Source: an uncultured Gammaproteobacteria bacterium | Lineage (GTDB): Bacteria > Patescibacteriota > Microgenomatia > CAZETR01 | Assembly: GCA_964514545.1 (NCBI GenBank) | Contig: CAZETR010000011.1 | Span: forward strand, 26,294-90,293 | Reading direction: 5' to 3' | Length of the DNA: 64,000 bases | In this document: positions 1 to 64,000 of the stretch, one piece after another | Numbering within the stretch: position 1 is the first letter of the stretch | Layout: each line of letters starts with the position of its first letter | Position numbers and translations under genes: made by a program | The notes under the pieces: generated by a model | Told to the model about the DNA's origin: nothing | Database searches by the model: none | Seen by the model: the letters and a program-made list of their open reading frames with translations, nothing else

Positions 1-1725
1 TATGACTATGAAAATAAATAGCAAAGTCGAGATTAATATTTGCGTCCGGGCATGAAGTATAAAGGTTTCCTCGCCTGAGTTAAGAGAGGCTAGTAGGACA
101 TTTGCGTAATCTTTGAGGGTTAGATTTCTGGTAATTTCACTTCCGGTACTTGCCGCTGATGCAAGCGCTTTAAGTTTGGAATATCCAAGGACGCTGATTC
201 CCATATTCCAGGAAATCAGTAATGATTGGGTAAGAGACAAAAGCCCAAGGAGAATAACAATGTATTGCGCCGATACCTTTAACTTGCGGGAGATAAATTG
301 CGCTCCCAGACCCACGGCTATACAGATTAGCGGGACTAGTGGGAGCAAATACCTGGATGAGGCAGTCGATCCCATAAATAGTATCCATATCCAATACCAC
401 ATGAAGCTAACAAGCACGAAGCCGTTCAGGTACTGTGGAAGTAGAAGAACTAGTAATCCTAATGCTTTCGGAATCAAAAATAACGATCCGAATGATTTGA
501 GAAGAATCGGAGCTGCCAATTCTGAATGCTTCTGTGATTGCGACACTGGCTCTCTGTTGAGAATTTGTGAAACTTCGTGGACCGGGATGGTTGAGGGACG
601 TGCATCAGAGAAAGGAACTCTATAAATAATCTGGTTTCTAATAATCCACGTAAAACCCAGGAGAGAAGATATGCCCAGAATAATAATGACTCGTTTGGTG
701 ATATTTTGTCCGATGATTTTTTTCCTATGGAGGATATTTCCCAGAAGTATTACAGCTAGCGAGAGAATGACCGTAATCACGTTGTTGGGCAAAGCAAAGC
801 TAGCTGAGGTGTAAATAGTCGGCCTGATAGTAAAAATGATAAAGGTCACTACTAGTGCAGCCAGGGCAAGTGTTTTTGCCCGTTGGGTTAGCTTGTTTGA
901 TAAAATCAAAAAGAAAAAGATTGGATAATAAAAGATTCCTTGAAATTTTAAGAGAAAACTTGTTGTTAACGCGAGGCCTGCGCTGATTCCAGATGAAGTC
1001 GTTAACAACTGGGTGGATTTGCGATAAATGAAAACGAACAGCGCGGAAAATAGGATCTCGGGATAAAGTGCAAATGTCATGAGGAACTCGTCATTGAAGG
1101 GAAGAAAGGTGAATACCAGGGAACTCAAGGTGGCTAATTTTTTTCCAAAGATTTCTTTACAGAGAAAATAGTTCATTGCAAAGAAAAGTAAGTAGTGCAA
1201 AATTGGCAAGGCTTTAAAGGCTTGGGTACGGGGATTGTTTGTGACCGCCATGGCAACTGAAAAGAGAATCCATCCCCCGGGAGGAGGGACAACCATTGGC
1301 TCGCGCGTAAGTACGGTGTCAGTTGGGATGTGAGACTTAAGATGCGTCGACTGAGCGAATGGTAGATAGGAATTTGTAACATCGGGGTCAACGATCGGCC
1401 TGATAATTGTGAAGATCATCATCTTTAGAATGACTGCGATGAAGATGATTCCAAGAGGTGTTATTTTGGGTATTTTGAACGGTTTTAACTTAAAGATCTC
1501 TCTTATTCCTCTGGCCAGGAGAATCGATTGGCAGATGAAAAAAACTTTCGCCCAAAGATTAAAATTGATAGGAAGAAGGCCAATGATTGTGTAGAGGATA
1601 GTTGATATAGATAGGCCAATGATTGCAGATTCCACAAGACTAACGATCGCCATCGGTCGTCTTGGGATGCCCAGTATCCACAGTGAGACTATGGCTGGGA
1701 AAAGAACTGTCAGTGCAATTTCCAT
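1..1725 (-). CDS. Polytopic membrane protein, C-terminally truncated at the window edge (N-terminus MEIALTVLFPAIVSLWILGIPRRP...); possible GT-C-like membrane glycosyltransferase
   Basis: Reverse complement of 1..1725 translated manually. It gives an uninterrupted 575-codon frame from ATG at 1725 with no stop before position 1. The product is hydrophobic and multi-spanning, with a DPD acidic motif in an early loop. It is missing from the ORF track because it runs off the window edge. All short ORFs listed in 113..1594 are antisense to it or out of frame. Confidence 0.6.
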   Translation of the reverse strand, partial: MEIALTVLFPAIVSLWILGIPRRPMAIVSLVESAIIGLSISTILYTIIGLLPINFNLWAKVFFICQSILLARGIREIFKLKPFKIPKITPLGIIFIAVILKMMIFTIIRPIVDPDVTNSYLPFAQSTHLKSHIPTDTVLTREPMVVPPPGGWILFSVAMAVTNNPRTQAFKALPILHYLLFFAMNYFLCKEIFGKKLATLSSLVFTFLPFNDEFLMTFALYPEILFSALFVFIYRKSTQLLTTSSGISAGLALTTSFLLKFQGIFYYPIFFFLILSNKLTQRAKTLALAALVVTFIIFTIRPTIYTSASFALPNNVITVILSLAVILLGNILHRKKIIGQNITKRVIIILGISSLLGFTWIIRNQIIYRVPFSDARPSTIPVHEVSQILNREPVSQSQKHSELAAPILLKSFGSLFLIPKALGLLVLLLPQYLNGFVLVSFMWYWIWILFMGSTASSRYLLPLVPLICIAVGLGAQFISRKLKVSAQYIVILLGLLSLTQSLLISWNMGISVLGYSKLKALASAASTGSEITRNLTLKDYANVLLASLNSGEETFILHARTQILISTLLFIFIVI

Positions 1726-1742
1726 TTGTTAACTCGATGAAT

Positions 1743-2807
1743 TTACCCGCGACCTGACGGTCGGGGTGTCTTCTCGCGTTCGGACTTCGTCCGAAACTGG
1801 TCGCTCATCCCGCGGTCTGACGACCGGGGTATTACGCGTCGCGATAAAATGGTCTGAATTTTCCAGTAAACCGGGCCTATGTTTTTGGCCAATTTATTTT
1901 TAAATCTCATTAGAAGATTCCCGTAGTGATTTTTTACCTTATACGCAGAATCTATGTTCCTGATTGTTAAGATGGCTTCCTTGGTTGCAGTAATGTATGG
2001 GCTATAAATTAATTTTCTAACGTTACTTGTTAGCCTATATCCCGCCGAATAATCGAACTTATTTTCAGAAAGAAGCAGAAATTGGTGAAAATGGTAGCAA
2101 ATTAACCTGTCCCGTTCTATATAAACTGTTTTATCTTTCTCTGTAACACTATATTGTCCGATGTTCCAGGGAGCTGCGTTCACGCCAAGATTTTTTGAAA
2201 TAACAAGTTGTTTATAAAGCGAGGGCCATTCGTTTAGATACATTTGGTCGCCTAACTTATTGTCTTCATATTTCCAGTAGCACCAATCCAGGCATTGCTT
2301 TCGCCATTTTCGAAGACACGCCATCCCCTCTTTGTTCCCTGCAAAGATTTGAAATCCGACGTTAAATCTGCCAATAAGCGAGATTCTGTATTCCTGTCCG
2401 AGTGGATACCTGCTCTCTACTATATATATTGATCCTCCGTTGAGTTCAGCAAACACCGGGTCAATTTTTCCAAAAAGGTACAAGTCGGCGTCCAAATAAA
2501 CCACATACCTGGTCTTGAAATCGTGCCTAAAAATGTAGAGGGGTAATGAGGGCGTACAGGTCCAGTAATATTCCACCCAGTTCCTGTTATTTTTTGCCTT
2601 TAGTAGCTCTTTGTCTTCAAACTCCGCGAGCGGGACAAGCTTGGCGTTTTTGAGCTTCATCTTTGTTAGGATATCGAGGGTATAGTCGTCCATGCAGAGA
2701 ATCCATAACTTTGAATTTGGATGAAACTTTATTAGCGACGTGTAAAGGGCCAGTCCTTTGGGTAAATAACTTTTATCGAAGTAGGTACAAAAGACAAAAT
2801 TATCCAT
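1743..2807 (-). CDS. Putative nucleotide-diphospho-sugar glycosyltransferase (DxD-type: YVVYLDADLYLF); the C-terminal ~35 aa is encoded by a GC-rich hairpin island
   Basis: 354-aa ORF. N-terminal FCTYFDKSYLPKGLALYTSL plus a DAD motif resemble GT8/GT32-like sugar transferases. The basic, low-complexity C-terminus RVIPRSSDRGMSDQFRTKSEREKTPRPSGRG maps exactly onto the GC-rich segment 1745-1845. Confidence 0.5.
   Translation of the reverse strand: MDNFVFCTYFDKSYLPKGLALYTSLIKFHPNSKLWILCMDDYTLDILTKMKLKNAKLVPLAEFEDKELLKAKNNRNWVEYYWTCTPSLPLYIFRHDFKTRYVVYLDADLYLFGKIDPVFAELNGGSIYIVESRYPLGQEYRISLIGRFNVGFQIFAGNKEGMACLRKWRKQCLDWCYWKYEDNKLGDQMYLNEWPSLYKQLVISKNLGVNAAPWNIGQYSVTEKDKTVYIERDRLICYHFHQFLLLSENKFDYSAGYRLTSNVRKLIYSPYITATKEAILTIRNIDSAYKVKNHYGNLLMRFKNKLAKNIGPVYWKIQTILSRRVIPRSSDRGMSDQFRTKSEREKTPRPSGRG
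1745..1845. repeat. GC-rich island of three hairpins at a gene junction
   Basis: Hairpin 1 (1746-1766) is CCCGCGACC-TGAC-GGTCGGGG. A central hairpin (about 1778-1797) has stem TTCGGAC/GTCCGAA with loop TTC. Hairpin 2 (1809-1829) is CCCGCGGTC-TGAC-GACCGGGG; it uses the same loop and outer stem, with compensatory inner-stem changes (ACC/GGT to GTC/GAC). Confidence 0.5.
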
Positions 2808-3672
2808 ATAGATAAACTTTATTTAGGCTGCCGAGCATTTTTTTTGCCAGACTGACGAAGTTGACAAATTTGTATCTGGGCGGACAATAAAGTCGAATAA
2901 AATTGATGGAGTCAAAGATGTTTAACCTCGAGCGCCGGGAAAAAATTAATTTCAAAGCGTTTTTGAAATGTATTTTTTTGAGTGTATGTTCATGCCCTAG
3001 TCCGGTTAAATTGGATTTATTGTATATGATTGCCTTGTAGTAGATTGCTATTTTAAGCCCCTTTAATTTTGCTCTACACCCAAACTCGTAGTCGGAAAGA
3101 TAATGCGGAAAGGCAATATCGTTAAACAGTCCAATGGATTTAAATACACTTGTTTTATATAGCGTGCCCTTGGTTGAAAGAGTATCGATATTGGTTTCTA
3201 CTTCCAATGTTTCTTGCCAACCAGATTTGAGGATAATGGGTACATATTTGCAATTTGCCCAGTCGATATTAATCCCGGCATCGATAACCTTTTTTCCGTC
3301 TTGACTTACACACAGAGATCCAATTATTTCGTACTTGATGTTTTGACTAAATGCTACCAGGCGTCCTACATAGTCTGTATCGAAAGTGCAATCGTTGTTG
3401 ACGATTAAGACGAAATCGCTCTTTCGGGAAACCTTTAGAATTTCTTCTAAACCCCGGTTTATGGATCTGGTCCACCACAGGTTGCCGTCTCCTTCTAAAA
3501 CGGATAGGTTCTTTTGCCTACGTAAATATTGAAGTGTTCCGTCCGTCGATCCATCGTCCACGATAAAAGTTCTTAGGTTAGGATAACTTTGCTTTTTAAT
3601 ACTAGAAAGCAGTTTTTTGGTTTCATTTAATCTGTTGTGGACTGCTGTAAGAATGTAGACTGTGGGTTTCAT
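2800..3672 (-). CDS. Glycosyltransferase family 2
   Basis: Motifs ILTAVHNR...QSYPNLRTFIVDDGSTDGT and DxD. The likely start is the internal MKPTVYI at 3672, which gives an ATGA overlap with the stop of the upstream gene at 3669. Confidence 0.8.
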   Translation of the reverse strand: MKPTVYILTAVHNRLNETKKLLSSIKKQSYPNLRTFIVDDGSTDGTLQYLRRQKNLSVLEGDGNLWWTRSINRGLEEILKVSRKSDFVLIVNNDCTFDTDYVGRLVAFSQNIKYEIIGSLCVSQDGKKVIDAGINIDWANCKYVPIILKSGWQETLEVETNIDTLSTKGTLYKTSVFKSIGLFNDIAFPHYLSDYEFGCRAKLKGLKIAIYYKAIIYNKSNLTGLGHEHTLKKIHFKNALKLIFSRRSRLNIFDSINFIRLYCPPRYKFVNFVSLAKKMLGSLNKVYLYG

Positions 3673-4634
3673 TTGTCGGTTTCTAAAAATACCAGCCAAC
3701 TCTCGCCTAACCCGAGAAAATCTATCAGACGATTGAATGGAATACACGCAACGAGAAATGACCAGACCACTAGTTTGTACATGGACTGGGTAGCGCTAGA
3801 TCTATTAGGAGATAGTGAATCTGTTGGATTATCCCAGATTGGATTTGGCACTCCATGTTTTGCTTTTTTAACGAGGCTGCGAATTTGCAAGAGCGTCCAT
3901 AAATTTGGGGTAATAGTTCTCACTCTGGTGATTTTTAAGTTGTTTATTTTAGCCAGATGGTTAAGGGACTTTAAGGTAAAAAGGTTTTGATGAAATGGCA
4001 CGTGCCAATGAAGCCATTTACGCCCCAACATTTTTCGGGTAAGAGAATTCAGGTTTGGAGTACTAAGAATTATTTTTCCTGCTGGTTTTAGTTTTTTCTT
4101 TGCGGCTTGCAAGAACAATGCAGGATCCGACACGTGTTCTATCACTTGACTGGCAGTTACCACGTCAAATTTAAGTTTAGGAAACGGATTATTTGTAATT
4201 TCTCCTTGAAATACATTTAGATTGAGGGCTCTGGCAATCTTTTGAGCCATTGGGTCAGGTTCAACTCCATAGCCAGTAGATTTTTGGTCTTTAATCTCGA
4301 GTAGCGAAACTCCCGATCCTGATCCAATATCCAAAACCAGATTATGTGGCTTAATTTGCTTATGGGCTATATTGTCGATTCCTAATAACCAGCTACCAAC
4401 TTTCCCAATCTTCGAGATGGAGCTTTTCACCTGCTGGGGTGTGAATTTAGACAGAGGGTAATATTTGCTATATATTTTAGGTATCTCGTTTTTTTTTAAC
4501 CGAGGATAAGTCTGACCAAGTGAGCAGTTTTTACACTGTAGAACTGAATACTTTCCAGAAGATCCGTATCTGTCGTCGAAAAGACCACTTTCCAAAAGAT
4601 TGAGTTTTGTTTTTTTGCAAAGAACGCAGTTCAT
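3669..4634 (-). CDS. Class I SAM-dependent methyltransferase with an N-terminal Cys4 zinc-ribbon
   Basis: N-terminal CxxC...CxxC (MNCVLCKK...CKNCS). SAM motif VLDIGSGSGVSL and VTASQVIEHVSDP. Confidence 0.7.
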   Translation of the reverse strand: MNCVLCKKTKLNLLESGLFDDRYGSSGKYSVLQCKNCSLGQTYPRLKKNEIPKIYSKYYPLSKFTPQQVKSSISKIGKVGSWLLGIDNIAHKQIKPHNLVLDIGSGSGVSLLEIKDQKSTGYGVEPDPMAQKIARALNLNVFQGEITNNPFPKLKFDVVTASQVIEHVSDPALFLQAAKKKLKPAGKIILSTPNLNSLTRKMLGRKWLHWHVPFHQNLFTLKSLNHLAKINNLKITRVRTITPNLWTLLQIRSLVKKAKHGVPNPIWDNPTDSLSPNRSSATQSMYKLVVWSFLVACIPFNRLIDFLGLGESWLVFLETDK

Positions 4635-5308
4635 TTTTGCCCTTTTAACAGATAGACCGCTGTGACTGTAAAAAGATTTGGAAACATTCGCAAAACTGCC
4701 TCTGGAATTGGGCCAAGTTTGTGGATGGTAAAAAGGTGTCTATCTAAAATCTTAAGTCTTCTTTCCGCGCAGAATTTTTCAAAGTCTACGATAGATAATT
4801 GGTGAATAAGGCCTGTAGAGTACCATCTCTGGTTGGTAAACATTTTCATAGGTATTCTCCCGTCAAATAGTAGCTCGAACCTATTGTTAATGAAAGCAAA
4901 ATTGGGAAAAGAAACAATTTGTCTTTTTGCCACTCTCGCCATTTCGCTTAACAAGATCTCGGGATAAAAAACCATTTGAAGAGTAACATTGCATATTGCA
5001 AAGTCAAAATCCCTTTTTTTATATTTTAATTTTGTATCAATTCTTCCGACTGTTGCTGTAATTCCTTTTTTGCGTGCTGAATTTACACCGGAGCGCGAGA
5101 TATCTATTCCTTCGCCATTTATGCCTTTTTCAATAAGGAGCTTGAGAAGTGAGCCGTCACCGCAACCTAAATCCAGGACACTTGCGTTCGCTGGTATCCA
5201 GTCTTTGATAACACTATATTCAGCACGTTGCGAGCTCCCGTTTAGTTTATAACTATAATTTCGATTGTCACTCATTTTTCGAGTAGATAAACGGCGCTTG
5301 AAGCCCAA
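4631..5308 (-). CDS. MetW-like SAM-dependent methyltransferase (paralog A)
   Basis: VLDLGCGDGSLLKLL plus RQIVSFPNFAF closely resemble the MetW domain (CIVSFPNFGHW). Confidence 0.7.
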   Translation of the reverse strand: MGFKRRLSTRKMSDNRNYSYKLNGSSQRAEYSVIKDWIPANASVLDLGCGDGSLLKLLIEKGINGEGIDISRSGVNSARKKGITATVGRIDTKLKYKKRDFDFAICNVTLQMVFYPEILLSEMARVAKRQIVSFPNFAFINNRFELLFDGRIPMKMFTNQRWYSTGLIHQLSIVDFEKFCAERRLKILDRHLFTIHKLGPIPEAVLRMFPNLFTVTAVYLLKGQK

Positions 5309-5910
5309 AGATTTGAATGTCCGGCCAATAATATTCCAGGAATCGCTCCTAGTTTCGAAAAAATAAAAGGATGATGCATAATTTTTTTAACTTTCTTACG
5401 TTCTATATATTCCTCAAAATCTCGGATCGAGAACTGGTGGATATGTCCGGTTGAATACCAGTTGTACCCGAAAAGGGTAAATCTGGGAAACCTGCCGTTA
5501 AATAGCAGATCTAGTCTGTTTAGGATAAACGCAAAATTGGGGAAAGATACTATTTGGCGCTTTGAGACCCGAACCATTTCTGAAAGCAAAATATCCGGGT
5601 ACATGACCATTTGTATGGTAACGCAGCAGATCGAATAGTCGAAACTGTTGTTTGGGTAGGGCAACTTCTTGTCTATTCTCCCTTTGAAGGCAGTAACTCC
5701 CTTTCTCCTTGCTGACTTTACGGCAGTTGGAGAAATATCCAGACCGATTCCACGAATCTTTTTCTTTTGCAGTGACTTAAGAAGTGAACCATCGCCACAG
5801 CCGAGATCTAGAACCCTGCTTCCAGCTTCGACCAGGTCAAATATTTCTTTAAATTCAGCTCTACTAGTTTGTGAGTCGGGTGCGTACTCGTAATTTCTAT
5901 TATCGTTCAT
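5272..5910 (-). CDS. MetW-like SAM-dependent methyltransferase (paralog B)
   Basis: VLDLGCGDGSLLKSL and RQIVSFPNFAF. This is a tandem paralog of 4631..5308 with visible nucleotide-level similarity. Confidence 0.7.
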   Translation of the reverse strand: MNDNRNYEYAPDSQTSRAEFKEIFDLVEAGSRVLDLGCGDGSLLKSLQKKKIRGIGLDISPTAVKSARRKGVTAFKGRIDKKLPYPNNSFDYSICCVTIQMVMYPDILLSEMVRVSKRQIVSFPNFAFILNRLDLLFNGRFPRFTLFGYNWYSTGHIHQFSIRDFEEYIERKKVKKIMHHPFIFSKLGAIPGILLAGHSNLWASSAVYLLEK

Positions 5911-6044
5911 TTTTCTTTTTTATTCTGCACTTTTATTCATATGGATTATAAACTACCTTGGCCCTACCCACCGACTAAAGTTTGAGTATTGGTTGAGTTG
6001 AACAAAGTTGTTTACCTGAAACTCAATACATATGGTATACTTTT
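5911..6044. promoter_or_regulatory. Divergent intergenic region, probably carrying promoters for both flanking operons
   Basis: 134-nt AT-rich gap between head-to-head genes. It contains a TATACT -10-like hexamer and a short inverted repeat (TTGAGT/ACTCAA). Confidence 0.3.
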
Positions 6045-6890
6045 GTGATTCAAAAATTGAATATGCGAGATAAAAAACGGACAATTTACGAAAAAATTAT
6101 CTCTGGTCTCGTGACACATGTCGACCCTAGGACTCGACTGGCCGGATATGTCTATAGTTTAGCTAAGAGGTACTGTTCTGCTTATCAAGGTGAAAACGAT
6201 CCTGATTACCACACTAACGGGCAGCGGAATTTCTATAAAAAATTAGTTTTATCAGGTAATACAAAATTAGTAGTCATTGTCGGTGCGAACATTGGAGAAA
6301 TGTCGAATTATCTTCTTTCTCTGGAAAAAGGGATTGAGGTGCATTGTTTTGAGCCGGATCCAAGAGCGTTTAAAATTCTCCAAACAAAATTAAATGTCTC
6401 AAACGCCGTATTGAATCAACTGGCCGTAGGAGACAGGGTAGAAATAAAACCAATGCATATGCATAAGAAATTTAGTGAGTGGAATACTTTTCATGTATAT
6501 CCTCATCGACTAAAAGAGTTTAGATCCCAGTCAGTAAAAGTTACCACTCTCGATTCGTATCTTTCGGGAAAAAATATCTCCCACGTTGACTTATTGAAGA
6601 TCGATACGGAGGGCCACGACTTTTTTGTGCTTAAGGGAACAAGCCGTTATTTGCAACGAGCTGCAATTGACGTAATTATATTTGAGTACGGAGAGGTGTC
6701 TATGCTATCCCGACAGCTGTTTTATGACATCTATTCGTATCTTGAAGGCAATGGATATCGAGTATATAAAATAATGCCAAACTATCTGAAGAGAATTAGA
6801 TACTCGCCAGATGATGAACGATGTTTTTATGCCAACTTTGTTGCCATTCGAAGAGATTTTAACATTGGAAGTATAGAAACTGATGACTAA
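6045..6890 (+). CDS. FkbM-family methyltransferase
   Basis: VIVGANIGEMS...HCFEPDP...LKIDTEGHDFFVL matches the FkbM-family signature (TIGR01444-like). Confidence 0.75.
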   Translation: MIQKLNMRDKKRTIYEKIISGLVTHVDPRTRLAGYVYSLAKRYCSAYQGENDPDYHTNGQRNFYKKLVLSGNTKLVVIVGANIGEMSNYLLSLEKGIEVHCFEPDPRAFKILQTKLNVSNAVLNQLAVGDRVEIKPMHMHKKFSEWNTFHVYPHRLKEFRSQSVKVTTLDSYLSGKNISHVDLLKIDTEGHDFFVLKGTSRYLQRAAIDVIIFEYGEVSMLSRQLFYDIYSYLEGNGYRVYKIMPNYLKRIRYSPDDERCFYANFVAIRRDFNIGSIETDD

Positions 6891-8056
6891 GATTCAAATC
6901 GCTTTTTTTCGAGAACAGAACTTTTGTAATTTAGAGCTTTTAGGTGCAGTGCTTTAATTTCAAATCCCACCTGCTGAATTTGATTTTGAGTTAAGGCAAG
7001 CCCCGAGGGGAGATACAATCCTACTTTTGAGGCAAGGATAGTGTTCGGAAACTTATCGTTTTCGCCAAGATATGTTTTTAGGATTGGTTGATCTGATGGA
7101 GGGTAAAAAAAGTCGCGGGTATCAATTCCTCGAAGTTTTAATTCTGCACGAAGCTCGTCCCTGGACATGCCAAATTTAATCTCATCGACTGTAATTGCGT
7201 ACATCCAATAGACACATTTACATTTTTTTTCTTCGTGCGGGAGTTTGATACCAGCTACGTCCTGCAAAAGTGACATGTATGTTTTGGCCATTCGTCTTTT
7301 CTTTTCAACGTAATCTTGAATATGACCTAACCCTCCACAACCGACAGCGGCTTGGAGGTTTGTCATGCGATAGTTAAATCCCAATTTTGAGTGGATGAAA
7401 CGTTTGGGAAAGTGATATAAGTCCATTAATTTCCGGGACTCTTTAGCTAGGCTGTCATTATTCGTAACAATCATTCCTCCTTCTCCGGTGGTGATAATTT
7501 TGTTGGCATAGAAACTAAAACAGTTGATGTCTCCCAGAGATCCACATTTCCTTTCTTTATATTCCGCTCCATGTGCTTCGGCTGCGTCTTCAATGATTGT
7601 GAGTTTGTGTTTTTTGGCTATTTTAATTAACGGATCCATGTCGACAGGGTATCCGTAAATGTGAACAGGAATAATGGCTTTGGTTCTTTTGGAAATTTTT
7701 TTTTCTATTAGTTTGACGTCTATGTTAAAGGTGTCAGGATCGCAGTCGACGAATACTGGTTTGGCGCCTACATATATAACTGCCATCCATGTCGCTGCCA
7801 TTGTAAATGCAGGAACTATTACTTCATCTCTTTTTCCTATTCCGCAAGCAAGTAGGGCTACGTGAAGTGCCGCTGTTCCACTGCTGACTGCAATGGCATG
7901 TTTGACGCCAAGGAAGTGAGCAAATTTTTCTTCAAATTCTTGAATGTATTTTCCGGCTGAGGAGATCCACCCGGTTTCTAAAGCGTCTAATACGTATTTC
8001 TTCGCCTCTGGTGAAATAATGGGTTCATTTACCGGGATTATTATACTAGTGTTCAT
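6887..8056 (-). CDS. DegT/DnrJ/EryC1/StrS-family PLP-dependent sugar aminotransferase
   Basis: IIPVNEPIISPEAKKYVLDALETGWISSAGKYIQEFEEKFAHFLG, AVSSGTAALHVAL and FNYRMTNLQAAVG are hallmark motifs. Confidence 0.9.
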   Translation of the reverse strand: MNTSIIIPVNEPIISPEAKKYVLDALETGWISSAGKYIQEFEEKFAHFLGVKHAIAVSSGTAALHVALLACGIGKRDEVIVPAFTMAATWMAVIYVGAKPVFVDCDPDTFNIDVKLIEKKISKRTKAIIPVHIYGYPVDMDPLIKIAKKHKLTIIEDAAEAHGAEYKERKCGSLGDINCFSFYANKIITTGEGGMIVTNNDSLAKESRKLMDLYHFPKRFIHSKLGFNYRMTNLQAAVGCGGLGHIQDYVEKKRRMAKTYMSLLQDVAGIKLPHEEKKCKCVYWMYAITVDEIKFGMSRDELRAELKLRGIDTRDFFYPPSDQPILKTYLGENDKFPNTILASKVGLYLPSGLALTQNQIQQVGFEIKALHLKALNYKSSVLEKKRFES

Positions 8057-8456
8057 TCTCGTACGTTTTTGCTTCTTTGTCTCCAGGGTAGGGTCCTTGC
8101 TTCACCTCAATAATCTTGCATTTCTCGAGAACTTCAAGCCCATGTCCTCCACTTATGGTGAGAATAAAATCTCCAGCAGTAAGAACCACATCTTCTAATG
8201 GTTCCCAATCATCAGAAAACAAATGAACTTTTACTTTTCCTTTTACAATGTAAAGAAATTCCTGGGTCGTATCAACGTTGTATTTTATGTCTTTGCGGTG
8301 TATGTGATTCTTTACGATCTTTCCAGCAGGATGTTCAATGAGACCAAGTTGAAGTGTGTAGCTTTGAGGCGTTAAAAATCTGACGCCGTCGGCTTTTAGG
8401 CTTTTACGAAAAACTAGTGCGACGGTTTTTTTGTATGTTATCTGCTGTACTTCCAC
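8046..8456 (-). CDS. WxcM/FdtA-like cupin (NDP-4-keto-6-deoxyhexose 3,4-ketoisomerase-like)
   Basis: 136-aa cupin with HxH...H (NHIHRKD...H). Its size and its position next to an aminotransferase match FdtA/QdtA-type isomerases. Confidence 0.5.
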   Translation of the reverse strand: MEVQQITYKKTVALVFRKSLKADGVRFLTPQSYTLQLGLIEHPAGKIVKNHIHRKDIKYNVDTTQEFLYIVKGKVKVHLFSDDWEPLEDVVLTAGDFILTISGGHGLEVLEKCKIIEVKQGPYPGDKEAKTYENEH

Positions 8457-8519
8457 AGACCCTTATTATAAGCATCATTGTGCGATTATCAATCAGAATA
8501 TTTTAATCCATCAACCTAC

Positions 8520-8996
8520 TCATTTCTTTACCCAATTACTTAGAAGGTCTGAGCTTGATCTTATCTTCCCACCACCAACTCCGAATATGATTTGGCACCT
8601 TACCTTTATACACGCGTTCCTTTCGAGAATAGGTATTTTTTTGATTGAATCTATGTCTCCACCATTGGCCCAGATGTTTGGCTTTAGGTGGAGAATTGCA
8701 TTAACTACATCCCCACCTCCCATAACAAATACGTCGTCCACGCATCGCAACTCTTTAATTATGGCAACCCTATCTTCTAATGGCATAAATACTTTTCCTT
8801 TCTTTTTAATTGTGTATTCATCCCCGTCGATGACCACTACTAGCTTGTCTCCAAGCGCCTTTGCGGCCTGAAAGGAAAGTAGGTGACCTAAATGAAGTGG
8901 GTCAAAACTTCCACTTACCATAACAACTTTTTCTTTTCTTAATTCTCTTGAATTTCTTTGTAGCAATCTTTTCTTGTCTTTTTTCCGATTTAGCAT
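8520..8996 (-). CDS. Cytidylyltransferase-like nucleotidyltransferase (HxGH family, TagD/RfaE-domain-II-like)
   Basis: MVSGSFDPLHLGHL (HxGH) plus a Rossmann-like layout. The basic N-terminal 25 aa may lie upstream of the true start at 8921. Confidence 0.65.
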   Translation of the reverse strand: MLNRKKDKKRLLQRNSRELRKEKVVMVSGSFDPLHLGHLLSFQAAKALGDKLVVVIDGDEYTIKKKGKVFMPLEDRVAIIKELRCVDDVFVMGGGDVVNAILHLKPNIWANGGDIDSIKKIPILERNACIKVRCQIIFGVGGGKIRSSSDLLSNWVKK

Positions 8997-9002
8997 CTAT
9001 TT

Positions 9003-9680
9003 TTATGCTTTGTATTTTTCCTCGATCTGGTTTTTGATTAAAAGCGGTATATCTGACGGTTTTCTCAAGAGATGTCCGCGTTTGCGAAGAATTGGGAAGA
9101 TTGTATTTTCCACTTTGTGTCCTGTTTCTCTTTCGACGTCCCAGTATTTTCTTCCACCGAGTCTTGCTGTGAGTGCTGGGTCGCTATTTAAATCCTGTCG
9201 TCTGGCTTCTACTTCACTTACCCTCTCGTCAAAAGAGACGATTTCACTTCCCTTGCAGATATCGTCAAGGTAAAACTGTAGGAGCTCAAGAAAAGTGGCT
9301 TTTCCGTTTACCACCCTGACAAGAAACTCTGGTCCTGTTGCAAACAATAAATCAAGGTCTGGATTAACCCGCGCTTGCAATTCTTCTCCCCACAGCAGAT
9401 CTAATTCATCAAAATCTTCGGGTCTCTTATCGAGACGCATTCGCCAGTCATGTGTCGCCGCGACTTTCTCCATTTTTTTTCGGGCAGATAAAGGCAAATT
9501 CAATATCTTGCATAATGCTTCGGCTGCAGCTAGTTGTACGAGCTGATGTTCAACTACGTTTCTCCACCCATCTCTTTCTGATAGCTTACCTCCCTTTACG
9601 GAAAGCCTTATCTCGTTAAGATGTGATAGGGCTAAATCTGAAAAGTATTTTGATTTTGATTCTTTAATCTCTTTAATCAT
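9003..9680 (-). CDS. Hypothetical protein, possible HD-domain phosphohydrolase
   Basis: Has H...HD spacing (VVEHQL...ATHDW). It is a paralog of the 44208..44951 product. Confidence 0.4.
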   Translation of the reverse strand: MIKEIKESKSKYFSDLALSHLNEIRLSVKGGKLSERDGWRNVVEHQLVQLAAAEALCKILNLPLSARKKMEKVAATHDWRMRLDKRPEDFDELDLLWGEELQARVNPDLDLLFATGPEFLVRVVNGKATFLELLQFYLDDICKGSEIVSFDERVSEVEARRQDLNSDPALTARLGGRKYWDVERETGHKVENTIFPILRKRGHLLRKPSDIPLLIKNQIEEKYKA

Positions 9681-9702
9681 TGGCCCTTTATATCACATTT
9701 TC

Positions 9703-10326
9703 TTGAATTTTAAGAGAAGAAGTTGTTTAATGTCTGTTATGTTTGCGCAAGAAAGAGAAAGACAGGGCGAGTTCAAATTTTGCCAAGGGCTGTTGGAAGA
9801 AGCTTTGTTTGTAAAAATGCGTGAGTTTAATAGGCTTGCCCACACATACGGAGCGTCATTAGGCACTCCTGGTTTTGTTCATGGGGGCGAGGGGTTGATG
9901 GTAATTAACTTAGATGCGTTTGTGATTCAACGAGATGGTAAACCTGTTAATTTCTCTGACTTAATATTTTTTGTGGTCTTACACGAGGTGTGTGAAGAGT
10001 ATGCTCGACACTTTATGCCACTCATTCGTCATCCTGATGATTTTGAAATAGGTCGTGATCGATTTCACGAGTATGCCGTAGAACAGGAATTCAAGGCTGC
10101 TAAGCGGGTTGGCAAGATTGACAGATTGTTTGAATTTAGATGTTTGGTTTCTGGAAAGCCTAGCTTCCTTGGTAAAGTTTTTGGTTCATCTGATAGCTGG
10201 TTTGCTATATATCGAAGAGTAGAGAGTGGCACAGGTGTTACACTAGATGAAGAGGTTTTTCAATTAGTTCAAGAAAAAATTGACAGTATTGATATGGGGG
10301 CAGTATTTGATACTTATCTGTTCTGA
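9703..10326 (+). CDS. Hypothetical protein
   Basis: 207-aa ORF with an HEVCEEYARH segment and no recognisable family. It is the only plus-strand gene between two minus-strand runs. Confidence 0.4.
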   Translation: MNFKRRSCLMSVMFAQERERQGEFKFCQGLLEEALFVKMREFNRLAHTYGASLGTPGFVHGGEGLMVINLDAFVIQRDGKPVNFSDLIFFVVLHEVCEEYARHFMPLIRHPDDFEIGRDRFHEYAVEQEFKAAKRVGKIDRLFEFRCLVSGKPSFLGKVFGSSDSWFAIYRRVESGTGVTLDEEVFQLVQEKIDSIDMGAVFDTYLF

Positions 10327-11555
10327 CTGAATTTATAAAGGATGCTGTTTACTCTGTTTGAGAAGTCCGCTTGAGTCCAGAGTTTGGACTTGATCTTGCC
10401 AAGTTCGATTAGCTTTTTTCTTAGTTTTTCGTTTCCGTAGATTCTTTCTATTTTTAGTGCGATGTCCCGTGGATCCCAGGGATTTATAAGTAATCCCGCT
10501 TTTCCAAGCTGGTCACGGCAGCCGCGGATATTGGAAGTTATCGCGGGAGTACCCATAACCCATGCCTCAAGTATTGGAAGGTTTGTGGGCCCGAAGAACG
10601 ATGGCATGACCATGGCTTGAGATAGCTTGTAAACACTCGACAGCTCATCGTAATCCAGATACCCCATATGTTTAACCTGGTCTCCTAAGCCGTATTCATC
10701 TATTAGATTGGTTATTTTGGGATAAGTTGTGAATTCAGCCTTCGTGTTTCCGGTTAAAACAAGGTTCACCATTTTTCCCTTGAGTTTAAGAATCCGAATT
10801 GCTTCGATGAGGTTAAGGTGGTTTTTGTGTGACCAAAATTTGGCTGGATAGAAAATATATTTATCTGGAAGCCTGAGCTTTTTTTTGATTTTTATTATTT
10901 TTTCCGAAGATATATTTGGATTTAGATAGTCAGCGGGAATATACGGCAGAATAATTATTTGTTTTTCTGTCGTTTCGTAACTGTTTAGTAAATCCTCCTT
11001 TCCGACTTGCGAGTCTACGAACATACCGAAAGACTTCTTTGCAATATTTGTGTATATGTATTCCCTCTCTTCCCAACGACCATTTGCTGATACTTCTTTG
11101 AAACGGGGTTTTATCCGGTGCTCAAGGTCATAAACTGTGACTACAAATGGAACGCCTGAAAGAAAAGAAACTGAGGTGGCTGTGGGATAAAATATTAGGT
11201 CAAGTTTTACTGAACGGACTATATTGACGAGTCTGAAATTTCTTAATCGACAAAACACGTCTATGAATGATAAACCTCCAAAGTGATATAAGGGTTTGAT
11301 TACATATGGTTCAATTACTCCCATTCCAATGTTAAAGAGTCGGTATATTTCAGTAGAGAGCGACTTTTCTTTGGGGTAAACATCAACTACTTTAAATCGT
11401 TCGTCTTTTCTAAACTTCTCAGGAACTTCTCCTCCCTCATTGAATATAGTGTATGTGTGACCGCGGATGCGATTGAAGGCTTCAAGAATAGACACGGAAT
11501 ATTGATGTACTCCTCCCTGGCTGGATACGGCTGTGAAATATATACCAATTTTCAT
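10314..11555 (-). CDS. Glycosyltransferase family 4 (GT-B, group 1)
   Basis: C-terminal EAWVMGTPAI (E-x7-E region) and KAGLLINPWDPRDIA are typical of GT4. Confidence 0.8.
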   Translation of the reverse strand: MKIGIYFTAVSSQGGVHQYSVSILEAFNRIRGHTYTIFNEGGEVPEKFRKDERFKVVDVYPKEKSLSTEIYRLFNIGMGVIEPYVIKPLYHFGGLSFIDVFCRLRNFRLVNIVRSVKLDLIFYPTATSVSFLSGVPFVVTVYDLEHRIKPRFKEVSANGRWEEREYIYTNIAKKSFGMFVDSQVGKEDLLNSYETTEKQIIILPYIPADYLNPNISSEKIIKIKKKLRLPDKYIFYPAKFWSHKNHLNLIEAIRILKLKGKMVNLVLTGNTKAEFTTYPKITNLIDEYGLGDQVKHMGYLDYDELSSVYKLSQAMVMPSFFGPTNLPILEAWVMGTPAITSNIRGCRDQLGKAGLLINPWDPRDIALKIERIYGNEKLRKKLIELGKIKSKLWTQADFSNRVNSILYKFSQNR

Positions 11556-12673
11556 TTTGGTAAATATTTTTTGACTAAGTGTACGAGTTCTTTCATCCTT
11601 TGGGGATAAGTGTGTTCTTTAAGTGTTCTTTTTTGACCTGCGAGTGCAATTTCTTTTCTCTCGTTTTCATGGGAAAGATAATATCTAATCTTTGCGATCA
11701 AATCTTGAGAGTTCGTATAAGAAACGACTTCTTTGTTTATTTCGAATAGTTCTCCAAGATTGGTTTTATCATCTGTGATGAGCGTCGATCCCATGCCCGT
11801 ACTTTCGTATAAGCGCATATTATTAGCATAATCTTCCGAAGTAGATATATGTCTATTGATAACTATTTTGCTCCGGGAAAGGATCTTATACATCTCGAGC
11901 CCCCAGGCTTCTCCCCGGTAGCACGTTCTAAGTGGAGACATGGGAGCGAGATATTTATCTCCGTTTCCCCAGAAGTTTAGCGGAACTTCTCTGGCTACTT
12001 CCTCTAATAATTGGGTGCCTTTATGGTGATGGGGACTAATGCTGCCAACAAATGTAACATTATAAATTCGTTTTTGTTTCCTGATTCTTTTTAAGACTCT
12101 CTGCTCAAAGCATAATTTAAGATATTCGCTATTAATACCCATTTGGCGGAATTTAGTCACGAAATGCGGAAAAGAGGTCAAAATTAAATCAAACTGTTTT
12201 AAATTGTTTATTCTCGGCATAGGAGACGCGATTTGACCGACAATTAGGCGACAATAAATTTTTGCCTCTTTCAGAGTTTCTGAGTCTAGAATGCTTAAAT
12301 CTTGGATGTAGAGAACGTCCGGGCGAGAAGACCTGATTTTTGCCAGGGCTACTTCTTGCATGGCTTTCGGACGGCCAATGAACCTGTGGGCAAGAGGCAG
12401 GGTCCTGATTTTGTCAATTAAGTTTGGAGGAGAAATCTTAACGCTATTTTCCCGTGCCCAGGATATGTACAGTATCTCGTCATTTAGAATGAAGTCCTCT
12501 ACTCTATGACCCAATTTTCGAAGGCTATATGAATAAAAATCAGCGGTTCCAAAACTTTGGGACAGAATCCCTTGAAGTTGTTTCTTGTATGACTGCTGCT
12601 GAAGTTCTTTATGGCCTTTCCAAAAAGTTCTTAGAAATGAAGGATAGTATGAGTCGATTATTAAAAATTTCAT
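11552..12673 (-). CDS. CgeB-like / glycosyltransferase-1-type domain protein
   Basis: C-terminal IVINRHISTSEDYANNMRLYESTGMGSTLITD resembles the CgeB/Glyco_trans_1_2 C-domain. Start chosen at the internal MKFLIID to avoid a 158-nt overlap. Confidence 0.5.
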   Translation of the reverse strand: MKFLIIDSYYPSFLRTFWKGHKELQQQSYKKQLQGILSQSFGTADFYSYSLRKLGHRVEDFILNDEILYISWARENSVKISPPNLIDKIRTLPLAHRFIGRPKAMQEVALAKIRSSRPDVLYIQDLSILDSETLKEAKIYCRLIVGQIASPMPRINNLKQFDLILTSFPHFVTKFRQMGINSEYLKLCFEQRVLKRIRKQKRIYNVTFVGSISPHHHKGTQLLEEVAREVPLNFWGNGDKYLAPMSPLRTCYRGEAWGLEMYKILSRSKIVINRHISTSEDYANNMRLYESTGMGSTLITDDKTNLGELFEINKEVVSYTNSQDLIAKIRYYLSHENERKEIALAGQKRTLKEHTYPQRMKELVHLVKKYLPK

Positions 12674-12689
12674 TATATGGAGCGGGGAG

Positions 12690-13628
12690 CTATGTTTTAT
12701 ACAGCTCTCGTATTTTTGACAATCGTTTGGTTCTCGTATTGTATATATGGAGATGTTTAATTTCGTTGAGTTTTTCTGACTGGGAGAGAAAGTTAAGTCT
12801 TCCGTCAGTACCCCTGGATTCACGGTATAAAGATGGGGTGTAGCCATTGCTGAGTGTCTTTATAGGTAATTTCCCTACCCTATCTTTGCGAACAAAGTAG
12901 GCGTTGTTTCCGGTACTTTCTGTCCCCACAAATGCATATCCCTTTCTCTTTGCTAATTCGTAGAGAGCCTTGAACGAAGCACCCCAGTATAGGTGAGAGT
13001 AATGGGCTCTGAAAGTCACAAAATTAGAGTCGTACGGGACTGTCACTGGGAAAGCGTTCCCAAATATTGAGTTGTACTCAATAATTACAATGACCGGATT
13101 CACTTTCTTAATCGCATCCCATACCCAATAATCGTTGCCGTCGATATCGATACTTAATAGGCCAATATCTTGGCGAAAGTTGTACTTCGTGATTATAGCT
13201 TCAACATTTTCAACTGTGATAAATTCGCTTATAGCGGTTAGATCATGCTTCCAATAAATTTCGTCATTTTTAATAAAGTTTATATTCTTAGAACTTGCGT
13301 CTATGACCAAACCACGCCAATTGTTGTTAGTTAATAAAAAGCGCGTGTTCGACTCGAGGTAATTCTCGACCCCAAACTCTATGAACCTTCTTTCTTCGTC
13401 GTTAAGTTTGACGTTATTAATTAAATACTGAATGATGCCGTCGCCACCAAATTGGGAGTAGACTTTAAACTCCGTATCTTGAATGTCTTGGTAGATTCCG
13501 TGGGACTTGATTTGATTAATGAGGGATTTAGCGATTAGATGTTGAGTCGTGTTGTGTACTTTTCTCTGACCTATTAGGTTGCTTAGGTGAATTGCGAGGG
13601 CTTGCAACAGTGAGCTCATTCTTACCAA
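12690..13628 (-). CDS. FkbM-like methyltransferase-domain protein
   Basis: EFGVENYLESNT...WRGLVIDAS and SIDIDGNDYWVW resemble the FkbM core. Confidence 0.45.
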   Translation of the reverse strand: MVRMSSLLQALAIHLSNLIGQRKVHNTTQHLIAKSLINQIKSHGIYQDIQDTEFKVYSQFGGDGIIQYLINNVKLNDEERRFIEFGVENYLESNTRFLLTNNNWRGLVIDASSKNINFIKNDEIYWKHDLTAISEFITVENVEAIITKYNFRQDIGLLSIDIDGNDYWVWDAIKKVNPVIVIIEYNSIFGNAFPVTVPYDSNFVTFRAHYSHLYWGASFKALYELAKRKGYAFVGTESTGNNAYFVRKDRVGKLPIKTLSNGYTPSLYRESRGTDGRLNFLSQSEKLNEIKHLHIYNTRTKRLSKIRELYKT

Positions 13629-14785
13629 AATACGACGTCTGGGTTTATATTTTCAAGTATATCTTTTTTGATTTCTTCGTTATATGGACCGGCTTTTAGA
13701 ATAATGTTTATCCTCCCTTTTCCTTTTAGAATCTTGGGGGAATGGACTATAAATTTCGTGCCATATAAACGCTGGCCTTGTTTCATGGGGCTGTTGTCCA
13801 GAACCGACACAATTCGGTCTGTTTTCAGGCCAAATCCGATTAGATACTGAGAGAAAATGTGAGCGCCAAAAAGATACAACAATTCGTGATTAGTTAATTT
13901 GTTAATTTTTCGATTAAGTCCATTTACCATATCCAGGTGAAAATTTACGAAATCCATAAAAACCTTCTTGTAAACTTTATATTTATTTCTTAACTTAACT
14001 GGGTGTGGTTTGTCTTTGCGGGTAAGGTAGAAAATGCTGTGGTCGTCTCCAAAGGTTTGTTTTCTGATAATCTTAAATCCGGTTCTTAGGAGAAGGTAAT
14101 CCATGAAATATTCGGTGAGGAAGAATGTGTGCTCAAAGTTAAGAGCGTTGGTAAATTTCTTTTTTAGAAAATCGTGTAGCATGGGAATGGCAAAAGCGTG
14201 ATTCTGGCCGGGTTTTAGAAATTTATATATCACTTCGAGAAACTCAACGGGGTTATAGAGATGCTCGAAAAAGTGTGAATGGACAATCGTATCAATTTCT
14301 CCACTGAAAGTGAATTTATCGTCAAACCACTTTTTAACCACTTTTATTCTTTTGTCTTCGACGATTGGATGTGGCTCTACGAGGGTCCATGTGGCTTGGG
14401 GGACTTTATCGAGGTAGTTTTGAGCGATTCGTCCGTGGGCCCCTCCAATTTCAAGAATTTTTTGCGGCTTAAACGTACTCAAGAATTTGGCAAACTCGCT
14501 ATACAAGTCATTCCATACTTTCCCGGTTCCGTCGTTGTGCTGGTTCTTGTAAAGAATCTCTAGGGGAAGAAGTTTTTTTAGCTGAATCATTCCTGATTCT
14601 GGATCTATGACCCACTCCATGTCCGCAAACAGATCATGCTTTATTGGCTCGTCCGTACAGCCCATGAAGACGGGAAAGCTCTTGAAAGTGTACAGGGGTT
14701 CTAGGTCTTGTTTGCCGGTGACGATACTTTTATCACGACGAATATAATCTGTCTGTTTCATCTGGGTGGATATTATGACACTCAA
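13622..14785 (-). CDS. Class I SAM methyltransferase with C-methyltransferase-type C-terminal domain (NDP-hexose C-methyltransferase-like)
   Basis: ILEIGGAHGRIA SAM motif. A long C-terminal domain resembles the Methyltransf_14-type C-terminal domain of sugar C-methyltransferases. Confidence 0.5.
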   Translation of the reverse strand: MSVIISTQMKQTDYIRRDKSIVTGKQDLEPLYTFKSFPVFMGCTDEPIKHDLFADMEWVIDPESGMIQLKKLLPLEILYKNQHNDGTGKVWNDLYSEFAKFLSTFKPQKILEIGGAHGRIAQNYLDKVPQATWTLVEPHPIVEDKRIKVVKKWFDDKFTFSGEIDTIVHSHFFEHLYNPVEFLEVIYKFLKPGQNHAFAIPMLHDFLKKKFTNALNFEHTFFLTEYFMDYLLLRTGFKIIRKQTFGDDHSIFYLTRKDKPHPVKLRNKYKVYKKVFMDFVNFHLDMVNGLNRKINKLTNHELLYLFGAHIFSQYLIGFGLKTDRIVSVLDNSPMKQGQRLYGTKFIVHSPKILKGKGRINIILKAGPYNEEIKKDILENINPDVVFW

Positions 14786-14814
14786 GAAGATACATCAATG
14801 ATCAGAAGAGAAGT

Positions 14815-15519
14815 TTATTTTACTAGATAAGGATTTGTTCTGAGGAGATCGAGAGTTGGCTGGCACAAAACCCTGCCTACCTGTAGGCTTAGCGGTCTGT
14901 GTGAGATTGTGTGTCTTAAGAATTGCATAAACTTGATGTATTCACTAAACCCGTTTTCCTTCGCACTTTCGGGAATATGAATCATTCGGGCGAGGGAAAT
15001 GTGGAGGAGGTTATCAAGAAGCGCTGGTTTTAGTCCGGCCTCCATATAAATCCCTTCGAGTTCTCTTCTTGTTTCAAGAATAAAATCGGGGATGTCTATC
15101 GCTGTCAGAATAATGTTCCCCTTGTCCAAAAGTAGGTACTTATATTCGATGAATTGACCTTCCAGCGCGCTTGCCAGTTGCCTAAGACTTTCATTTTCGG
15201 AAAGAGACGAGAAAATTTGCTTCCTGGCTTCAACACTTTGCGGGGCCTCAAACCCCTCCATGACAGTTGAATGGAGAGGAAAATCTATATCTGCGATAAT
15301 CATTTTAATCCCCATCCCCCTCTCTATGCCCATGCGTATAGCTTGAGTTAGCCTGCCAACACGAGTCAGTGACGAGGGCGAAAAAGTAAGAGCTATAACG
15401 AATCTATTAGCGAGACTGTCTGAAAATCCTTTGAATTCTTCGATCTTCCCTGACCTAAGAGCTGCTATCCCAGACCTATTCATTCCTATGTATTTCAGTC
15501 CTTCGGGTGAGATATTCAT
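14815..15519 (-). CDS. Hypothetical protein, possible 2H phosphoesterase (LigT-like)
   Basis: Two H-x-[ST]-x motifs (PLHSTVME and LLHISLAR) spaced about 100 aa apart. Confidence 0.35.
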   Translation of the reverse strand: MNISPEGLKYIGMNRSGIAALRSGKIEEFKGFSDSLANRFVIALTFSPSSLTRVGRLTQAIRMGIERGMGIKMIIADIDFPLHSTVMEGFEAPQSVEARKQIFSSLSENESLRQLASALEGQFIEYKYLLLDKGNIILTAIDIPDFILETRRELEGIYMEAGLKPALLDNLLHISLARMIHIPESAKENGFSEYIKFMQFLRHTISHRPLSLQVGRVLCQPTLDLLRTNPYLVK

Positions 15520-15584
15520 GTTAAATTCTTTGAACTGGTCTATTCTATGGCCTTTTTGGTTTAAGTCAAGTAGAGCGGGGTTTA

Positions 15585-16412
15585 CTATGATAGATAAAAT
15601 GTTTCATTGCGAACATCTTGGTTGCATCTCCACTGACCCTCCGGGTTTCTGTAAAGCAACTGTTCTCCATCTGGAGGCCGAGGAACTCTCCGGTCTATCG
15701 AAACGAGGTTTCTATCTTCATTAAAGCCCAGATAACCCAAGGCAATAGTTTTACCCGCAGAATCTTCCAGTAGGTATTCAAGTAACCATCTTTCTCCGGG
15801 AAAAAGGTAGCACATTCTGTACCAGCCATCAGGATCGTTGTCGAAAAGTAGATTTTTCATCTTCAGTTCTTCAACTAGTGCTGGATCTACTCTTCTGCTA
15901 TCGAGAGCTTGATTAACCGCTTTGGTTAGTAGGGGAAGATTTTTGTTAAAACGGAATTTTTTTAGTGACTGTCGTAGGCGATCGGTTTGGTCAGAGGTAA
16001 ATATAAATTGAAAGTGAGGGTTTCCTGGCAATTTCGCCGCGTCTCTTTCAGACCACGTAGCAGGGGAAAAATGACTCGTAGTAGGTTTAGTTTTAGTTCG
16101 AATCTCTTCTCTTTTAAGTTGGAGGGCTGTGCGAAGCTTGCCCTGCTTTAATTTAGCAATAAAGGTGTTGTCGCATACCAATTCGTCAGTTAGAACTCCC
16201 CAAACTGTTGATTCATCCATCCTGGGGAATATATCTTCGAGATCAATTTTTCCGACACCTGGTTCTGAGGGAAAGAATTTCGTGTAAGTAACGTCCTCCC
16301 CCTCGATGTAAATAATCAGACATTTACCATTCTTTCTTGGAGAGAATTTGGCTCCAAACATAATCCCACTTCGGAGATATGGTTTTTGTTCAGACTCTTT
16401 TGATACTCTCAT
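15585..16412 (-). CDS. Hypothetical protein
   Basis: 275-aa soluble ORF with no recognisable motif. Confidence 0.4.
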   Translation of the reverse strand: MRVSKESEQKPYLRSGIMFGAKFSPRKNGKCLIIYIEGEDVTYTKFFPSEPGVGKIDLEDIFPRMDESTVWGVLTDELVCDNTFIAKLKQGKLRTALQLKREEIRTKTKPTTSHFSPATWSERDAAKLPGNPHFQFIFTSDQTDRLRQSLKKFRFNKNLPLLTKAVNQALDSRRVDPALVEELKMKNLLFDNDPDGWYRMCYLFPGERWLLEYLLEDSAGKTIALGYLGFNEDRNLVSIDRRVPRPPDGEQLLYRNPEGQWRCNQDVRNETFYLS

Positions 16413-16457
16413 GGGGTGAGTTGTACCATATCTATGGCCTTTTTGCTTTTTAATAGG

Positions 16458-17420
16458 TTAGCCGGTTTTGAAATCTTTGTAACCTGTAAAACTGGACTGG
16501 GCTAAAGGAAGAAGCATTGCGTGAACCTTTTCAGAACAGGATCCGAGAACCACAGACGTGGAGTTTGCGGTAACTTCTTCTCCTTCGTGTGTGGTTGCAA
16601 CGCCTCCGGCCCATTTGGTCATAACTGCACCATTTTCCACATCCCACCTGCCTCCAATGGCATACGTGATCCAGGCATGTCCGTGCAATATTGCAAGCTT
16701 TTGGTTTTGAACATTACTTGCAGTGCCAATTAGGCTAATGTTCATCCCGGTGATTTGAGGGAGGTTTTTAATAAATTCTGCCACTCTTTGTGATGTCCCA
16801 TTTCTAATCGTCGAATCTATATAAACCAATATTCTTCCCCGTGTTGGTTCTGGAATCCTGATTCGAACTGGGTCTATACGTTCATTTAGACTCAGGTCAC
16901 TTTCAAGCGAGAATCTATAGACAAGATCTTTCTGAGCTAAAACTAATCCCTCTTCTCTAAGAAAGGGGCTTGCAATTGCTACCGCATGCGGCTCATTGTT
17001 TAATCTCGCCATGACGGTTGTAGCTGCAAAGGGGAGTCCGAACGCGTATTCTGTGGTTCCATCCAGAGGGTCACCAATAAATTCTAATTCGCTCTCCTGC
17101 CCACTGATTCCTCCCTCTTCAAAAATTAGTTTGCATCCGGACGGGTTGGATCTAGCGAGGAAACGTTTCATTAGTCCTTCAGACGCCCAATCGGCACGGG
17201 TGACAAAGGTATTGTCTCCCTGCTTTACTTTCAATTGTAGGTTGTGCCCTAGCGGGGAATTGGGATGATATTTGACTAGTCGGGTAGCTCCGATAATTGA
17301 AGCCAGTGCGCAGTTTACGGCAATTTTATCGAACCCTGTGGCTGTTATTCTTTCTCTCGCTATAGATATCTTTTCTTCAGTCGAACTTGAGTCTCTTGCG
17401 AGGCTTTCTCGATAAATCAT
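16458..17420 (-). CDS. Inositol monophosphatase / CysQ-family phosphatase
   Basis: DPLDGTTEYAFGLP (DPxDGT) and WDxxAG-type motifs of the IMPase/FBPase superfamily. Confidence 0.8.
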   Translation of the reverse strand: MIYRESLARDSSSTEEKISIARERITATGFDKIAVNCALASIIGATRLVKYHPNSPLGHNLQLKVKQGDNTFVTRADWASEGLMKRFLARSNPSGCKLIFEEGGISGQESELEFIGDPLDGTTEYAFGLPFAATTVMARLNNEPHAVAIASPFLREEGLVLAQKDLVYRFSLESDLSLNERIDPVRIRIPEPTRGRILVYIDSTIRNGTSQRVAEFIKNLPQITGMNISLIGTASNVQNQKLAILHGHAWITYAIGGRWDVENGAVMTKWAGGVATTHEGEEVTANSTSVVLGSCSEKVHAMLLPLAQSSFTGYKDFKTG

Positions 17421-18151
17421 TTTCTATTTTGTGACAAATAATCTGTCGTGTAGGCTAGTGTGTCTGGGTTTCCCGTGTCGAGCCAGGGATCAAAAAGTGT
17501 GGAAGTGAATGGATATCCTCTTTTGATCATCTCGTTTATAACGTGGGTGTCGGTGAGTTTTTGGTCGTTGGGATCCTTTTGGTAAAGATAATTCAGGGAG
17601 TCCCAAAATACTTTGTAATCCTTAACCGCTGTGAGGCCGATATGGACCTGGTGATAATCATTTGCTCCAACATCCTGTACTTTTATAAGCTTTCCATCTT
17701 CTATCCAATGGGTGCGGAAGTACTTGGTAACAACTGATTTATCCAAGTCGCGCATCGGATTTCCACCGGTCCAATTAGTGTCCGGACGGGGAATAGGCTG
17801 GGTAACAATTGTGTCGCAGGCATGGAAGATAAAGGGGCACTGAAGAAGTTCCGCGGCCTTTGACATGGAATATGCGCAGCTGGTACCGGGACCTACAAAT
17901 TTGTCTACCCATGCATATTCAACTTTGATGTCCGAATGATTTTTCTTTAGGTACTCTCTAACCTGGTCACCCAGGAATCCAAGTGTAATTACAAACGAAA
18001 CTCCTTTGGGGTAGGAATCAAAAATATAGGAGAGAATGGATTTGCCGTTTATTTCTACTAGGGCTTTGTTCTTTTCGCGGGTCAGATCACCAAGGCGGGA
18101 CCCAATTCCGGAGGTCGTCACGAGAACTTTATAGGGGTTCGGCCAGCGCAT
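17417..18151 (-). CDS. Sugar-phosphate nucleotidyltransferase (NTP_transferase family)
   Basis: KVLVTTSGIGSRLGDLT (GxGxRL) Rossmann-like nucleotidyltransferase signature. Confidence 0.7.
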   Translation of the reverse strand: MRWPNPYKVLVTTSGIGSRLGDLTREKNKALVEINGKSILSYIFDSYPKGVSFVITLGFLGDQVREYLKKNHSDIKVEYAWVDKFVGPGTSCAYSMSKAAELLQCPFIFHACDTIVTQPIPRPDTNWTGGNPMRDLDKSVVTKYFRTHWIEDGKLIKVQDVGANDYHQVHIGLTAVKDYKVFWDSLNYLYQKDPNDQKLTDTHVINEMIKRGYPFTSTLFDPWLDTGNPDTLAYTTDYLSQNRK

Positions 18152-18166
18152 TAGCTGACGGTTCTA

Positions 18167-19162
18167 TCACGAAAGGTTGTGGATGTAAAGATCAAAGACC
18201 CTGTGCATTTCATTCTGAATTGCGTTTGCAAAATCTTCGTGGTGGGAAATTTTGTCAAATAATCTCTTGTATTCGTCAGTGTTGAAGTTGTAGTGGCCTG
18301 AGATTGTGCTACACAAAAGCTTGTTATTGGCATCATTTTTATTGAGCCACTTCACCCATTTTTTGCTCCGGTATGAGAGCTCGAGAAATTCATTTGCGTC
18401 CAGACCGTACTGGGTGGCCTTATAGAGTGAGAGTTGCGTTTGCAGAATGCCGAATTGTGGCGCAACGTTCATTGCCGAAATCAAACCCCTTCTCTGGCTA
18501 ATTTCTTCCTGACTAAGATAATCTGCGTTGTGCTCTTTCAGGGGTAGATCGTATTTGTCTGCAAGAAGCTTCACCTTTTTTAGATAATCTTCGTGGAAAA
18601 CTCCTTCTTGGTTAATTTCTTTTATAACCGAGCCTGTCTGTGTCACGAAAAAATGCGGTTTGAAAAAAGAGGTAAAGAATTGCATCTGTTGTTCGACTTT
18701 ACCAATGTTCTCAACTTCAATTCCATTATTTTCATCGGTTCCGATCTCAATAAAAACATCGGGGGATTTTTTCTTGATATATTCGATTGCTTTTTGAGAC
18801 TCGTCGAGTATTTCATCATATGTTCCATTGTGGAAACAAAAATCGATATGAATCAAGTCAAAACCTACCTCTATATCTTCATCTATCGTTCTGTATGTAT
18901 CTTTAATGTCGTAGACGCTATTGTGGCCTGGTCCACAATGGTCCCGACAGAGTAGGACTCTGGCATCTGGATATTTTTTATCTAGTCTAGAAATGAAATT
19001 TCCGTAATCCTTGGTATTAAACACGTAGCCTCTGTCAAAATCAACCTGGTTCTTCGAGCAGATGAGCATTAGAGGAACATTGTTCTCTTGCGAGTAAGAG
19101 AAGACCGCTTCAATTATAATATTGCTCATTGGCCCTACCCCTAACGTACTAATCACTTCCAT
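18167..19162 (-). CDS. GatZ/KbaZ-like TIM-barrel protein (tagatose-bisphosphate aldolase non-catalytic subunit family), tentative
   Basis: IIEAVFSY...LMLICSKNQVDF...LCRDHCGPG parallels GatZ LVIEAAL...LIEATSNQVNQ...LGGDHLGPN. Confidence 0.4.
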   Translation of the reverse strand: MEVISTLGVGPMSNIIIEAVFSYSQENNVPLMLICSKNQVDFDRGYVFNTKDYGNFISRLDKKYPDARVLLCRDHCGPGHNSVYDIKDTYRTIDEDIEVGFDLIHIDFCFHNGTYDEILDESQKAIEYIKKKSPDVFIEIGTDENNGIEVENIGKVEQQMQFFTSFFKPHFFVTQTGSVIKEINQEGVFHEDYLKKVKLLADKYDLPLKEHNADYLSQEEISQRRGLISAMNVAPQFGILQTQLSLYKATQYGLDANEFLELSYRSKKWVKWLNKNDANNKLLCSTISGHYNFNTDEYKRLFDKISHHEDFANAIQNEMHRVFDLYIHNLS

Positions 19163-19671
19163 ATCCCGACCCCCTTTTTGAATGTCATCTGTTGGATATT
19201 AAGCCTACTATAAAATTTCGCCATGAGGTGAAAACAGGCCTCTGCAACGGCTCCTTCTCCTCCCCTTCTCTTGGTTACAAAATCAGCTTGAGTTTTGGTC
19301 TGAGGAAAAGCATTTGCGGGGGCAATTGAGTAAGCCACTGCCTTAAATACTAAGCCATCAAAGATTCCGTCGCCCATATAACAAGTTGACTTGATATCGT
19401 AATTCTCTTTTATCCATGAGACTCTATCAAAGGTGCTGACTAATGTTAGTGGAAAATGCATATCGTCGACTATTCTTTTCTTGGAGATTTCAAATCCTCT
19501 TTTGTCTCCTGAGATCATGTGAATGTTTATTCTATCTTTAATAAGGTTTAGCGCGTCGCTGTCGTCAGGGCCGAAAATTTTATATGCTTTCCCTTTGACA
19601 GAATATAAAAATTGGCCGGTCGTGAGAACTCCGTCCACATCGATAATGAAATTCTTTATTTTTTTCTTCAT
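19153..19671 (-). CDS. HAD-IIIA phosphatase, KdsC-like (3-deoxy-sugar 8/9-phosphate phosphatase family)
   Basis: IIDVDGVLTTG and GDGIFDG motifs of KdsC/NANP-type phosphatases. Confidence 0.8.
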   Translation of the reverse strand: MKKKIKNFIIDVDGVLTTGQFLYSVKGKAYKIFGPDDSDALNLIKDRINIHMISGDKRGFEISKKRIVDDMHFPLTLVSTFDRVSWIKENYDIKSTCYMGDGIFDGLVFKAVAYSIAPANAFPQTKTQADFVTKRRGGEGAVAEACFHLMAKFYSRLNIQQMTFKKGVGIWK

Positions 19672-20498
19672 TGTCCTAATAAGCGCAACATTGCACTTTT
19701 CATTATTTCAAGAGGCGCTTCCTGATCAGTGTAAAGTTCAAATTGTTTGACGGCTTGTAAAAGACACATTACCGTACCCGGAATTACGACTTTATTTCTC
19801 TTTCGGGCTAGTTTTATGAGTAGGGTATCAACTGGGCTAATTACAACCTCGTATATTATTTTGAAATTTTCAACTGCTGGTTCATCCACTGGAGTTTCAC
19901 TAAAATCAGGAGTCATGCCGATGCTGGTGGCATTTATTAGCACATCAGCTGGATATTGGTTTCTGTTATTCCAAGGAATAAAAGAATACCCTCTTTTAAG
20001 AGCGAGGTCGTGAGCCTTTTGATAGGTTCGATTGCAGATGCTAACGTCAGTGACACCCAGATGTTTAAGGGCAGCAGTTATTGCAAGGGAGACACCGCCA
20101 GCTCCCAAAACTAATACTTTTTTCCTTTCGATACTCCCTATTCCCTTCAGAGCCTCTGTTGCACCGAAAAAGTCTGTGTTGTAACCAATTAACATTCCGT
20201 TTTCATTGACGATAGTGTTCATGGCTCCAACTTCAATGGCGCTGGTGTCTAGCCTATCCATGTAGTTCAATGCGTCTACCTTAAACGGCATAGACACTCC
20301 GCATCCTCTTATTCCAAGTGCCCTTATACCGTGAATAGCATCTCTCAAATTATTCCCAGTCGGCTCGAGGCCTCGAGCAAGGTAGATCGCGTTTATGCCC
20401 AATGACTCAAACCCGGCATTATGTACAGTTGTCCCGAAATCGCTCGGTCTTTGGGCAAGTGACATGCAAATAATGGTTTCTTTGGTAATGCTAGACAT
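19668..20498 (-). CDS. Shikimate/quinate dehydrogenase (AroE)-family oxidoreductase
   Basis: GAMNTIVNENGMLIGYNTDFFG and VLVLGAGGVSLAI Rossmann segments are typical of AroE. Confidence 0.8.
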   Translation of the reverse strand: MSSITKETIICMSLAQRPSDFGTTVHNAGFESLGINAIYLARGLEPTGNNLRDAIHGIRALGIRGCGVSMPFKVDALNYMDRLDTSAIEVGAMNTIVNENGMLIGYNTDFFGATEALKGIGSIERKKVLVLGAGGVSLAITAALKHLGVTDVSICNRTYQKAHDLALKRGYSFIPWNNRNQYPADVLINATSIGMTPDFSETPVDEPAVENFKIIYEVVISPVDTLLIKLARKRNKVVIPGTVMCLLQAVKQFELYTDQEAPLEIMKSAMLRLLGQ

Positions 20499-21900
20499 AT
20501 AAAGATTTGGTTAGCATTAATTTTCCTAGATGATGGAGAAAAAAATTGAATGGTTCATGGTGTAAGGGAGACATGTTGATAAATATAATTCCTGTTAGTA
20601 ACTGGATCTTCGTTTTATCATATTTTCTGGCTTTGATAAATTCCCGAAATTCATCCCTTGCCTGATGTAAATACGGCGGGGGCTGAAGACTAATTTCTAC
20701 GCTACTGTCAGCCTGGGAAAAAGCAAATTTATTTTTCTTGATCGAACTATAAGGAATAATTAACCCTCCATAGAGTTTGGCCAGATCGTAATAAATATCA
20801 CCGTACTCTACTAAACCGGCAAAACTTTCCCGCCAGTCCAGAAGAATAAACTCAGAACTTCCATTTGGAACAAATAATACGTTGTCAAATTGTAGATCGC
20901 CATGAAACCTGACTGGTGTACCATGACAGAGATAATCCCAATCGACCAATTCGATTAATTCATTTAGGGTAGGTGTTTGTTCTCCGTTAACTTGAGTTTG
21001 AATATCTTTGTGCGAAACTGTATTCCAGTAATTATGTATTCGTTCGTTAGTTTTATTTTTATAGAATTTAACGCAGGCTTGGAAAAAATCTACCGTTTGA
21101 CCATCGGCAAGAAGTGGTTTTTGTGTATCCCAGAGGTGAGATGAGCACCACCACAAAAATCGATTTGTCAGTCCAGGAGATAAACATTCATACATCGTTT
21201 TGCCTGGTACTTTTTTATATGAATAATAATTAGCACCCACTCTGTCCAAGCTTGGAGTTAACCCGTTTAAGAATTTGATTCTTTCAACTCTTGCTTTTAC
21301 GATCTTTTCGTCCTGAAAATATTTGACAACCATGTTTTCCGGAAAGTAAATCGCCTCTTCGGGTTTGGAGAAATCGAACTCTTGATCGTTGTCATTTTTA
21401 AGGTAATTTCTGGCTTGAAGCAACTTATCTGGCTCAGATAAATTTAGATAATCGATAGCGATATCTTCATAATTTGCTTTTACTGTATCTAGTGATTTTT
21501 TTTGTTTTATTGCGTTCCAAAATGACAGATGGTCGAATACGTGAATAATTGGTTCAGATGTCCAATTGCGGTCTTCGTTGAGTGAACTGGTGTTTAGAAA
21601 ATAATTTCCAAAGACAATAAAAAACGGTGTTGTGAGCTGGTTTCTTAGTTTTAGAAGCTCTTGGGAGGTGCCGAAAATATTACCAAGATCGGTAGATGCC
21701 CTAATTACTATGATTTTTTTGTCTGGATGGGCACATAGCAAATAATCCTCCAAAAGTTTCGCATCTTTGCCGGTTATAACAATTATCTCCTCCAGCTGGG
21801 AAAAGATCGATATTTGATGAGAAATTAGAGGAATCCTTCCAAGCGAGGTTAACGATCTGACGGTATTTGAAGGAGAGATGAAGACTGCTTTTTTTGTCAC
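20491..21900 (-). CDS. Fusion: N-terminal MobA-like nucleotidyltransferase domain plus C-terminal APH/choline-kinase-like phosphotransferase
   Basis: C-terminal HGDLQFDNVL catalytic loop and LLDWRE. The N-terminal ~110 aa is a small nucleotidyltransferase-like fold. Architecture resembles LicA/LicC-type kinase plus cytidylyltransferase pairs. Confidence 0.6.
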   Translation of the reverse strand: MTKKAVFISPSNTVRSLTSLGRIPLISHQISIFSQLEEIIVITGKDAKLLEDYLLCAHPDKKIIVIRASTDLGNIFGTSQELLKLRNQLTTPFFIVFGNYFLNTSSLNEDRNWTSEPIIHVFDHLSFWNAIKQKKSLDTVKANYEDIAIDYLNLSEPDKLLQARNYLKNDNDQEFDFSKPEEAIYFPENMVVKYFQDEKIVKARVERIKFLNGLTPSLDRVGANYYSYKKVPGKTMYECLSPGLTNRFLWWCSSHLWDTQKPLLADGQTVDFFQACVKFYKNKTNERIHNYWNTVSHKDIQTQVNGEQTPTLNELIELVDWDYLCHGTPVRFHGDLQFDNVLFVPNGSSEFILLDWRESFAGLVEYGDIYYDLAKLYGGLIIPYSSIKKNKFAFSQADSSVEISLQPPPYLHQARDEFREFIKARKYDKTKIQLLTGIIFINMSPLHHEPFNFFLHHLGKLMLTKSLYV

Positions 21901-21934
21901 AGATTAAGGTGAATTACGGGCAGTCTGAAAAAAC

Positions 21935-22435
21935 TTATATTTTTCGATGTTCCTGTTCGATTCGCCCGTTCGGGCGATCAGTATCGTCCTGAATTCGAAT
22001 AACGTCATCAAGTTGTGGCGAGGAAGCTTCGATTAAAATTAGATCTGTTAAAGCTTCTATCCTGTGTACGCCCGGGGGATTAACGTAGATTATGTGGCCC
22101 GGTCCGAGTTCTTGCGATGACACAATCTCACCAGTATCTTTATCTTCGTAATATAATATTGCTTTCCCGCTAAGTATAAAATTGTGTTCTCGCTTTTCTT
22201 TGTGATATTGGAGGCTTGTCTTTGTACCATTTTTAAGGCCTATTATTTTGAATGCGTACGAACCCTCACTGCCATCGGCAATCCAGATTTCAAAACCCCA
22301 CGGTTTTATTACTAATTTTGCTTGGGCTAAATTAAAAATTTGAAGTTCTTCGGGAAGGTTATCGGGATAAAGTTCATGTCTTCCTGTTCGTGTAAAGTTA
22401 ACAATCTGTTCAAACATTTTAATTTCTGCGCTCAT
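21935..22435 (-). CDS. Cupin-2 protein resembling the type II phosphomannose isomerase (ManC C-terminal) domain
   Basis: KPWGFEIWIA...FKII...GTKTSLQYHKEKREHNFILSGKA parallels RPWG...VKRI...LSLQMHHHRAEHW. Confidence 0.6.
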   Translation of the reverse strand: MSAEIKMFEQIVNFTRTGRHELYPDNLPEELQIFNLAQAKLVIKPWGFEIWIADGSEGSYAFKIIGLKNGTKTSLQYHKEKREHNFILSGKAILYYEDKDTGEIVSSQELGPGHIIYVNPPGVHRIEALTDLILIEASSPQLDDVIRIQDDTDRPNGRIEQEHRKI

Positions 22436-22501
22436 CTTGATTTGATATCTTTCTGGAGTTTTATATACTACTCAGCTACCGAGTGTCAATAATTTCTTGG
22501 C

Positions 22502-23371
22502 TCATTTGCCGAGATTCCTTACGGGAGTTGTGTGTTTGTATATACCACGACTAACTAGTGAGTATCTTGGGACACCTTGGTCATCATCGATGGAGGCAAA
22601 TAATTCTCTTGTTGGGAGCGAAAGGCGGAGTGGTAATATGTCAATCCGGCTGGGATCTTTTTCTAATTCAAACGGGGCCTCGTGCGTGTAGCGGCTAAGT
22701 TTATAGCCTAATAGGCTGTTTAGGAATTGGAATGGACTTTGGGGGTTTACTTTGAACCCTATTCTATTTATAAGAGCTGAGAGCGTGAATATTGGTCGAG
22801 ATAGCGTGGGTGACCATTTGTTTATATCCTTTTTCATCATTGCGATTAGGAACTCCTTTCTAAATATTCCCAAAAGGGAAATTAGGTAATAAGAATGTCC
22901 AGATTTTCTAATAGCAACCCAGTCTTTTATTCTCAGTACAGCGGTATCTGAGTACGTCTGGTGATTAAATTTCACCCCACTGAATGACTTTTTGAATCTG
23001 CCGAAGTGCCACCAAGATATGGGGAGATAATCGCTTCTACTTTTCTGCATTTCTTGGACTAGGTTTTTATATATCGTTTGCGGAGCTAAGTTAAGGTGGT
23101 CCTCGTTCCAAATAAGAATGTAGTTATGTTTGGCTTTTTGGATCATTTCCAAGGCGTTATTAATCCAACCGTTAGCGTCATTTAGAAGCTGGAAGAGTAT
23201 CATTCTGGGACCGAGCTGTTTTTTTAAATATTCTATTGCCTGATCTCTATATGGACCTCGGACATTTATTAACCAGTTGTCACTGACTTTGTCGAATGAC
23301 TTAAATGAATCTTTTAAGTGTTGAAGTTTATCTGGACTGTTTATTTTTAGATTTCCAAGAATTGTTAGCAT
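22502..23371 (-). CDS. Hypothetical protein (possibly GT-A-like)
   Basis: 289-aa soluble ORF immediately downstream of wzt. Contains NEDH; no secure family. Confidence 0.4.
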   Translation of the reverse strand: MLTILGNLKINSPDKLQHLKDSFKSFDKVSDNWLINVRGPYRDQAIEYLKKQLGPRMILFQLLNDANGWINNALEMIQKAKHNYILIWNEDHLNLAPQTIYKNLVQEMQKSRSDYLPISWWHFGRFKKSFSGVKFNHQTYSDTAVLRIKDWVAIRKSGHSYYLISLLGIFRKEFLIAMMKKDINKWSPTLSRPIFTLSALINRIGFKVNPQSPFQFLNSLLGYKLSRYTHEAPFELEKDPSRIDILPLRLSLPTRELFASIDDDQGVPRYSLVSRGIYKHTTPVRNLGK

Positions 23372-23374
23372 TAC

Positions 23375-24607
23375 TTAACTTATTTGATAATTAAGGAGAA
23401 GGCTGCCTTCTGATTGCAGTGGCAATTGTCCGGTTTTGTAGTAATCACCAAACTCTACACTGAAGTTGCCTGCTTTTTGCACCCAGTCCAGGATGTCGCC
23501 ATTTTGGTCTACTGTGATGAGGGTAAATTGATATCTTCCAGGGGTTAATGGAAGATTGCTGATTTTAACCTTTATCACGCCGTCGGATGTACTTATATGT
23601 TGGTTAAAGATTTTATTGCTTATAAAGGCAATTCGGTTTTGCGAAACAAAATCGTCTATGCTAAGGGCAAAATCGATTTTTTTGACAGCCGGGTCAATTA
23701 TATTAAACTCTATCCAGAAGTAGGCGTCCTCCCCGCTTCTAAAGAAATTGACACTCTTTCCTAGGCTGTCTTTGAAAAACACGCGGGTAATTCTTAGCCT
23801 ACCACTTCCCTGTCTGTCTTTTCGATCTTTAAGAGAAATCTTACTTGTTTCGCCCGACATTTTCAGATACTCGGCAATTACTTTGCGTGAATCACCCGAT
23901 TTGACTAATTTTCCTTTGGAGAGGAGCAGTGATCTGGGACAGAGTGATTGAATCGCGCTCATGTTGTGGCTTACAAAAATTACTGTTCTTCCGCTTTTGG
24001 CAACGTCCTGCATCTTGCCGATACTTTTTTTCTGGAACCTGGCATCTCCTACTGCCAATACTTCGTCAACCAGTAGAATTTCCGATTCTAAAAATGCGGC
24101 GATTGAAAATGCTAGGCGAGTATACATGCCTGAGGAATAGTGTTTCACGGGTGTATCCAAAAATTTTTGGATCTCGGAAAAATTCACTATATCGTTGTAT
24201 TTCTTTTTAATTTCCGTTCTACTCATTCCGAGGATTGATCCATTTAGGAAAATATTTTCTTTTCCGGTTAATTCCGGATGAAAACCGGTTCCCACCTCCA
24301 GTAAACTGGCTACTCGCCCGCGAAGATTAATTTGTCCCTGTGTTGGGGGTGTTATCTGGCTGAGTACTTTTAAGAGTGTACTTTTGCCTGCTCCGTTTCC
24401 GCCGATTACTCCTAGCACCTCTCCTTGACCTACGTTGAAAGATACATTTTTCAAGGCCCAAAGGGATATGGCGGGAGCCTTTAGAATTGGCTGAATTTGT
24501 GGAAATTTGATAATTTTAGCAATCGAATCCCGAAGTGCGTGATATGGCTGACGCTCCCCCAGGGCATATTCTTTGGATAAATTTTTGACTTCTATGATTG
24601 GCTCCAT
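23375..24607 (-). CDS. wzt: ABC transporter ATP-binding protein Wzt/TagH-type with C-terminal carbohydrate-binding extension
   Basis: Walker A GGNGAGKST, signature YSSGMYTRLAF, Walker B ILLVDE. A ~160-aa β-rich C-terminal extension resembles Wzt_C. Confidence 0.9.
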   Translation of the reverse strand: MEPIIEVKNLSKEYALGERQPYHALRDSIAKIIKFPQIQPILKAPAISLWALKNVSFNVGQGEVLGVIGGNGAGKSTLLKVLSQITPPTQGQINLRGRVASLLEVGTGFHPELTGKENIFLNGSILGMSRTEIKKKYNDIVNFSEIQKFLDTPVKHYSSGMYTRLAFSIAAFLESEILLVDEVLAVGDARFQKKSIGKMQDVAKSGRTVIFVSHNMSAIQSLCPRSLLLSKGKLVKSGDSRKVIAEYLKMSGETSKISLKDRKDRQGSGRLRITRVFFKDSLGKSVNFFRSGEDAYFWIEFNIIDPAVKKIDFALSIDDFVSQNRIAFISNKIFNQHISTSDGVIKVKISNLPLTPGRYQFTLITVDQNGDILDWVQKAGNFSVEFGDYYKTGQLPLQSEGSLLLNYQIS

Positions 24608-24613
24608 TTTGGG

Positions 24614-25429
24614 TCAGATGATGTCTGCTATATATTTTTCTGTGTGTTTGAAGTAAGCAAGTCCTGAGGCAAAAATTATGACAGCTGAAGTTATGGATGT
24701 AATAATAACCGGCCAATTAAGAATCACTGTCCCGGACAATGCCTCTCTGGATGAATCAATGACTGCGGTCATGGGATTTAGCGCCATAATTAATTTATTT
24801 GTGGAGCTGACAATACTTAAGGGATATATCACGGGAGTGACAAATAGCAGAATTTGAATAAAGAATGGAAGGATATACCTAACGTCGCGAAATCGAACGT
24901 TTAGAGCGCTGGTAAATAAGCTAAGTCCGGCAGAGGTTACGGTGGTTAGCAGAATTGCAAGTGGAATAATCAATATCGCGTAGATAGATGGCGTGAATTT
25001 TAGTACCAGGGAATAGAGTATTAATATAATAAGATTAATGGTGAAGTCTACAAAGCTGACAAGTATGGATGATAGCGGGAGAAAAATCTTGGGAAAATAG
25101 ACTTTTTTGATCAGATTTTCATTTTCAATCAAAGAATTACTGGCATGGCTGAGTACCCCCGAAAAAAAATTCCAGAAAACTAATCCCCCTAGAACAAAAA
25201 GCGAGTATGGCAATTTACCTGAGGAAATGCGAGCTAATTTTCCGAAGAAAACAGTGAATATAATCATGGTTGTAACGGGTTGAAAAACTGTCCATGCAAT
25301 CCCCAGGAAAGTTTGCTTATATCTAACTTTTATATCTCTCCAGGCGAAAATAAAAAATAGTTCCCGAAACCGCCACAGTTCTTTCCAGTCAATATTCCAC
25401 CAATTATTGCGGGGAGTAATTGTAATCAT
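24614..25429 (-). CDS. wzm: ABC-2 type polysaccharide export permease Wzm
   Basis: REL...RDIKVRYKQTFLGIAWTVFQP ABC-2 signature, six predicted TM helices, ATGA-coupled to wzt. Confidence 0.85.
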   Translation of the reverse strand: MITITPRNNWWNIDWKELWRFRELFFIFAWRDIKVRYKQTFLGIAWTVFQPVTTMIIFTVFFGKLARISSGKLPYSLFVLGGLVFWNFFSGVLSHASNSLIENENLIKKVYFPKIFLPLSSILVSFVDFTINLIILILYSLVLKFTPSIYAILIIPLAILLTTVTSAGLSLFTSALNVRFRDVRYILPFFIQILLFVTPVIYPLSIVSSTNKLIMALNPMTAVIDSSREALSGTVILNWPVIITSITSAVIIFASGLAYFKHTEKYIADII

Positions 25430-27471
25430 GTGCCCTGGGGGTTAAGCAAGTAGAGATTTTTAATTATCATGCTTGAGTTGCATATTAACAAATTTCTTAT
25501 TTCGAGGCGATAAAGAGAGTAGTCTTCTTTTCGACTGATGTTTAGGTTAATTGGTTTTCTGCATTTTTCCCTATCGGCAAAATATAGCATTTTGTTTTCT
25601 GCAACGAGATGTTTTAGTTCCTCCATTGGGGTGGCCTCGTAAAAGTCAAGAGGTAGAAGTTCGCAATTTACATTAAATATGTGTGTCCACCCATCTTCGG
25701 CTTTTCTAATTACATCTTCATCAGCCAGGAATAATTCCTTTTTTCCTAAAGTGCCGCACCACTTGTAAATATCCCCGGTCACTCTGTGTCTGTCTTTTAA
25801 CCAATCGTAGATATCTGTTTTGCCTAAGGCGTAGCGGATCTCTTGGGGGGAAATATATGATTTCAGTGAGTAGATTCTTTTAACATTGAAGGCAAAAAAA
25901 TACCCGGCGAATAAAAATAAAACCACTGAATATACTTTGTTTAGTTTCTTTAGACTTCTAGATTTAGAATGAAGCGATAAGGGAATAGTTAGTAGTAGAG
26001 CCAGAACTATCTGCAGAAAGTAAAAGTATCTATCAACATATCCGGTAAAATATTTGATGACAACGAAAGAGAGAGTTGAGCATGAGAGCAAAAACAGAGC
26101 TATTTTGATGGTAGGTAATCGCCGGCTCTTGAGAATTAATAATAATGCAGGAATTAAGAGTAATAGATAGATCGAGTGTCCCTTGGTTATCCCTATTGCC
26201 AGTTGAGGTAAATAAGAAAAGGAAATAGGAATGGTAGCTCCAAAAATGCTATTTGTAACCGAACAGAGTGCCTGATCGCATTTAAATACATTTCCCAGAA
26301 ATGGAAAAATTGGGTTTCCGGTAAGTGCCAAGTTTTTGAGGTACCAAAATCCTCCAAAAAAGACGAGTAGGGAAATAAGCTTAAGAATACTGCTTGGCTT
26401 TAGAATTTTAGAAAACCTCGTCACAAATTTCGCACTTTCTTCTTTGCCTGCGGGTCCTGTCGCGAGTTGTCCTTCCCGCCAGTGCTCGCGGGATTTACCC
26501 GTCTGCGCGCTGTCGGGCGTGCTCGCTGACGCTGTGCCTTGCAGTGCAAGCCTTCCTCTCGCACCACCCGCGTTATTTGTAGACGCAAAACTTATTGCTG
26601 TGTAGGCCAACCAAACCACGAAAATGGTATAGGATGTGGCAAAAGGAACCAGAGATGGATATTTGCTGCCAATAGACATGGCACTAAACACCATACTTGC
26701 GTAAAGGTAATTGGCGGTTTTGGTCAGAATAAACTCAATCATTGTAATCATGCCAAGTACTGTTAGGGCGGCCGTTGAGTAGTCTATATATCCGGAAGTA
26801 GCAACTATTAATAAATCGTGATTTAGAAACAAAAAAATCCAAAGAAACGCAAAAGCTGATAGGTGTGATGTGCGTGATTTAAACCATGCGTAAATGGCGC
26901 TGACGGACGAATAAAAAATCGCAAAATGAAGAAGGCGCGTGGGAGAGTAAGTTTTGGTAAGTGAAAATGGAATCGCAAAAAAAAGGTCTAGTTCTTTCGG
27001 AAGGCTCGGGTGGACGCTTTCATAATCTATTTTCCAGGTTGAGTTGTATGTTTCGTATGGCGACAAGAAGTGATACTGCATCTCGTCCGTGAGATACGGG
27101 GGAAGAGAGCTCTTGACGAGCAAGATCGGAAGAAATATTAGTATGGGCATGATTGATAGCAGATTTGCTTTTATAAAAACCGTGAGTGAGCGCCACTCGC
27201 GGTTTTTTATATAACTTGGTAGAGCAATTATTAGTAACGGAACCAGTGACCAAAGCACATAGTTGGGTCTTATGGGAATAAGAAACCTAAGCCAGAACCA
27301 CTCAAAAACGATTGCCCCTACTCCATAGATCCAGATTGCCGGACGGATAAAACTGGGGGACTTAATGAATTTCTTGTCTATAAATACGCCTAATACGTCA
27401 AAGTATACAAAGAGTCCAAGGGAGATTAACAGAAGGAGGGGCGAGAGGGGCCTGAAGTATTCAGATAACAT
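25426..27471 (-). CDS. Large polytopic membrane protein, PPY-DEM-YH family paralog 1 (putative GT-C-like), with GC-rich in-frame insertion
   Basis: Conserved loop motif SSLPPYLTDEMQYHF, plus LTKTYSPTRLL and SGYIDYST, all shared with 27474..29396 and 33138..34928. Has a soluble C-terminal domain. A ~60-aa low-complexity insert (STNNAGGARGRLALQGTASASTPDSAQTGKSREHW...) is absent from paralog 2. Confidence 0.6.
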   Translation of the reverse strand: MLSEYFRPLSPLLLLISLGLFVYFDVLGVFIDKKFIKSPSFIRPAIWIYGVGAIVFEWFWLRFLIPIRPNYVLWSLVPLLIIALPSYIKNREWRSLTVFIKANLLSIMPILIFLPILLVKSSLPPYLTDEMQYHFLSPYETYNSTWKIDYESVHPSLPKELDLFFAIPFSLTKTYSPTRLLHFAIFYSSVSAIYAWFKSRTSHLSAFAFLWIFLFLNHDLLIVATSGYIDYSTAALTVLGMITMIEFILTKTANYLYASMVFSAMSIGSKYPSLVPFATSYTIFVVWLAYTAISFASTNNAGGARGRLALQGTASASTPDSAQTGKSREHWREGQLATGPAGKEESAKFVTRFSKILKPSSILKLISLLVFFGGFWYLKNLALTGNPIFPFLGNVFKCDQALCSVTNSIFGATIPISFSYLPQLAIGITKGHSIYLLLLIPALLLILKSRRLPTIKIALFLLSCSTLSFVVIKYFTGYVDRYFYFLQIVLALLLTIPLSLHSKSRSLKKLNKVYSVVLFLFAGYFFAFNVKRIYSLKSYISPQEIRYALGKTDIYDWLKDRHRVTGDIYKWCGTLGKKELFLADEDVIRKAEDGWTHIFNVNCELLPLDFYEATPMEELKHLVAENKMLYFADREKCRKPINLNISRKEDYSLYRLEIRNLLICNSSMIIKNLYLLNPQGT
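26445..26572. repeat. GC-rich hairpin-rich island inserted in-frame in a membrane-protein gene
   Basis: About 130 nt of much higher GC than its surroundings. Contains stems CGCGAG/CTCGCG, TCCCGC/GCGGGA and CTTGCA/TGCAAG. Corresponds to the extra loop insert relative to the paralog. Confidence 0.45.
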
Positions 27472-27473
27472 CG

Positions 27474-29396
27474 CTATAGCTTGTACGAAACAGAATTATT
27501 TATTTTTTGAGGATCGAAGAGATAAACATTTTTTACAACCGGGGTGGAGTTACAGACAAGTAAGTTTCTAACCTCTTCCCTAAAAATAACCCTGTTTTCT
27601 TCTCTGGTAATACTAAGGTTGTATCGATCGCGGCAAGCTTTTCTATCTGCCAAATATAGTTTCTTGTTTTGTTTTACCATCAAATTAAATGCTTCAATTG
27701 GCGTGGAACCTGTAAACTCGGTAGCAATCAATTTACAGTTAACGTTAAATATCTGGCCCGGGCTCTCGTCCGGGTCGTGTATGAGCCACTCATCGATCAG
27801 CTCCAGCTCTTTTTCTCCGGGAGTACCGCACCAGGCGAACAAATCGCCGTTGTGTCGATGCCGGTCTTTAAGCCAATCAAAAATGTTTGTTTTTCCAAAA
27901 GCGAAATTTATTTCCTGGGGCGAAACATAAAATCTCGTGGAATAGATTGTCTTTGTCGTTGATGATAGTTTTCCAATGAGGAAAGAAAGAAGAATTATTT
28001 TGTAGCTTATGAGTAAAACTTTTCCAGTGGGACTCTTGAGCTTTATGGCAAATGGTAGAGCTAACACTAGTGTCAAAATTATTTGGAGGAAATAGAAGTA
28101 TCGGTCGACAAAGCCCGAGAATAGTTTAATGATGGGAAATACAATTGTCCCGCTAAGGAGAAGAAATGTCGCAATTCTAGTTAGTTGGGGCTTTCTTCCG
28201 ATAATTAAAATTAGGGCTGCTGGGATCATCAAGGCCACTAAGATCGAGTTTCCCCTAGTGGCGCTAATTACTATTTGAGGGAGATTTGACAAAGTTAAGG
28301 GTGTAGTCCAACTGCCAAAAAAACCTTCGGTGCTATAACAATTATTAAACCTGCACTTAAAAACGTTGGAAAGGAAAGGGTAGAGTGGGTTACCTGTGTA
28401 AATCCAGGTTTTAATATACCAAAACCCGCCGAACAAAACTAGAATAAAAATTATTCTAAGTATCAGAGCTTTGCTGAGAAGTTGTTTGTGTCGGTTTATG
28501 ATGCCCCATCCTGATAGAAGAGTCATCGATACAACAAAAGGGGCCAGGCCGGGGAGTTTGCTGCCAATTGTCAGTCCCCAGAAAGCAAAGCTGGCCATAA
28601 GGACTCCCGGATTAGTACTTAGAAAGTATTCGATCAAGGTAACGATGCCAAGAGCGGTTAGAGAAGCGGTGGAGTAATCTATATAACCGCTAGTTGCCAT
28701 GATGAGCATGTCGTGGTGGAGAAACAAATAAAGAAGTGAAAAAATGGCGGCCGCCCGTAAATTGCTCCGGGACTTGAACCATGCATAAATGGACCAGATT
28801 CCGCTATAAAGAATCATGAAGTGCAGAAGTCTGGCCGGAGCAAATGTTTTGGTGAGTGCAAAAGGAATATTTAAAAAAAGATCCATTTCTTTGGGCAAAT
28901 TTGGATAAAACCTGTCATTGAAAATCCATAATCCGGTTTTAAAGTCCTTGGGTTGGGTCCAGGTAACGTGATTTGCCTCAAAGGGGGACATGAAGTGATA
29001 GGCCATTTCGTCCGTGGTGTATGGAGGCAGAGAGCTTTTGACAAAGAGAATTGGCAGGAATATGGCTAGGGGGATGAGCAGAAAAGCATTACTTTTTATG
29101 AAGACAAATAGTTCAAGCCAGTTTTTGTTTTTTATATAACTCGGGACCGAAATGACGGCCAGTGTGATCAAGGCTAAAAATATCGGTAGGGAGCGTAAGG
29201 GGAAAAAGAAATGAACAAAAAAACTAACAATAACCACCACGCCTAACCCAAAAAACCAGATCACGGGGCGGAGAAATTGGGGGGATTTAATTAGACGCTT
29301 ATCGACGAATATGCCTAACGCGTCGAGAAAAAGGAAAAATATGATTACAAACCCAAGTAGGCCTGGTGTCAGTGGTTTAAAATATTCGGAGAGCAT
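27474..29396 (-). CDS. Large polytopic membrane protein, PPY-DEM-YH family paralog 2 (putative GT-C-like)
   Basis: SSLPPYTTDEMAYHF, LTKTFAPARLL, SGYIDYST. The C-terminal domain is conserved with paralog 1 (SPQEI.FAFGKTNIFDWLKDRHR). Confidence 0.6.
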   Translation of the reverse strand: MLSEYFKPLTPGLLGFVIIFFLFLDALGIFVDKRLIKSPQFLRPVIWFFGLGVVVIVSFFVHFFFPLRSLPIFLALITLAVISVPSYIKNKNWLELFVFIKSNAFLLIPLAIFLPILFVKSSLPPYTTDEMAYHFMSPFEANHVTWTQPKDFKTGLWIFNDRFYPNLPKEMDLFLNIPFALTKTFAPARLLHFMILYSGIWSIYAWFKSRSNLRAAAIFSLLYLFLHHDMLIMATSGYIDYSTASLTALGIVTLIEYFLSTNPGVLMASFAFWGLTIGSKLPGLAPFVVSMTLLSGWGIINRHKQLLSKALILRIIFILVLFGGFWYIKTWIYTGNPLYPFLSNVFKCRFNNCYSTEGFFGSWTTPLTLSNLPQIVISATRGNSILVALMIPAALILIIGRKPQLTRIATFLLLSGTIVFPIIKLFSGFVDRYFYFLQIILTLVLALPFAIKLKSPTGKVLLISYKIILLSFLIGKLSSTTKTIYSTRFYVSPQEINFAFGKTNIFDWLKDRHRHNGDLFAWCGTPGEKELELIDEWLIHDPDESPGQIFNVNCKLIATEFTGSTPIEAFNLMVKQNKKLYLADRKACRDRYNLSITREENRVIFREEVRNLLVCNSTPVVKNVYLFDPQKINNSVSYKL

Positions 29397-29426
29397 CGTG
29401 CCGTCTCATCATACATGGTCACCCTT

Positions 29427-31268
29427 TTAACTTGAAACGACCTGTTTTACTTTCTTGGCGGGGTTTCCGACGGCGATAGTATTTTTGGCAATGTTTTTGG
29501 TAACTACACTTCCCGCACCGATAACAGCGTTATTCCCGATTGTAATCCCCTTTAGAATTATCGCATTTGTTCCAATAAAAACATTCTTTCCAACTAGTAC
29601 TTCCCGGGATTTAATGTTTGCTTTGTTGAAGCGGCGATTCGTGCTATCTATCGGATGAAAATCCGTATCGAGAATTATGCTGTTCGCTCCAACCAAAGTC
29701 CCTTCGCCAATATTAATACTTCTTGCGGCACAGATAACTCCACCCGTAATTCCCACGTTGTCGCCGATAGAAATTGATGCTCCTTTTTCCCACGTGGTTA
29801 AGATTAGCGGGTGATTTACTCCAAGAGGATTTGAATATTTCCAATTGCGCACCTCAACTCCATCCCCTATCCTGATGCTACTATTTTTATGTTTCATAAT
29901 TTTGGGAAATCCATACCATTTGGTGTTTTTGCCTACGCTCACTCCCAATGCTTTGAGATAAACCAGAATTAGTGGATGGTAAATCATGCGTTTTATCTCT
30001 AAAGTAACTTTCCACACAGCACCAAAGCCGGTAATTGTTTCTCTAATTTTAGTTATTTCTATTTTTGCTTCTTCTTTTGAAGGCATGAATTCCTTAAGGA
30101 TGAGGAGAACGACTACAAATTGAATTAAGCCCAAGATAGTTAGCATTGGTTCGTAATTAAGAGTGAGGAATACCGGCCCACCTGTTCCTAATCTATATCT
30201 GACCCAGATACTGTAGAGGTGAATAGCAATTGAGAGAAACCAATATAGTCGGATTCTAGGATTCTCGAAAATATAGAATAGAAGAAGGATCGACGCATTG
30301 TAAAAGTGGTTGGCATGGGCCTGGATGACAATCTGGGGCAATAAGACTGAGGATAAGGTGTAAGTGTCAAGCAAGCTACTTCTTTTTCTTAAAATTGAGA
30401 GTGTAATGAAAATAGTCATTATCGTAAGCGTCAAATACAAAGTTATGTCGGTAATTGTGTGACTAAAGTATGGGGTGTAGATAGGGCCTGATTTATGTAC
30501 AATGCTCTGGATTAACCTAACAATTGGGTGCCAAATATTTACTTCCGATCCCACGAGTACGGGAAATGTATTCTTAACTTGTGTCAGTCTCCATGCAAGA
30601 TAAAATATCGATTGGCCGCTTATTTTGAAATAGATTGAAAAGGCAATGAAAGGGACGATAAAGCCGGAAAAATAATTTAGGGCTGCTTCTATGTGCTGAT
30701 GCACAACTTCCTTAAGTACTAGGAAGATAGCTGCTCCAAGAACTAGTGACTGTGCTTGTGGCTTTGCCATAAATGCCAGTCCCAACATTAGTCCTGAGAA
30801 AAAGGCCTTGTGCTTTACCTTTATGAATTCTTGCCAGATGGCGGCAGAGAGAAGAATAAAAAACGCCATAAGTGAGTCCCAGAAACCTTGCCAGGCTGAG
30901 ATTATAATGAACCATGGGTTAAGCCAATATAATCCAAGCATTTGGAGTTTTTTATTCGGGAAAAGAACTAGCAATAACTTAAGTATTGCTAGTTCAAAAA
31001 TTAAATTGGAAACCTTGAAGGGAAGGAACCAAAGACTGGGAATGGTTTTGGCAATACACGCATCTATTCCGTAGAAAATATAGGTAATGGGAAAATAGAC
31101 TCCGTAAAAAGCATTTGAGAGGCCTTTTTCACAGACGTCTTTGCCCCACGCGTAATAAGCGTCTTTCATATCATGCATCCCCTCTACAAATAACCCGGGA
31201 AACCTTAGGGTCAATCCGACGGCAAAAAGAAGGCCAAGTAAGATTGTTTTGTTGTATCTACGCTTCAT
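29427..31268 (-). CDS. Fusion protein: N-terminal ~400-aa polytopic membrane (GT-C-like) domain plus C-terminal left-handed β-helix (hexapeptide) acetyltransferase domain
   Basis: The C-terminal repeats IRIGDGVEV...ISIGDNVGITGGVIC...INIGEGTLVGANSIIL...VLVGKNVFIGTNAIILKGITIGNNAVIGAGSVV are typical of Mac/LacA-like acetyltransferases. The N-terminus has more than ten hydrophobic helices. Confidence 0.7.
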   Translation of the reverse strand: MKRRYNKTILLGLLFAVGLTLRFPGLFVEGMHDMKDAYYAWGKDVCEKGLSNAFYGVYFPITYIFYGIDACIAKTIPSLWFLPFKVSNLIFELAILKLLLVLFPNKKLQMLGLYWLNPWFIIISAWQGFWDSLMAFFILLSAAIWQEFIKVKHKAFFSGLMLGLAFMAKPQAQSLVLGAAIFLVLKEVVHQHIEAALNYFSGFIVPFIAFSIYFKISGQSIFYLAWRLTQVKNTFPVLVGSEVNIWHPIVRLIQSIVHKSGPIYTPYFSHTITDITLYLTLTIMTIFITLSILRKRSSLLDTYTLSSVLLPQIVIQAHANHFYNASILLLFYIFENPRIRLYWFLSIAIHLYSIWVRYRLGTGGPVFLTLNYEPMLTILGLIQFVVVLLILKEFMPSKEEAKIEITKIRETITGFGAVWKVTLEIKRMIYHPLILVYLKALGVSVGKNTKWYGFPKIMKHKNSSIRIGDGVEVRNWKYSNPLGVNHPLILTTWEKGASISIGDNVGITGGVICAARSINIGEGTLVGANSIILDTDFHPIDSTNRRFNKANIKSREVLVGKNVFIGTNAIILKGITIGNNAVIGAGSVVTKNIAKNTIAVGNPAKKVKQVVSS

Positions 31269-31971
31269 CTGCCCTTAATTTGATTGTGATAATGTCTATA
31301 ATCATCCTTGTTCCAAGTTTGAGAGCCTTTCCAAGTGTCCCAGAGTAAGTGCTCTCTCCGGTGGGTCTCTCTTTGTAGTTAACCGGTATTTGAATTATTG
31401 ATAGATTGTTTTTGCAAGCAAGCACCATCATTTCCAGGCTGAAATCTCCTCCGTTGGCTCTGAATTGTCTTCTAATTTTTTCTAAGGCTTTTTTATGGAT
31501 AATTCGATAGGTGCAACCAACGTCTGAGAGTGAAACTGTGTTGAATAAAAACTGGACTAATTTTGCGACAACGTAGTTTCCCCATTTGAGTAAAAATCCC
31601 ATGTTCGCCCCTTCCCAAATCAATTCCTGCACTGTTCTTGTTCCAATTACGAATTGAAACTCCTTGCTGTAGCTTAGAAGTTTGAATATATCATTAGCTA
31701 CAAACGTACCGTCAGGTTCACAGATTACGATTAGGTCCCCTTTTGCCACCCTTAATCCTTTTTGAATTGCAGCGCCATATCCCTGTTTGACTTCTGGTAC
31801 CACCTTTGCACTTGTCCCTGCGGTCGTTTTTAAAACATCAAACGTGGCGTTATTATCGATAATAATAATTTCATCTATGGCTCTGGTCTTCTCGAAGTCG
31901 AGAATGCTTTTGCGAAGAGTAGCCCGCTCGTTATATGTTGGCATAACGAGTGAAAGTTTAAGTTGTTTCAT
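31258..31971 (-). CDS. GT2 polyprenyl-phosphate sugar synthase-like (Dpm1/ArnC/GtrB-type)
   Basis: LSLVMPTYNERATL... DxD region and a small single-domain GT2 typical of Dol-P/Und-P-hexose synthases. Confidence 0.8.
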   Translation of the reverse strand: MKQLKLSLVMPTYNERATLRKSILDFEKTRAIDEIIIIDNNATFDVLKTTAGTSAKVVPEVKQGYGAAIQKGLRVAKGDLIVICEPDGTFVANDIFKLLSYSKEFQFVIGTRTVQELIWEGANMGFLLKWGNYVVAKLVQFLFNTVSLSDVGCTYRIIHKKALEKIRRQFRANGGDFSLEMMVLACKNNLSIIQIPVNYKERPTGESTYSGTLGKALKLGTRMIIDIITIKLRADEA

Positions 31972-32101
31972 CTTTTATAATTTCAGGGTCATTTTTATTT
32001 TATCAGGCTCTTGCTAAAAAAATCCGTGTGTTCTTTATAAACTTGAGTTTTGTTCTTTACAAGTCTTTAGTTGTCGGTTATGTTGGCTGTGAGTTTGTTT
32101 T
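31972..32101. promoter_or_regulatory. Divergent intergenic/promoter region
   Basis: 130-nt AT-rich gap between a head-to-head minus-strand run and the plus-strand epimerase gene. Confidence 0.3.
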
Positions 32102-33106
32102 ATGAGTAGAAAAAGAACTAGTCTGGTAACGGGTGGGGCTGGGTTTATAGGGTCTCATGTGGCGAGTTATTTATTGAAAATGGGCCAGAGGGTGGTTATA
32201 CTCGATGATTTAAGTGGGGGAAGTATTTCGAATATCCCCAAAGGGGCAGTGTTCGTTAACGGGTCTATAAACGACTCCGGAGTCGTCGAGCCGATTTTTG
32301 ATATGTGTAGATTTGATTATGTTTATCATTTAGCTGCGTATGCGGCTGAGGGACTTAGTCACTTTGTTCGAAAATTCAATTATGAAAACAATTTAATGGG
32401 TTCTATTAATCTTATAAACCAGTCGATTAAATTTGAAGTCAAACATTTTGTTTTTACTTCAAGTATTGCAGTCTATGGAACTAATCAGTTGCCCATGATC
32501 GAAACTCTTATTCCAAATCCAGAGGATCCCTATGGAATAGCAAAATTGGCGGTCGAGAAAGATCTTGAGTCAGCTCATAAAATGTTTGGTCTCACTTATA
32601 CAGTTTTCCGACCCCACAATGTATTCGGGGAGAGACAAAATTTGGGAGATCCTTATCGGAACGTGATAGGGATATTTATTAATAAATGTTTAAAGGGAGA
32701 GCCGATGCAAATATTTGGCGATGGAAGACAAACAAGGGCGTTTTCGTATATCGATGATGTGGCGCCATATATAGCAAAGAGTGCCGAAGTAAAAGAAGCT
32801 TGTAATGAGATTATTAATATAGGGGCAGATCATCCTTATTCCGTGAAGGCTATTGCCGGGATTGTGGCTGAATTAATGGGATCTAAAACGAAGATAAGAT
32901 TTGTGAAAGGCCGCCAGGAGACAAAACATGCTTATTCTGATCATGCAAAGGGGAAGAGAATTTTTAACATTACAAAGACGACAGACTTTAGATCTGGGCT
33001 GTCAAGAATGATCGACTGGGCGAGGCAAAAAGATCAACTATTTACTTCGAAAGTACCAGAAATCGAGGTTGTGAAGAATTTGCCGACTGCATGGAGAGTG
33101 AAATGA
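32102..33106 (+). CDS. NAD-dependent epimerase/dehydratase (extended SDR)
   Basis: TGGAGFIGSHV Rossmann motif, YxxxK region YHLAAYAAEG...; family-level call only. Confidence 0.85.
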   Translation: MSRKRTSLVTGGAGFIGSHVASYLLKMGQRVVILDDLSGGSISNIPKGAVFVNGSINDSGVVEPIFDMCRFDYVYHLAAYAAEGLSHFVRKFNYENNLMGSINLINQSIKFEVKHFVFTSSIAVYGTNQLPMIETLIPNPEDPYGIAKLAVEKDLESAHKMFGLTYTVFRPHNVFGERQNLGDPYRNVIGIFINKCLKGEPMQIFGDGRQTRAFSYIDDVAPYIAKSAEVKEACNEIINIGADHPYSVKAIAGIVAELMGSKTKIRFVKGRQETKHAYSDHAKGKRIFNITKTTDFRSGLSRMIDWARQKDQLFTSKVPEIEVVKNLPTAWRVK

Positions 33107-33137
33107 CTGAGAACCCAAGATGTGAATTTTATGATAG

Positions 33138-34928
33138 CTATTTGCTAAAACCGGTAAATTCATAGAGGTATGGTTTTATCTTTCTTGATTTGCAAATGAC
33201 ATCGTTGTTGTTTTTTCTAAAATAATACTTGCCGTCAGAGTCGTCTACTGGCAAATTCTTGTCGCATTCAGAAAGTGAGATTGCGTAAAGTGGTTTAGCC
33301 TTTGAATAAGTTGAGAGCTCATCGCGACTGTGGGAGCAATTGGTCATAAAGATGGAAAATAATGCATCGTAGTTCCCCCAAATTAGCTCCGGGTCTGTAA
33401 CTCTAATTTGAGTGTCAGGATTTACTTCTTCGCACCATTTTATGACTCCTCCCAGTCTGGGAAAGAAAGCACGAGTCCAATCGTAAATATTTATCATGCC
33501 TTTGGCGTAGGCTAGCTCTCTGGGATTTTGCGTATAGGCTAATTTCACTGTATTTAGAGTGTTTATGGAATTGCGATAAATAAATGAGGCCGAGTAAACC
33601 ATAAGTAATAGGGCGAGTGCCTTGGGGAAAAAATGGATTTTTGACAGATTCCAAGACGCGGCCACAAAAAGAATAGTCATCAGTTGCCAATGAATAAAGT
33701 ATCTGGGTTCAAAAGCCGTAAATTTTGATGAGATTGTCCAGTCAAGAGCTAAAATAGACGTTAATAAGAGCGTGAATTTAACTGATTTCCTGTTCCGGTG
33801 AATGAGGAGAAGAATTAGGGAAATTAATAATAATTTTTCGATACTTAGAAATTGATTGAAAAGTAAAGACTTTATCTTGCTTAGATTGCTAAGGGTAATA
33901 GGAGTGGTCCAGCTGCCAAAAATGTCTGTTTTCTTAGGACATGTTTTACAGGCAAAAATTAATGGATAAACCGGATTCTTGTACAGAACCGCGTTTTTAA
34001 TATACCAGTATCCTCCAAACAGAGAAAAAATTACTAAACATGATATTAACGTGTTTCTTCTAACCGCTTTAAAATCTACAAGTAAACTTATTAGAAAAAT
34101 TGAGATTGCGCTGGAAAGAACTGAGTACTTCATGCCTACCGCCAAGGCGATAAAGCCGACTCTTCCTGCTAGTGAATTTTTGTAAAAAAAGGTGAGCAGG
34201 GCCAAAATTATAAATGCAGCGGCTGCCACGTCGACGTAACCGGATGTACTTAAAGTGAGAATGTCGGGACTGAAAAATAGGATGCCGATGTACCCTCCTG
34301 CTGCCGAGAGAGTTCCAATGTTCTCCTTTAAACAGAAGTAAACTGTAGCTGCCGCAGTTAAAAAGATCAGGAATTGCAGCAGCCTGGCCGATGCGTACGT
34401 CTTGGTTAATACAAATAGGCCCAAGGCCGCGGTTTCAAGTGATCTGGGCATACTTGAGTAGAGTCCGCCTGACAGATTCCACGATTTTTCAAAAGTAATA
34501 GTTGATGGGGACTGCCAGTGATAGGCCATTTCATCCCACATGTACGGTGGAAGAGAGAGCTTTGTAAATATTGGCTTTGCGATGATTACCAAGGGAAGCA
34601 GTAGCACTACGACATCAGGCAATATTTGTTTGAATGAAATATTAAGTTTAATCCTCGAGATTTTGGTTTTATAAAAGCAGAAGAGAAAAATCGGTAAATA
34701 TAAATCTAAAACCGTGGTCGGCTTTAGGGGATAAAAAAGGTGACCTACGTAAACCGCGAGTGTCCAAATAGCTAGGCCAAAGGTCCACCTGGTGAGCAAA
34801 AGAGCCGAGGGAAGTTTGATAAATTTCTTATCGATCCAGGTACCGACAACAAACCAGGAGAGAAAAAGTGCAAAATAAACTAAGAGGTTAAAGAAATTTA
34901 GAGGTTGAAAATAATCGAGGAGTGTCAT
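33138..34928 (-). CDS. Large polytopic membrane protein, PPY-DEM-YH family paralog 3 (putative GT-C-like)
   Basis: LSLPPYMWDEMAYHW, LTKTYASARLL, SGYVDV. Shorter C-terminal domain than paralogs 1 and 2. Confidence 0.6.
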   Translation of the reverse strand: MTLLDYFQPLNFFNLLVYFALFLSWFVVGTWIDKKFIKLPSALLLTRWTFGLAIWTLAVYVGHLFYPLKPTTVLDLYLPIFLFCFYKTKISRIKLNISFKQILPDVVVLLLPLVIIAKPIFTKLSLPPYMWDEMAYHWQSPSTITFEKSWNLSGGLYSSMPRSLETAALGLFVLTKTYASARLLQFLIFLTAAATVYFCLKENIGTLSAAGGYIGILFFSPDILTLSTSGYVDVAAAAFIILALLTFFYKNSLAGRVGFIALAVGMKYSVLSSAISIFLISLLVDFKAVRRNTLISCLVIFSLFGGYWYIKNAVLYKNPVYPLIFACKTCPKKTDIFGSWTTPITLSNLSKIKSLLFNQFLSIEKLLLISLILLLIHRNRKSVKFTLLLTSILALDWTISSKFTAFEPRYFIHWQLMTILFVAASWNLSKIHFFPKALALLLMVYSASFIYRNSINTLNTVKLAYTQNPRELAYAKGMINIYDWTRAFFPRLGGVIKWCEEVNPDTQIRVTDPELIWGNYDALFSIFMTNCSHSRDELSTYSKAKPLYAISLSECDKNLPVDDSDGKYYFRKNNNDVICKSRKIKPYLYEFTGFSK

Positions 34929-35695
34929 GGGGAGTTTGTAATGATAAGATGAGATGGAATAATTCCAAGAGTCATATAAATTATTACCCTGAATTTATTT
35001 CCTGGAAGCATTTTTACAATATCTTTTACGTACAACGGATTTAGGTTTGAATTTGAGGACCAGAATGACTTGCCTGTAAATTTACATAGAAACCGAAAAA
35101 TTTTGAGAGGAAGCCAGTGGAGAAAGAAAAATCCTGTATGTGGCTCATAAATACAACCTCTGTAAGGAGTCGTGATAAATATTTTTTTCCCAACTCGAGC
35201 TATTTCTCTTATAAATTTTGCTTGTTTGGTAAAGTTTCCTACATGCTCCAATGTTGCCCATGCTGTGGCGATATCAAATTGATTTGATTTAAACGGTAAC
35301 CTTACATTAGGTTCTATTCTAATAATTTTAATCTTCGGATATTTTTTCTTTATTTCTGAATAGTCTTCGACCGCAAGGGCCGTAATTTGTGATGGGTATG
35401 GATAGTGTTTCTCAAAATAATTTGCATCTACCATGTCCTCAGTTGGTGAGATCCCTATGTCTATAACGGTTTCGTCTGGTTTCGGTTTGTACTCACGAAG
35501 TAAGAGATTTAGCTGCTCCTTTCTGACTCGCAGAGACAAGTGACTCAAGAATCTCTTCGTGATGCCGACTTTGTTTTCCGGATTTGTAGTCCAAGTGGAA
35601 GCATTGTACTGACTCATCAAAGTTAACCTTTGTACGTTTTGAATAACTTGCTTTCCTTCAGAATGAAGCTGATATCTCTTAGTCCATCTCTCCAT
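34925..35695 (-). CDS. Class I SAM-dependent methyltransferase
   Basis: VIDIGISPTE and FDIATAWATLEHV (Methyltransf_11-like). An alternative start at 35617 would remove the 72-nt overlap. Confidence 0.6.
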   Translation of the reverse strand: MERWTKRYQLHSEGKQVIQNVQRLTLMSQYNASTWTTNPENKVGITKRFLSHLSLRVRKEQLNLLLREYKPKPDETVIDIGISPTEDMVDANYFEKHYPYPSQITALAVEDYSEIKKKYPKIKIIRIEPNVRLPFKSNQFDIATAWATLEHVGNFTKQAKFIREIARVGKKIFITTPYRGCIYEPHTGFFFLHWLPLKIFRFLCKFTGKSFWSSNSNLNPLYVKDIVKMLPGNKFRVIIYMTLGIIPSHLIITNSP

Positions 35696-36348
35696 TGATT
35701 AAGGTTGGATTTTCTGATTCTTCCATCAGGGTGGTAAGTTATGGGAACTTCCTTTAAACTTACGCCTGCTTGCCTGGCTTTGATCGTTGTTTCAGGGCCG
35801 AATTCCATTCCGGGTGAAGAGAGATTCATTTTTTGGAAGGCATTCTTCGAAAATGCCTTCATGCCACAGCAAAGATCGCTAATATGTGTCGAGCAGAAAA
35901 GATTAGCTGTCAAGGTCAATACGGGATTTCCGATATACTGGTGCGACCAGGGCATGGAACCGGGCAGAATTTTGCCTTTGTACCTGCTCCCCATCACAAC
36001 GTCATATCCTTCTCTTAGAAGTCTTATAAATCTGTCTATCTCGACTGGATCATAGCTACCATCAGCGTCTAGTTTAAGTAAATATTTGCCTTTTGCTTTT
36101 TTTAGCCCAGTGATGCAGGCATTGCCGTATCCCCTATTTCTTTCGATAATTATCCGGGCTCCGAGTTTTTTGGCAATCTCTTTTGACTTATCTGATGAAT
36201 TATTATCGCAGACAACTACTTCTCCGTTAATTTTGTGTTTCTTAAGAGCTTTAAAGCAATTTTTTACACAATTTCCGATGGTTCTCTCTTCGTTAAGACA
36301 TGGCATGACCAAGGATAGTTCAATGTTTTTTTTACTCGGTTTTTCCAC
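35623..36348 (-). CDS. GT2 polyprenyl-phosphate sugar synthase-like (Dpm1-type)
   Basis: ELSLVMPCLNEERTI...VVCDNNSSDKS...LKLDADGSYDP. Confidence 0.8.
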   Translation of the reverse strand: MEKPSKKNIELSLVMPCLNEERTIGNCVKNCFKALKKHKINGEVVVCDNNSSDKSKEIAKKLGARIIIERNRGYGNACITGLKKAKGKYLLKLDADGSYDPVEIDRFIRLLREGYDVVMGSRYKGKILPGSMPWSHQYIGNPVLTLTANLFCSTHISDLCCGMKAFSKNAFQKMNLSSPGMEFGPETTIKARQAGVSLKEVPITYHPDGRIRKSNLNQWRDGLRDISFILKESKLFKTYKG

Positions 36349-36385
36349 AGTTTAAGATTATTACCTTTTATTTGCTGTGTGGCAA

Positions 36386-37375
36386 TTACTTCTTTTTATA
36401 TCCCGAAGGATGCAAACTCATCCATCTCCAGGCAGTATTGATTATTTCCTGAGCGCTTGAGCGCTTTGGCTGCCAATTGAGCTCTGAAATGGCCTTGGAA
36501 GAATTGGCAATGAGGCGGGCAGGGTCGCCGGCTCGACGGTTGGTGATAGTAAAAGGAATCTTTTTACCGGTGACTTGTGAGGAGATCGCTATTATTTTTT
36601 TGACGCTAATTCCCTTCTGGTTTCCTAAATTAAACACGGAGTTTGGCAATCGGTCAAACTTGGAGATGGCAGAGATATGTGCCTGGGCAATGTCGATTAC
36701 ATGGACATAATCCCGCAGGCAAGATCCATCTGGGGTGTTGTAGTCATCCCCGAAAATACTAACTTGGTCTCTTTTGTTTTGAGCAACTTCCAGAACTAAT
36801 GGGATAAGGTGGGTCTCGGGACGGTGAAATTCACCATGAGTTTTACTGGCCCCGGCTGCATTAAAATATCTGAAAGTAAAATATTGTAAGCTGTGGGCTG
36901 AGGCATAATGCCTAAGAATCTGCTCAAACATGAGCTTGGACTCGCCATAAGCGTTTAGAGGTCCTTTGATCGCGTCCTCCGATATTGGCGATTGTCTAGT
37001 TTCTCCGTAGACCGCGGCGGTGGAGGAAAAAATGATTTGCTTGCATCCGTATTTAAGCATTGAATTAAGTAAAGTGATTCCGTTGGAGAGGTTGTTTTCG
37101 AAATACAGATGAGGGTGGGTGTTGGCTTTGCCAACTTCTGTCTCGGCGGCAAAGTGGATGACTGTTTGAACACTGTAACGCTTAAAGATCGAGTTAAGTA
37201 AAGACTGCTTGCCAATATTTCCCCGAACGAAAACAGCATCTGGGTCAACGGCTTGTCTGTGGCCGGTTTGCAGGTTGTCGATAACTATCGTTTTAAATCT
37301 CTTTTTGATGAGCATTTCCACACAGACTGATCCTATAAAACCTGCCCCGCCTGTCACTAGCACGGTCTTTTTCAT
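36386..37375 (-). CDS. galE: UDP-glucose 4-epimerase
   Basis: VLVTGGAGFIGS, FSSTAAVYGE and YGESK catalytic region; 329 aa. Confidence 0.85.
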   Translation of the reverse strand: MKKTVLVTGGAGFIGSVCVEMLIKKRFKTIVIDNLQTGHRQAVDPDAVFVRGNIGKQSLLNSIFKRYSVQTVIHFAAETEVGKANTHPHLYFENNLSNGITLLNSMLKYGCKQIIFSSTAAVYGETRQSPISEDAIKGPLNAYGESKLMFEQILRHYASAHSLQYFTFRYFNAAGASKTHGEFHRPETHLIPLVLEVAQNKRDQVSIFGDDYNTPDGSCLRDYVHVIDIAQAHISAISKFDRLPNSVFNLGNQKGISVKKIIAISSQVTGKKIPFTITNRRAGDPARLIANSSKAISELNWQPKRSSAQEIINTAWRWMSLHPSGYKKK

Positions 37376-38178
37376 TACCGAGGTTTGATTACTTTCAAGT
37401 AAAGATTGAACATTTTAAACCCGATTCCGTTTTTAAAATCAATTGGCAGATTATTTCTCAATTTCATGTAACTGGCCCACTTGTTCTGTCGGTTTATCTT
37501 TTGGTTCGTGGAGCTGCCAATTTCATAGCGAAACTTTACCAGTTTCTTCGGAATAAGTTTAATCTGATGACTTTTTAGAATATGCGTGTACATTCCCCAG
37601 TCTTCCCCTCCTCTGCGATATTCATAGTCAAATCGATATTTGTTAACTGCGCTTCGTCTAAAAATTGAGTGGGAAAGTTGGCAGACCCAAAAAAAATCTT
37701 TTGATATATATCCGCTGTTGAAAATAAAATTTATGCTAAGCGCAAGCTGTCGAGCTAAGTTGATCAGCGATACTTTGAGCTTCTCAGCTAAAGGATATGG
37801 ACCGTAGAAATAGGGTTTGATGAGGCACATGGTTCCCATACAGGCGGGATTTGCAAATGCCTTTAGAGAAGCAACTAAAAAGCCGGGCTCCCATTGATCA
37901 TCTGAGTCAAGAAATGCAATCAATTTTCCTGCAGCATGTTTTATTCCGGTGTTTCTAGAACCCCCGGGTCCTTCTTCGTTCGTATTGGGTACAATTTTTA
38001 CTTTTGGATATCTTTTCTTGATGACGTTTTTGGGATAATCTAGGTTGTTGTCGATAACCAAAATTACCTCGATTTTCTCCAGTGGGACTTTTTGTAAATA
38101 TATAGACTGAATTGCTTGAATTGCATATTCAGGTCTGTGTTTATCAGGAATTATTACTGAGATATAAGCTTGCGTCAT
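37375..38178 (-). CDS. Glycosyltransferase family 2
   Basis: ISVIIP...GGSRNTGIKHAAGKLIAFLDSDDQW (DxD). Confidence 0.75.
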   Translation of the reverse strand: MTQAYISVIIPDKHRPEYAIQAIQSIYLQKVPLEKIEVILVIDNNLDYPKNVIKKRYPKVKIVPNTNEEGPGGSRNTGIKHAAGKLIAFLDSDDQWEPGFLVASLKAFANPACMGTMCLIKPYFYGPYPLAEKLKVSLINLARQLALSINFIFNSGYISKDFFWVCQLSHSIFRRSAVNKYRFDYEYRRGGEDWGMYTHILKSHQIKLIPKKLVKFRYEIGSSTNQKINRQNKWASYMKLRNNLPIDFKNGIGFKMFNLYLKVIKPR

Positions 38179-39461
38179 GGTCTGCTTAAATTCTTTGTTC
38201 CTCTCCCAAAATACTTCACTTCGGATTTCTTGATAACTCTTGGGTTTAAAATATTATTAGTGTCAAGAATTAGTTTGTGTCTCATTTTATTAATTTGACT
38301 TGAGGTGATGTTTCTGAATTCAGGCCATGGTGTCATAACTATCGCAAGGTCCAGTCCAGTAAAAAAATCGTCCAGACTCGTGCAAATTTTAAGGTGGGGG
38401 TGAGACACAATCTCGGTGCTGATTGCAGGATCGTAACCTATAATTCCTGCGACTTCGGATTTGAGAATAGTCGACAACGCAAGGGAGAGTGATCTGCGTA
38501 GTGTGTTTGTGTTTGGTTTATAAGTCAGGCCTAAAATTCCAATTATTTTATTTTTTGGCGATGGGAAAATGGTCTTTACCTTCTTAAGAATCATCTTTAA
38601 TCTGTCTGAATTTACCTCATAGACGGCACTTAATAGCTTTGGATTGTAACCGACGTTTGTAGCGATTTTTAGTAAAGCTTTTACGTCTCTGCCGAGGGTT
38701 CCGCCAGCGAATCCGGTACCTGGATTTATCGGTGCAAATCCGATTCTTTTATCCATTTTTAAAGCCTGAAGGATGTCTTTGTAGTCTCCGCCTACCTCTT
38801 CACATAAGTCACAAATTTCGCTGGTAAAGCTGATGGTTGTGGCCAAAAAGGCGTTTAGGGCATGTTTTACCATCTCGGCACTCTCGAATGACATCTCAAG
38901 CATCGGACACTTGAAGAAACTAAAGTCTTTCTTAAATTTATTTATCGCTCTATGACTCGCTGACCCAAGTACGATTCTATCTGGGCTGAGGAATGTTTGA
39001 TATGCATTGCCGAGTCTGATATTTTCGGGAAAATATATCACCTCTACATCTGCCACGCTTTTAAGTTGTCGCTCAAATCTTCGTGTGGTGCCTGTCGGGA
39101 TTTGGCTTGAAATTATAATTATTGACCCGGTGGAACAGTGGTGAGATATCAATTTGATTAGTCTTCTAACTGGCTCTATGTTCAACTCATCGTTTTCATC
39201 AACCGGTGTATCGATAGTGACAAAGATATATTTTTTGTTTTTTATCGCATCGGATGCGTCGAAAGAGAATCTAAGATTTTTATCAAGAGATTCTTTTAAT
39301 TTTTCGTTTAACCCAGGCTCAAAAATGGGTGGGTGGCCGTTTATTAACTCTCTGGTTACTTCAGGATCCAAATCGAATCCGGTGACGCGATACCCCAAAG
39401 AAGCCAACGAAGTCGCATAAATGCAACCCAGGTGCCATAGTCCGAGAATACCGATTTCCAT
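38175..39461 (-). CDS. Nucleotide-sugar 6-dehydrogenase (UDP-glucose/GDP-mannose dehydrogenase family)
   Basis: MEIGILGLWHLGCIYATSLASLGYRVTGFD N-terminal NAD fold plus a conserved central and C-terminal domain. Start placed at the internal MEIGILG. Confidence 0.85.
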   Translation of the reverse strand: MEIGILGLWHLGCIYATSLASLGYRVTGFDLDPEVTRELINGHPPIFEPGLNEKLKESLDKNLRFSFDASDAIKNKKYIFVTIDTPVDENDELNIEPVRRLIKLISHHCSTGSIIIISSQIPTGTTRRFERQLKSVADVEVIYFPENIRLGNAYQTFLSPDRIVLGSASHRAINKFKKDFSFFKCPMLEMSFESAEMVKHALNAFLATTISFTSEICDLCEEVGGDYKDILQALKMDKRIGFAPINPGTGFAGGTLGRDVKALLKIATNVGYNPKLLSAVYEVNSDRLKMILKKVKTIFPSPKNKIIGILGLTYKPNTNTLRRSLSLALSTILKSEVAGIIGYDPAISTEIVSHPHLKICTSLDDFFTGLDLAIVMTPWPEFRNITSSQINKMRHKLILDTNNILNPRVIKKSEVKYFGRGTKNLSRP

Positions 39462-39462
39462 A

Positions 39463-40350
39463 TTATTTTTCATAGAACGTACTGTTATCAATTCTCCTAA
39501 GCTTATATTTGTTTGCAGATAACTTTGACTCATGTTCCAGATCATCTATTGAGTCCCATTTGGCACTAATCAGCCTGCCTGTAATGTGGTCAGCCTTGCT
39601 TGAGCAGAGAAATGAGACTAATTCAGCGGCTAGTAGCGGGGAATCTCCACCCGATCTTTTTTGTTTAAGAGATCTCAAGTATATTTCTTTGCCGACTTTT
39701 TTTTCTCCTTGACCGAGAAGATAGTCGGTTAAGGATGAGTTAACAGCTCCTGGAGCGATACAATTTACCTGTATGTTGGAACCCTTTAGCTCTTCTGCAA
39801 CTACTTCAGTAAGTCCAGCTATTGATATTTTTGACGTAAAGTAGGCTGAGAATCTGGGAAGTGTGTTTTGTCCCCCGACTCCACCACCACAAAGGTTTAT
39901 TATTTTCCCCTTTTTGTTTTTTTTCATGACGGGGATGACCAGTTGGGTACAGTATACGGCCCCGAGTAAATTGACTTGGATGGTTTTTGACCATTCTGTG
40001 GGGTTTATATCTTCCAGTTTTCCTACGGGTCCGTAAATACCCGCGTTGTTAATAAGTACTTCGATTTTTTTTGAGATCTTCTTGGAGAAGTTGATGAGTT
40101 TTTTGCAATCTGCGGAATCGGACACATCTATTTTTAATCCGTATGCGCGAGTTTTTTTTGGGCTACTGTTTAGTGTCTCGAGGGCAATGTTAATGTCTTT
40201 TTTAGTTCTTGAGCATATAACAACTGTGTATCCATCTGCTATCAATTGCTTCGAAATAGCAATGCCTATCCCCCTTGCTCCACCGGTAATAATGGCTAAA
40301 TTTTTATTTTTCACTAACAGATGTATAGCTTGTTTACTATGTACTTTCAA
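39463..40350 (-). CDS. Short-chain dehydrogenase/reductase (SDR)
   Basis: LAIITGGARGIGIAI TGxxxGxG motif; classical SDR length. Confidence 0.85.
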   Translation of the reverse strand: MKVHSKQAIHLLVKNKNLAIITGGARGIGIAISKQLIADGYTVVICSRTKKDINIALETLNSSPKKTRAYGLKIDVSDSADCKKLINFSKKISKKIEVLINNAGIYGPVGKLEDINPTEWSKTIQVNLLGAVYCTQLVIPVMKKNKKGKIINLCGGGVGGQNTLPRFSAYFTSKISIAGLTEVVAEELKGSNIQVNCIAPGAVNSSLTDYLLGQGEKKVGKEIYLRSLKQKRSGGDSPLLAAELVSFLCSSKADHITGRLISAKWDSIDDLEHESKLSANKYKLRRIDNSTFYEK

Positions 40351-40394
40351 CCGTTATATTGATTTTGTTTTATCGATCGGTTATATAGAGTTCA

Positions 40395-41522
40395 ATGAAG
40401 GGAAAGGTTTTGGTGACAGGCGGAGCGGGGTTTATTGGTTCTCATATTGTAGACTTGTTGTTAACGAAGGGCTATAGCGTTCGAATCATTGACATATTAC
40501 AAGAGAGGGTTCATCCCAAGGGTAAACCAAAATATATTCCAAATGAAGTTGAATTTATCAAAGGAGATGTCTCAGATCCAAAGTTGATGCTAAAAGTTCT
40601 GAGGGAAATAGATTATGTCTTCCACCTCGCGGCATATCAGGATTATTTACCGGATTTTAGTCATTTTATCCATACAAATTCTGAGAGTTCAGCTTTGATG
40701 TTTGAGTTAATACTTGCAAATAAGCTTCCGGTAAAGAAAATTGTTTTTGCGTCATCTCAAGCTGTTGCGGGTGATGGAAAATGGAACTGTATAAAACACG
40801 GTCAGTTTTGGGCTGCGTCTCGACCAATTGAACAACTGGAAAGAGGCGAATGGGAGATTAAGTGCCCGAAGTGCCGCAAAGACTGTCAACATGTCTTAAT
40901 GACTGAAGATATCTGCAGGCCGATCACAACTTACGGTATTTCTAAATATGCGATAGAGCTATTAGCTCAAACTTTGGGAAATAAATATAATATTCCAACC
41001 GTGTGTATGCGGTATACGTATGTTCAGGGGCCAAGAAATTCTATTTATAATGCTTACTCAGGAATTCTGCGGGTGTTTGCAATGAGAATACTGAATAATA
41101 AATCTCCGGTCTTATTTGAGGACGGAATGGGCCTAAGGGACTATGTAAATGTGACGGATGTCGCAAGGGCAAATGTCTTGGTAATGGAAGATGACAGGGC
41201 GAATAATAAGGTATTCTTTGCGGGAGGGGGAAGGCCTTACACTGGGTTGGAGTTCGCACAGACGATGCTTAGGGTATTCGGCCGCAAATTGGAGCCGCAA
41301 ATACCGGGAATCTTTCGTGTTGGGGATACTAGATCCACGGTTTCTGATATTTCTGCCTTAGGAAAGTTGGGATGGAAACCCCAAAAAACCCTTGAGAAGT
41401 CCTTGACTGAATATCGAGATTGGCTCTTGGAACAAGGCAAAATTGAAGATGTTTCTGGCATGGCAATGAAAAATATGATAAAGCAGGGGGTAATTCGGAA
41501 AGTTAAAAATCATAAACAATGA
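40395..41522 (+). CDS. NAD-dependent epimerase/dehydratase with a Cys-rich insertion
   Basis: VLVTGGAGFIGSHIV; YGISKYAIE (YxxxK). Insert GKWNCIKHG...EIKCPKCRKDCQH contains C-x25-C-x2-C-x3-C. Confidence 0.8.
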   Translation: MKGKVLVTGGAGFIGSHIVDLLLTKGYSVRIIDILQERVHPKGKPKYIPNEVEFIKGDVSDPKLMLKVLREIDYVFHLAAYQDYLPDFSHFIHTNSESSALMFELILANKLPVKKIVFASSQAVAGDGKWNCIKHGQFWAASRPIEQLERGEWEIKCPKCRKDCQHVLMTEDICRPITTYGISKYAIELLAQTLGNKYNIPTVCMRYTYVQGPRNSIYNAYSGILRVFAMRILNNKSPVLFEDGMGLRDYVNVTDVARANVLVMEDDRANNKVFFAGGGRPYTGLEFAQTMLRVFGRKLEPQIPGIFRVGDTRSTVSDISALGKLGWKPQKTLEKSLTEYRDWLLEQGKIEDVSGMAMKNMIKQGVIRKVKNHKQ

Positions 41523-42235
41523 AGGGCATAGTTTTGGCCGGAGGGTTGGGAACTCGGCTAAATCCGGTTACAAAGGTCTTGAATAAACATATACTCCCCG
41601 TGGATGACAAGCCGATGTTTTACCATCCCCTGGGGACACTGATACGGTCTGGGATTAAGCAAGTAGCGGTAGTAAGCGGGCCGCCGTTCGGAAATCAAAT
41701 TAGAGAACTATTGAGATATTTCCCTTTCCCGGAAACAGTAAAATCTATTTATATTGATCAGCCTTCCCCTGCGGGTATGCCTGACGGTATAATGAGATGT
41801 AAGGCATTTGTGCAAAAGGAATCTGTGATTGTGATCGCAGGTGATAATTTATACGACCTGGATTTTACGACTGAGATCAAAAATTTTTCATCAGGAGCGT
41901 TGTCCTTTTTAAGAAAGACAAGCGATGCCCATAGGTTCGGAGTGCCGATCTATGATATAGATGGAAAATTGATCGGAATTGTGGAAAAACCGATTAACTT
42001 GGTGTCGGAATGGGCTGTAACAGGACCGCATATCTTTGATAATCGTGTGTTTGACATGATAGGGAATTTGAAACCATCTGATAGACGCGAACTGGAAATC
42101 TCTGATTTGAATTTTGAATATATTAAGTTGGGACAGCTGAAGCTTGTGAAACGTTCTGACTACTGGGTTGACATGGGCACTTTCGAATCATTATTGACTG
42201 CAGGTGAACATGCACATTCTAAAATGAAACAATGA
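41519..42235 (+). CDS. Sugar-1-phosphate nucleotidyltransferase (small RmlA/HddC-like)
   Basis: MKGIVLAGGLGTRLNPVT; 238 aa. Confidence 0.8.
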   Translation: MKGIVLAGGLGTRLNPVTKVLNKHILPVDDKPMFYHPLGTLIRSGIKQVAVVSGPPFGNQIRELLRYFPFPETVKSIYIDQPSPAGMPDGIMRCKAFVQKESVIVIAGDNLYDLDFTTEIKNFSSGALSFLRKTSDAHRFGVPIYDIDGKLIGIVEKPINLVSEWAVTGPHIFDNRVFDMIGNLKPSDRRELEISDLNFEYIKLGQLKLVKRSDYWVDMGTFESLLTAGEHAHSKMKQ

Positions 42236-43218
42236 TTGTTGTAAGAGCACCGTTTAGGATTCCCTTGGGTGGTGGAGGCACCGACTTGCCGACATATTAT
42301 TCTAAATTCGGCGGTAGTTTAATGTCAGTCGCTATAGATAAATACATTGTTGCAACTGTGAATAGGCCAATGATTGATAATTTAATTCGTCTTAAGTATT
42401 CGAAAACAGAAATTGTAGAGAAGGTTGACCAAGTAGAACATGCTTTAGTAAAGGAGGCTCTCCGCTTAACTGGTGTGCTTGACAGGGTCGAACTGTCCTG
42501 GATCGCAGACGTCCCCTTCGGAACCGGGATGGGGTCTTCGGGCACATTTCTAGTTTCGACTTTGAAAGCTCTGCATGCAATCGCAGGGAATGAAGTAACT
42601 ACAAGGCAGGTGGCCGAGGAAGCGTGTAAGATAGAGATCGAGATTCTCAAGTCACCGGTTGGGAAACAAGATCAGTACATGGCTGCTTACGGAGGTGTTA
42701 CAAGGCTAGAAATAGATAAATTCGGACATGTTGATGTAATTAAACCCAATATTTCAACTGAAACATTGAGAGACTTAGAAAGTAGTCTGGTGGTTTTTTA
42801 TACCGGCATAAGAAGATCTGGCGCAGGGGTGCTTGCAAAGCAGAATGCGGCAGTAAAAAGAGGAAGTTCAAAGGTCGAGAATAATTTGCATTTCATAAAA
42901 GAGCTGGGGATGGAGATTGTAAAGGCGTTGGAGGGAGGAAATATTAGAAGATTCGGAGCCCTACTGGATGCCCACTGGCAGTACAAAAGAAGGCTGTCGG
43001 ATAAGGTTTCCAGTGACGAAATTGATAGATGGTACCAGGAGGCTAGATATGCCGGGGCTATCGGTGGCAAGATAATGGGAGCCGGCGGCGGTGGCTTTAT
43101 GGTTTTTTGTTGCCCTGGAGACAAGGCGGAGTTAAGAGAATTGATGAAAAAAGAGGGACTCTTGGAGATGCATGTCCGCTTTGATATGGAGGGCGCAAAG
43201 GTAATGATAAACTTTTAA
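42232..43218 (+). CDS. GHMP-family sugar kinase (HddA-like)
   Basis: PFRIPLGGGGTD and PFGTGMGSSGTFLVST GHMP motifs; ATGA-coupled to the preceding nucleotidyltransferase. Confidence 0.8.
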   Translation: MIVVRAPFRIPLGGGGTDLPTYYSKFGGSLMSVAIDKYIVATVNRPMIDNLIRLKYSKTEIVEKVDQVEHALVKEALRLTGVLDRVELSWIADVPFGTGMGSSGTFLVSTLKALHAIAGNEVTTRQVAEEACKIEIEILKSPVGKQDQYMAAYGGVTRLEIDKFGHVDVIKPNISTETLRDLESSLVVFYTGIRRSGAGVLAKQNAAVKRGSSKVENNLHFIKELGMEIVKALEGGNIRRFGALLDAHWQYKRRLSDKVSSDEIDRWYQEARYAGAIGGKIMGAGGGGFMVFCCPGDKAELRELMKKEGLLEMHVRFDMEGAKVMINF

Positions 43219-43231
43219 TTTTTTTAATGTT

Positions 43232-44203
43232 ATGAAAGTAGGAATAATCGGTGCAGGGTTGATCGGAAGAAAAAGAGCAGGAGCGGTGGCAAAATCCGAT
43301 CAGATAATTGTTGTCGCTGATATCGATATTTCCAAGGCAGAAAATTTGGCTAATGAGTTGGTTGGTTGCGAGTCGACGGGAAAGTGGACTGAGGTCGTGG
43401 CAAGAAAGGATGTAGATGCTGTGTGTGTGGCAACAACCCACGAGTCTTTGGCCGAGATCTCTTTGGCAATTCTGACATCTGGAAAACATGTTTTGTGTGA
43501 GAAGCCACTGGGGATAAGGACGCCGGAGGTAGAAAGATGCGTGAAAGAGGCGAAGAAGAAAAAGCTGATCTATAAAACCGGATTCAATCATAGATTTCAT
43601 CCTGGAATTTTTAGAGCGCATGAGATGTTTAAAACCGACAAGATAGGCGAATTGATGTATATTAAAGCAACTTACGGAATTGGCGGGCGACCGGGTTATG
43701 AAAGGGAGTGGCGAATGAATAAAAGGATTTCCGGAGGCGGAGAGTTAATTGACCAAGGAACGCATTTAATCGATTTATCGAGGTGGTTTATGGGAGAAAT
43801 CGTTGATTTTAAAGCCGAGTTATTAACCTGTTTTTGGCCGGTAAGGGTCGAGGACAATGTCTTCATGTGGCTCAAAAATAAAAAGGCGGTTGCCGAGCTT
43901 CACGCCAGTTGGACGGAATGGAAAAATCGATTTGTGTTTGAAGTACATGGAACCCTCGGGTATTTGAAAATTAACGGACTTGGTGGTTCGTATGGAACAG
44001 AGACTTTGACCTGGGGTTTGAGGATTCCCGGCAAGGCCCCGGAGGAAAAAGCGTGGGCGTTTCCCGGTGAGGATGTGTCCTGGAAAGGAGAGTGGCAAAA
44101 TTTTAGACAAGCTGTTCGGGGGAAAGAAGAATTAAACGGGTCTGGGGAAGATGGACTAGAAATGCTACGGATCATCGAGAAAGCTTACAAGCATAAAACC
44201 TAA
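43232..44203 (+). CDS. Gfo/Idh/MocA-family NAD(P)-dependent oxidoreductase
   Basis: MKVGIIGAGLIGRKRA...HVLCEKPLG. Confidence 0.85.
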   Translation: MKVGIIGAGLIGRKRAGAVAKSDQIIVVADIDISKAENLANELVGCESTGKWTEVVARKDVDAVCVATTHESLAEISLAILTSGKHVLCEKPLGIRTPEVERCVKEAKKKKLIYKTGFNHRFHPGIFRAHEMFKTDKIGELMYIKATYGIGGRPGYEREWRMNKRISGGGELIDQGTHLIDLSRWFMGEIVDFKAELLTCFWPVRVEDNVFMWLKNKKAVAELHASWTEWKNRFVFEVHGTLGYLKINGLGGSYGTETLTWGLRIPGKAPEEKAWAFPGEDVSWKGEWQNFRQAVRGKEELNGSGEDGLEMLRIIEKAYKHKT

Positions 44204-44207
44204 TCCG

Positions 44208-44951
44208 GTGCTGTTGTGTTATACTCCATGCCGTATGAGTGTTGAAAATTTATTAAGCGGCCCTTTTTTTCTGGAAAGGCAGAGAAGGTATTTTCAGTAT
44301 TTTACTTTGATTCATTTAAGCGAAATGAGACGTTTGAAAGCTGGAGGGCTTTTTTTTACTGACGAAAAAAATGACTTTAGGGGGGTTGTCAGACATCAAT
44401 TGCTTGTGGGGGCAATGGCTCTAGAAGTGGGAGAATTGTGCGGACTGCCGCAAGATGAGTTGAATGAAGTGGTTTCTCAGGGTTTAACACACGATGAAGA
44501 TAAGCGAAGGCAGGTAAGAGATAGGAGTCGGACTGAAGAATTGACGCATGAATTACAAAAAGGCTCGGGACTGGCTCGCGCAACGAGTACTCATTTTGGC
44601 GATTTTGATAAATGGGGCATAAAAGAGTACATTTTGAGATTTTGTGATTCAAGTGTAACTACTCAAATACTTCCCTGGCGAGAACGAGTGGCAAAACTAT
44701 ACGAAACAAAGGCTGACGAGAATGAATTGGGAAAAGGCATATACGGAATGGGAATGTGGGATAAACTTACCCAAGCAATGGAGGTAGTTGAACAAGAGCT
44801 GTACACAAGAATCATTGAGAGGCACGCGGAGCTTGAGGATCGATTCCCTAGCCAAGAAGATCTGCACCAGATTGTAATAGAAAGGATATTTGAGAAAATT
44901 ATTAATTATTCAAGCAGATCGTATCCAAAATTGAAATCAGGCTCAGACTAG
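44208..44951 (+). CDS. Hypothetical protein, possible HD-domain protein (paralog of the 9003..9680 product)
   Basis: RGVVRHQLLVGAMALEV...GLTHDEDKRRQVRDR aligns with RNVVEHQLVQLAAAEAL...ATHDWRMRLDKR of the other gene. Confidence 0.4.
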   Translation: MLLCYTPCRMSVENLLSGPFFLERQRRYFQYFTLIHLSEMRRLKAGGLFFTDEKNDFRGVVRHQLLVGAMALEVGELCGLPQDELNEVVSQGLTHDEDKRRQVRDRSRTEELTHELQKGSGLARATSTHFGDFDKWGIKEYILRFCDSSVTTQILPWRERVAKLYETKADENELGKGIYGMGMWDKLTQAMEVVEQELYTRIIERHAELEDRFPSQEDLHQIVIERIFEKIINYSSRSYPKLKSGSD

Positions 44952-45686
44952 TTTGAAGTTGGGATCTTTAGAAGCTAGTTCGTAGGCTTGGTCAAATTGA
45001 CTAATAGTTTCCCGAAGTCTGCGGTTGGAAAATGATTGGCGCAGGACCTCCGGCGTTACGGTAACTATATGAGCTCCAAGGGAAAAGGCCTGTCTTATCT
45101 GCTCGGCAGTCCTGATGCTGCCAACAATGACGCGGACATTGCGATGGTTCCTGGTAACCAAGTAAGCAAGGGTTGACTCAAGAACGGCCTCTGGTCCAGG
45201 GCCTTGGTCATATTTTTCATGGCTCTCTTGAGTCCTGGCCCAAAAGAGGCTAATAAAATTGGCGCCGGCGTCAGCTGCGAGAGCTAGTTGTGAAAAAACT
45301 AAACCCAGGGTGGCGTTAACTGGAATATTACGTTTTCTTAGCTCTGGTATAACCTTTAACCATTTAAAATCTGGAGCCAACGGTACTTTAACGACTGCGT
45401 TGGAGGGATGTGCGTCTGCGTATTTAACTCCCAGGTCTACCATTTGTCTAGCCGTCATCTTGGTACTGGGAATTTCGACTGACACCGGAAAACCTGGTCC
45501 AACTATTTGACAAATTTCATTTAGTCGGGCCGGAATATCTAGGACTCCGTCTTTTAGAAGTATGACCGGGTTCGTGGTGAGCCCGGTAAGGACAGCCCTC
45601 CATCTTTTTATTTGCTCAGGGTCGCTTGAGTCAAGGAAGTGGCCGGAGACGTTAACTTCTGGTCTTAGGATTTCTGTGTTTGTCAT
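44943..45686 (-). CDS. Transaldolase-family protein (Fsa/TalC-like)
   Basis: LDSSDPEQIKRW...GLTTNPVIL and VVKVP...NATLGLVFSQ match transaldolase/FSA motifs. Confidence 0.7.
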   Translation of the reverse strand: MTNTEILRPEVNVSGHFLDSSDPEQIKRWRAVLTGLTTNPVILLKDGVLDIPARLNEICQIVGPGFPVSVEIPSTKMTARQMVDLGVKYADAHPSNAVVKVPLAPDFKWLKVIPELRKRNIPVNATLGLVFSQLALAADAGANFISLFWARTQESHEKYDQGPGPEAVLESTLAYLVTRNHRNVRVIVGSIRTAEQIRQAFSLGAHIVTVTPEVLRQSFSNRRLRETISQFDQAYELASKDPNFKLV

Positions 45687-46311
45687 TTATGACACCTGGG
45701 AAATTTTTTATCATATTTTTAAGGGCAAAGATAATGGCATGATGCAGAACGACATGGGTTGCCTCGATCCCAGGTGTTCCGTATGGCTCCGAATTAATTG
45801 GTACTACCAAGCATACGTCTGCCATCTTCATCATGGCTCCCCCATTAAATCCCGCAAAGCCGATTATTTTTGCCTTACGGTCTTTGGCTAGTTTCATCGC
45901 CTGAACCAAGTTTTGCGACCACAGTCCAGCATCTCCCTCGCCTGCCCCGCCGTGGACTGAAAATCCAATCAAAACATCTTTGCTCGTAATCCAGGGGTCA
46001 AGTTGGCCGGCAAAAACGCTCCCCCATCCTTTGTCGTTGGTCCAAGCGCTGACCAATGGAATGTTGTCTACTAAGGAAATTGCCCTAAGCCCTTTTTTGC
46101 CGTCTGCCATGACGGTTTTTGCCAGGTCTGCTGCAAAATGTGTGGCTGTGGAAGCTGACCCTCCGCATCCCATGGTAAAAATGGTGCCTGAATTTTTCCA
46201 TGTTTCAAAAAGAATGTTTATAACTTTTTGAAGGTCATCATTTGACGAAAAGTGGATGGCTGATTTGACTATTTCAAAAAAATACCCGCTTAGTGAAAAG
46301 CTATTATCCAT
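45652..46311 (-). CDS. SIS-domain sugar-phosphate isomerase, GmhA-like (sedoheptulose-7-phosphate isomerase family)
   Basis: IFTMGCGGSASTATHFAADL matches GmhA GNGGSAADAQHFAAEL; about 200 aa. Confidence 0.75.
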   Translation of the reverse strand: MDNSFSLSGYFFEIVKSAIHFSSNDDLQKVINILFETWKNSGTIFTMGCGGSASTATHFAADLAKTVMADGKKGLRAISLVDNIPLVSAWTNDKGWGSVFAGQLDPWITSKDVLIGFSVHGGAGEGDAGLWSQNLVQAMKLAKDRKAKIIGFAGFNGGAMMKMADVCLVVPINSEPYGTPGIEATHVVLHHAIIFALKNMIKNFPGVINDKHRNPKTRS

Positions 46312-46389
46312 TTCCTGGGGCAGGATATGAAACTTTTATTCTATTGGAAATTGGTTGTCAATTAGCAAAGTATTGTATATCATGCCGAT

Positions 46390-47832
46390 ATGTTCAAAAA
46401 TGCGTGGTTTGATTCAATTGCGGCAAATCGGGACGAATGGATAAAGAGGAATTCTTATTATTACGGCTTTATAGAAAACTTAGTGAAATTCTACGTTCCT
46501 GGGGAGGCAAGTGTACTTGAAGTCGGTTGCGGAACCGGAAACTTGATCGGAAAACTAAAAAATAAAATGCGCGTTGGGGTTGACGTTAGCCGGGAAATGC
46601 TTAAAATTGCTAACCGGCACGCGAGAGGCGTTAAGTATATAAGAGCAGACGTGGAAGATGAAGCGGTTGGCGGAAAATATGACTGGGTTTTGGCTGTCAA
46701 CTTGGTTGGATATCTGTCAGATGTTTACAAAGCCTTTGAAAAACTAAAATTGAATTGTATGTCTGACTCGCGAGTCTTGGTTATAACCTACAACCACTTG
46801 TGGGAACCGATCTTAAAACTTGGAGAATTGCTCGGTCTTAGGTCGAAACAACCGGAACAAAACTGGCTTGGAGTCGATGATGTGAAGAATATTTTTTCTG
46901 CAATTGGCTTTGAACTTGTTCAGACAGACTTTAGGTTACTTGTTCCGTTCGACCTGGGGCCAGTTTCCAACCTGATTAACAACCTCTTCGCAAGCTTACC
47001 GGTCATTAGGCATTTTAGCCTATTACAGTGTTTAATTTTCCGACTAGAAAGTCGAACCGAGCGAAATTTGTCCGTTTCCATTATTGTTCCGGCTAGGAAT
47101 GAAGAAGGAAATATTCCAAATATAATCAAACTTCTGCCAAAATTCGGGAAATGGCAGGAAATAATATTTGTCGAGGGGCATTCGAAAGATAGGACGTGGG
47201 AGGAGATAAAGAAAATTTCAAATATCCCATTGAAAATTTCTGAAAATTTATCAAGGGTAAACAAATATCAAAGATCAAATAAATTTGTAGTTAGAGCTTA
47301 TAAACAAAAGGGTATGGGCAAGGCAGATGCGGTTAGATTGGGATTTGAGCAAGCGAAGGGTGAATTGTTGATGGTGATGGATGCTGATTTGACTGTTAGC
47401 CCAGCAGAACTGCTCAAGTTCTATAGCGTAATCTCTCAAGGTAAAGCTGACTTTGCAAATGGCAGTCGGTTGGTCTATCCGATGGAAAAGGAATCAATGA
47501 GGTTTCTAAACAAAGTTGGAAATAAAGTTTTCGGAGTCCTTTTGTCTTTTATCCTGGGACAGTCTTTCAAGGATACTCTGTGTGGTATGAAGGCTCTACT
47601 AAAGAAAGACTATGACAAGATTAAAAGAGGCCGAGCTTTTTTCGGTGATTTTGACCCTTTTGGCGATTTTGATTTGATTTTCGGTGCTGCGAAATTGAGT
47701 TTAAAGATTCTGGAAATACCTGTCAGGTACTGGGAAAGAAAGTATGGGGCAACTAATATTAACCGTTTTAAGCACGGGTTGATGTTGCTGCGGATGACCT
47801 TCTTTGCATTTACAAAATTTGTGTTTTACTAG
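46390..47832 (+). CDS. Bifunctional fusion: N-terminal SAM methyltransferase plus C-terminal GT2 (Dpm1-like)
   Basis: N-terminal LEVGCGTGNLIGKL SAM motif. C-terminal SVSIIVPARNEEGNI...MVMDADLT GT2 core, followed by a hydrophobic tail. Confidence 0.75.
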   Translation: MFKNAWFDSIAANRDEWIKRNSYYYGFIENLVKFYVPGEASVLEVGCGTGNLIGKLKNKMRVGVDVSREMLKIANRHARGVKYIRADVEDEAVGGKYDWVLAVNLVGYLSDVYKAFEKLKLNCMSDSRVLVITYNHLWEPILKLGELLGLRSKQPEQNWLGVDDVKNIFSAIGFELVQTDFRLLVPFDLGPVSNLINNLFASLPVIRHFSLLQCLIFRLESRTERNLSVSIIVPARNEEGNIPNIIKLLPKFGKWQEIIFVEGHSKDRTWEEIKKISNIPLKISENLSRVNKYQRSNKFVVRAYKQKGMGKADAVRLGFEQAKGELLMVMDADLTVSPAELLKFYSVISQGKADFANGSRLVYPMEKESMRFLNKVGNKVFGVLLSFILGQSFKDTLCGMKALLKKDYDKIKRGRAFFGDFDPFGDFDLIFGAAKLSLKILEIPVRYWERKYGATNINRFKHGLMLLRMTFFAFTKFVFY

Positions 47833-49381
47833 ACACGCATTGCGGTTGCTTGAGAAGAAGCATTTTAGTTCCGGAGATTCGTTCGAATGGAGTTGATTTA
47901 TATTGGGGATTGGCAGTAATAAAATCACTGTACGAGACTTGCTGAATATAGAGGGCGTTCCAGCACAAATTGTCTATGGGCACGGAGTTTCCATTGTGAT
48001 CCCCTACGAATGAAAGGTTTTCTAAATCGTATAGATACGGATAGGTTCTGGCTAATTGAGCCGCATTAAACCTTCCGGCCCAAACTCGGCTCCACAATAA
48101 GGAGAATGGTTTTGACTTACCGTATTCCCAAATTGCCGGTCCATCTATTTTTTGAGTTGAAACAAAGACTTCCAAGGCTGCCGAATTTTCAACTTCCTCC
48201 CGGACGTTTACTGATTGACGAGAAATCGTTGATATCGCCAATATTATTGATACGATTAGAACAAGTTGTCGTAGTGATGTGGACAAAGACTTGAAAATCA
48301 ATAATATGGCCGTAATGGTTAAAAAAAGATTTACAGTTTGGTAATAATCCTGGGGGTATTTAAAAAATGCTAACCAGCCGAGGATTGATAATCCAAGTAA
48401 CAAACCAGGGGTTCGGCTGTTGGTAAATTTTCGTGAGAATAGAACAGCTATTGCAGTTAAGACTAGGAGAAATAACCATGGGGTTGACCTTAAACCGGCT
48501 GTGGCGTGAACTGTCCAGCTAGCAATGTCGAGAACTTTAGTCTCTCCCCCACCGTAAACTCCAGCATGGCTAAACAAGGCAATGGCCCATCGGAAAATTT
48601 GTGAGTATCTGTCGTGAATTGGCCAGGTGGTTACGATGAAACCGAGTGCAATTAAGAGTGAGTCCATGGCTACCCTTAAAACAACATTGAAGATTGCTTT
48701 CTTGCTTTTTACCGCCCTGGAAAATCCCAGCGCTAAGGTAATCGGAATTATTGTAATTGAGGTAAATTTGCTAGCAAGCATTACGCCTGAACAAAGTGCC
48801 ATTAATCTCATAGGGAAATCTAATTTATCTCTATGCCAGACGGAGTAGAGAACCAGCCAGATTGAGAAAAGAAGAAATAGCATGTTTTCGGCTCTTATTG
48901 AGACTGGAATAACTGTAAATGGGTAAAACGATAATAGAATGGCTATTCCAATTAACGAAGTTGTTCTTGATTCTGAAATTGCGAACCATCCGCACAGTGT
49001 CAAATAAATACTGAAAACGAAGATCACAGATATAAATCCACGGCTATACCATAGAAGTAAATCGATGTTTACAGTGCTCCATTCTAGAAATGAGGTGTGG
49101 TGAATTTTTGCCCATACTCTGAGAGGCCAATAAGAAGACCCAAGGAACATATGGAGCGGAGTACCGGGGTGATTCGTGTAGGAAATTTGACCTATTGTTA
49201 TCCACTCCACTGCGTTACTAACGTAGTGAATGTCAGGGTCAATTGAATAGAACGGACTGGTTGGCCTTGTAATAATCGGTGAAACTAGGATAGCTGTTAT
49301 GACCAGGGACGCTAATAAAAAGAGTGCCCTAATCCTGAAGGAGGGGAAAACAACGTTTTTAATTCCCTCAACGGTCTTCAT
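47810..49381 (-). CDS. Polytopic membrane protein, possible GT-C-like
   Basis: 523 aa with more than ten hydrophobic segments and an early loop IDPDIHYVSNAVEW. Located inside the GT2 / GT-C block. Confidence 0.45.
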   Translation of the reverse strand: MKTVEGIKNVVFPSFRIRALFLLASLVITAILVSPIITRPTSPFYSIDPDIHYVSNAVEWITIGQISYTNHPGTPLHMFLGSSYWPLRVWAKIHHTSFLEWSTVNIDLLLWYSRGFISVIFVFSIYLTLCGWFAISESRTTSLIGIAILLSFYPFTVIPVSIRAENMLFLLFSIWLVLYSVWHRDKLDFPMRLMALCSGVMLASKFTSITIIPITLALGFSRAVKSKKAIFNVVLRVAMDSLLIALGFIVTTWPIHDRYSQIFRWAIALFSHAGVYGGGETKVLDIASWTVHATAGLRSTPWLFLLVLTAIAVLFSRKFTNSRTPGLLLGLSILGWLAFFKYPQDYYQTVNLFLTITAILLIFKSLSTSLRQLVLIVSIILAISTISRQSVNVREEVENSAALEVFVSTQKIDGPAIWEYGKSKPFSLLWSRVWAGRFNAAQLARTYPYLYDLENLSFVGDHNGNSVPIDNLCWNALYIQQVSYSDFITANPQYKSTPFERISGTKMLLLKQPQCVSSKTQIL

Positions 49382-50181
49382 AAAATTGGTTTGATTGTTC
49401 TTTGCAAACTGTATATCGGAAGAATAAGTATTTTTGTGTGCAAATAGTGGAGAATTAACAAAATTTTATTATTGGTTTGGCCTCTGGCAATTTCTAGTTG
49501 CTCTTTAAACTGCTCCTTGAAATAATTAGTACTTTTTGAAAACCGGTGTTTGCGAAAAACAGATAGATAAGATTTAATAATTCGGGGCTTGCTCAACTGG
49601 CTTAATCTCAGCCAGTAGTCGTAGTCAAAGGCGAATTTGTATTTGGGATTGAATAGTCCAATCTTGTCGACTACTTCTCTTCTCCAGAAAGTTGAGGGTT
49701 GGGGAATCATGTTGAGAATTAGCTGAAAGAGGCGCGAGTAAAAAAGTAGTGAAAAATGGACGTAAGTTGTAATTAACGTACTTCTTGGATGTCTGCCGTT
49801 GAGTAAAACTTTATAGAAACCTGTTACCCAGAGATTTTTTGGGTGATTTTCAAATTCTATGGCAATCTTTTGCAGAGTTCCGGGAAGATAAAAGTCGTCG
49901 GAGTTAAGATAGCCAATTATCTTTCCTGTTGCAACTTTGAGACCTTTGTTCAGCGCATCAACTTGGCCTTTGTCCCTTTCTGATTTCCATCTTATGACTT
50001 TGGGGTGTTTACGGGCGTACCTTTTAATTATTTCAATCGAATTGTCCGTCGATCCTCCATCAAAGATCAGGTATTCTAGGTTTGAGTAATCTTGGTTAAT
50101 GACGCTTTGAATCGTATTATCCAGAAATTTCGCCTGGTTGTACGATGGGGTAATGATTGTAATTTTTGGCCAGGCTTTCAT
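49378..50181 (-). CDS. Glycosyltransferase family 2
   Basis: ITIITPSYNQAKFL...FDGGSTDNS...YLNSDDFY. Confidence 0.8.
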   Translation of the reverse strand: MKAWPKITIITPSYNQAKFLDNTIQSVINQDYSNLEYLIFDGGSTDNSIEIIKRYARKHPKVIRWKSERDKGQVDALNKGLKVATGKIIGYLNSDDFYLPGTLQKIAIEFENHPKNLWVTGFYKVLLNGRHPRSTLITTYVHFSLLFYSRLFQLILNMIPQPSTFWRREVVDKIGLFNPKYKFAFDYDYWLRLSQLSKPRIIKSYLSVFRKHRFSKSTNYFKEQFKEQLEIARGQTNNKILLILHYLHTKILILPIYSLQRTIKPIL

Positions 50182-50183
50182 TA

Positions 50184-50525
50184 CTATTTCTTTTTTCCTT
50201 TGGAGATAACGGTAAACTTGCTGATTAGCTTTTCCATCTCTTTTTTTAGTTCCAGGTGGGAAATATAATTGTTGTAGTTCATAACAGTCAGGATAATGAA
50301 TGCAATTACCATGATAAAGTCCAGGGTCCTGACAAAATGAAACTTCTTGGCAATCGGATCAAGCAACTGAGGGAAAAGTGAGAAGACAATAAAGGAAGAC
50401 CACAGAATTGCCCAGAAAATGAAGCTTTGTTTTAGGATATGCCCTTTTTTGTAATGAATAAGGCCCGCGTAGACCATGAAACATGCGAATGGGACGGTAA
50501 TTAGCTGAACTCCTAAAAGATTCAT
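50184..50525 (-). CDS. Small membrane protein (DUF2304-like, GT2-associated)
   Basis: 113 aa with three or four TM helices. ATGA-coupled downstream of a Dpm1-like GT2, the usual arrangement for DUF2304. Confidence 0.4.
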   Translation of the reverse strand: MNLLGVQLITVPFACFMVYAGLIHYKKGHILKQSFIFWAILWSSFIVFSLFPQLLDPIAKKFHFVRTLDFIMVIAFIILTVMNYNNYISHLELKKEMEKLISKFTVISKGKKK

Positions 50526-51193
50526 CTTCTTTGGGTAATTTTAAATGTCGGAATTGATAAAAAGACTTCAATTGCTTCGAGCAGAGAGACGCCTTTGAAT
50601 TGGTCAAGGTAAATGTTTTCTATTGGTATTTCGGTGTATTTTATTCCGGCTGAACCGATTCTGGCAATCATTTCGGTTTCGACACCATAGCGTTCTGACA
50701 CCCATTTTATTTGTCTGTATGCCGAGGAGCGAAATGCCCTGAATCCGCAAAGGAGGTCTTTGACGTAGATGCCATAGATACCGGAGACCAGAATCGCTGC
50801 GACCCTGTTTCCTAATTTGCGAACAATTGGTACTGGGTGGTGGCCGGTTCTAATACCAATTGCAACGTTGTATTTTTTGAGGGCCTTGATAAATTTAGAA
50901 ATGTGAGAAGGTTTGTGCTGACCGTCTGCGTCAAAGGTAATAATCGCCTTAGCTCCGACGGAAATTGCGTATTCAATCCCCTTCCTTAACGCATATCCTT
51001 TACCCTTATTAAGGGGGAGTGACATTAGTGTTATTGGCAATTGTCTGGCTATTTTAGGAGTGTTATCGGTTGATCCGTCGTCGACGAGAATAATGTTTTT
51101 GCACTCCTTTCGAACACCCTGAATAACTTCGCGGATGTGTCTTTCTTCATTATAGGCAGGAATAACGACATAGGTATTGGATCTATTTATCAT
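50522..51193 (-). CDS. GT2 polyprenyl-phosphate sugar synthase-like (Dpm1-type)
   Basis: YVVIPAYNEERHI...LVDDGSTDNT...TFDADGQHKP. Confidence 0.8.
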   Translation of the reverse strand: MINRSNTYVVIPAYNEERHIREVIQGVRKECKNIILVDDGSTDNTPKIARQLPITLMSLPLNKGKGYALRKGIEYAISVGAKAIITFDADGQHKPSHISKFIKALKKYNVAIGIRTGHHPVPIVRKLGNRVAAILVSGIYGIYVKDLLCGFRAFRSSAYRQIKWVSERYGVETEMIARIGSAGIKYTEIPIENIYLDQFKGVSLLEAIEVFLSIPTFKITQRR

Positions 51194-52323
51194 GCTACCC
51201 AGTAGCCTCTGGTAAACCTCATCCAGAGGAAAAAGAGCCCTGAGACGGAAATGAGGAAATATACTAGCGTTAGTTTTCTGCGGCTGGAAAAAAACTGTGC
51301 AAGAAGAAGAAATGAAGGGAAACAGACCAGAACATAACGAGGTAGTGATACGAAGCTACCGGTAAGCGTGGGCACGATAAATGCAAGGAGATTGAAAATG
51401 GAATAAGAAAGGCGGTGTTTGACTAGGGAAAAAAACGAGGTGATTAGGAACACTGTTCCGACAATTGCCTCCAAAACAATAGTCGAATAGATATCACTCG
51501 ACCTATCTACCGTTGTTATCATTTTAAAATAGCGCCAGTATACTTGATAGAGCATGATTATTTTTTGACTCCTAAATTCGCCGTAGTGACTCAGTGATCT
51601 GATGAAAATAAATGGGTCGCCTGTGGAGGATTTGAGAAATTGCATATAGTAGATTAGCCCCAGGGGTATTAAACAAATCGCGAGTAGGGAACGAAAACTT
51701 GTCGACGGGTGGTTTTTTCTTTGTGTAAACCATTCAATAATCATCGCGGGAAAGAGGAAAATCCCTACAAATCTGGTTGAGGTAGCCAATAATCCCGCTA
51801 TTCCAGCTAACCACCATTTTTTTCTTCTGGCTCCATAAAAAGTCAAAACTGTTAACAATAAAAAAAGCGATTCGGTGTATACAGCTCCAAAGTAAAAGCT
51901 GGTTGGAAATATCAATATAACTAGCAAGGTAAGCAGGCTAACATTTTTGGTGTAGTCGAGTGCAATTAATTTGTATAAAAAGAATAGGGCCGTGATAAAA
52001 CAAACATTGGAAATTGTAAATCCGGCTAATGCCGAATTCGAATTGAATAAAGGGGAAAGACTTTTTATTAGATTGGGATAAAGCGGAAAAAAGGCCTGTT
52101 CTGCAAGCCTGTAGCCAAATTTTGCAATCCCAAGGTAATGTTCACCGTCAAAGTTTGCGTGGACCCAAAGAAGAGGATTTTTTTCAACTGTTTTCCAGTC
52201 AGTTCCCAATAAGTCATGTTTGAGCTGAAAAAACTTGGGGGCAATGAAGATCAGCGCTATGAGCAGTAATCTCCACGAAATAAAGCCGGCAATAATTCTC
52301 TTTGTGGGTGTGTAAAGAATCAT
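51190..52323 (-). CDS. GT-C-like membrane glycosyltransferase (PIG-V/mannosyltransferase-like), tentative
   Basis: WVHANFDGEHYLGIAKFGY...AFFPLYP resembles PIG-V/GT76-type mannosyltransferase signatures. Multi-pass membrane. Confidence 0.45.
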   Translation of the reverse strand: MILYTPTKRIIAGFISWRLLLIALIFIAPKFFQLKHDLLGTDWKTVEKNPLLWVHANFDGEHYLGIAKFGYRLAEQAFFPLYPNLIKSLSPLFNSNSALAGFTISNVCFITALFFLYKLIALDYTKNVSLLTLLVILIFPTSFYFGAVYTESLFLLLTVLTFYGARRKKWWLAGIAGLLATSTRFVGIFLFPAMIIEWFTQRKNHPSTSFRSLLAICLIPLGLIYYMQFLKSSTGDPFIFIRSLSHYGEFRSQKIIMLYQVYWRYFKMITTVDRSSDIYSTIVLEAIVGTVFLITSFFSLVKHRLSYSIFNLLAFIVPTLTGSFVSLPRYVLVCFPSFLLLAQFFSSRRKLTLVYFLISVSGLFFLWMRFTRGYWVA

Positions 52324-52334
52324 GTTGAGTATGT

Positions 52335-53168
52335 CTAGCGCCAGTCTTGAGCTATTCTTTCTCGCGTCTGCGGATTGTGTTTAAATTCCCAGTATTTTAC
52401 GTAGGCTGATGCTTTGGTTAATCCGCTATAAAAGGCAAAAATAAATCCCGGGAAACCGTCTACGAATCCCAGGTGGCGAACGTAAATGGAAATGAATATT
52501 AACACGGGTGAAAAAATAAAGAACCTAATAAAGCTAATAGGTCCGGTTCCCGGGTTGATTGCGAATAATTCGTGGGCAAAGAGGGTTGAATAACGATTGT
52601 CCTTCGTAATATAGGCTGAAAATGAAGGTGTTGGTAAATGGATTAGTTCGTTTTCTAACCAACCGATTTGTCCGGCTATTTCGATTTGTTCATGGACACT
52701 CGTCTGCGGAAATTTGCCCTTTCTTCGACGGAATAACCTGACTACCGGGTCAGGGTAGTGACCACCCTTCTTGATCCAACGACCGAGAAACTGTTTTTTT
52801 CGCTTGATCCAGTAGCCATCAGCGGCATTCTTTGACTCTATAACTCTTTTTATCTCGTCTGCTAACTGCGGTGAAACCCTTTCATCAGCATCAAGCTGCA
52901 AAACCCAGTCTCCCCTTGCCATACCGATGGCCTTCTGTTTCAGAATATGAAAAAGTGGCTTATTTTCCGTTACGATTGTTCTCGCCCCGAGGTTTTTTGC
53001 AATTTCAACTGTGTGGTCATGCGAATTTCCATCTACTATTACAACCTCTTCTGCAAATTTTTTAACCGAGTCAAGACAGTCAACAATGTTTTGTTCTTCA
53101 TTGAAGGTCGCGAGGCAAACGGAAAGTTTAATTTTAGACCCTGAATAATTCAAATGCTGGTTTGCCAT
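52335..53168 (-). CDS. Glycosyltransferase family 2 with C-terminal membrane anchor
   Basis: LSVCLATFNEE...VIVDGNSHDHT...LQLDADE, followed by two hydrophobic helices. Confidence 0.8.
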   Translation of the reverse strand: MANQHLNYSGSKIKLSVCLATFNEEQNIVDCLDSVKKFAEEVVIVDGNSHDHTVEIAKNLGARTIVTENKPLFHILKQKAIGMARGDWVLQLDADERVSPQLADEIKRVIESKNAADGYWIKRKKQFLGRWIKKGGHYPDPVVRLFRRRKGKFPQTSVHEQIEIAGQIGWLENELIHLPTPSFSAYITKDNRYSTLFAHELFAINPGTGPISFIRFFIFSPVLIFISIYVRHLGFVDGFPGFIFAFYSGLTKASAYVKYWEFKHNPQTRERIAQDWR

Positions 53169-54798
53169 TTGGAAAGTTGATCGTTTTAATGGGTGAAATG
53201 CCTGCGGGCGCCTCTTCCGGGGAGGTAATAATGAGAGCGTTGTGGTACTCGGCCATATTGTCCCATTTTATTGGTTTGAACTCAAATTTGCTGAATCTCT
53301 CAACTGTCGAAAAGCCGAAATTGTCACGGGGTGTCAGAACATGATCGGCCTGAAATTGCGACGGGTTGAAACCTGTAAAGAAAAGGGTAAGTATGTACGG
53401 TTGGTCATATCTGTCGGTGATCACGATTTTATCAAAGTTTGAGCCATTTTCTCTAAGATACTTGACCAATTCCTGAAAGCCGTATTGGGATGAAAATGGT
53501 AAACTTTTGGCCAAGTGATTATAGTACTGATGAAGGTAATAGGTAAAATTCCAAGTTATTACTGCAAGTAGAAGGATATGCACTAACAGATTCTTGGGGC
53601 GGGCTTTTGGTCGCCCAATTATCGAAACGAGTCCAAACGCAGATATGAGTTCCAGGGGGATAATCATGTTTTCGGCGCGTAAGGCGTGGGGACTTTGGAA
53701 AGTCAGAGAGGATGCAAGTGGAGCGATGATAAGCCATAGAATTGGAAACTTGCCTAATCCTTTTGCGCCAGCAAGGAAAATTATGCCGATGGCAAGAGTT
53801 GGGATTTCAAAATAATAAAGCAGGCCCATGTTAGGGATTTTATTTCTCTGGATTTCGTCTCCACTAATAAAAAGGAAGTCAGCCGAAAAATGTCGGGTGT
53901 AATTGTCGAAGAAACGAATTGTATATTCGACAAGGCGGTTGTGAATTAGTTTCGCTCCTTGGCTAAACGGAAAACGATGCTGGGATCTCAGTTCATCCGA
54001 GCGCGATTTAGGTCCAGGATCAGATGTGATGCCGACTCCCAGAAATCTAGCTGAAGCACGGCTACTGAAAAAGCTGGCTACTATAGGTAATAATAAAATT
54101 ATAGAGATTGCAATTGATGGTAGTAGCTTACTAAGTTCGGGTCGCTCACTTCTTGGGGTGGTTAAATAAAGTGCAAGAGCCAATATTGGAGCGACCAGGC
54201 GCATCGAGTGGTAGAGGTACATCGTAAGCAGAAAGGCAAATACGGAAAGTTTGGGAGATCGGGCTAGTTTGACAGACTTAATGTACTGCAGGATACCAAA
54301 GAGAAGTACTGTAGTTGCTGCGTTACTCTCCCAACCACCACGCGAAAAGTGGATATGCCATGGAGAAATAGCTAGGAGGAAACCAGCGACGGTTCCGATT
54401 GAAAATTGAATACTGAAAATTGAAAATTGTTTACCCGGGTAAATTAGGTTTGCAAGCTCGCTTATAAGAAAGATGGAGAAGATCGAGAGGAGGATATTGG
54501 GAAGGCGGACCGCGAGTGTGTTTAGACCAAGTGTTTTAACAAACGGGAGAGCAAGGTAGAAATAGGCTCCCGGTTTGTAATCATTGAATGATTGAAATTC
54601 AAACGGCCAGGGACGGCCGTGTTCGTCTTTTCCGGTTTTGATCAAAGAATAGGTGTTATAACCGATGGCTGCTTCATCGGCATTCAGAGCCGGAAGCGAG
54701 CTGATCTTATAGAATCTGAGAACTGAAGATAAAAGAAGAATGAGAAAAAGAGGAATATTTTTCTTCCACTTCACTGCCATGACTTTAATCGGGTTCAT
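53134..54798 (-). CDS. GT39/ArnT-family (PMT_2) membrane glycosyltransferase, paralog 1
   Basis: LNADEAAIGYNTYSLIKTGKDEHG N-terminal loop with DE, SPWHIHFSRGGWESN, and more than ten TM segments. Confidence 0.8.
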   Translation of the reverse strand: MNPIKVMAVKWKKNIPLFLILLLSSVLRFYKISSLPALNADEAAIGYNTYSLIKTGKDEHGRPWPFEFQSFNDYKPGAYFYLALPFVKTLGLNTLAVRLPNILLSIFSIFLISELANLIYPGKQFSIFSIQFSIGTVAGFLLAISPWHIHFSRGGWESNAATTVLLFGILQYIKSVKLARSPKLSVFAFLLTMYLYHSMRLVAPILALALYLTTPRSERPELSKLLPSIAISIILLLPIVASFFSSRASARFLGVGITSDPGPKSRSDELRSQHRFPFSQGAKLIHNRLVEYTIRFFDNYTRHFSADFLFISGDEIQRNKIPNMGLLYYFEIPTLAIGIIFLAGAKGLGKFPILWLIIAPLASSLTFQSPHALRAENMIIPLELISAFGLVSIIGRPKARPKNLLVHILLLAVITWNFTYYLHQYYNHLAKSLPFSSQYGFQELVKYLRENGSNFDKIVITDRYDQPYILTLFFTGFNPSQFQADHVLTPRDNFGFSTVERFSKFEFKPIKWDNMAEYHNALIITSPEEAPAGISPIKTINFPNGKPAFELFRV

Positions 54799-56450
54799 TG
54801 TTTTTTGGATGCGAAAATATAGAAAGCCGGAGATTTGTCAGGGTATTCAATTTCTTTAACCAGCCTTACATCGGTTTGGTTTTTGGCGTTTGGATCCATG
54901 GCAAGAGGCTCCCCTACAACAAGGGTGTTCGATAGGTATTTATCCCCACTCCAGGCAAGCGGCCGAAACTCCACGTTGTCAATTTTTTCGATTAATCCAA
55001 CGTCTCCGTTTGGATTTTCCTTTAGTCTGACTTGGGGCCACCATTTCCGCGGGTCATATTTTTGATAAAAGAGAAAATAAATATAGGGTTGAGCGTAACT
55101 TTGGTTGAAAATAATTTTTTGGTATTGGGTCTGAATAGGGCTTAAGGCATTTACTACTTGTTTATAGCCAAAGTACCAATATTTAGCGTTGAGGAGAGAT
55201 GTGTGGATAAATTCCAGATCAAGAAACCTAACCAAAGAGATTGTGTATAAAATGATGATTAGAGCGATAATTGGTTTTGCGCTTTTAAAAGATCTGACCA
55301 GGTAAATTAGTCCGAATGCTGTCGCAAGAGTTAGCGGAGCAACAAAATTTAATGATCTGACCCCGTGTATTATGTCTCTGGAAAGGGCCGCCGAGAGAGG
55401 GGCTGTGGCAAGCCAGTAAAGCATAAATTTTTGACCTGATGATGAGGAGTTTACAATCTTGACTACACCGATAACTAAAAATACGGCTTCGAATATGTAC
55501 ATTACCCCGTGGTAGGGAGTTGAATGCCTAAGTGTCGTCCAATCGCCTTCAAATAAGAGAAATCTTGGAGAGAAGTAATTGAAATAGTGCAAGAGAAAAA
55601 CTTTAGAGAGATATAGGGGTTCCGAGTGATAAAGATAATAGGATAGGGTTTTTTGTGATTTTCCATCTTCGGACAGAAGTTGAGAGATTTCTTCCGGTGA
55701 TCTCCTGTAAGCAAATAAACTATAGACCTTGAGTCTTCCTGAACCAGTGCGCAGTGAAATAATTATCGGTAGTGCCAGAAGAGATAAAACGATAGTTGGT
55801 TTAATTAGGACTTTAGTTTGCGGCAGTTTGATTCTGTAGGCTAGTAAAAGCGACAAGATTGTTAACGGGGTGGATAATTTTGCTCCCTGGTAAGCCCAGA
55901 AGGTAAAACCAAAAAGTAGCGCCGAATAGTAATAAAATTTTGGTCTGTCGAGTGATTTTAAAAAGAAATGGATACCGGCCAAAGTAAGAGTAAGCGCGAG
56001 ATTTGATTCCCAGGCTCCCCTGGAGAGGTGGATGTGCCAAGGGGAGAGTGCGAGCAAGAAACTGGCGACGTGCCCAACGTTAAGTTTTAAGAAACTAGTT
56101 TTAACGTTGTTCTCGGAAAACAACGCGTTTGCGATAAAATATATCATTAGAACTGCCACTAATCCGGCTATGGCGCCCGGAAGACGAGTCGAGAATTCGT
56201 TGAGTCCAAAGATGGCTATAAACGGTATGTCTGAATAAATATAAAGACCCGGTTTATAATCCCCGAATGATTTAAAGACAATTGGGAACCTCTGACCGTA
56301 TTCGTCCCTGCCTGTTTTTAGAATCGAGTAAGCGTTGTAGCCCAGTGCTGCCTCGTCTGGTGTCAGATGGATTGGATTTGTACCCAGACCCCAGAATCGC
56401 AAAATTGTCGCTATAACTAATATTGAGAGTAAGGGTAAGTTCTTGAGCAT
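54795..56450 (-). CDS. GT39/ArnT-family membrane glycosyltransferase, paralog 2
   Basis: LTPDEAALGYNAYSILKTGRDEYG; SPWHIHLSRGAWESN. Confidence 0.8.
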   Translation of the reverse strand: MLKNLPLLSILVIATILRFWGLGTNPIHLTPDEAALGYNAYSILKTGRDEYGQRFPIVFKSFGDYKPGLYIYSDIPFIAIFGLNEFSTRLPGAIAGLVAVLMIYFIANALFSENNVKTSFLKLNVGHVASFLLALSPWHIHLSRGAWESNLALTLTLAGIHFFLKSLDRPKFYYYSALLFGFTFWAYQGAKLSTPLTILSLLLAYRIKLPQTKVLIKPTIVLSLLALPIIISLRTGSGRLKVYSLFAYRRSPEEISQLLSEDGKSQKTLSYYLYHSEPLYLSKVFLLHYFNYFSPRFLLFEGDWTTLRHSTPYHGVMYIFEAVFLVIGVVKIVNSSSSGQKFMLYWLATAPLSAALSRDIIHGVRSLNFVAPLTLATAFGLIYLVRSFKSAKPIIALIIILYTISLVRFLDLEFIHTSLLNAKYWYFGYKQVVNALSPIQTQYQKIIFNQSYAQPYIYFLFYQKYDPRKWWPQVRLKENPNGDVGLIEKIDNVEFRPLAWSGDKYLSNTLVVGEPLAMDPNAKNQTDVRLVKEIEYPDKSPAFYIFASKKQ

Positions 56451-56453
56451 GAT

Positions 56454-58139
56454 TTAGCGTATTTCCAGTAAATCAAAGGCCGGATGCCCGTCGAGAAAAT
56501 TAATTGTGGAAAGTTTACTCCACCCTGATGGATAGTTCCCGGGGGAGGTCACTAATAACGCTGGTTTGACCAGGGGTATTTTAACTCCGCGCTCGGTTGT
56601 CAGATCTTTAACCTGCCAGTCATTTACAAACCAGTATTTCCCGAATCGATCTGTCCAGTACCAGTTTGACTGAAAATAACGGATTTTATTGGGATCGGTT
56701 TGTAGGTCGAGAGGGTTAAACTTAAGATAAAATAAATAAAACTCGTGCGGTTCGCCGTATTTTTTAGTCGTAATTACCGTACGGTACTCTGGATGAGAAC
56801 GCAGGAACTTAACGACGTCTTGGTAACCATACTGCCAGGCCCATGAGTAATTTACCCGATACGTTGTAAATAAAACTTTCATGTAATTGAATAGAGGTGC
56901 TGAGAGGCAGAGCGTAAGGGTAATAAAAAATATCTTAGTTGTATATTTAAGTTTGGTTTTCAAAAATTTGTGGGCAAGAAAAATTCCAACAGCCGATATG
57001 AGTACAATTTCTGGGAGCATAAGTGAGCTCCTAATGACATGGTATTGACCTGACGTAAGAGCTGCCGGAATTGGTGAGGAGAAAAGAAGGATCAATACCG
57101 GAGATTTATAAAAGTGCCGATTTTTAACAAAATAGATAAGCCCGATGTAAAAAAAGGGTAGAATTACAAGCGGAAGGAGTCCAAAGCCAGGGATACTGTA
57201 TTGATACTGACTGCCGCCGGAGACAAATAAAAAGTTGGGTAAAAAATAACCGATGTAATTCTTAAAACTTTGTTTGACAACGTAGATCCCCTTGTTGTAA
57301 ATAAGGCGAGAGAAAATTGCCGGGTAGGGTGATTTTCCCCGAAGATGGTTTATTTCGTTAATTGCGCCTGAGTCTAAAACAAAAACCCATGGGGCCCGAG
57401 CAGTCGATGATGAGGAGAGAAAAATCCAGAACATTGATGAGGATAGGAGCAATGCTGAAAGTAGGATTAAGACGTGTTTACTCGGATGTTTTATTATTTC
57501 GTTCAATTTATGAGCGTGTCGGAAAGCGAGGAAAATGAACAATATCGGAATGACGAGGCGAGTGTTGTGATAGGAAAATAGAGAGAAAGATAGACATAAC
57601 AATGAGAGGGGAAGGAAAAGCGAATGTCTGTGACGGTGAAAGTAAAGAGCAACGCCGCTAATGAAAAAGAAAAGAGCAATTGTTGACTGAAACACTGCTC
57701 GAGACGGGAGGATATGCCAAGGAGAAATTGCCAATAGAAGAGCGGCAAAAAGTGCGATGTTTTTTGAGTTAATGCTGGTTGGAGACTGTTCTAAGAGACC
57801 TGTTGTAAAGAAATAAATCGAAATAATTGAGAGGGAACCAAACAGGGCTGCCGGAAAACGGGTGCTAAACTCGGTGAGCCCAAAAGTAGCAATAAACGGT
57901 ATTGAAAGATACATATAGGCCGTGGTTGGATAATCCCCATAGGCTCTAAAGTTTATAATGGGTAGACGCTTCCCCCATTCGTCCCGTCCAGTCTTTAATA
58001 TTGAATAGGCGTTGTAACCATGACTAACCTCATCCCAGTTAAGAGAAGGTGGCGAGGACGAAAGGTGAAGAAAACGAAGAAATATCCCTAAAAAGAAAAT
58101 AAATATTAGCCCCGGCCAGGGATGTAAGAGTTTTTTCAT
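56454..58139 (-). CDS. GT39/ArnT-family membrane glycosyltransferase, paralog 3
   Basis: LNWDEVSHGYNAYSILKTGRDEWG; SPWHILPSRAVFQS. Confidence 0.8.
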   Translation of the reverse strand: MKKLLHPWPGLIFIFFLGIFLRFLHLSSSPPSLNWDEVSHGYNAYSILKTGRDEWGKRLPIINFRAYGDYPTTAYMYLSIPFIATFGLTEFSTRFPAALFGSLSIISIYFFTTGLLEQSPTSINSKNIALFAALLLAISPWHILPSRAVFQSTIALFFFISGVALYFHRHRHSLFLPLSLLCLSFSLFSYHNTRLVIPILFIFLAFRHAHKLNEIIKHPSKHVLILLSALLLSSSMFWIFLSSSSTARAPWVFVLDSGAINEINHLRGKSPYPAIFSRLIYNKGIYVVKQSFKNYIGYFLPNFLFVSGGSQYQYSIPGFGLLPLVILPFFYIGLIYFVKNRHFYKSPVLILLFSSPIPAALTSGQYHVIRSSLMLPEIVLISAVGIFLAHKFLKTKLKYTTKIFFITLTLCLSAPLFNYMKVLFTTYRVNYSWAWQYGYQDVVKFLRSHPEYRTVITTKKYGEPHEFYLFYLKFNPLDLQTDPNKIRYFQSNWYWTDRFGKYWFVNDWQVKDLTTERGVKIPLVKPALLVTSPGNYPSGWSKLSTINFLDGHPAFDLLEIR

Positions 58140-58145
58140 GGCGAG

Positions 58146-59762
58146 TTAAGGCTTTTGGTTGTCTTTAACTGACACGAACCTGAAGAGAACTTTTCCGCTG
58201 GGATCCAAAATATCTTTCAAGCTTTTTATATCTTCAGGAAAATCCTCATTTGAGCCGATCAAAAGAACATTGCCCCTATTTCTGTCGAGCGACCAATTTA
58301 AATCCCTAATCTCGTATTTGCCGAGATTGTAGCTTTCCAACTGATCTACGTATTTTTTGCCTGCTGATTCGTATCTAAGCCAGTCTTTGGAATTCTTTTG
58401 AAAATCGGGCGGATCCCAGGGTTTGTAAAAGGCCAGAAAACTTTGGGGTTCAGTATAGCGTTTCGAGAAATGGATGGAATCGTAATTGTTCTCGAGAGAG
58501 ATGGCTGTCTGAAAGGCTTCCCGGAAACTAGCTCTTTGACTGTAGATTGGCTTTTGAGGCAAAAGAAAAAAATATTTGAATAAAAAGTAAACTACGGAAA
58601 TCAGTAGAATTGTAAATATTAATTTTGGTTTAACTTTAGGGTTCGATTGAAGAAAGCGAGTTAGCCCAAAAGCCGAAAGGATCACACTTAGTGGCAGAAT
58701 TGTTATTCCTCGGTTTGCGTTTAGGTCTCCAGCCAATGCCGGCGCGATAGGGGCAAGTAAAAACCAGCCAAATATTAACTTCTTGTGGATGTGTTTTTCT
58801 CTGAGAAGAAAATAGATGGCGTATGCAATAAAGATAATTTCAATTCGATAGTGAAGAGGTGTTCCGGGAAAGTTAAGGTGGGAATTGTCCGGGCGGGCTC
58901 CGGTAAAGAAAAATGTGGGGGAAAAGTAGCTCAGGTAGTTTGTTATAAACTGCCCTCCAACAAAAATATATTTGTTATCGAATATTTTAACTATGGCTGG
59001 GTGGATTGGAATTTGTGGTCTGTTTGTAAAATATCCAGCAACATTTTGTGAAGAAAAGATACTTACGTCGCTGGCTCGCTTGAGGACAAGTTTAAAATTG
59101 AGGAGCGTGGGGAGAAATATGACAAAGAAAATTCCAAGTGAGGTTAGCAAATATATTCTTTTTACTCCGCGTGACCTGAGAAACGGAATAAGTATAATCG
59201 TTAACAAGAGTGTTGCGAGTCTCCACGAGTGATAGGTATATGTGTTAATTGCTAGAAACAGAAAACCCGAGTAAAGATATCTTCGATTGTGGATTCCTTT
59301 TATAGCTAGCAGTAGACCTAGACTAACAAAAAAAATGCCTAATCCACCTTCGAAAGCCGAACGCGAGACTTGGATATGCCACGGTGAAATGGCTAAGAGA
59401 ACCGCAGCCCACATACCGGTATGAGAATCAAATAATTCCCGAGTAAGCAAGTAAACAAGGAGTATTGAAAGGGTACCAAAAAGGACTGCTGGGAGTCGAG
59501 TCGAGAACTCCGACAGACCAAACAAAGCCACCGACGGAATTGTAAGGAATGTATAAAGGGGAGCTTTATAATCTCCAAAGCCCCGGGGGAATAGTGGAAG
59601 GAGTTCTCCCCATTCATCCCGTCCAGTTTTCAAAATTGAATAGGCGCTGTATCCCTGTCCTGCCTCGTCGGCATTAAAACCAGTTGGGAATTCGGTGATC
59701 AAGGCTATTCTTAGGAGGAATCCTAGAAAGAGGGAAAGTATCAGGACGTGTCGGAGGTTCAT
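58146..59762 (-). CDS. GT39/ArnT-family membrane glycosyltransferase, paralog 4
   Basis: FNADEAGQGYSAYSILKTGRDEWG; SPWHIQVSRSAFEG. Confidence 0.8.
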   Translation of the reverse strand: MNLRHVLILSLFLGFLLRIALITEFPTGFNADEAGQGYSAYSILKTGRDEWGELLPLFPRGFGDYKAPLYTFLTIPSVALFGLSEFSTRLPAVLFGTLSILLVYLLTRELFDSHTGMWAAVLLAISPWHIQVSRSAFEGGLGIFFVSLGLLLAIKGIHNRRYLYSGFLFLAINTYTYHSWRLATLLLTIILIPFLRSRGVKRIYLLTSLGIFFVIFLPTLLNFKLVLKRASDVSIFSSQNVAGYFTNRPQIPIHPAIVKIFDNKYIFVGGQFITNYLSYFSPTFFFTGARPDNSHLNFPGTPLHYRIEIIFIAYAIYFLLREKHIHKKLIFGWFLLAPIAPALAGDLNANRGITILPLSVILSAFGLTRFLQSNPKVKPKLIFTILLISVVYFLFKYFFLLPQKPIYSQRASFREAFQTAISLENNYDSIHFSKRYTEPQSFLAFYKPWDPPDFQKNSKDWLRYESAGKKYVDQLESYNLGKYEIRDLNWSLDRNRGNVLLIGSNEDFPEDIKSLKDILDPSGKVLFRFVSVKDNQKP

Positions 59763-61483
59763 CTCGAAAGGATGTAAAAAATAGGCTGAGCGGAGGGATT
59801 TAGAACTGTTTTGAGAATTCGCACGTCTTTTGTCGGACTGTTAATCCAATCTCCAGTTCCAATTTCATCTCGTGCGCTGGCAACATAAATATCACCCGGC
59901 TTTAGCAGTTCAATAAATCCCTGATCCTTGACGATCTTTTCAACTATTCCGAAATAATACTTATCTCCGATATTAAATCCTTTAAATCCGGGCACAATAT
60001 CCGATTTCATTTCATATGAAGTAAATTGTTTTTGAAATAGACCCGGATCGTAGTTGTACCAAAAGAGAAATCTGGGTAATGATGGCTCGTATGTATTGTT
60101 TATGTAAATTCTGTTAGTTTCTGAATCGTGTTTTTTGAGATAAAGCATGCTTTCTTTGAATCCGGACTGCCAAAAACGCCAGGATTCCCGTGGCCATTCT
60201 ACGTAATAGCGGAATAGATATTTGCTTATATTATAAGTTCCTAATAGGCAGACGATAATGATGGCTAACTTTACCGGCGTTTTGTGTTTTGAAGTAAATA
60301 ATTGATTTATTCCCATTGCTGAAATAATTGCAAGCGGTGGTAGGAGCACAATTAGCCTGCCGGCGTGATTGCCACCGTCCTTCGTTAATGCAGAGGCAAC
60401 GGGAGCAATCAAAAGCCAACCCAGAAGAAGATAATAAGGAGGCTTAACTGTTGAGGTGGTTACTAGTTGTTTGGCAATAACTCCGAAACCCAGAACTATG
60501 GTTATCGCTTCAAATAGATATAATTCTCCCATTCCACCTACGGAGTGACGTAGAATTGGATCTCCCTCAAATAAAAGAAAGTCGGTCGAGAACGATTTTA
60601 AGTAATTATGAATAATTTCTTCTCCGTATAGAGTTAGTTTATTTCGAAAAAACCGAGTCAGGGGAGAGATTGATTGTGATCTACGGGTGATCAGGTCGTG
60701 CAAGAGGGACTGGTCTCTGAAAAGAGAAATTTTGGAGAACCTTTCTGAAGGGGAGCCACGGGTGAGCTGGCCTATAAATGGGATAAGCAAGATAAGGGCA
60801 ATTATGCAGGCTGATGCGATCGTTGCCGGCTTGATCTGTTTGATTGATTTCCAATAGACGGATATTGCAGTTAAGAACAGTAATGGAATAAAAAGTATGG
60901 CAATCGCGTATGAGTATATTCCGAGGGCATTAATTGCAGCGGCTATAGGCAATAGCTTGGGTGTCGTTCGCGACTTTAAAAGGAAATACAGACCAAATAG
61001 AGAGAAAACCAGAACTCCGATGTTGTCGTTATCCCAGCGAGAGAATTGAATATGCCAAGGGGAAATGGTCAATAGAATTAAGGAAATTAATCCTAGACGA
61101 CGGCCGAAAAGATCTCTGACAATTAAGAAGAAAGCGGCAAGGGAGAGGATTCCAAAAAAGACGCTTGGGAGTCTAACTCCCAATTCCGTAAGGCCAAAAA
61201 TAGCAATAAACGGAACTGTTGAATAGATATAGATCGGGAGTCTATATTCAGCAAACGATTTGAACATGACAGGCAATAAGTTCCCGTAGTAATCTCTTCC
61301 TGTCCTGAGAATCGAGTTTGCCTGTAATCCAACATCTATTTCGTCACCTGATAATTCGATTGGCACCCGATCAAGCTTGTAGGTTCTTAAAAATATGGCG
61401 AGAATAAAAGTTAGTATGACTAGAAGGGAGTACTTGGAGAGCATATGGCTACGTTCATTGTATCTTATTCTTCGTAGATGCAA
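59759..61483 (-). CDS. GT39/ArnT-family membrane glycosyltransferase, paralog 5
   Basis: LSGDEIDVGLQANSILRTGRDYYG; SPWHIQFSRWDNDN. Confidence 0.8.
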   Translation of the reverse strand: MHLRRIRYNERSHMLSKYSLLVILTFILAIFLRTYKLDRVPIELSGDEIDVGLQANSILRTGRDYYGNLLPVMFKSFAEYRLPIYIYSTVPFIAIFGLTELGVRLPSVFFGILSLAAFFLIVRDLFGRRLGLISLILLTISPWHIQFSRWDNDNIGVLVFSLFGLYFLLKSRTTPKLLPIAAAINALGIYSYAIAILFIPLLFLTAISVYWKSIKQIKPATIASACIIALILLIPFIGQLTRGSPSERFSKISLFRDQSLLHDLITRRSQSISPLTRFFRNKLTLYGEEIIHNYLKSFSTDFLLFEGDPILRHSVGGMGELYLFEAITIVLGFGVIAKQLVTTSTVKPPYYLLLGWLLIAPVASALTKDGGNHAGRLIVLLPPLAIISAMGINQLFTSKHKTPVKLAIIIVCLLGTYNISKYLFRYYVEWPRESWRFWQSGFKESMLYLKKHDSETNRIYINNTYEPSLPRFLFWYNYDPGLFQKQFTSYEMKSDIVPGFKGFNIGDKYYFGIVEKIVKDQGFIELLKPGDIYVASARDEIGTGDWINSPTKDVRILKTVLNPSAQPIFYILSR

Positions 61484-61629
61484 AGTGGGGTCTGGAGCGT
61501 ATCAACAACCGCCAACTTACGCAGGTGGTTTGCCGTACTTCTCTCGCTTTGCGAGTCCGCCTTCGGCAGAAAATCTACATCTACCAGATAACGCTGGTAG
61601 ATTTAAGACTTGAAGTATAAAGTTGGGGT
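61484..61629. promoter_or_regulatory. Divergent intergenic region with a perfect 7-bp inverted repeat (candidate operator/promoter region)
   Basis: CTACCAG-ATAACG-CTGGTAG at 61581..61600. The region is GC-richer than its surroundings and lies between the head-to-head GT39 array and the plus-strand paralogs. Confidence 0.3.
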
Positions 61630-63183
61630 ATGTTTGATCACCGAAATAGGTCATGGAAGTTGATACTTGTAGTTCTTCCGGTTTTGATCAAAGTTTTTTT
61701 GTTATTAAATATTCAACTCGGCATTCAGGAGCATCTGTATCTATATAGGGCATGGACTTTGGTAAAGTTCGGGAGGGACGAGACCGGAAACTTTCTGCCA
61801 CCAATTTTTCAGTCTCATGAGAGCTACCAGTTGCCATTTTTGTCGTATCTGATTGTTCCTGTCGTGGGAGTTTTAGGTCTGAATTTCTTCTCCGGGGCAA
61901 TTGTTGAGATGGGGTTATGGGCTGGTTTAGCTTTATTGCTATTGCATAAGTTCAAGGGAATAGGGGCTCCATTGATGGTACTTGTGGGTCCAATTTTTGT
62001 TTGGCCGGGGAGTTGGGAAGCAAAGCTATTGGTTGTGGAGCTAATGCTTTGGTTTATATTTCTGGAGCGGAGGAGATGGATAGCTTTAACTGGAATTGGA
62101 GTATTGATGTTGCTGACTTCTTTTGATAGCTATGTTTTGCTACCGACCTTGATTTTGGGAGCTGGAGTTGCATTTCCAACTTTGAGAAAAGGATTGTTTA
62201 CTCCCGGGGTCTGTTTAATTCTGCTCGTGACGAGCTTGATGTTCCAAGCCAGAAGATTTCCAGGACTTGGGAGAGCATTTCGAGAGAAGGAGTTTGGTGT
62301 GTTTCTTGGCTCTGAAGTTAGTTCCACAATAAACTTACTCAGAGGCGAGGATTTGAGAGCAAATGTTCAAGTGTGGGCGCGGGTCTGGCATAATAAACTT
62401 TCATATGGAACTGTCTTTATTAATAACTTCTTAACTGCGACTGATCCGGTACTGTTCTTTGGGCATGGGGATCTGGACAAAAGATCTAATAGCCAGTGGG
62501 TTGGAATCCTGTTGGTAGTGTACCTGCCGATGTTGGTTTTGGTTGTCCGATTTTGGAAAATGAGTTACGCTTGGTGGGTTTATGTTTTTGTGGTCGGGAT
62601 AGTGATCGCGAGTTTGAAAGGTACGCAGGTTTTTGAGCGAGATATGTTTATCGCTGCCTTGTGTTTGGTAATTATTATTGCCGGAGTAATGGATCGATTT
62701 CCGTTATGGGGCTACAGGGTTCAGGTTGGTGCCACTATGCTTTTATTGTTTGCTGTCTATTTTTCAGCTAATTTTCATCCCTTAAATATGGAAATCGAAT
62801 CCGGGTATGGGCTGAAAAATATAGCTAGTTTAGCGTTAGCTCACCCGAATACATTAGTTTTGTTCGCAGATGATGTCTATGCTAATCCAGGACCAACTTT
62901 AGCTTATTATATGAAACCAGTCCCTCTCAAAAATAAGTTGAGTGTTTTTGGGTACAGGCAGTTTTTACGTAGAGTTGGGAATATTGAAGTGGTGACCCCT
63001 AACGATAAACGCCTGGAACTGGAACGCGAGATGTGCCGGAAAGTTGATTTAGCTCCGATTCGAATTGTTTCAGCAAATGCAGTTAATGGTTGGTCGGATT
63101 ACAGGCTCGCCGTAGTAAAACCTATTATTGTTCAACGTTCAGGAATACCCCTTGTCTATTCAGCTGTTTACAATGAAAAGTAA
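61630..63183 (+). CDS. Divergent GT39-like membrane protein lacking the catalytic DE motif (possible pseudo-glycosyltransferase)
   Basis: LGIQEHLYLYRAWTLVKFGRDETGNF...YQLPFLSYLIVP aligns with the LNADEAAIGYNTYSLIKTGKDEHG...YKPGAYFYLALP loop of the neighbours, but has QEH in place of DE. Polytopic. Confidence 0.55.
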   Translation: MFDHRNRSWKLILVVLPVLIKVFLLLNIQLGIQEHLYLYRAWTLVKFGRDETGNFLPPIFQSHESYQLPFLSYLIVPVVGVLGLNFFSGAIVEMGLWAGLALLLLHKFKGIGAPLMVLVGPIFVWPGSWEAKLLVVELMLWFIFLERRRWIALTGIGVLMLLTSFDSYVLLPTLILGAGVAFPTLRKGLFTPGVCLILLVTSLMFQARRFPGLGRAFREKEFGVFLGSEVSSTINLLRGEDLRANVQVWARVWHNKLSYGTVFINNFLTATDPVLFFGHGDLDKRSNSQWVGILLVVYLPMLVLVVRFWKMSYAWWVYVFVVGIVIASLKGTQVFERDMFIAALCLVIIIAGVMDRFPLWGYRVQVGATMLLLFAVYFSANFHPLNMEIESGYGLKNIASLALAHPNTLVLFADDVYANPGPTLAYYMKPVPLKNKLSVFGYRQFLRRVGNIEVVTPNDKRLELEREMCRKVDLAPIRIVSANAVNGWSDYRLAVVKPIIVQRSGIPLVYSAVYNEK

Positions 63184-64000
63184 AATAATTTTGTTCTTGA
63201 TTCTTTTTGTTGCGGGTTTCTTGAGATTGTATTTGCTGGGAAAATATCCTACTTCGTTAAGTGTAGACGAAGTGTCGATTGGATATAACGCCTATTCAAT
63301 TCTCTCTACTGGCAGGGATCAGTATAGACGATTTTTTCCGTTGGTATTTGAGTCTCTCGGAGATTTCAAATCTCCAGTTTACATTTATGTGACGGCTGTA
63401 TCTGAGAAATTGTTAGGGGTTAATGAAGTTGCTGTGCGGGTTCCAGCAGCCGCTGCGGGAATTGTCGTAGTGTTCTTAGCCTACCTGGTAATTTACCGGT
63501 TAACGGGAAAGGTTAATTTGGCTTTGTGCTCGGCGGCGGTCCTCGCGCTTTCGCCTTGGCATATCAGATTTTCCAGAGGTGCCTATGAAGCAAGCTTGGC
63601 CCTCGCGTTTTTAATGTCAGCTTTTTACTGCCTAATTAGATTGAAAAAATTCACGTTGGGGCTAGTAATGGCTATATTCTCTATGTATACCTACCACGCC
63701 GAAAAGATTATTGCCCCACTGTTTGTTATGGGCATGGTGGTTATTTATCGAGATCGTTTCCATGTTTTGTGGAATGGCTCAAGGAAAAGAATGGTCTTTC
63801 TGGGATTTGTCTTTGCCTTAGCCACAATGGTAGCTGTTTTTATAAACGGTGGACAAGTGAGAGCCTTACACACGAGCATATTAAGTGATGTTGGGGTAAA
63901 TCAGGGATTGAGTCAAACTAAAGGGCTAAAGAGCGTAAATCGCGCATTTCTTGTATTTAGTACAATTACGAATAGGTATATTCAATATTTTGGCTCGTAT
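63173..64000 (+). CDS. GT39/ArnT-family membrane glycosyltransferase, paralog 6 (3' truncated at window edge)
   Basis: Manual translation from ATG at 63173 gives MKSKIILFLILFVAGFLRLYLLGKYPTSLSVDEVSIGYNAYSILSTGRDQYRRFFP...SPWHIRFSRGAYEAS. Not in the ORF track because it runs off the window. Its start overlaps the stop of the previous gene. Confidence 0.75.
   Translation, partial: MKSKIILFLILFVAGFLRLYLLGKYPTSLSVDEVSIGYNAYSILSTGRDQYRRFFPLVFESLGDFKSPVYIYVTAVSEKLLGVNEVAVRVPAAAAGIVVVFLAYLVIYRLTGKVNLALCSAAVLALSPWHIRFSRGAYEASLALAFLMSAFYCLIRLKKFTLGLVMAIFSMYTYHAEKIIAPLFVMGMVVIYRDRFHVLWNGSRKRMVFLGFVFALATMVAVFINGGQVRALHTSILSDVGVNQGLSQTKGLKSVNRAFLVFSTITNRYIQYFGSY

Follow-up and report, generated by a model that had tools for sequence, protein, structure and literature searches.

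Genes at the locus

The 64,000-nucleotide stretch of DNA analysed here (the window) contains seven paralogous genes for GT-C-type membrane proteins (Table 1). Five canonical copies are followed on the opposite strand by a divergent copy, the target of this study, and by a seventh paralog, here called the partner, which is truncated by the window end. The target is the most divergent of the seven, sharing 18–21% identity with the others. A scan for promoters and terminators over positions 61300–64000 gave nothing above shuffled background, and no terminator was found between target and partner.

Table 1 Features of the target gene, its partner and their surroundings. Positions are those of the window.
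Feature	Position	Strand	Remarks
Five canonical GT-C paralogs (context)	53134..61483	-	All with D-E motif
Target ORF, divergent GT-C_A-fold membrane protein, proposed non-catalytic subunit	61630..63183	+	517 aa, intact
Q33-E34-H35, at the D-E-x position of the paralogs, EL1 just after TM1	61726..61734	+	Alignment A1
R40 for canonical N (GYN to YR); residue defining the "R-class" here	61747..61749	+	
D50-E51 in G-R-D-E-T-G, the second acidic motif, which is kept	61777..61782	+	D50 in 118/119, E51 in 105/119 family sequences
Q67 for canonical K (DYK.P)	61828..61830	+	Column equals ArnT K85 in the profile alignment
A90 for R of the "RLP" motif	61897..61899	+	R in 54/56 canonical, 52/54 R-class, 0/9 close-clade sequences
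P121-x-F-x-W125-P-G127-S128-W-x-x-K132, clade-specific motif	61990..62025	+	Replaces canonical S-P-W-H-I-x-x-S-R-x-x-x-E
F165-D166-S-Y168, basic residue gone, acidic residue gained at 166	62122..62133	+	R-class K165; canonical R/K168
I-N235-x-x-R238-G-E240 ... H254-N255-K256, invariant in the clade	62329..62397	+	Large extracytoplasmic loop
F277-x-x-G280-D281, invariant motif	62458..62472	+	Family-wide F277 in 109/119, D281 in 92/119
11-nt overlap of partner ATG and target stop codon	63173..63183	+	Sequence ...ACAATGAAAAGTAAAAT...
Partner gene, seventh paralog, canonical GT-C	63173..64000	+	276 codons inside the window

The target is confidently predicted to retain the GT-C_A fold. Its AF2 model has a pLDDT of 93.0 and a pTM of 0.92, and a Foldseek comparison of this model with the PDB returned STT3A (6s7o_A, E 6e-6), ArnT (E 2.1e-5) and PglB (5ogl_A, E 1.2e-4), as well as AftA/AftB at E 1e-3. 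The listed matches have a probability of 1.00 each and TM values of 0.41–0.50, and PMT structures are absent among them. At the level of sequence profiles, the target has no Pfam or NCBIfam match (for Pfam even at E ≤ 10), and its nearest relatives P0002 and P0003 likewise have no Pfam match at E ≤ 10. A PDB sequence search with the target alone gave nothing at E ≤ 10, and the corresponding search with a six-paralog profile gave noise only. In contrast, Pfam PMT_2 (PF13231) and PMT (PF02366) do match other genes of the locus: of the five neighbouring paralogs tested, three score above the PMT_2 threshold and one of those three also above the PMT threshold, and the partner fragment likewise passes the PMT threshold (PMT, E 4.8e-10; PMT_2, E 9.1e-7).

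The assignment of the target to GT39, as made in an earlier sequence-only reading of the locus, is thus unsupported: the protein has neither a PMT or PMT_2 match above the gathering threshold nor the D-E pair in loop 1, and the best structures are STT3, ArnT and PglB. Nor can it be placed with GT83 ArnT, in view of the missing NCBIfam match and of substitutions in all of the columns corresponding to ArnT D55, K85, D158 and K203.

The Asp opening the first extracytoplasmic loop is replaced

When the six complete paralogs are aligned with MAFFT (A1), the target shows G-I-Q33-E34-H35 in the first extracytoplasmic loop (EL1), as against x-D-E-[A/V/I] in its five neighbours; the seventh paralog, truncated and starting at 63173, has V-D-E-V. 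The sequence-only reading had correctly noted that QEH stands where all six paralogs have D-E-x, and that the flanks have diverged, with RLP changed to A-I-V and SPWHI..SR to G-P-I-F-V-W-P-G-S. The paralog motif "YK.P.Y" likewise corresponds to Y-Q67-L-P-F-L-S-Y in the target. The claim that the D-E motif as a whole has been lost holds for the Asp, which is replaced by Q33, but not for the Glu, since E34 is kept (as in 115/119 family sequences), as is the GRDE anchor further downstream (D50-E51).

The three codons concerned are CAG GAG CAT. Since a change from Q (CAG) to D (GAY) takes two base changes and the reading frame of the intact ORF is sound, a sequencing slip or frameshift is ruled out. 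Asp occupies this column in 53 of 56 canonical, 13 of 54 R-class and none of nine close-clade sequences, and with 53/56 canonical representatives carrying it, the difference seen in the target is far beyond chance.

The target thus lacks the Asp that opens EL1 in active GT-C_A enzymes (ArnT D55, Pmt1 D77, PglB D56), a residue found to be universal among the GT-C transferases compared (PMC7801869; for the roles of Pmt1 D77/E78 see PMC7801869 and PMC8698208). However, the missing EL1 Asp, taken alone, is a weak indicator of inactivity, because it is also absent in 41/54 R-class relatives and because the D113N variant of Streptomyces coelicolor Pmt, like E114A, complements the mutant and is thus functional (PMC8698208). 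The authors of that study argue against D113 as the catalytic base (PMC8698208).

We considered D50-E51 as a displaced catalytic pair and rejected it, as it aligns with the paralogs' own GRDE. The spacing disfavours it as well: 34 residues separate D33 from K67 and 17 separate D50 from K67, compared to 30 between D55 and K85 in ArnT.

Six further canonical residues are lost or charge-reversed

Beyond the EL1 Asp, six further residues of the canonical class are lost or reversed in charge in the target. The counts given here refer to 56 canonical, 54 R-class and nine close-clade sequences (119 in the family in total). One of them, at position 67, co-varies with the Asp and with the N-to-R change at position 40: the combination D-N-K at these three sites occurs in 29 sequences and x-R-Q/E in 42. 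In the profile alignment, "k-l-P" falls on ArnT SEQRES 88, which is K85, a residue that contacts the phosphate of the lipid carrier (PMC7801869).

The stretch that follows the lost R90 has been rebuilt throughout the close clade, with S127 changed to G and E132 to K in 9/9 sequences each, and with R128, present in 56/56 canonical sequences, found in 0/9. Column 132 is acidic (E/D) in 47/56 canonical sequences and aligns with ArnT D158 (one column off) and with the "SYDNE" motif of STT3A. In place of the acidic EL2 residue that known enzymes carry where TM4 begins at its N-terminal end (ArnT D158, the D-N-E of STT3, the DxD of PglB) the target therefore has K132, although the column is uncertain by about one residue. 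Further along, the column of R-class K165 aligns with ArnT K203 (profile "k" at ArnT SEQRES 206), and D or E stands at 166 in five of the seven ungapped close-clade sequences. In ArnT, D158 and K203 touch the substrate (PMC7801869). The combination of E132K, the loss of K165/R168 and the gain of D166 may amount to the D158-K203 salt bridge of ArnT with its charges exchanged, a form in which the architecture would be kept and the chemistry not.

As regards the basic residues with which known enzymes bind the polyprenyl-phosphate (K85 and K203 in ArnT, and an Arg in EL5), the target has Q67 in the K85 column, F165 in the K203 column and D338 (with R337 adjacent) in the column of canonical R338; it keeps R218, R238, K256 and possibly R337. 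Both of the alignments used here are distant, with E 3.9e-7 for ArnT and 3.8e-3 for STT3A, and may be one residue off, and positions in the active-site cavity of the target are derived from alignments and predicted secondary structure alone.

An old lineage with invariant motifs of its own

Relatives of the target were obtained by an exhaustive HMMER search, as a word-index search returned the query alone, whether started from the single protein or from the clade alignment. Together with sequences of Microgenomates-type (CPR) bacteria the target forms a monophyletic clade, which is nested in the larger R-class. Apart from the Asp, the wider R-class otherwise keeps R90, S127, R/K128, E132/133 and K165. 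The target's nearest orthologue has 36–39% protein identity, and the orthologues that share its substitutions and motifs are 23–39% identical and come from independent assemblies.

The motifs P.F.WPG.W..K, IN.LRGE, HNK and F..GD are invariant in the clade. The motifs between I-N235 and K256 are largely common to the whole family (R238 in 92/119, N255 in 105/119, K256 in 100/119), and the residues that are near-invariant family-wide, E34, D50, P57, Y73, R238, N255-K256 and D281, are all kept in the target. Their retention leaves room for a modified catalytic site and counts against a purely non-catalytic role.

Invariant motifs at 23–39% identity within a monophyletic clade indicate purifying selection. 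Even so, the target-clade protein is less conserved than the partner in 21/21 genome pairs, with 17 invariant columns compared to about 70 in the partner. Of the relaxed selection proposed in the sequence-only reading, only the faster divergence is borne out; the target's lineage is long-established and conserved, has invariant motifs of its own and is not a product of recent decay. Two clade members have gone further than the target: P0009 has no EL1 acidic loop at all and P0013 lacks TM1 and EL1, and both keep the partner.

The target is strictly paired with one intact paralog

The partner shows the motifs V-D32-E33-V, DFK.P, VRVP and SPWHIRFSRGAYE (translation). It scores 450–669 against the partners in nine other contigs, compared to 246–362 against other GT-C genes; the partners are a distinct orthologous group. 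Within the window, the overlap of the target stop codon with the partner start codon suggests translational coupling.

The arrangement was followed in 13 contexts (the window, L001, L002, L003/4, the P0004 contig, L005–L011 and L016). In 13/13 the gene that directly follows the target-clade gene, in the same orientation, is a PMT/PMT_2 gene; the two overlap by 4–47 nt in 12 of these contexts and are separated by a 7-nt gap in the remaining one. Scanning a genome collection with a four-sequence alignment yielded one locus, an eleven-sequence alignment being too diverse, and a metagenome scan yielded four loci, three of them duplicates of known places and one short and partial, so that the sample stays at 13. 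This number is small and adjacent GT-C genes are common in these genomes, both of which count against reading the pairing as a functional unit. Nevertheless, coincidental adjacency is disfavoured by the orthology of the partners and by two pairs (L010 and L011) that stand alone, outside any glycosylation gene cluster.

The residues of the two proteins show a reciprocal pattern. The partner keeps D33, K67, R90, R128 and E132, all of which are lost from the target, while the second acidic motif G.DE.G is kept in the target and degraded to GRD[Q/H/I] in the partner. The target combines a preserved fold with missing catalytic residues, as expected of a pseudo-enzyme, and its genetic linkage to one intact paralog is that expected of a pseudo-enzyme pair. 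The idea of a pseudo-enzyme acting with a partner, put forward in the sequence-only reading on the strength of the D-E loop, gains weight from the six additional residue changes and the strict pairing. The likely partner, however, is the downstream, co-oriented and overlapping gene at 63173, and not the adjacent five paralogs on the opposite strand.

Discussion

We consider it somewhat better than even (a probability of roughly 0.55) that the target is a paralogous subunit without catalytic function in a GT-C module of two genes, the other being its intact downstream partner. The protein, a paralog of polyprenyl-phosphate-sugar-dependent membrane glycosyltransferases, would be inactive by the canonical GT-C mechanism and maintained as the first gene of the conserved module. 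A single mRNA would give target and partner in a fixed ratio, and the two would assemble in the membrane as a heteromer, in the manner of Pmt1-Pmt2 or EmbA-EmbB. The downstream subunit would perform the chemistry, while the target would stabilise it or hold and present the acceptor or the lipid carrier, presumably by way of its retained extracytoplasmic loops and its C-terminal domain.

Heteromeric pairs of GT-C paralogs include yeast Pmt1-Pmt2 (PDB 6p25), human POMT1-POMT2 and mycobacterial EmbA-EmbB. As in these systems, two paralogous GT-C proteins would act as a unit, which is here suggested by the overlapping gene pair conserved in 13/13 contexts. In contrast to the target, which lacks the EL1 Asp and several canonical residues, both subunits of the known pairs retain the D-E motif and are regarded as catalytic. 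Among solved structures, the best sequence-profile match is ArnT (GT83, the lipid A aminoarabinose transferase, PDB 5ezm/5f15; E 3.9e-7), which is also a top Foldseek match (TM about 0.41) and shares the EL1 layout "DE ... GD ... [EK]-K-P-P" and the EL2/EL3 polar pair. D55 and K85 of ArnT are both Q in the target, a K stands at D158 or beside it, an equivalent of K203 is missing, and the identity is only about 12%. The likeness to STT3/PglB (GT66), the best Foldseek matches with TM values of about 0.45, is one of fold only: a canonical paralog aligns to the TM3-TM4 and DNE region of STT3A, whereas the target has no WWDYG-type motif, no match to the STT3 C-terminal domain, and lacks the acidic residues of EL1 and EL2. 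In the literature searched, no account of a GT-C paralog without catalytic function was found.

A stronger version, according to which the pair is an obligate heterodimeric GT-C machine whose dead paralog serves Microgenomates-wide as a dedicated substrate-handling subunit, is speculative and in our view unlikely to hold in full. The task of such a subunit would be to keep the acceptor in place for the active one, or else to bind or flip the polyprenyl-phosphate-sugar for it, a division of labour that fits the reciprocal residue pattern of the two proteins.

The main rival, rather unlikely although it carries real weight, is that the target has kept glycosyltransferase activity in a remodelled site and acts in sequence with its downstream neighbour, the pairing then reflecting pathway coupling and not a dead subunit. 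E34 and/or D50 would supply the acidic side chains, with R40 taking over phosphate binding from K67. E34 and D50 are indeed the most conserved acidic residues of the family, the co-variation of N40R with K67Q/E resembles a relocated positive charge, and the invariant R238, H254, K256 and D281 might form a binding site for a lipid-phosphate donor. The many R-class proteins that lack the Asp with an otherwise largely preserved site, together with the complementing S. coelicolor Pmt variants (PMC8698208), point in the same direction. Yet in the target clade, unlike in the wider R-class, R90, S127-R128 and K165 are gone as well and E132 is exchanged for K; EL1-deleted members of the clade persist alongside the partner, and the clade evolves faster than the partner. 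ArnT D55E and D55N are dead. According to PMC7801869, all characterised GT-C enzymes carry the EL1 Asp.

We regard it as improbable that the target has been repurposed outside transferase chemistry, so that, on the GT-C scaffold, it binds, flips or delivers the lipid-linked sugar or the carrier lipid for the neighbouring enzyme and is more than a passive scaffold. The new invariant aromatic and basic residues of the clade, W125, W129 and K132, lie at the membrane interface, and canonical paralogs match TIGR03663 ("flippase activity-associated protein Agl23") below threshold (E 1e-8 to 7e-11), which shows that GT-C-like proteins do get annotated with flippase-associated roles. However, these matches are far under the cutoff (35–42 bits vs 126), and the target itself has no Agl23 match. 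That selection on the target has relaxed and the copy is decaying, or that the Q is an artefact of sequencing or assembly, is highly improbable: its marked divergence and the faster evolution of the clade would agree with decay, but the 517-codon ORF is intact, a confident model is obtained (pLDDT 93), Q-to-D takes two substitutions, synteny is conserved and the same substitutions recur in orthologues from independent assemblies. Because both the motifs and the gene pair are conserved across the clade, this explanation is in effect refuted.

Across all domains of life, GT-C enzymes make the glycans of cell envelopes as well as glycoproteins. If the heterodimer with a dead subunit is true, the target clade would be the first class of GT-C pseudo-enzymes, and if the pairing reflects a complex, the contribution of a second GT-C subunit, still a question for the eukaryotic Pmt1-Pmt2 and POMT1-POMT2, could be studied in a small bacterial system of two genes. 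For the many GT-C paralogs of CPR bacteria, an annotation rule would follow in which an R-class gene and its partner are treated as one functional unit. Finally, the nested series from canonical proteins through the R-class to the target clade constitutes a natural experiment on which of the "essential" GT-C residues are dispensable.

Results

The open reading frame under study (target) is intact, with boundaries exactly as given in the sequence-only reading. When the six complete paralogs are aligned (A1), the five neighbours carry L-x-x-D-E-[A/V/I]...G-Y-N-A-Y-S-I-L-K-T-G-R-D-E-x-G...D-Y-K-x-P after the first transmembrane helix, and the target reads G-I-Q33-E34-H35...L-Y-R40-A-W-T-L-V-K-F-G-R-D50-E51-T-G...S-Y-Q67-L-P in the same region. 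The proposed loss of the catalytic DE motif thus applies to the Asp, which is replaced by Gln, while the Glu and a second acidic pair (GRDE) are kept. The divergence of the flanks was confirmed (R-L-P to A-I-V; S-P-W-H-I-x-x-S-R to G-P-I-F-V-W-P-G-S). Since two base changes separate Q from D and the reading frame is intact, a sequencing error or frameshift behind Q33 was ruled out. In the 146-bp intergenic region between the divergent genes, ~28 nt ahead of the target ATG, ATCTACCAG-CGTTAT-CTGGTAGAT forms a perfect 9-bp inverted repeat, possibly an operator or a hairpin in the 5' UTR.

Location of the target, its partner and other features in the window and in retrieved loci (L numbers)
Feature	Position	Strand	Remarks
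Target ORF	window 61630–63183	+	517 aa
Codons Q33-E34-H35	window 61726–61734	+	CAG GAG CAT
Partner, seventh paralog	window, from ATG 63173 past window end	+	11-nt overlap with target stop codon
Partner residues G47–Y51	window 63311–63325	+	G-R-D-Q-Y-R
Five large paralogous membrane-protein genes	window 53134–61483	−	opposite strand, head-to-tail
Paralog "DE_QR"	window 59759–61483	−	listed start TTG
Inverted repeat	window 61579–61602
Methyltransferase-GT2 fusion	window 46390–47832	+	one ORF
GT-C-like protein	window 47810–49381		no family match above Pfam cut-off
GT-C-like protein	window 51190–52323
P0009 (close clade)	L010 4001–5317		17-nt overlap with partner gene
P0013 (close clade)	L011 3507–4658		14-nt overlap with partner gene
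Canonical-type member with N-E	L008 2690–4336
F-x-F-D-[Q/E]-[G/A]-R-D family members	L003 4544–6004, 10466–12001; L005 7914–9467; L006 10713–12263; L001 7202–10031

Three of the five neighbouring paralogs tested reached the Pfam PMT_2 threshold, and one of these three as well as the partner fragment reached that of Pfam PMT. Searched exhaustively with HMMER, 1.84 billion representatives yielded 234 relatives at E ≤ 1e-3, of which nine reached E ≤ 1e-30; those identified belong to Microgenomates-group (Patescibacteria/CPR) bacteria, e.g. Candidatus Amesbacteria. With a 119-sequence alignment of these relatives (A4) as input, AlphaFold2 returned a very confident model (pLDDT 93.0, pTM 0.92), whose best solved-structure matches were STT3A (E 6e-6), ArnT (2.1e-5), PglB (1.2e-4) and AftA/AftB, with TM-scores of ~0.4–0.5. 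The family profile matches the ArnT sequence at E 3.9e-7. On these structure and profile matches, the predicted fold is GT-C_A, ArnT/STT3-like. Membership of GT39 proper, as the sequence-only reading had it, is not supported: the target matched neither Pfam, even at E ≤ 10, nor NCBIfam, and PMT structures were not among the matches listed. The canonical paralogs (53134–61483; 63173–64000) consistently match NCBIfam TIGR03663, "flippase activity-associated protein Agl23", far below threshold (E 1e-8 to 7e-11, 35–42 bits versus a cutoff of 126).

The 119 sequences were split, according to which residue they carry at target position 40, into a canonical class, an R-class (R40) and a close clade around the target. 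A neighbour-joining tree sets the canonical class apart from an R-superclade, within which the close clade is monophyletic. Judged by the aligned columns, absence of the Asp characterises the lineage and is accompanied by other losses.

Conservation of canonical residues in the three groups (target numbering)
Column	Canonical (n = 56)	R-class (n = 54)	Close clade (n = 9)
D33	53/56	13/54	0/9
E34	56/56	53/54	6/9
D50	56/56	54/54	8/9
R90	54/56	52/54	0/9
S127	52/56	51/54	G in 9/9
R128	56/56	R or K 49/54	0/9
E/D132	47/56	E at 132 or 133 in 34/54	K in 9/9

Where the canonical class has K67, in its "DYK.P", both the R-class and the target carry Q or E, and this position co-varies with N40R (D-N-K, n = 29; x-R-Q/E, n = 42). 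After the fifth helix a basic residue is found in the R-class (K165, 45/54) and the canonical class (R/K168, 39/56) and in none of the close clade, where D or E stands at 166 in five of seven ungapped sequences. The target keeps R218 and R337 (adjoining the canonical R338 column), neither of which is conserved within its clade. A few otherwise canonical (N40/K67) members, namely P0031, P0126, P0144 and one in L008, have N-E for D-E, so that an amide residue in place of the "catalytic Asp" is not confined to the R-class.

In remote alignments to characterised enzymes, the K67 column corresponds to ArnT K85, which binds the carrier phosphate (PMC7801869), R-class K165 corresponds to ArnT K203, and the E132 column is one residue off ArnT D158; the S-R-x-x-x-E segment of a canonical paralog aligns with the STT3A "S-Y-D-N-E" motif. 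ArnT D158 ("EL2, N-terminal to TM4") and K203 ("EL3, C-terminal to TM5") form a salt bridge and contact the substrate (PMC7801869). The modelled positions of target K132, at the N-terminal end of helix 129–146, and D166, just past helix 150–163, match this description. Together with the column mapping, E132K, the loss of K165/R168 and the gain of D166 therefore look like a charge-swapped version of this bridge.

A PMT/PMT_2-type gene lies directly downstream on the same strand in all 13 retrievable contexts (window, L001 from Amesbacteria, L002, L003/L004, the P0004 contig, L005–L007, L010, L011, and L008, L009 and L016 of R-class members P0012, P0026 and P0025). Twelve pairs overlap by 4–47 nt and one is separated by 7 nt. 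All downstream proteins belong to a single orthologous group (N-terminal S-x-x-V-D-E-V-S-I-G-Y-[N/D]-A-x-S...G-R-D-[Q/H/I], C-terminal ...L-I-G-S-P-W-S-L-P), against which the partner fragment, 276 codons inside the window, scored 450–669, compared to 246–362 against other GT-C genes of the window or foreign loci. The linkage is no side effect of glycosylation islands, because the pairs in L010 and L011 stand alone among unrelated genes, outside any glycosylation gene cluster. The partner keeps its first D-E and has a degraded second acidic motif, with D-Q, D-H or D-I in its orthologues in L001–L007, L010, L011 and L016; the target clade retains G-x-D-E-x-G, so the losses are reciprocal. The partner of P0012 still reads GRDEWG.

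Close-clade proteins share only 23–39% identity, and alignment A2 shows invariant P121-x-F-x-W-P-G-x-W-x-x-K132, I-N235-x-x-R-G-E240, H254-N-K256 and F277-x-x-G-D281. Two members have lost the EL1 (first extracytoplasmic loop) acidic loop: EL1 is short in P0009 and, like TM1, missing from P0013, which has in-frame stop codons upstream. Both retain the later motifs, which argues that the conserved function of the clade is independent of the EL1 catalytic loop; the partner gene still follows each of them. The upstream protein was less conserved than the partner in 21 of 21 genome-pair comparisons (e.g. 36% versus 52%, 26% versus 40%), with 17 invariant columns versus ~70.

The paralog tagged "DE_QR" in the tree falls into a distinct conserved subclass (G-D-E-x-D-x-G-x-Q-A-x-S...G-x-D-Y-x-G...[EW]-[YW]-R-x-P) that also adjoins the pair in L005–L008. 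An ATG (M-L-S-K-Y-S-L-L) 13 residues after its listed start looks the more plausible start codon. A second recurrent GT-C-like family (F-x-F-D-[Q/E]-[G/A]-R-D, then L-I-G-P) flanks the pair in several genomes. At the edge of the window's glycosylation island, an N-terminal SAM-methyltransferase domain is fused to a GT2 glycosyltransferase domain; the island further comprises three additional GT2 genes and encodes a DUF2304 protein as well as two GT-C-like membrane proteins.

Discussion

The most economical reading, to which we assign a probability of roughly 55%, is that the target is the upstream, non-catalytic subunit of a two-gene GT-C module. Such a module would already have existed in the ancestor of the R-superclade. 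Its upstream member would have lost canonical catalytic and donor-binding residues step by step, with the clade of the target as the most derived stage, and would persist because the intact downstream subunit, with which it is co-produced, depends on it. Here we infer a physical complex from coupled genes and inactivity from lost residues.

That the target is still an active enzyme with a remodelled site is rather unlikely, albeit the most serious alternative: E34 and D50 are retained, charge appears relocated between R40 and K67, and in an alanine-scanning study of S. coelicolor Pmt D113N was functional, as was E114A, whereas D113A and D113E were not (PMC8698208). The authors of that study argue against a catalytic-base role of D113, and the N-E of canonical-type family members echoes D113N. 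D to Q alone is hence no proof of inactivity. The first EL1 Asp is, however, present in every GT-C transferase compared (PMC7801869), and ArnT is dead with Asn or Glu in its place (PMC8698208). That six or seven canonical polar residues are lost together is much stronger evidence of inactivity than D to Q. Repurposing as a lipid- or acceptor-handling protein appears improbable. Decay, under the relaxed selection that the sequence-only reading had considered, and artefact are effectively excluded by the clade-wide conservation.

Full-text searches on GT-C pseudo-enzymes and on CPR/Microgenomates GT-C biology returned nothing relevant. The paralog pairs Pmt1-Pmt2, POMT1-POMT2 and EmbA-EmbB each consist of two catalytic subunits, whereas one subunit is predicted to be catalytically degenerate here. 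A GT-C subunit that is conserved although catalytically degenerate would thus set such a pair apart from the known, all-catalytic ones.
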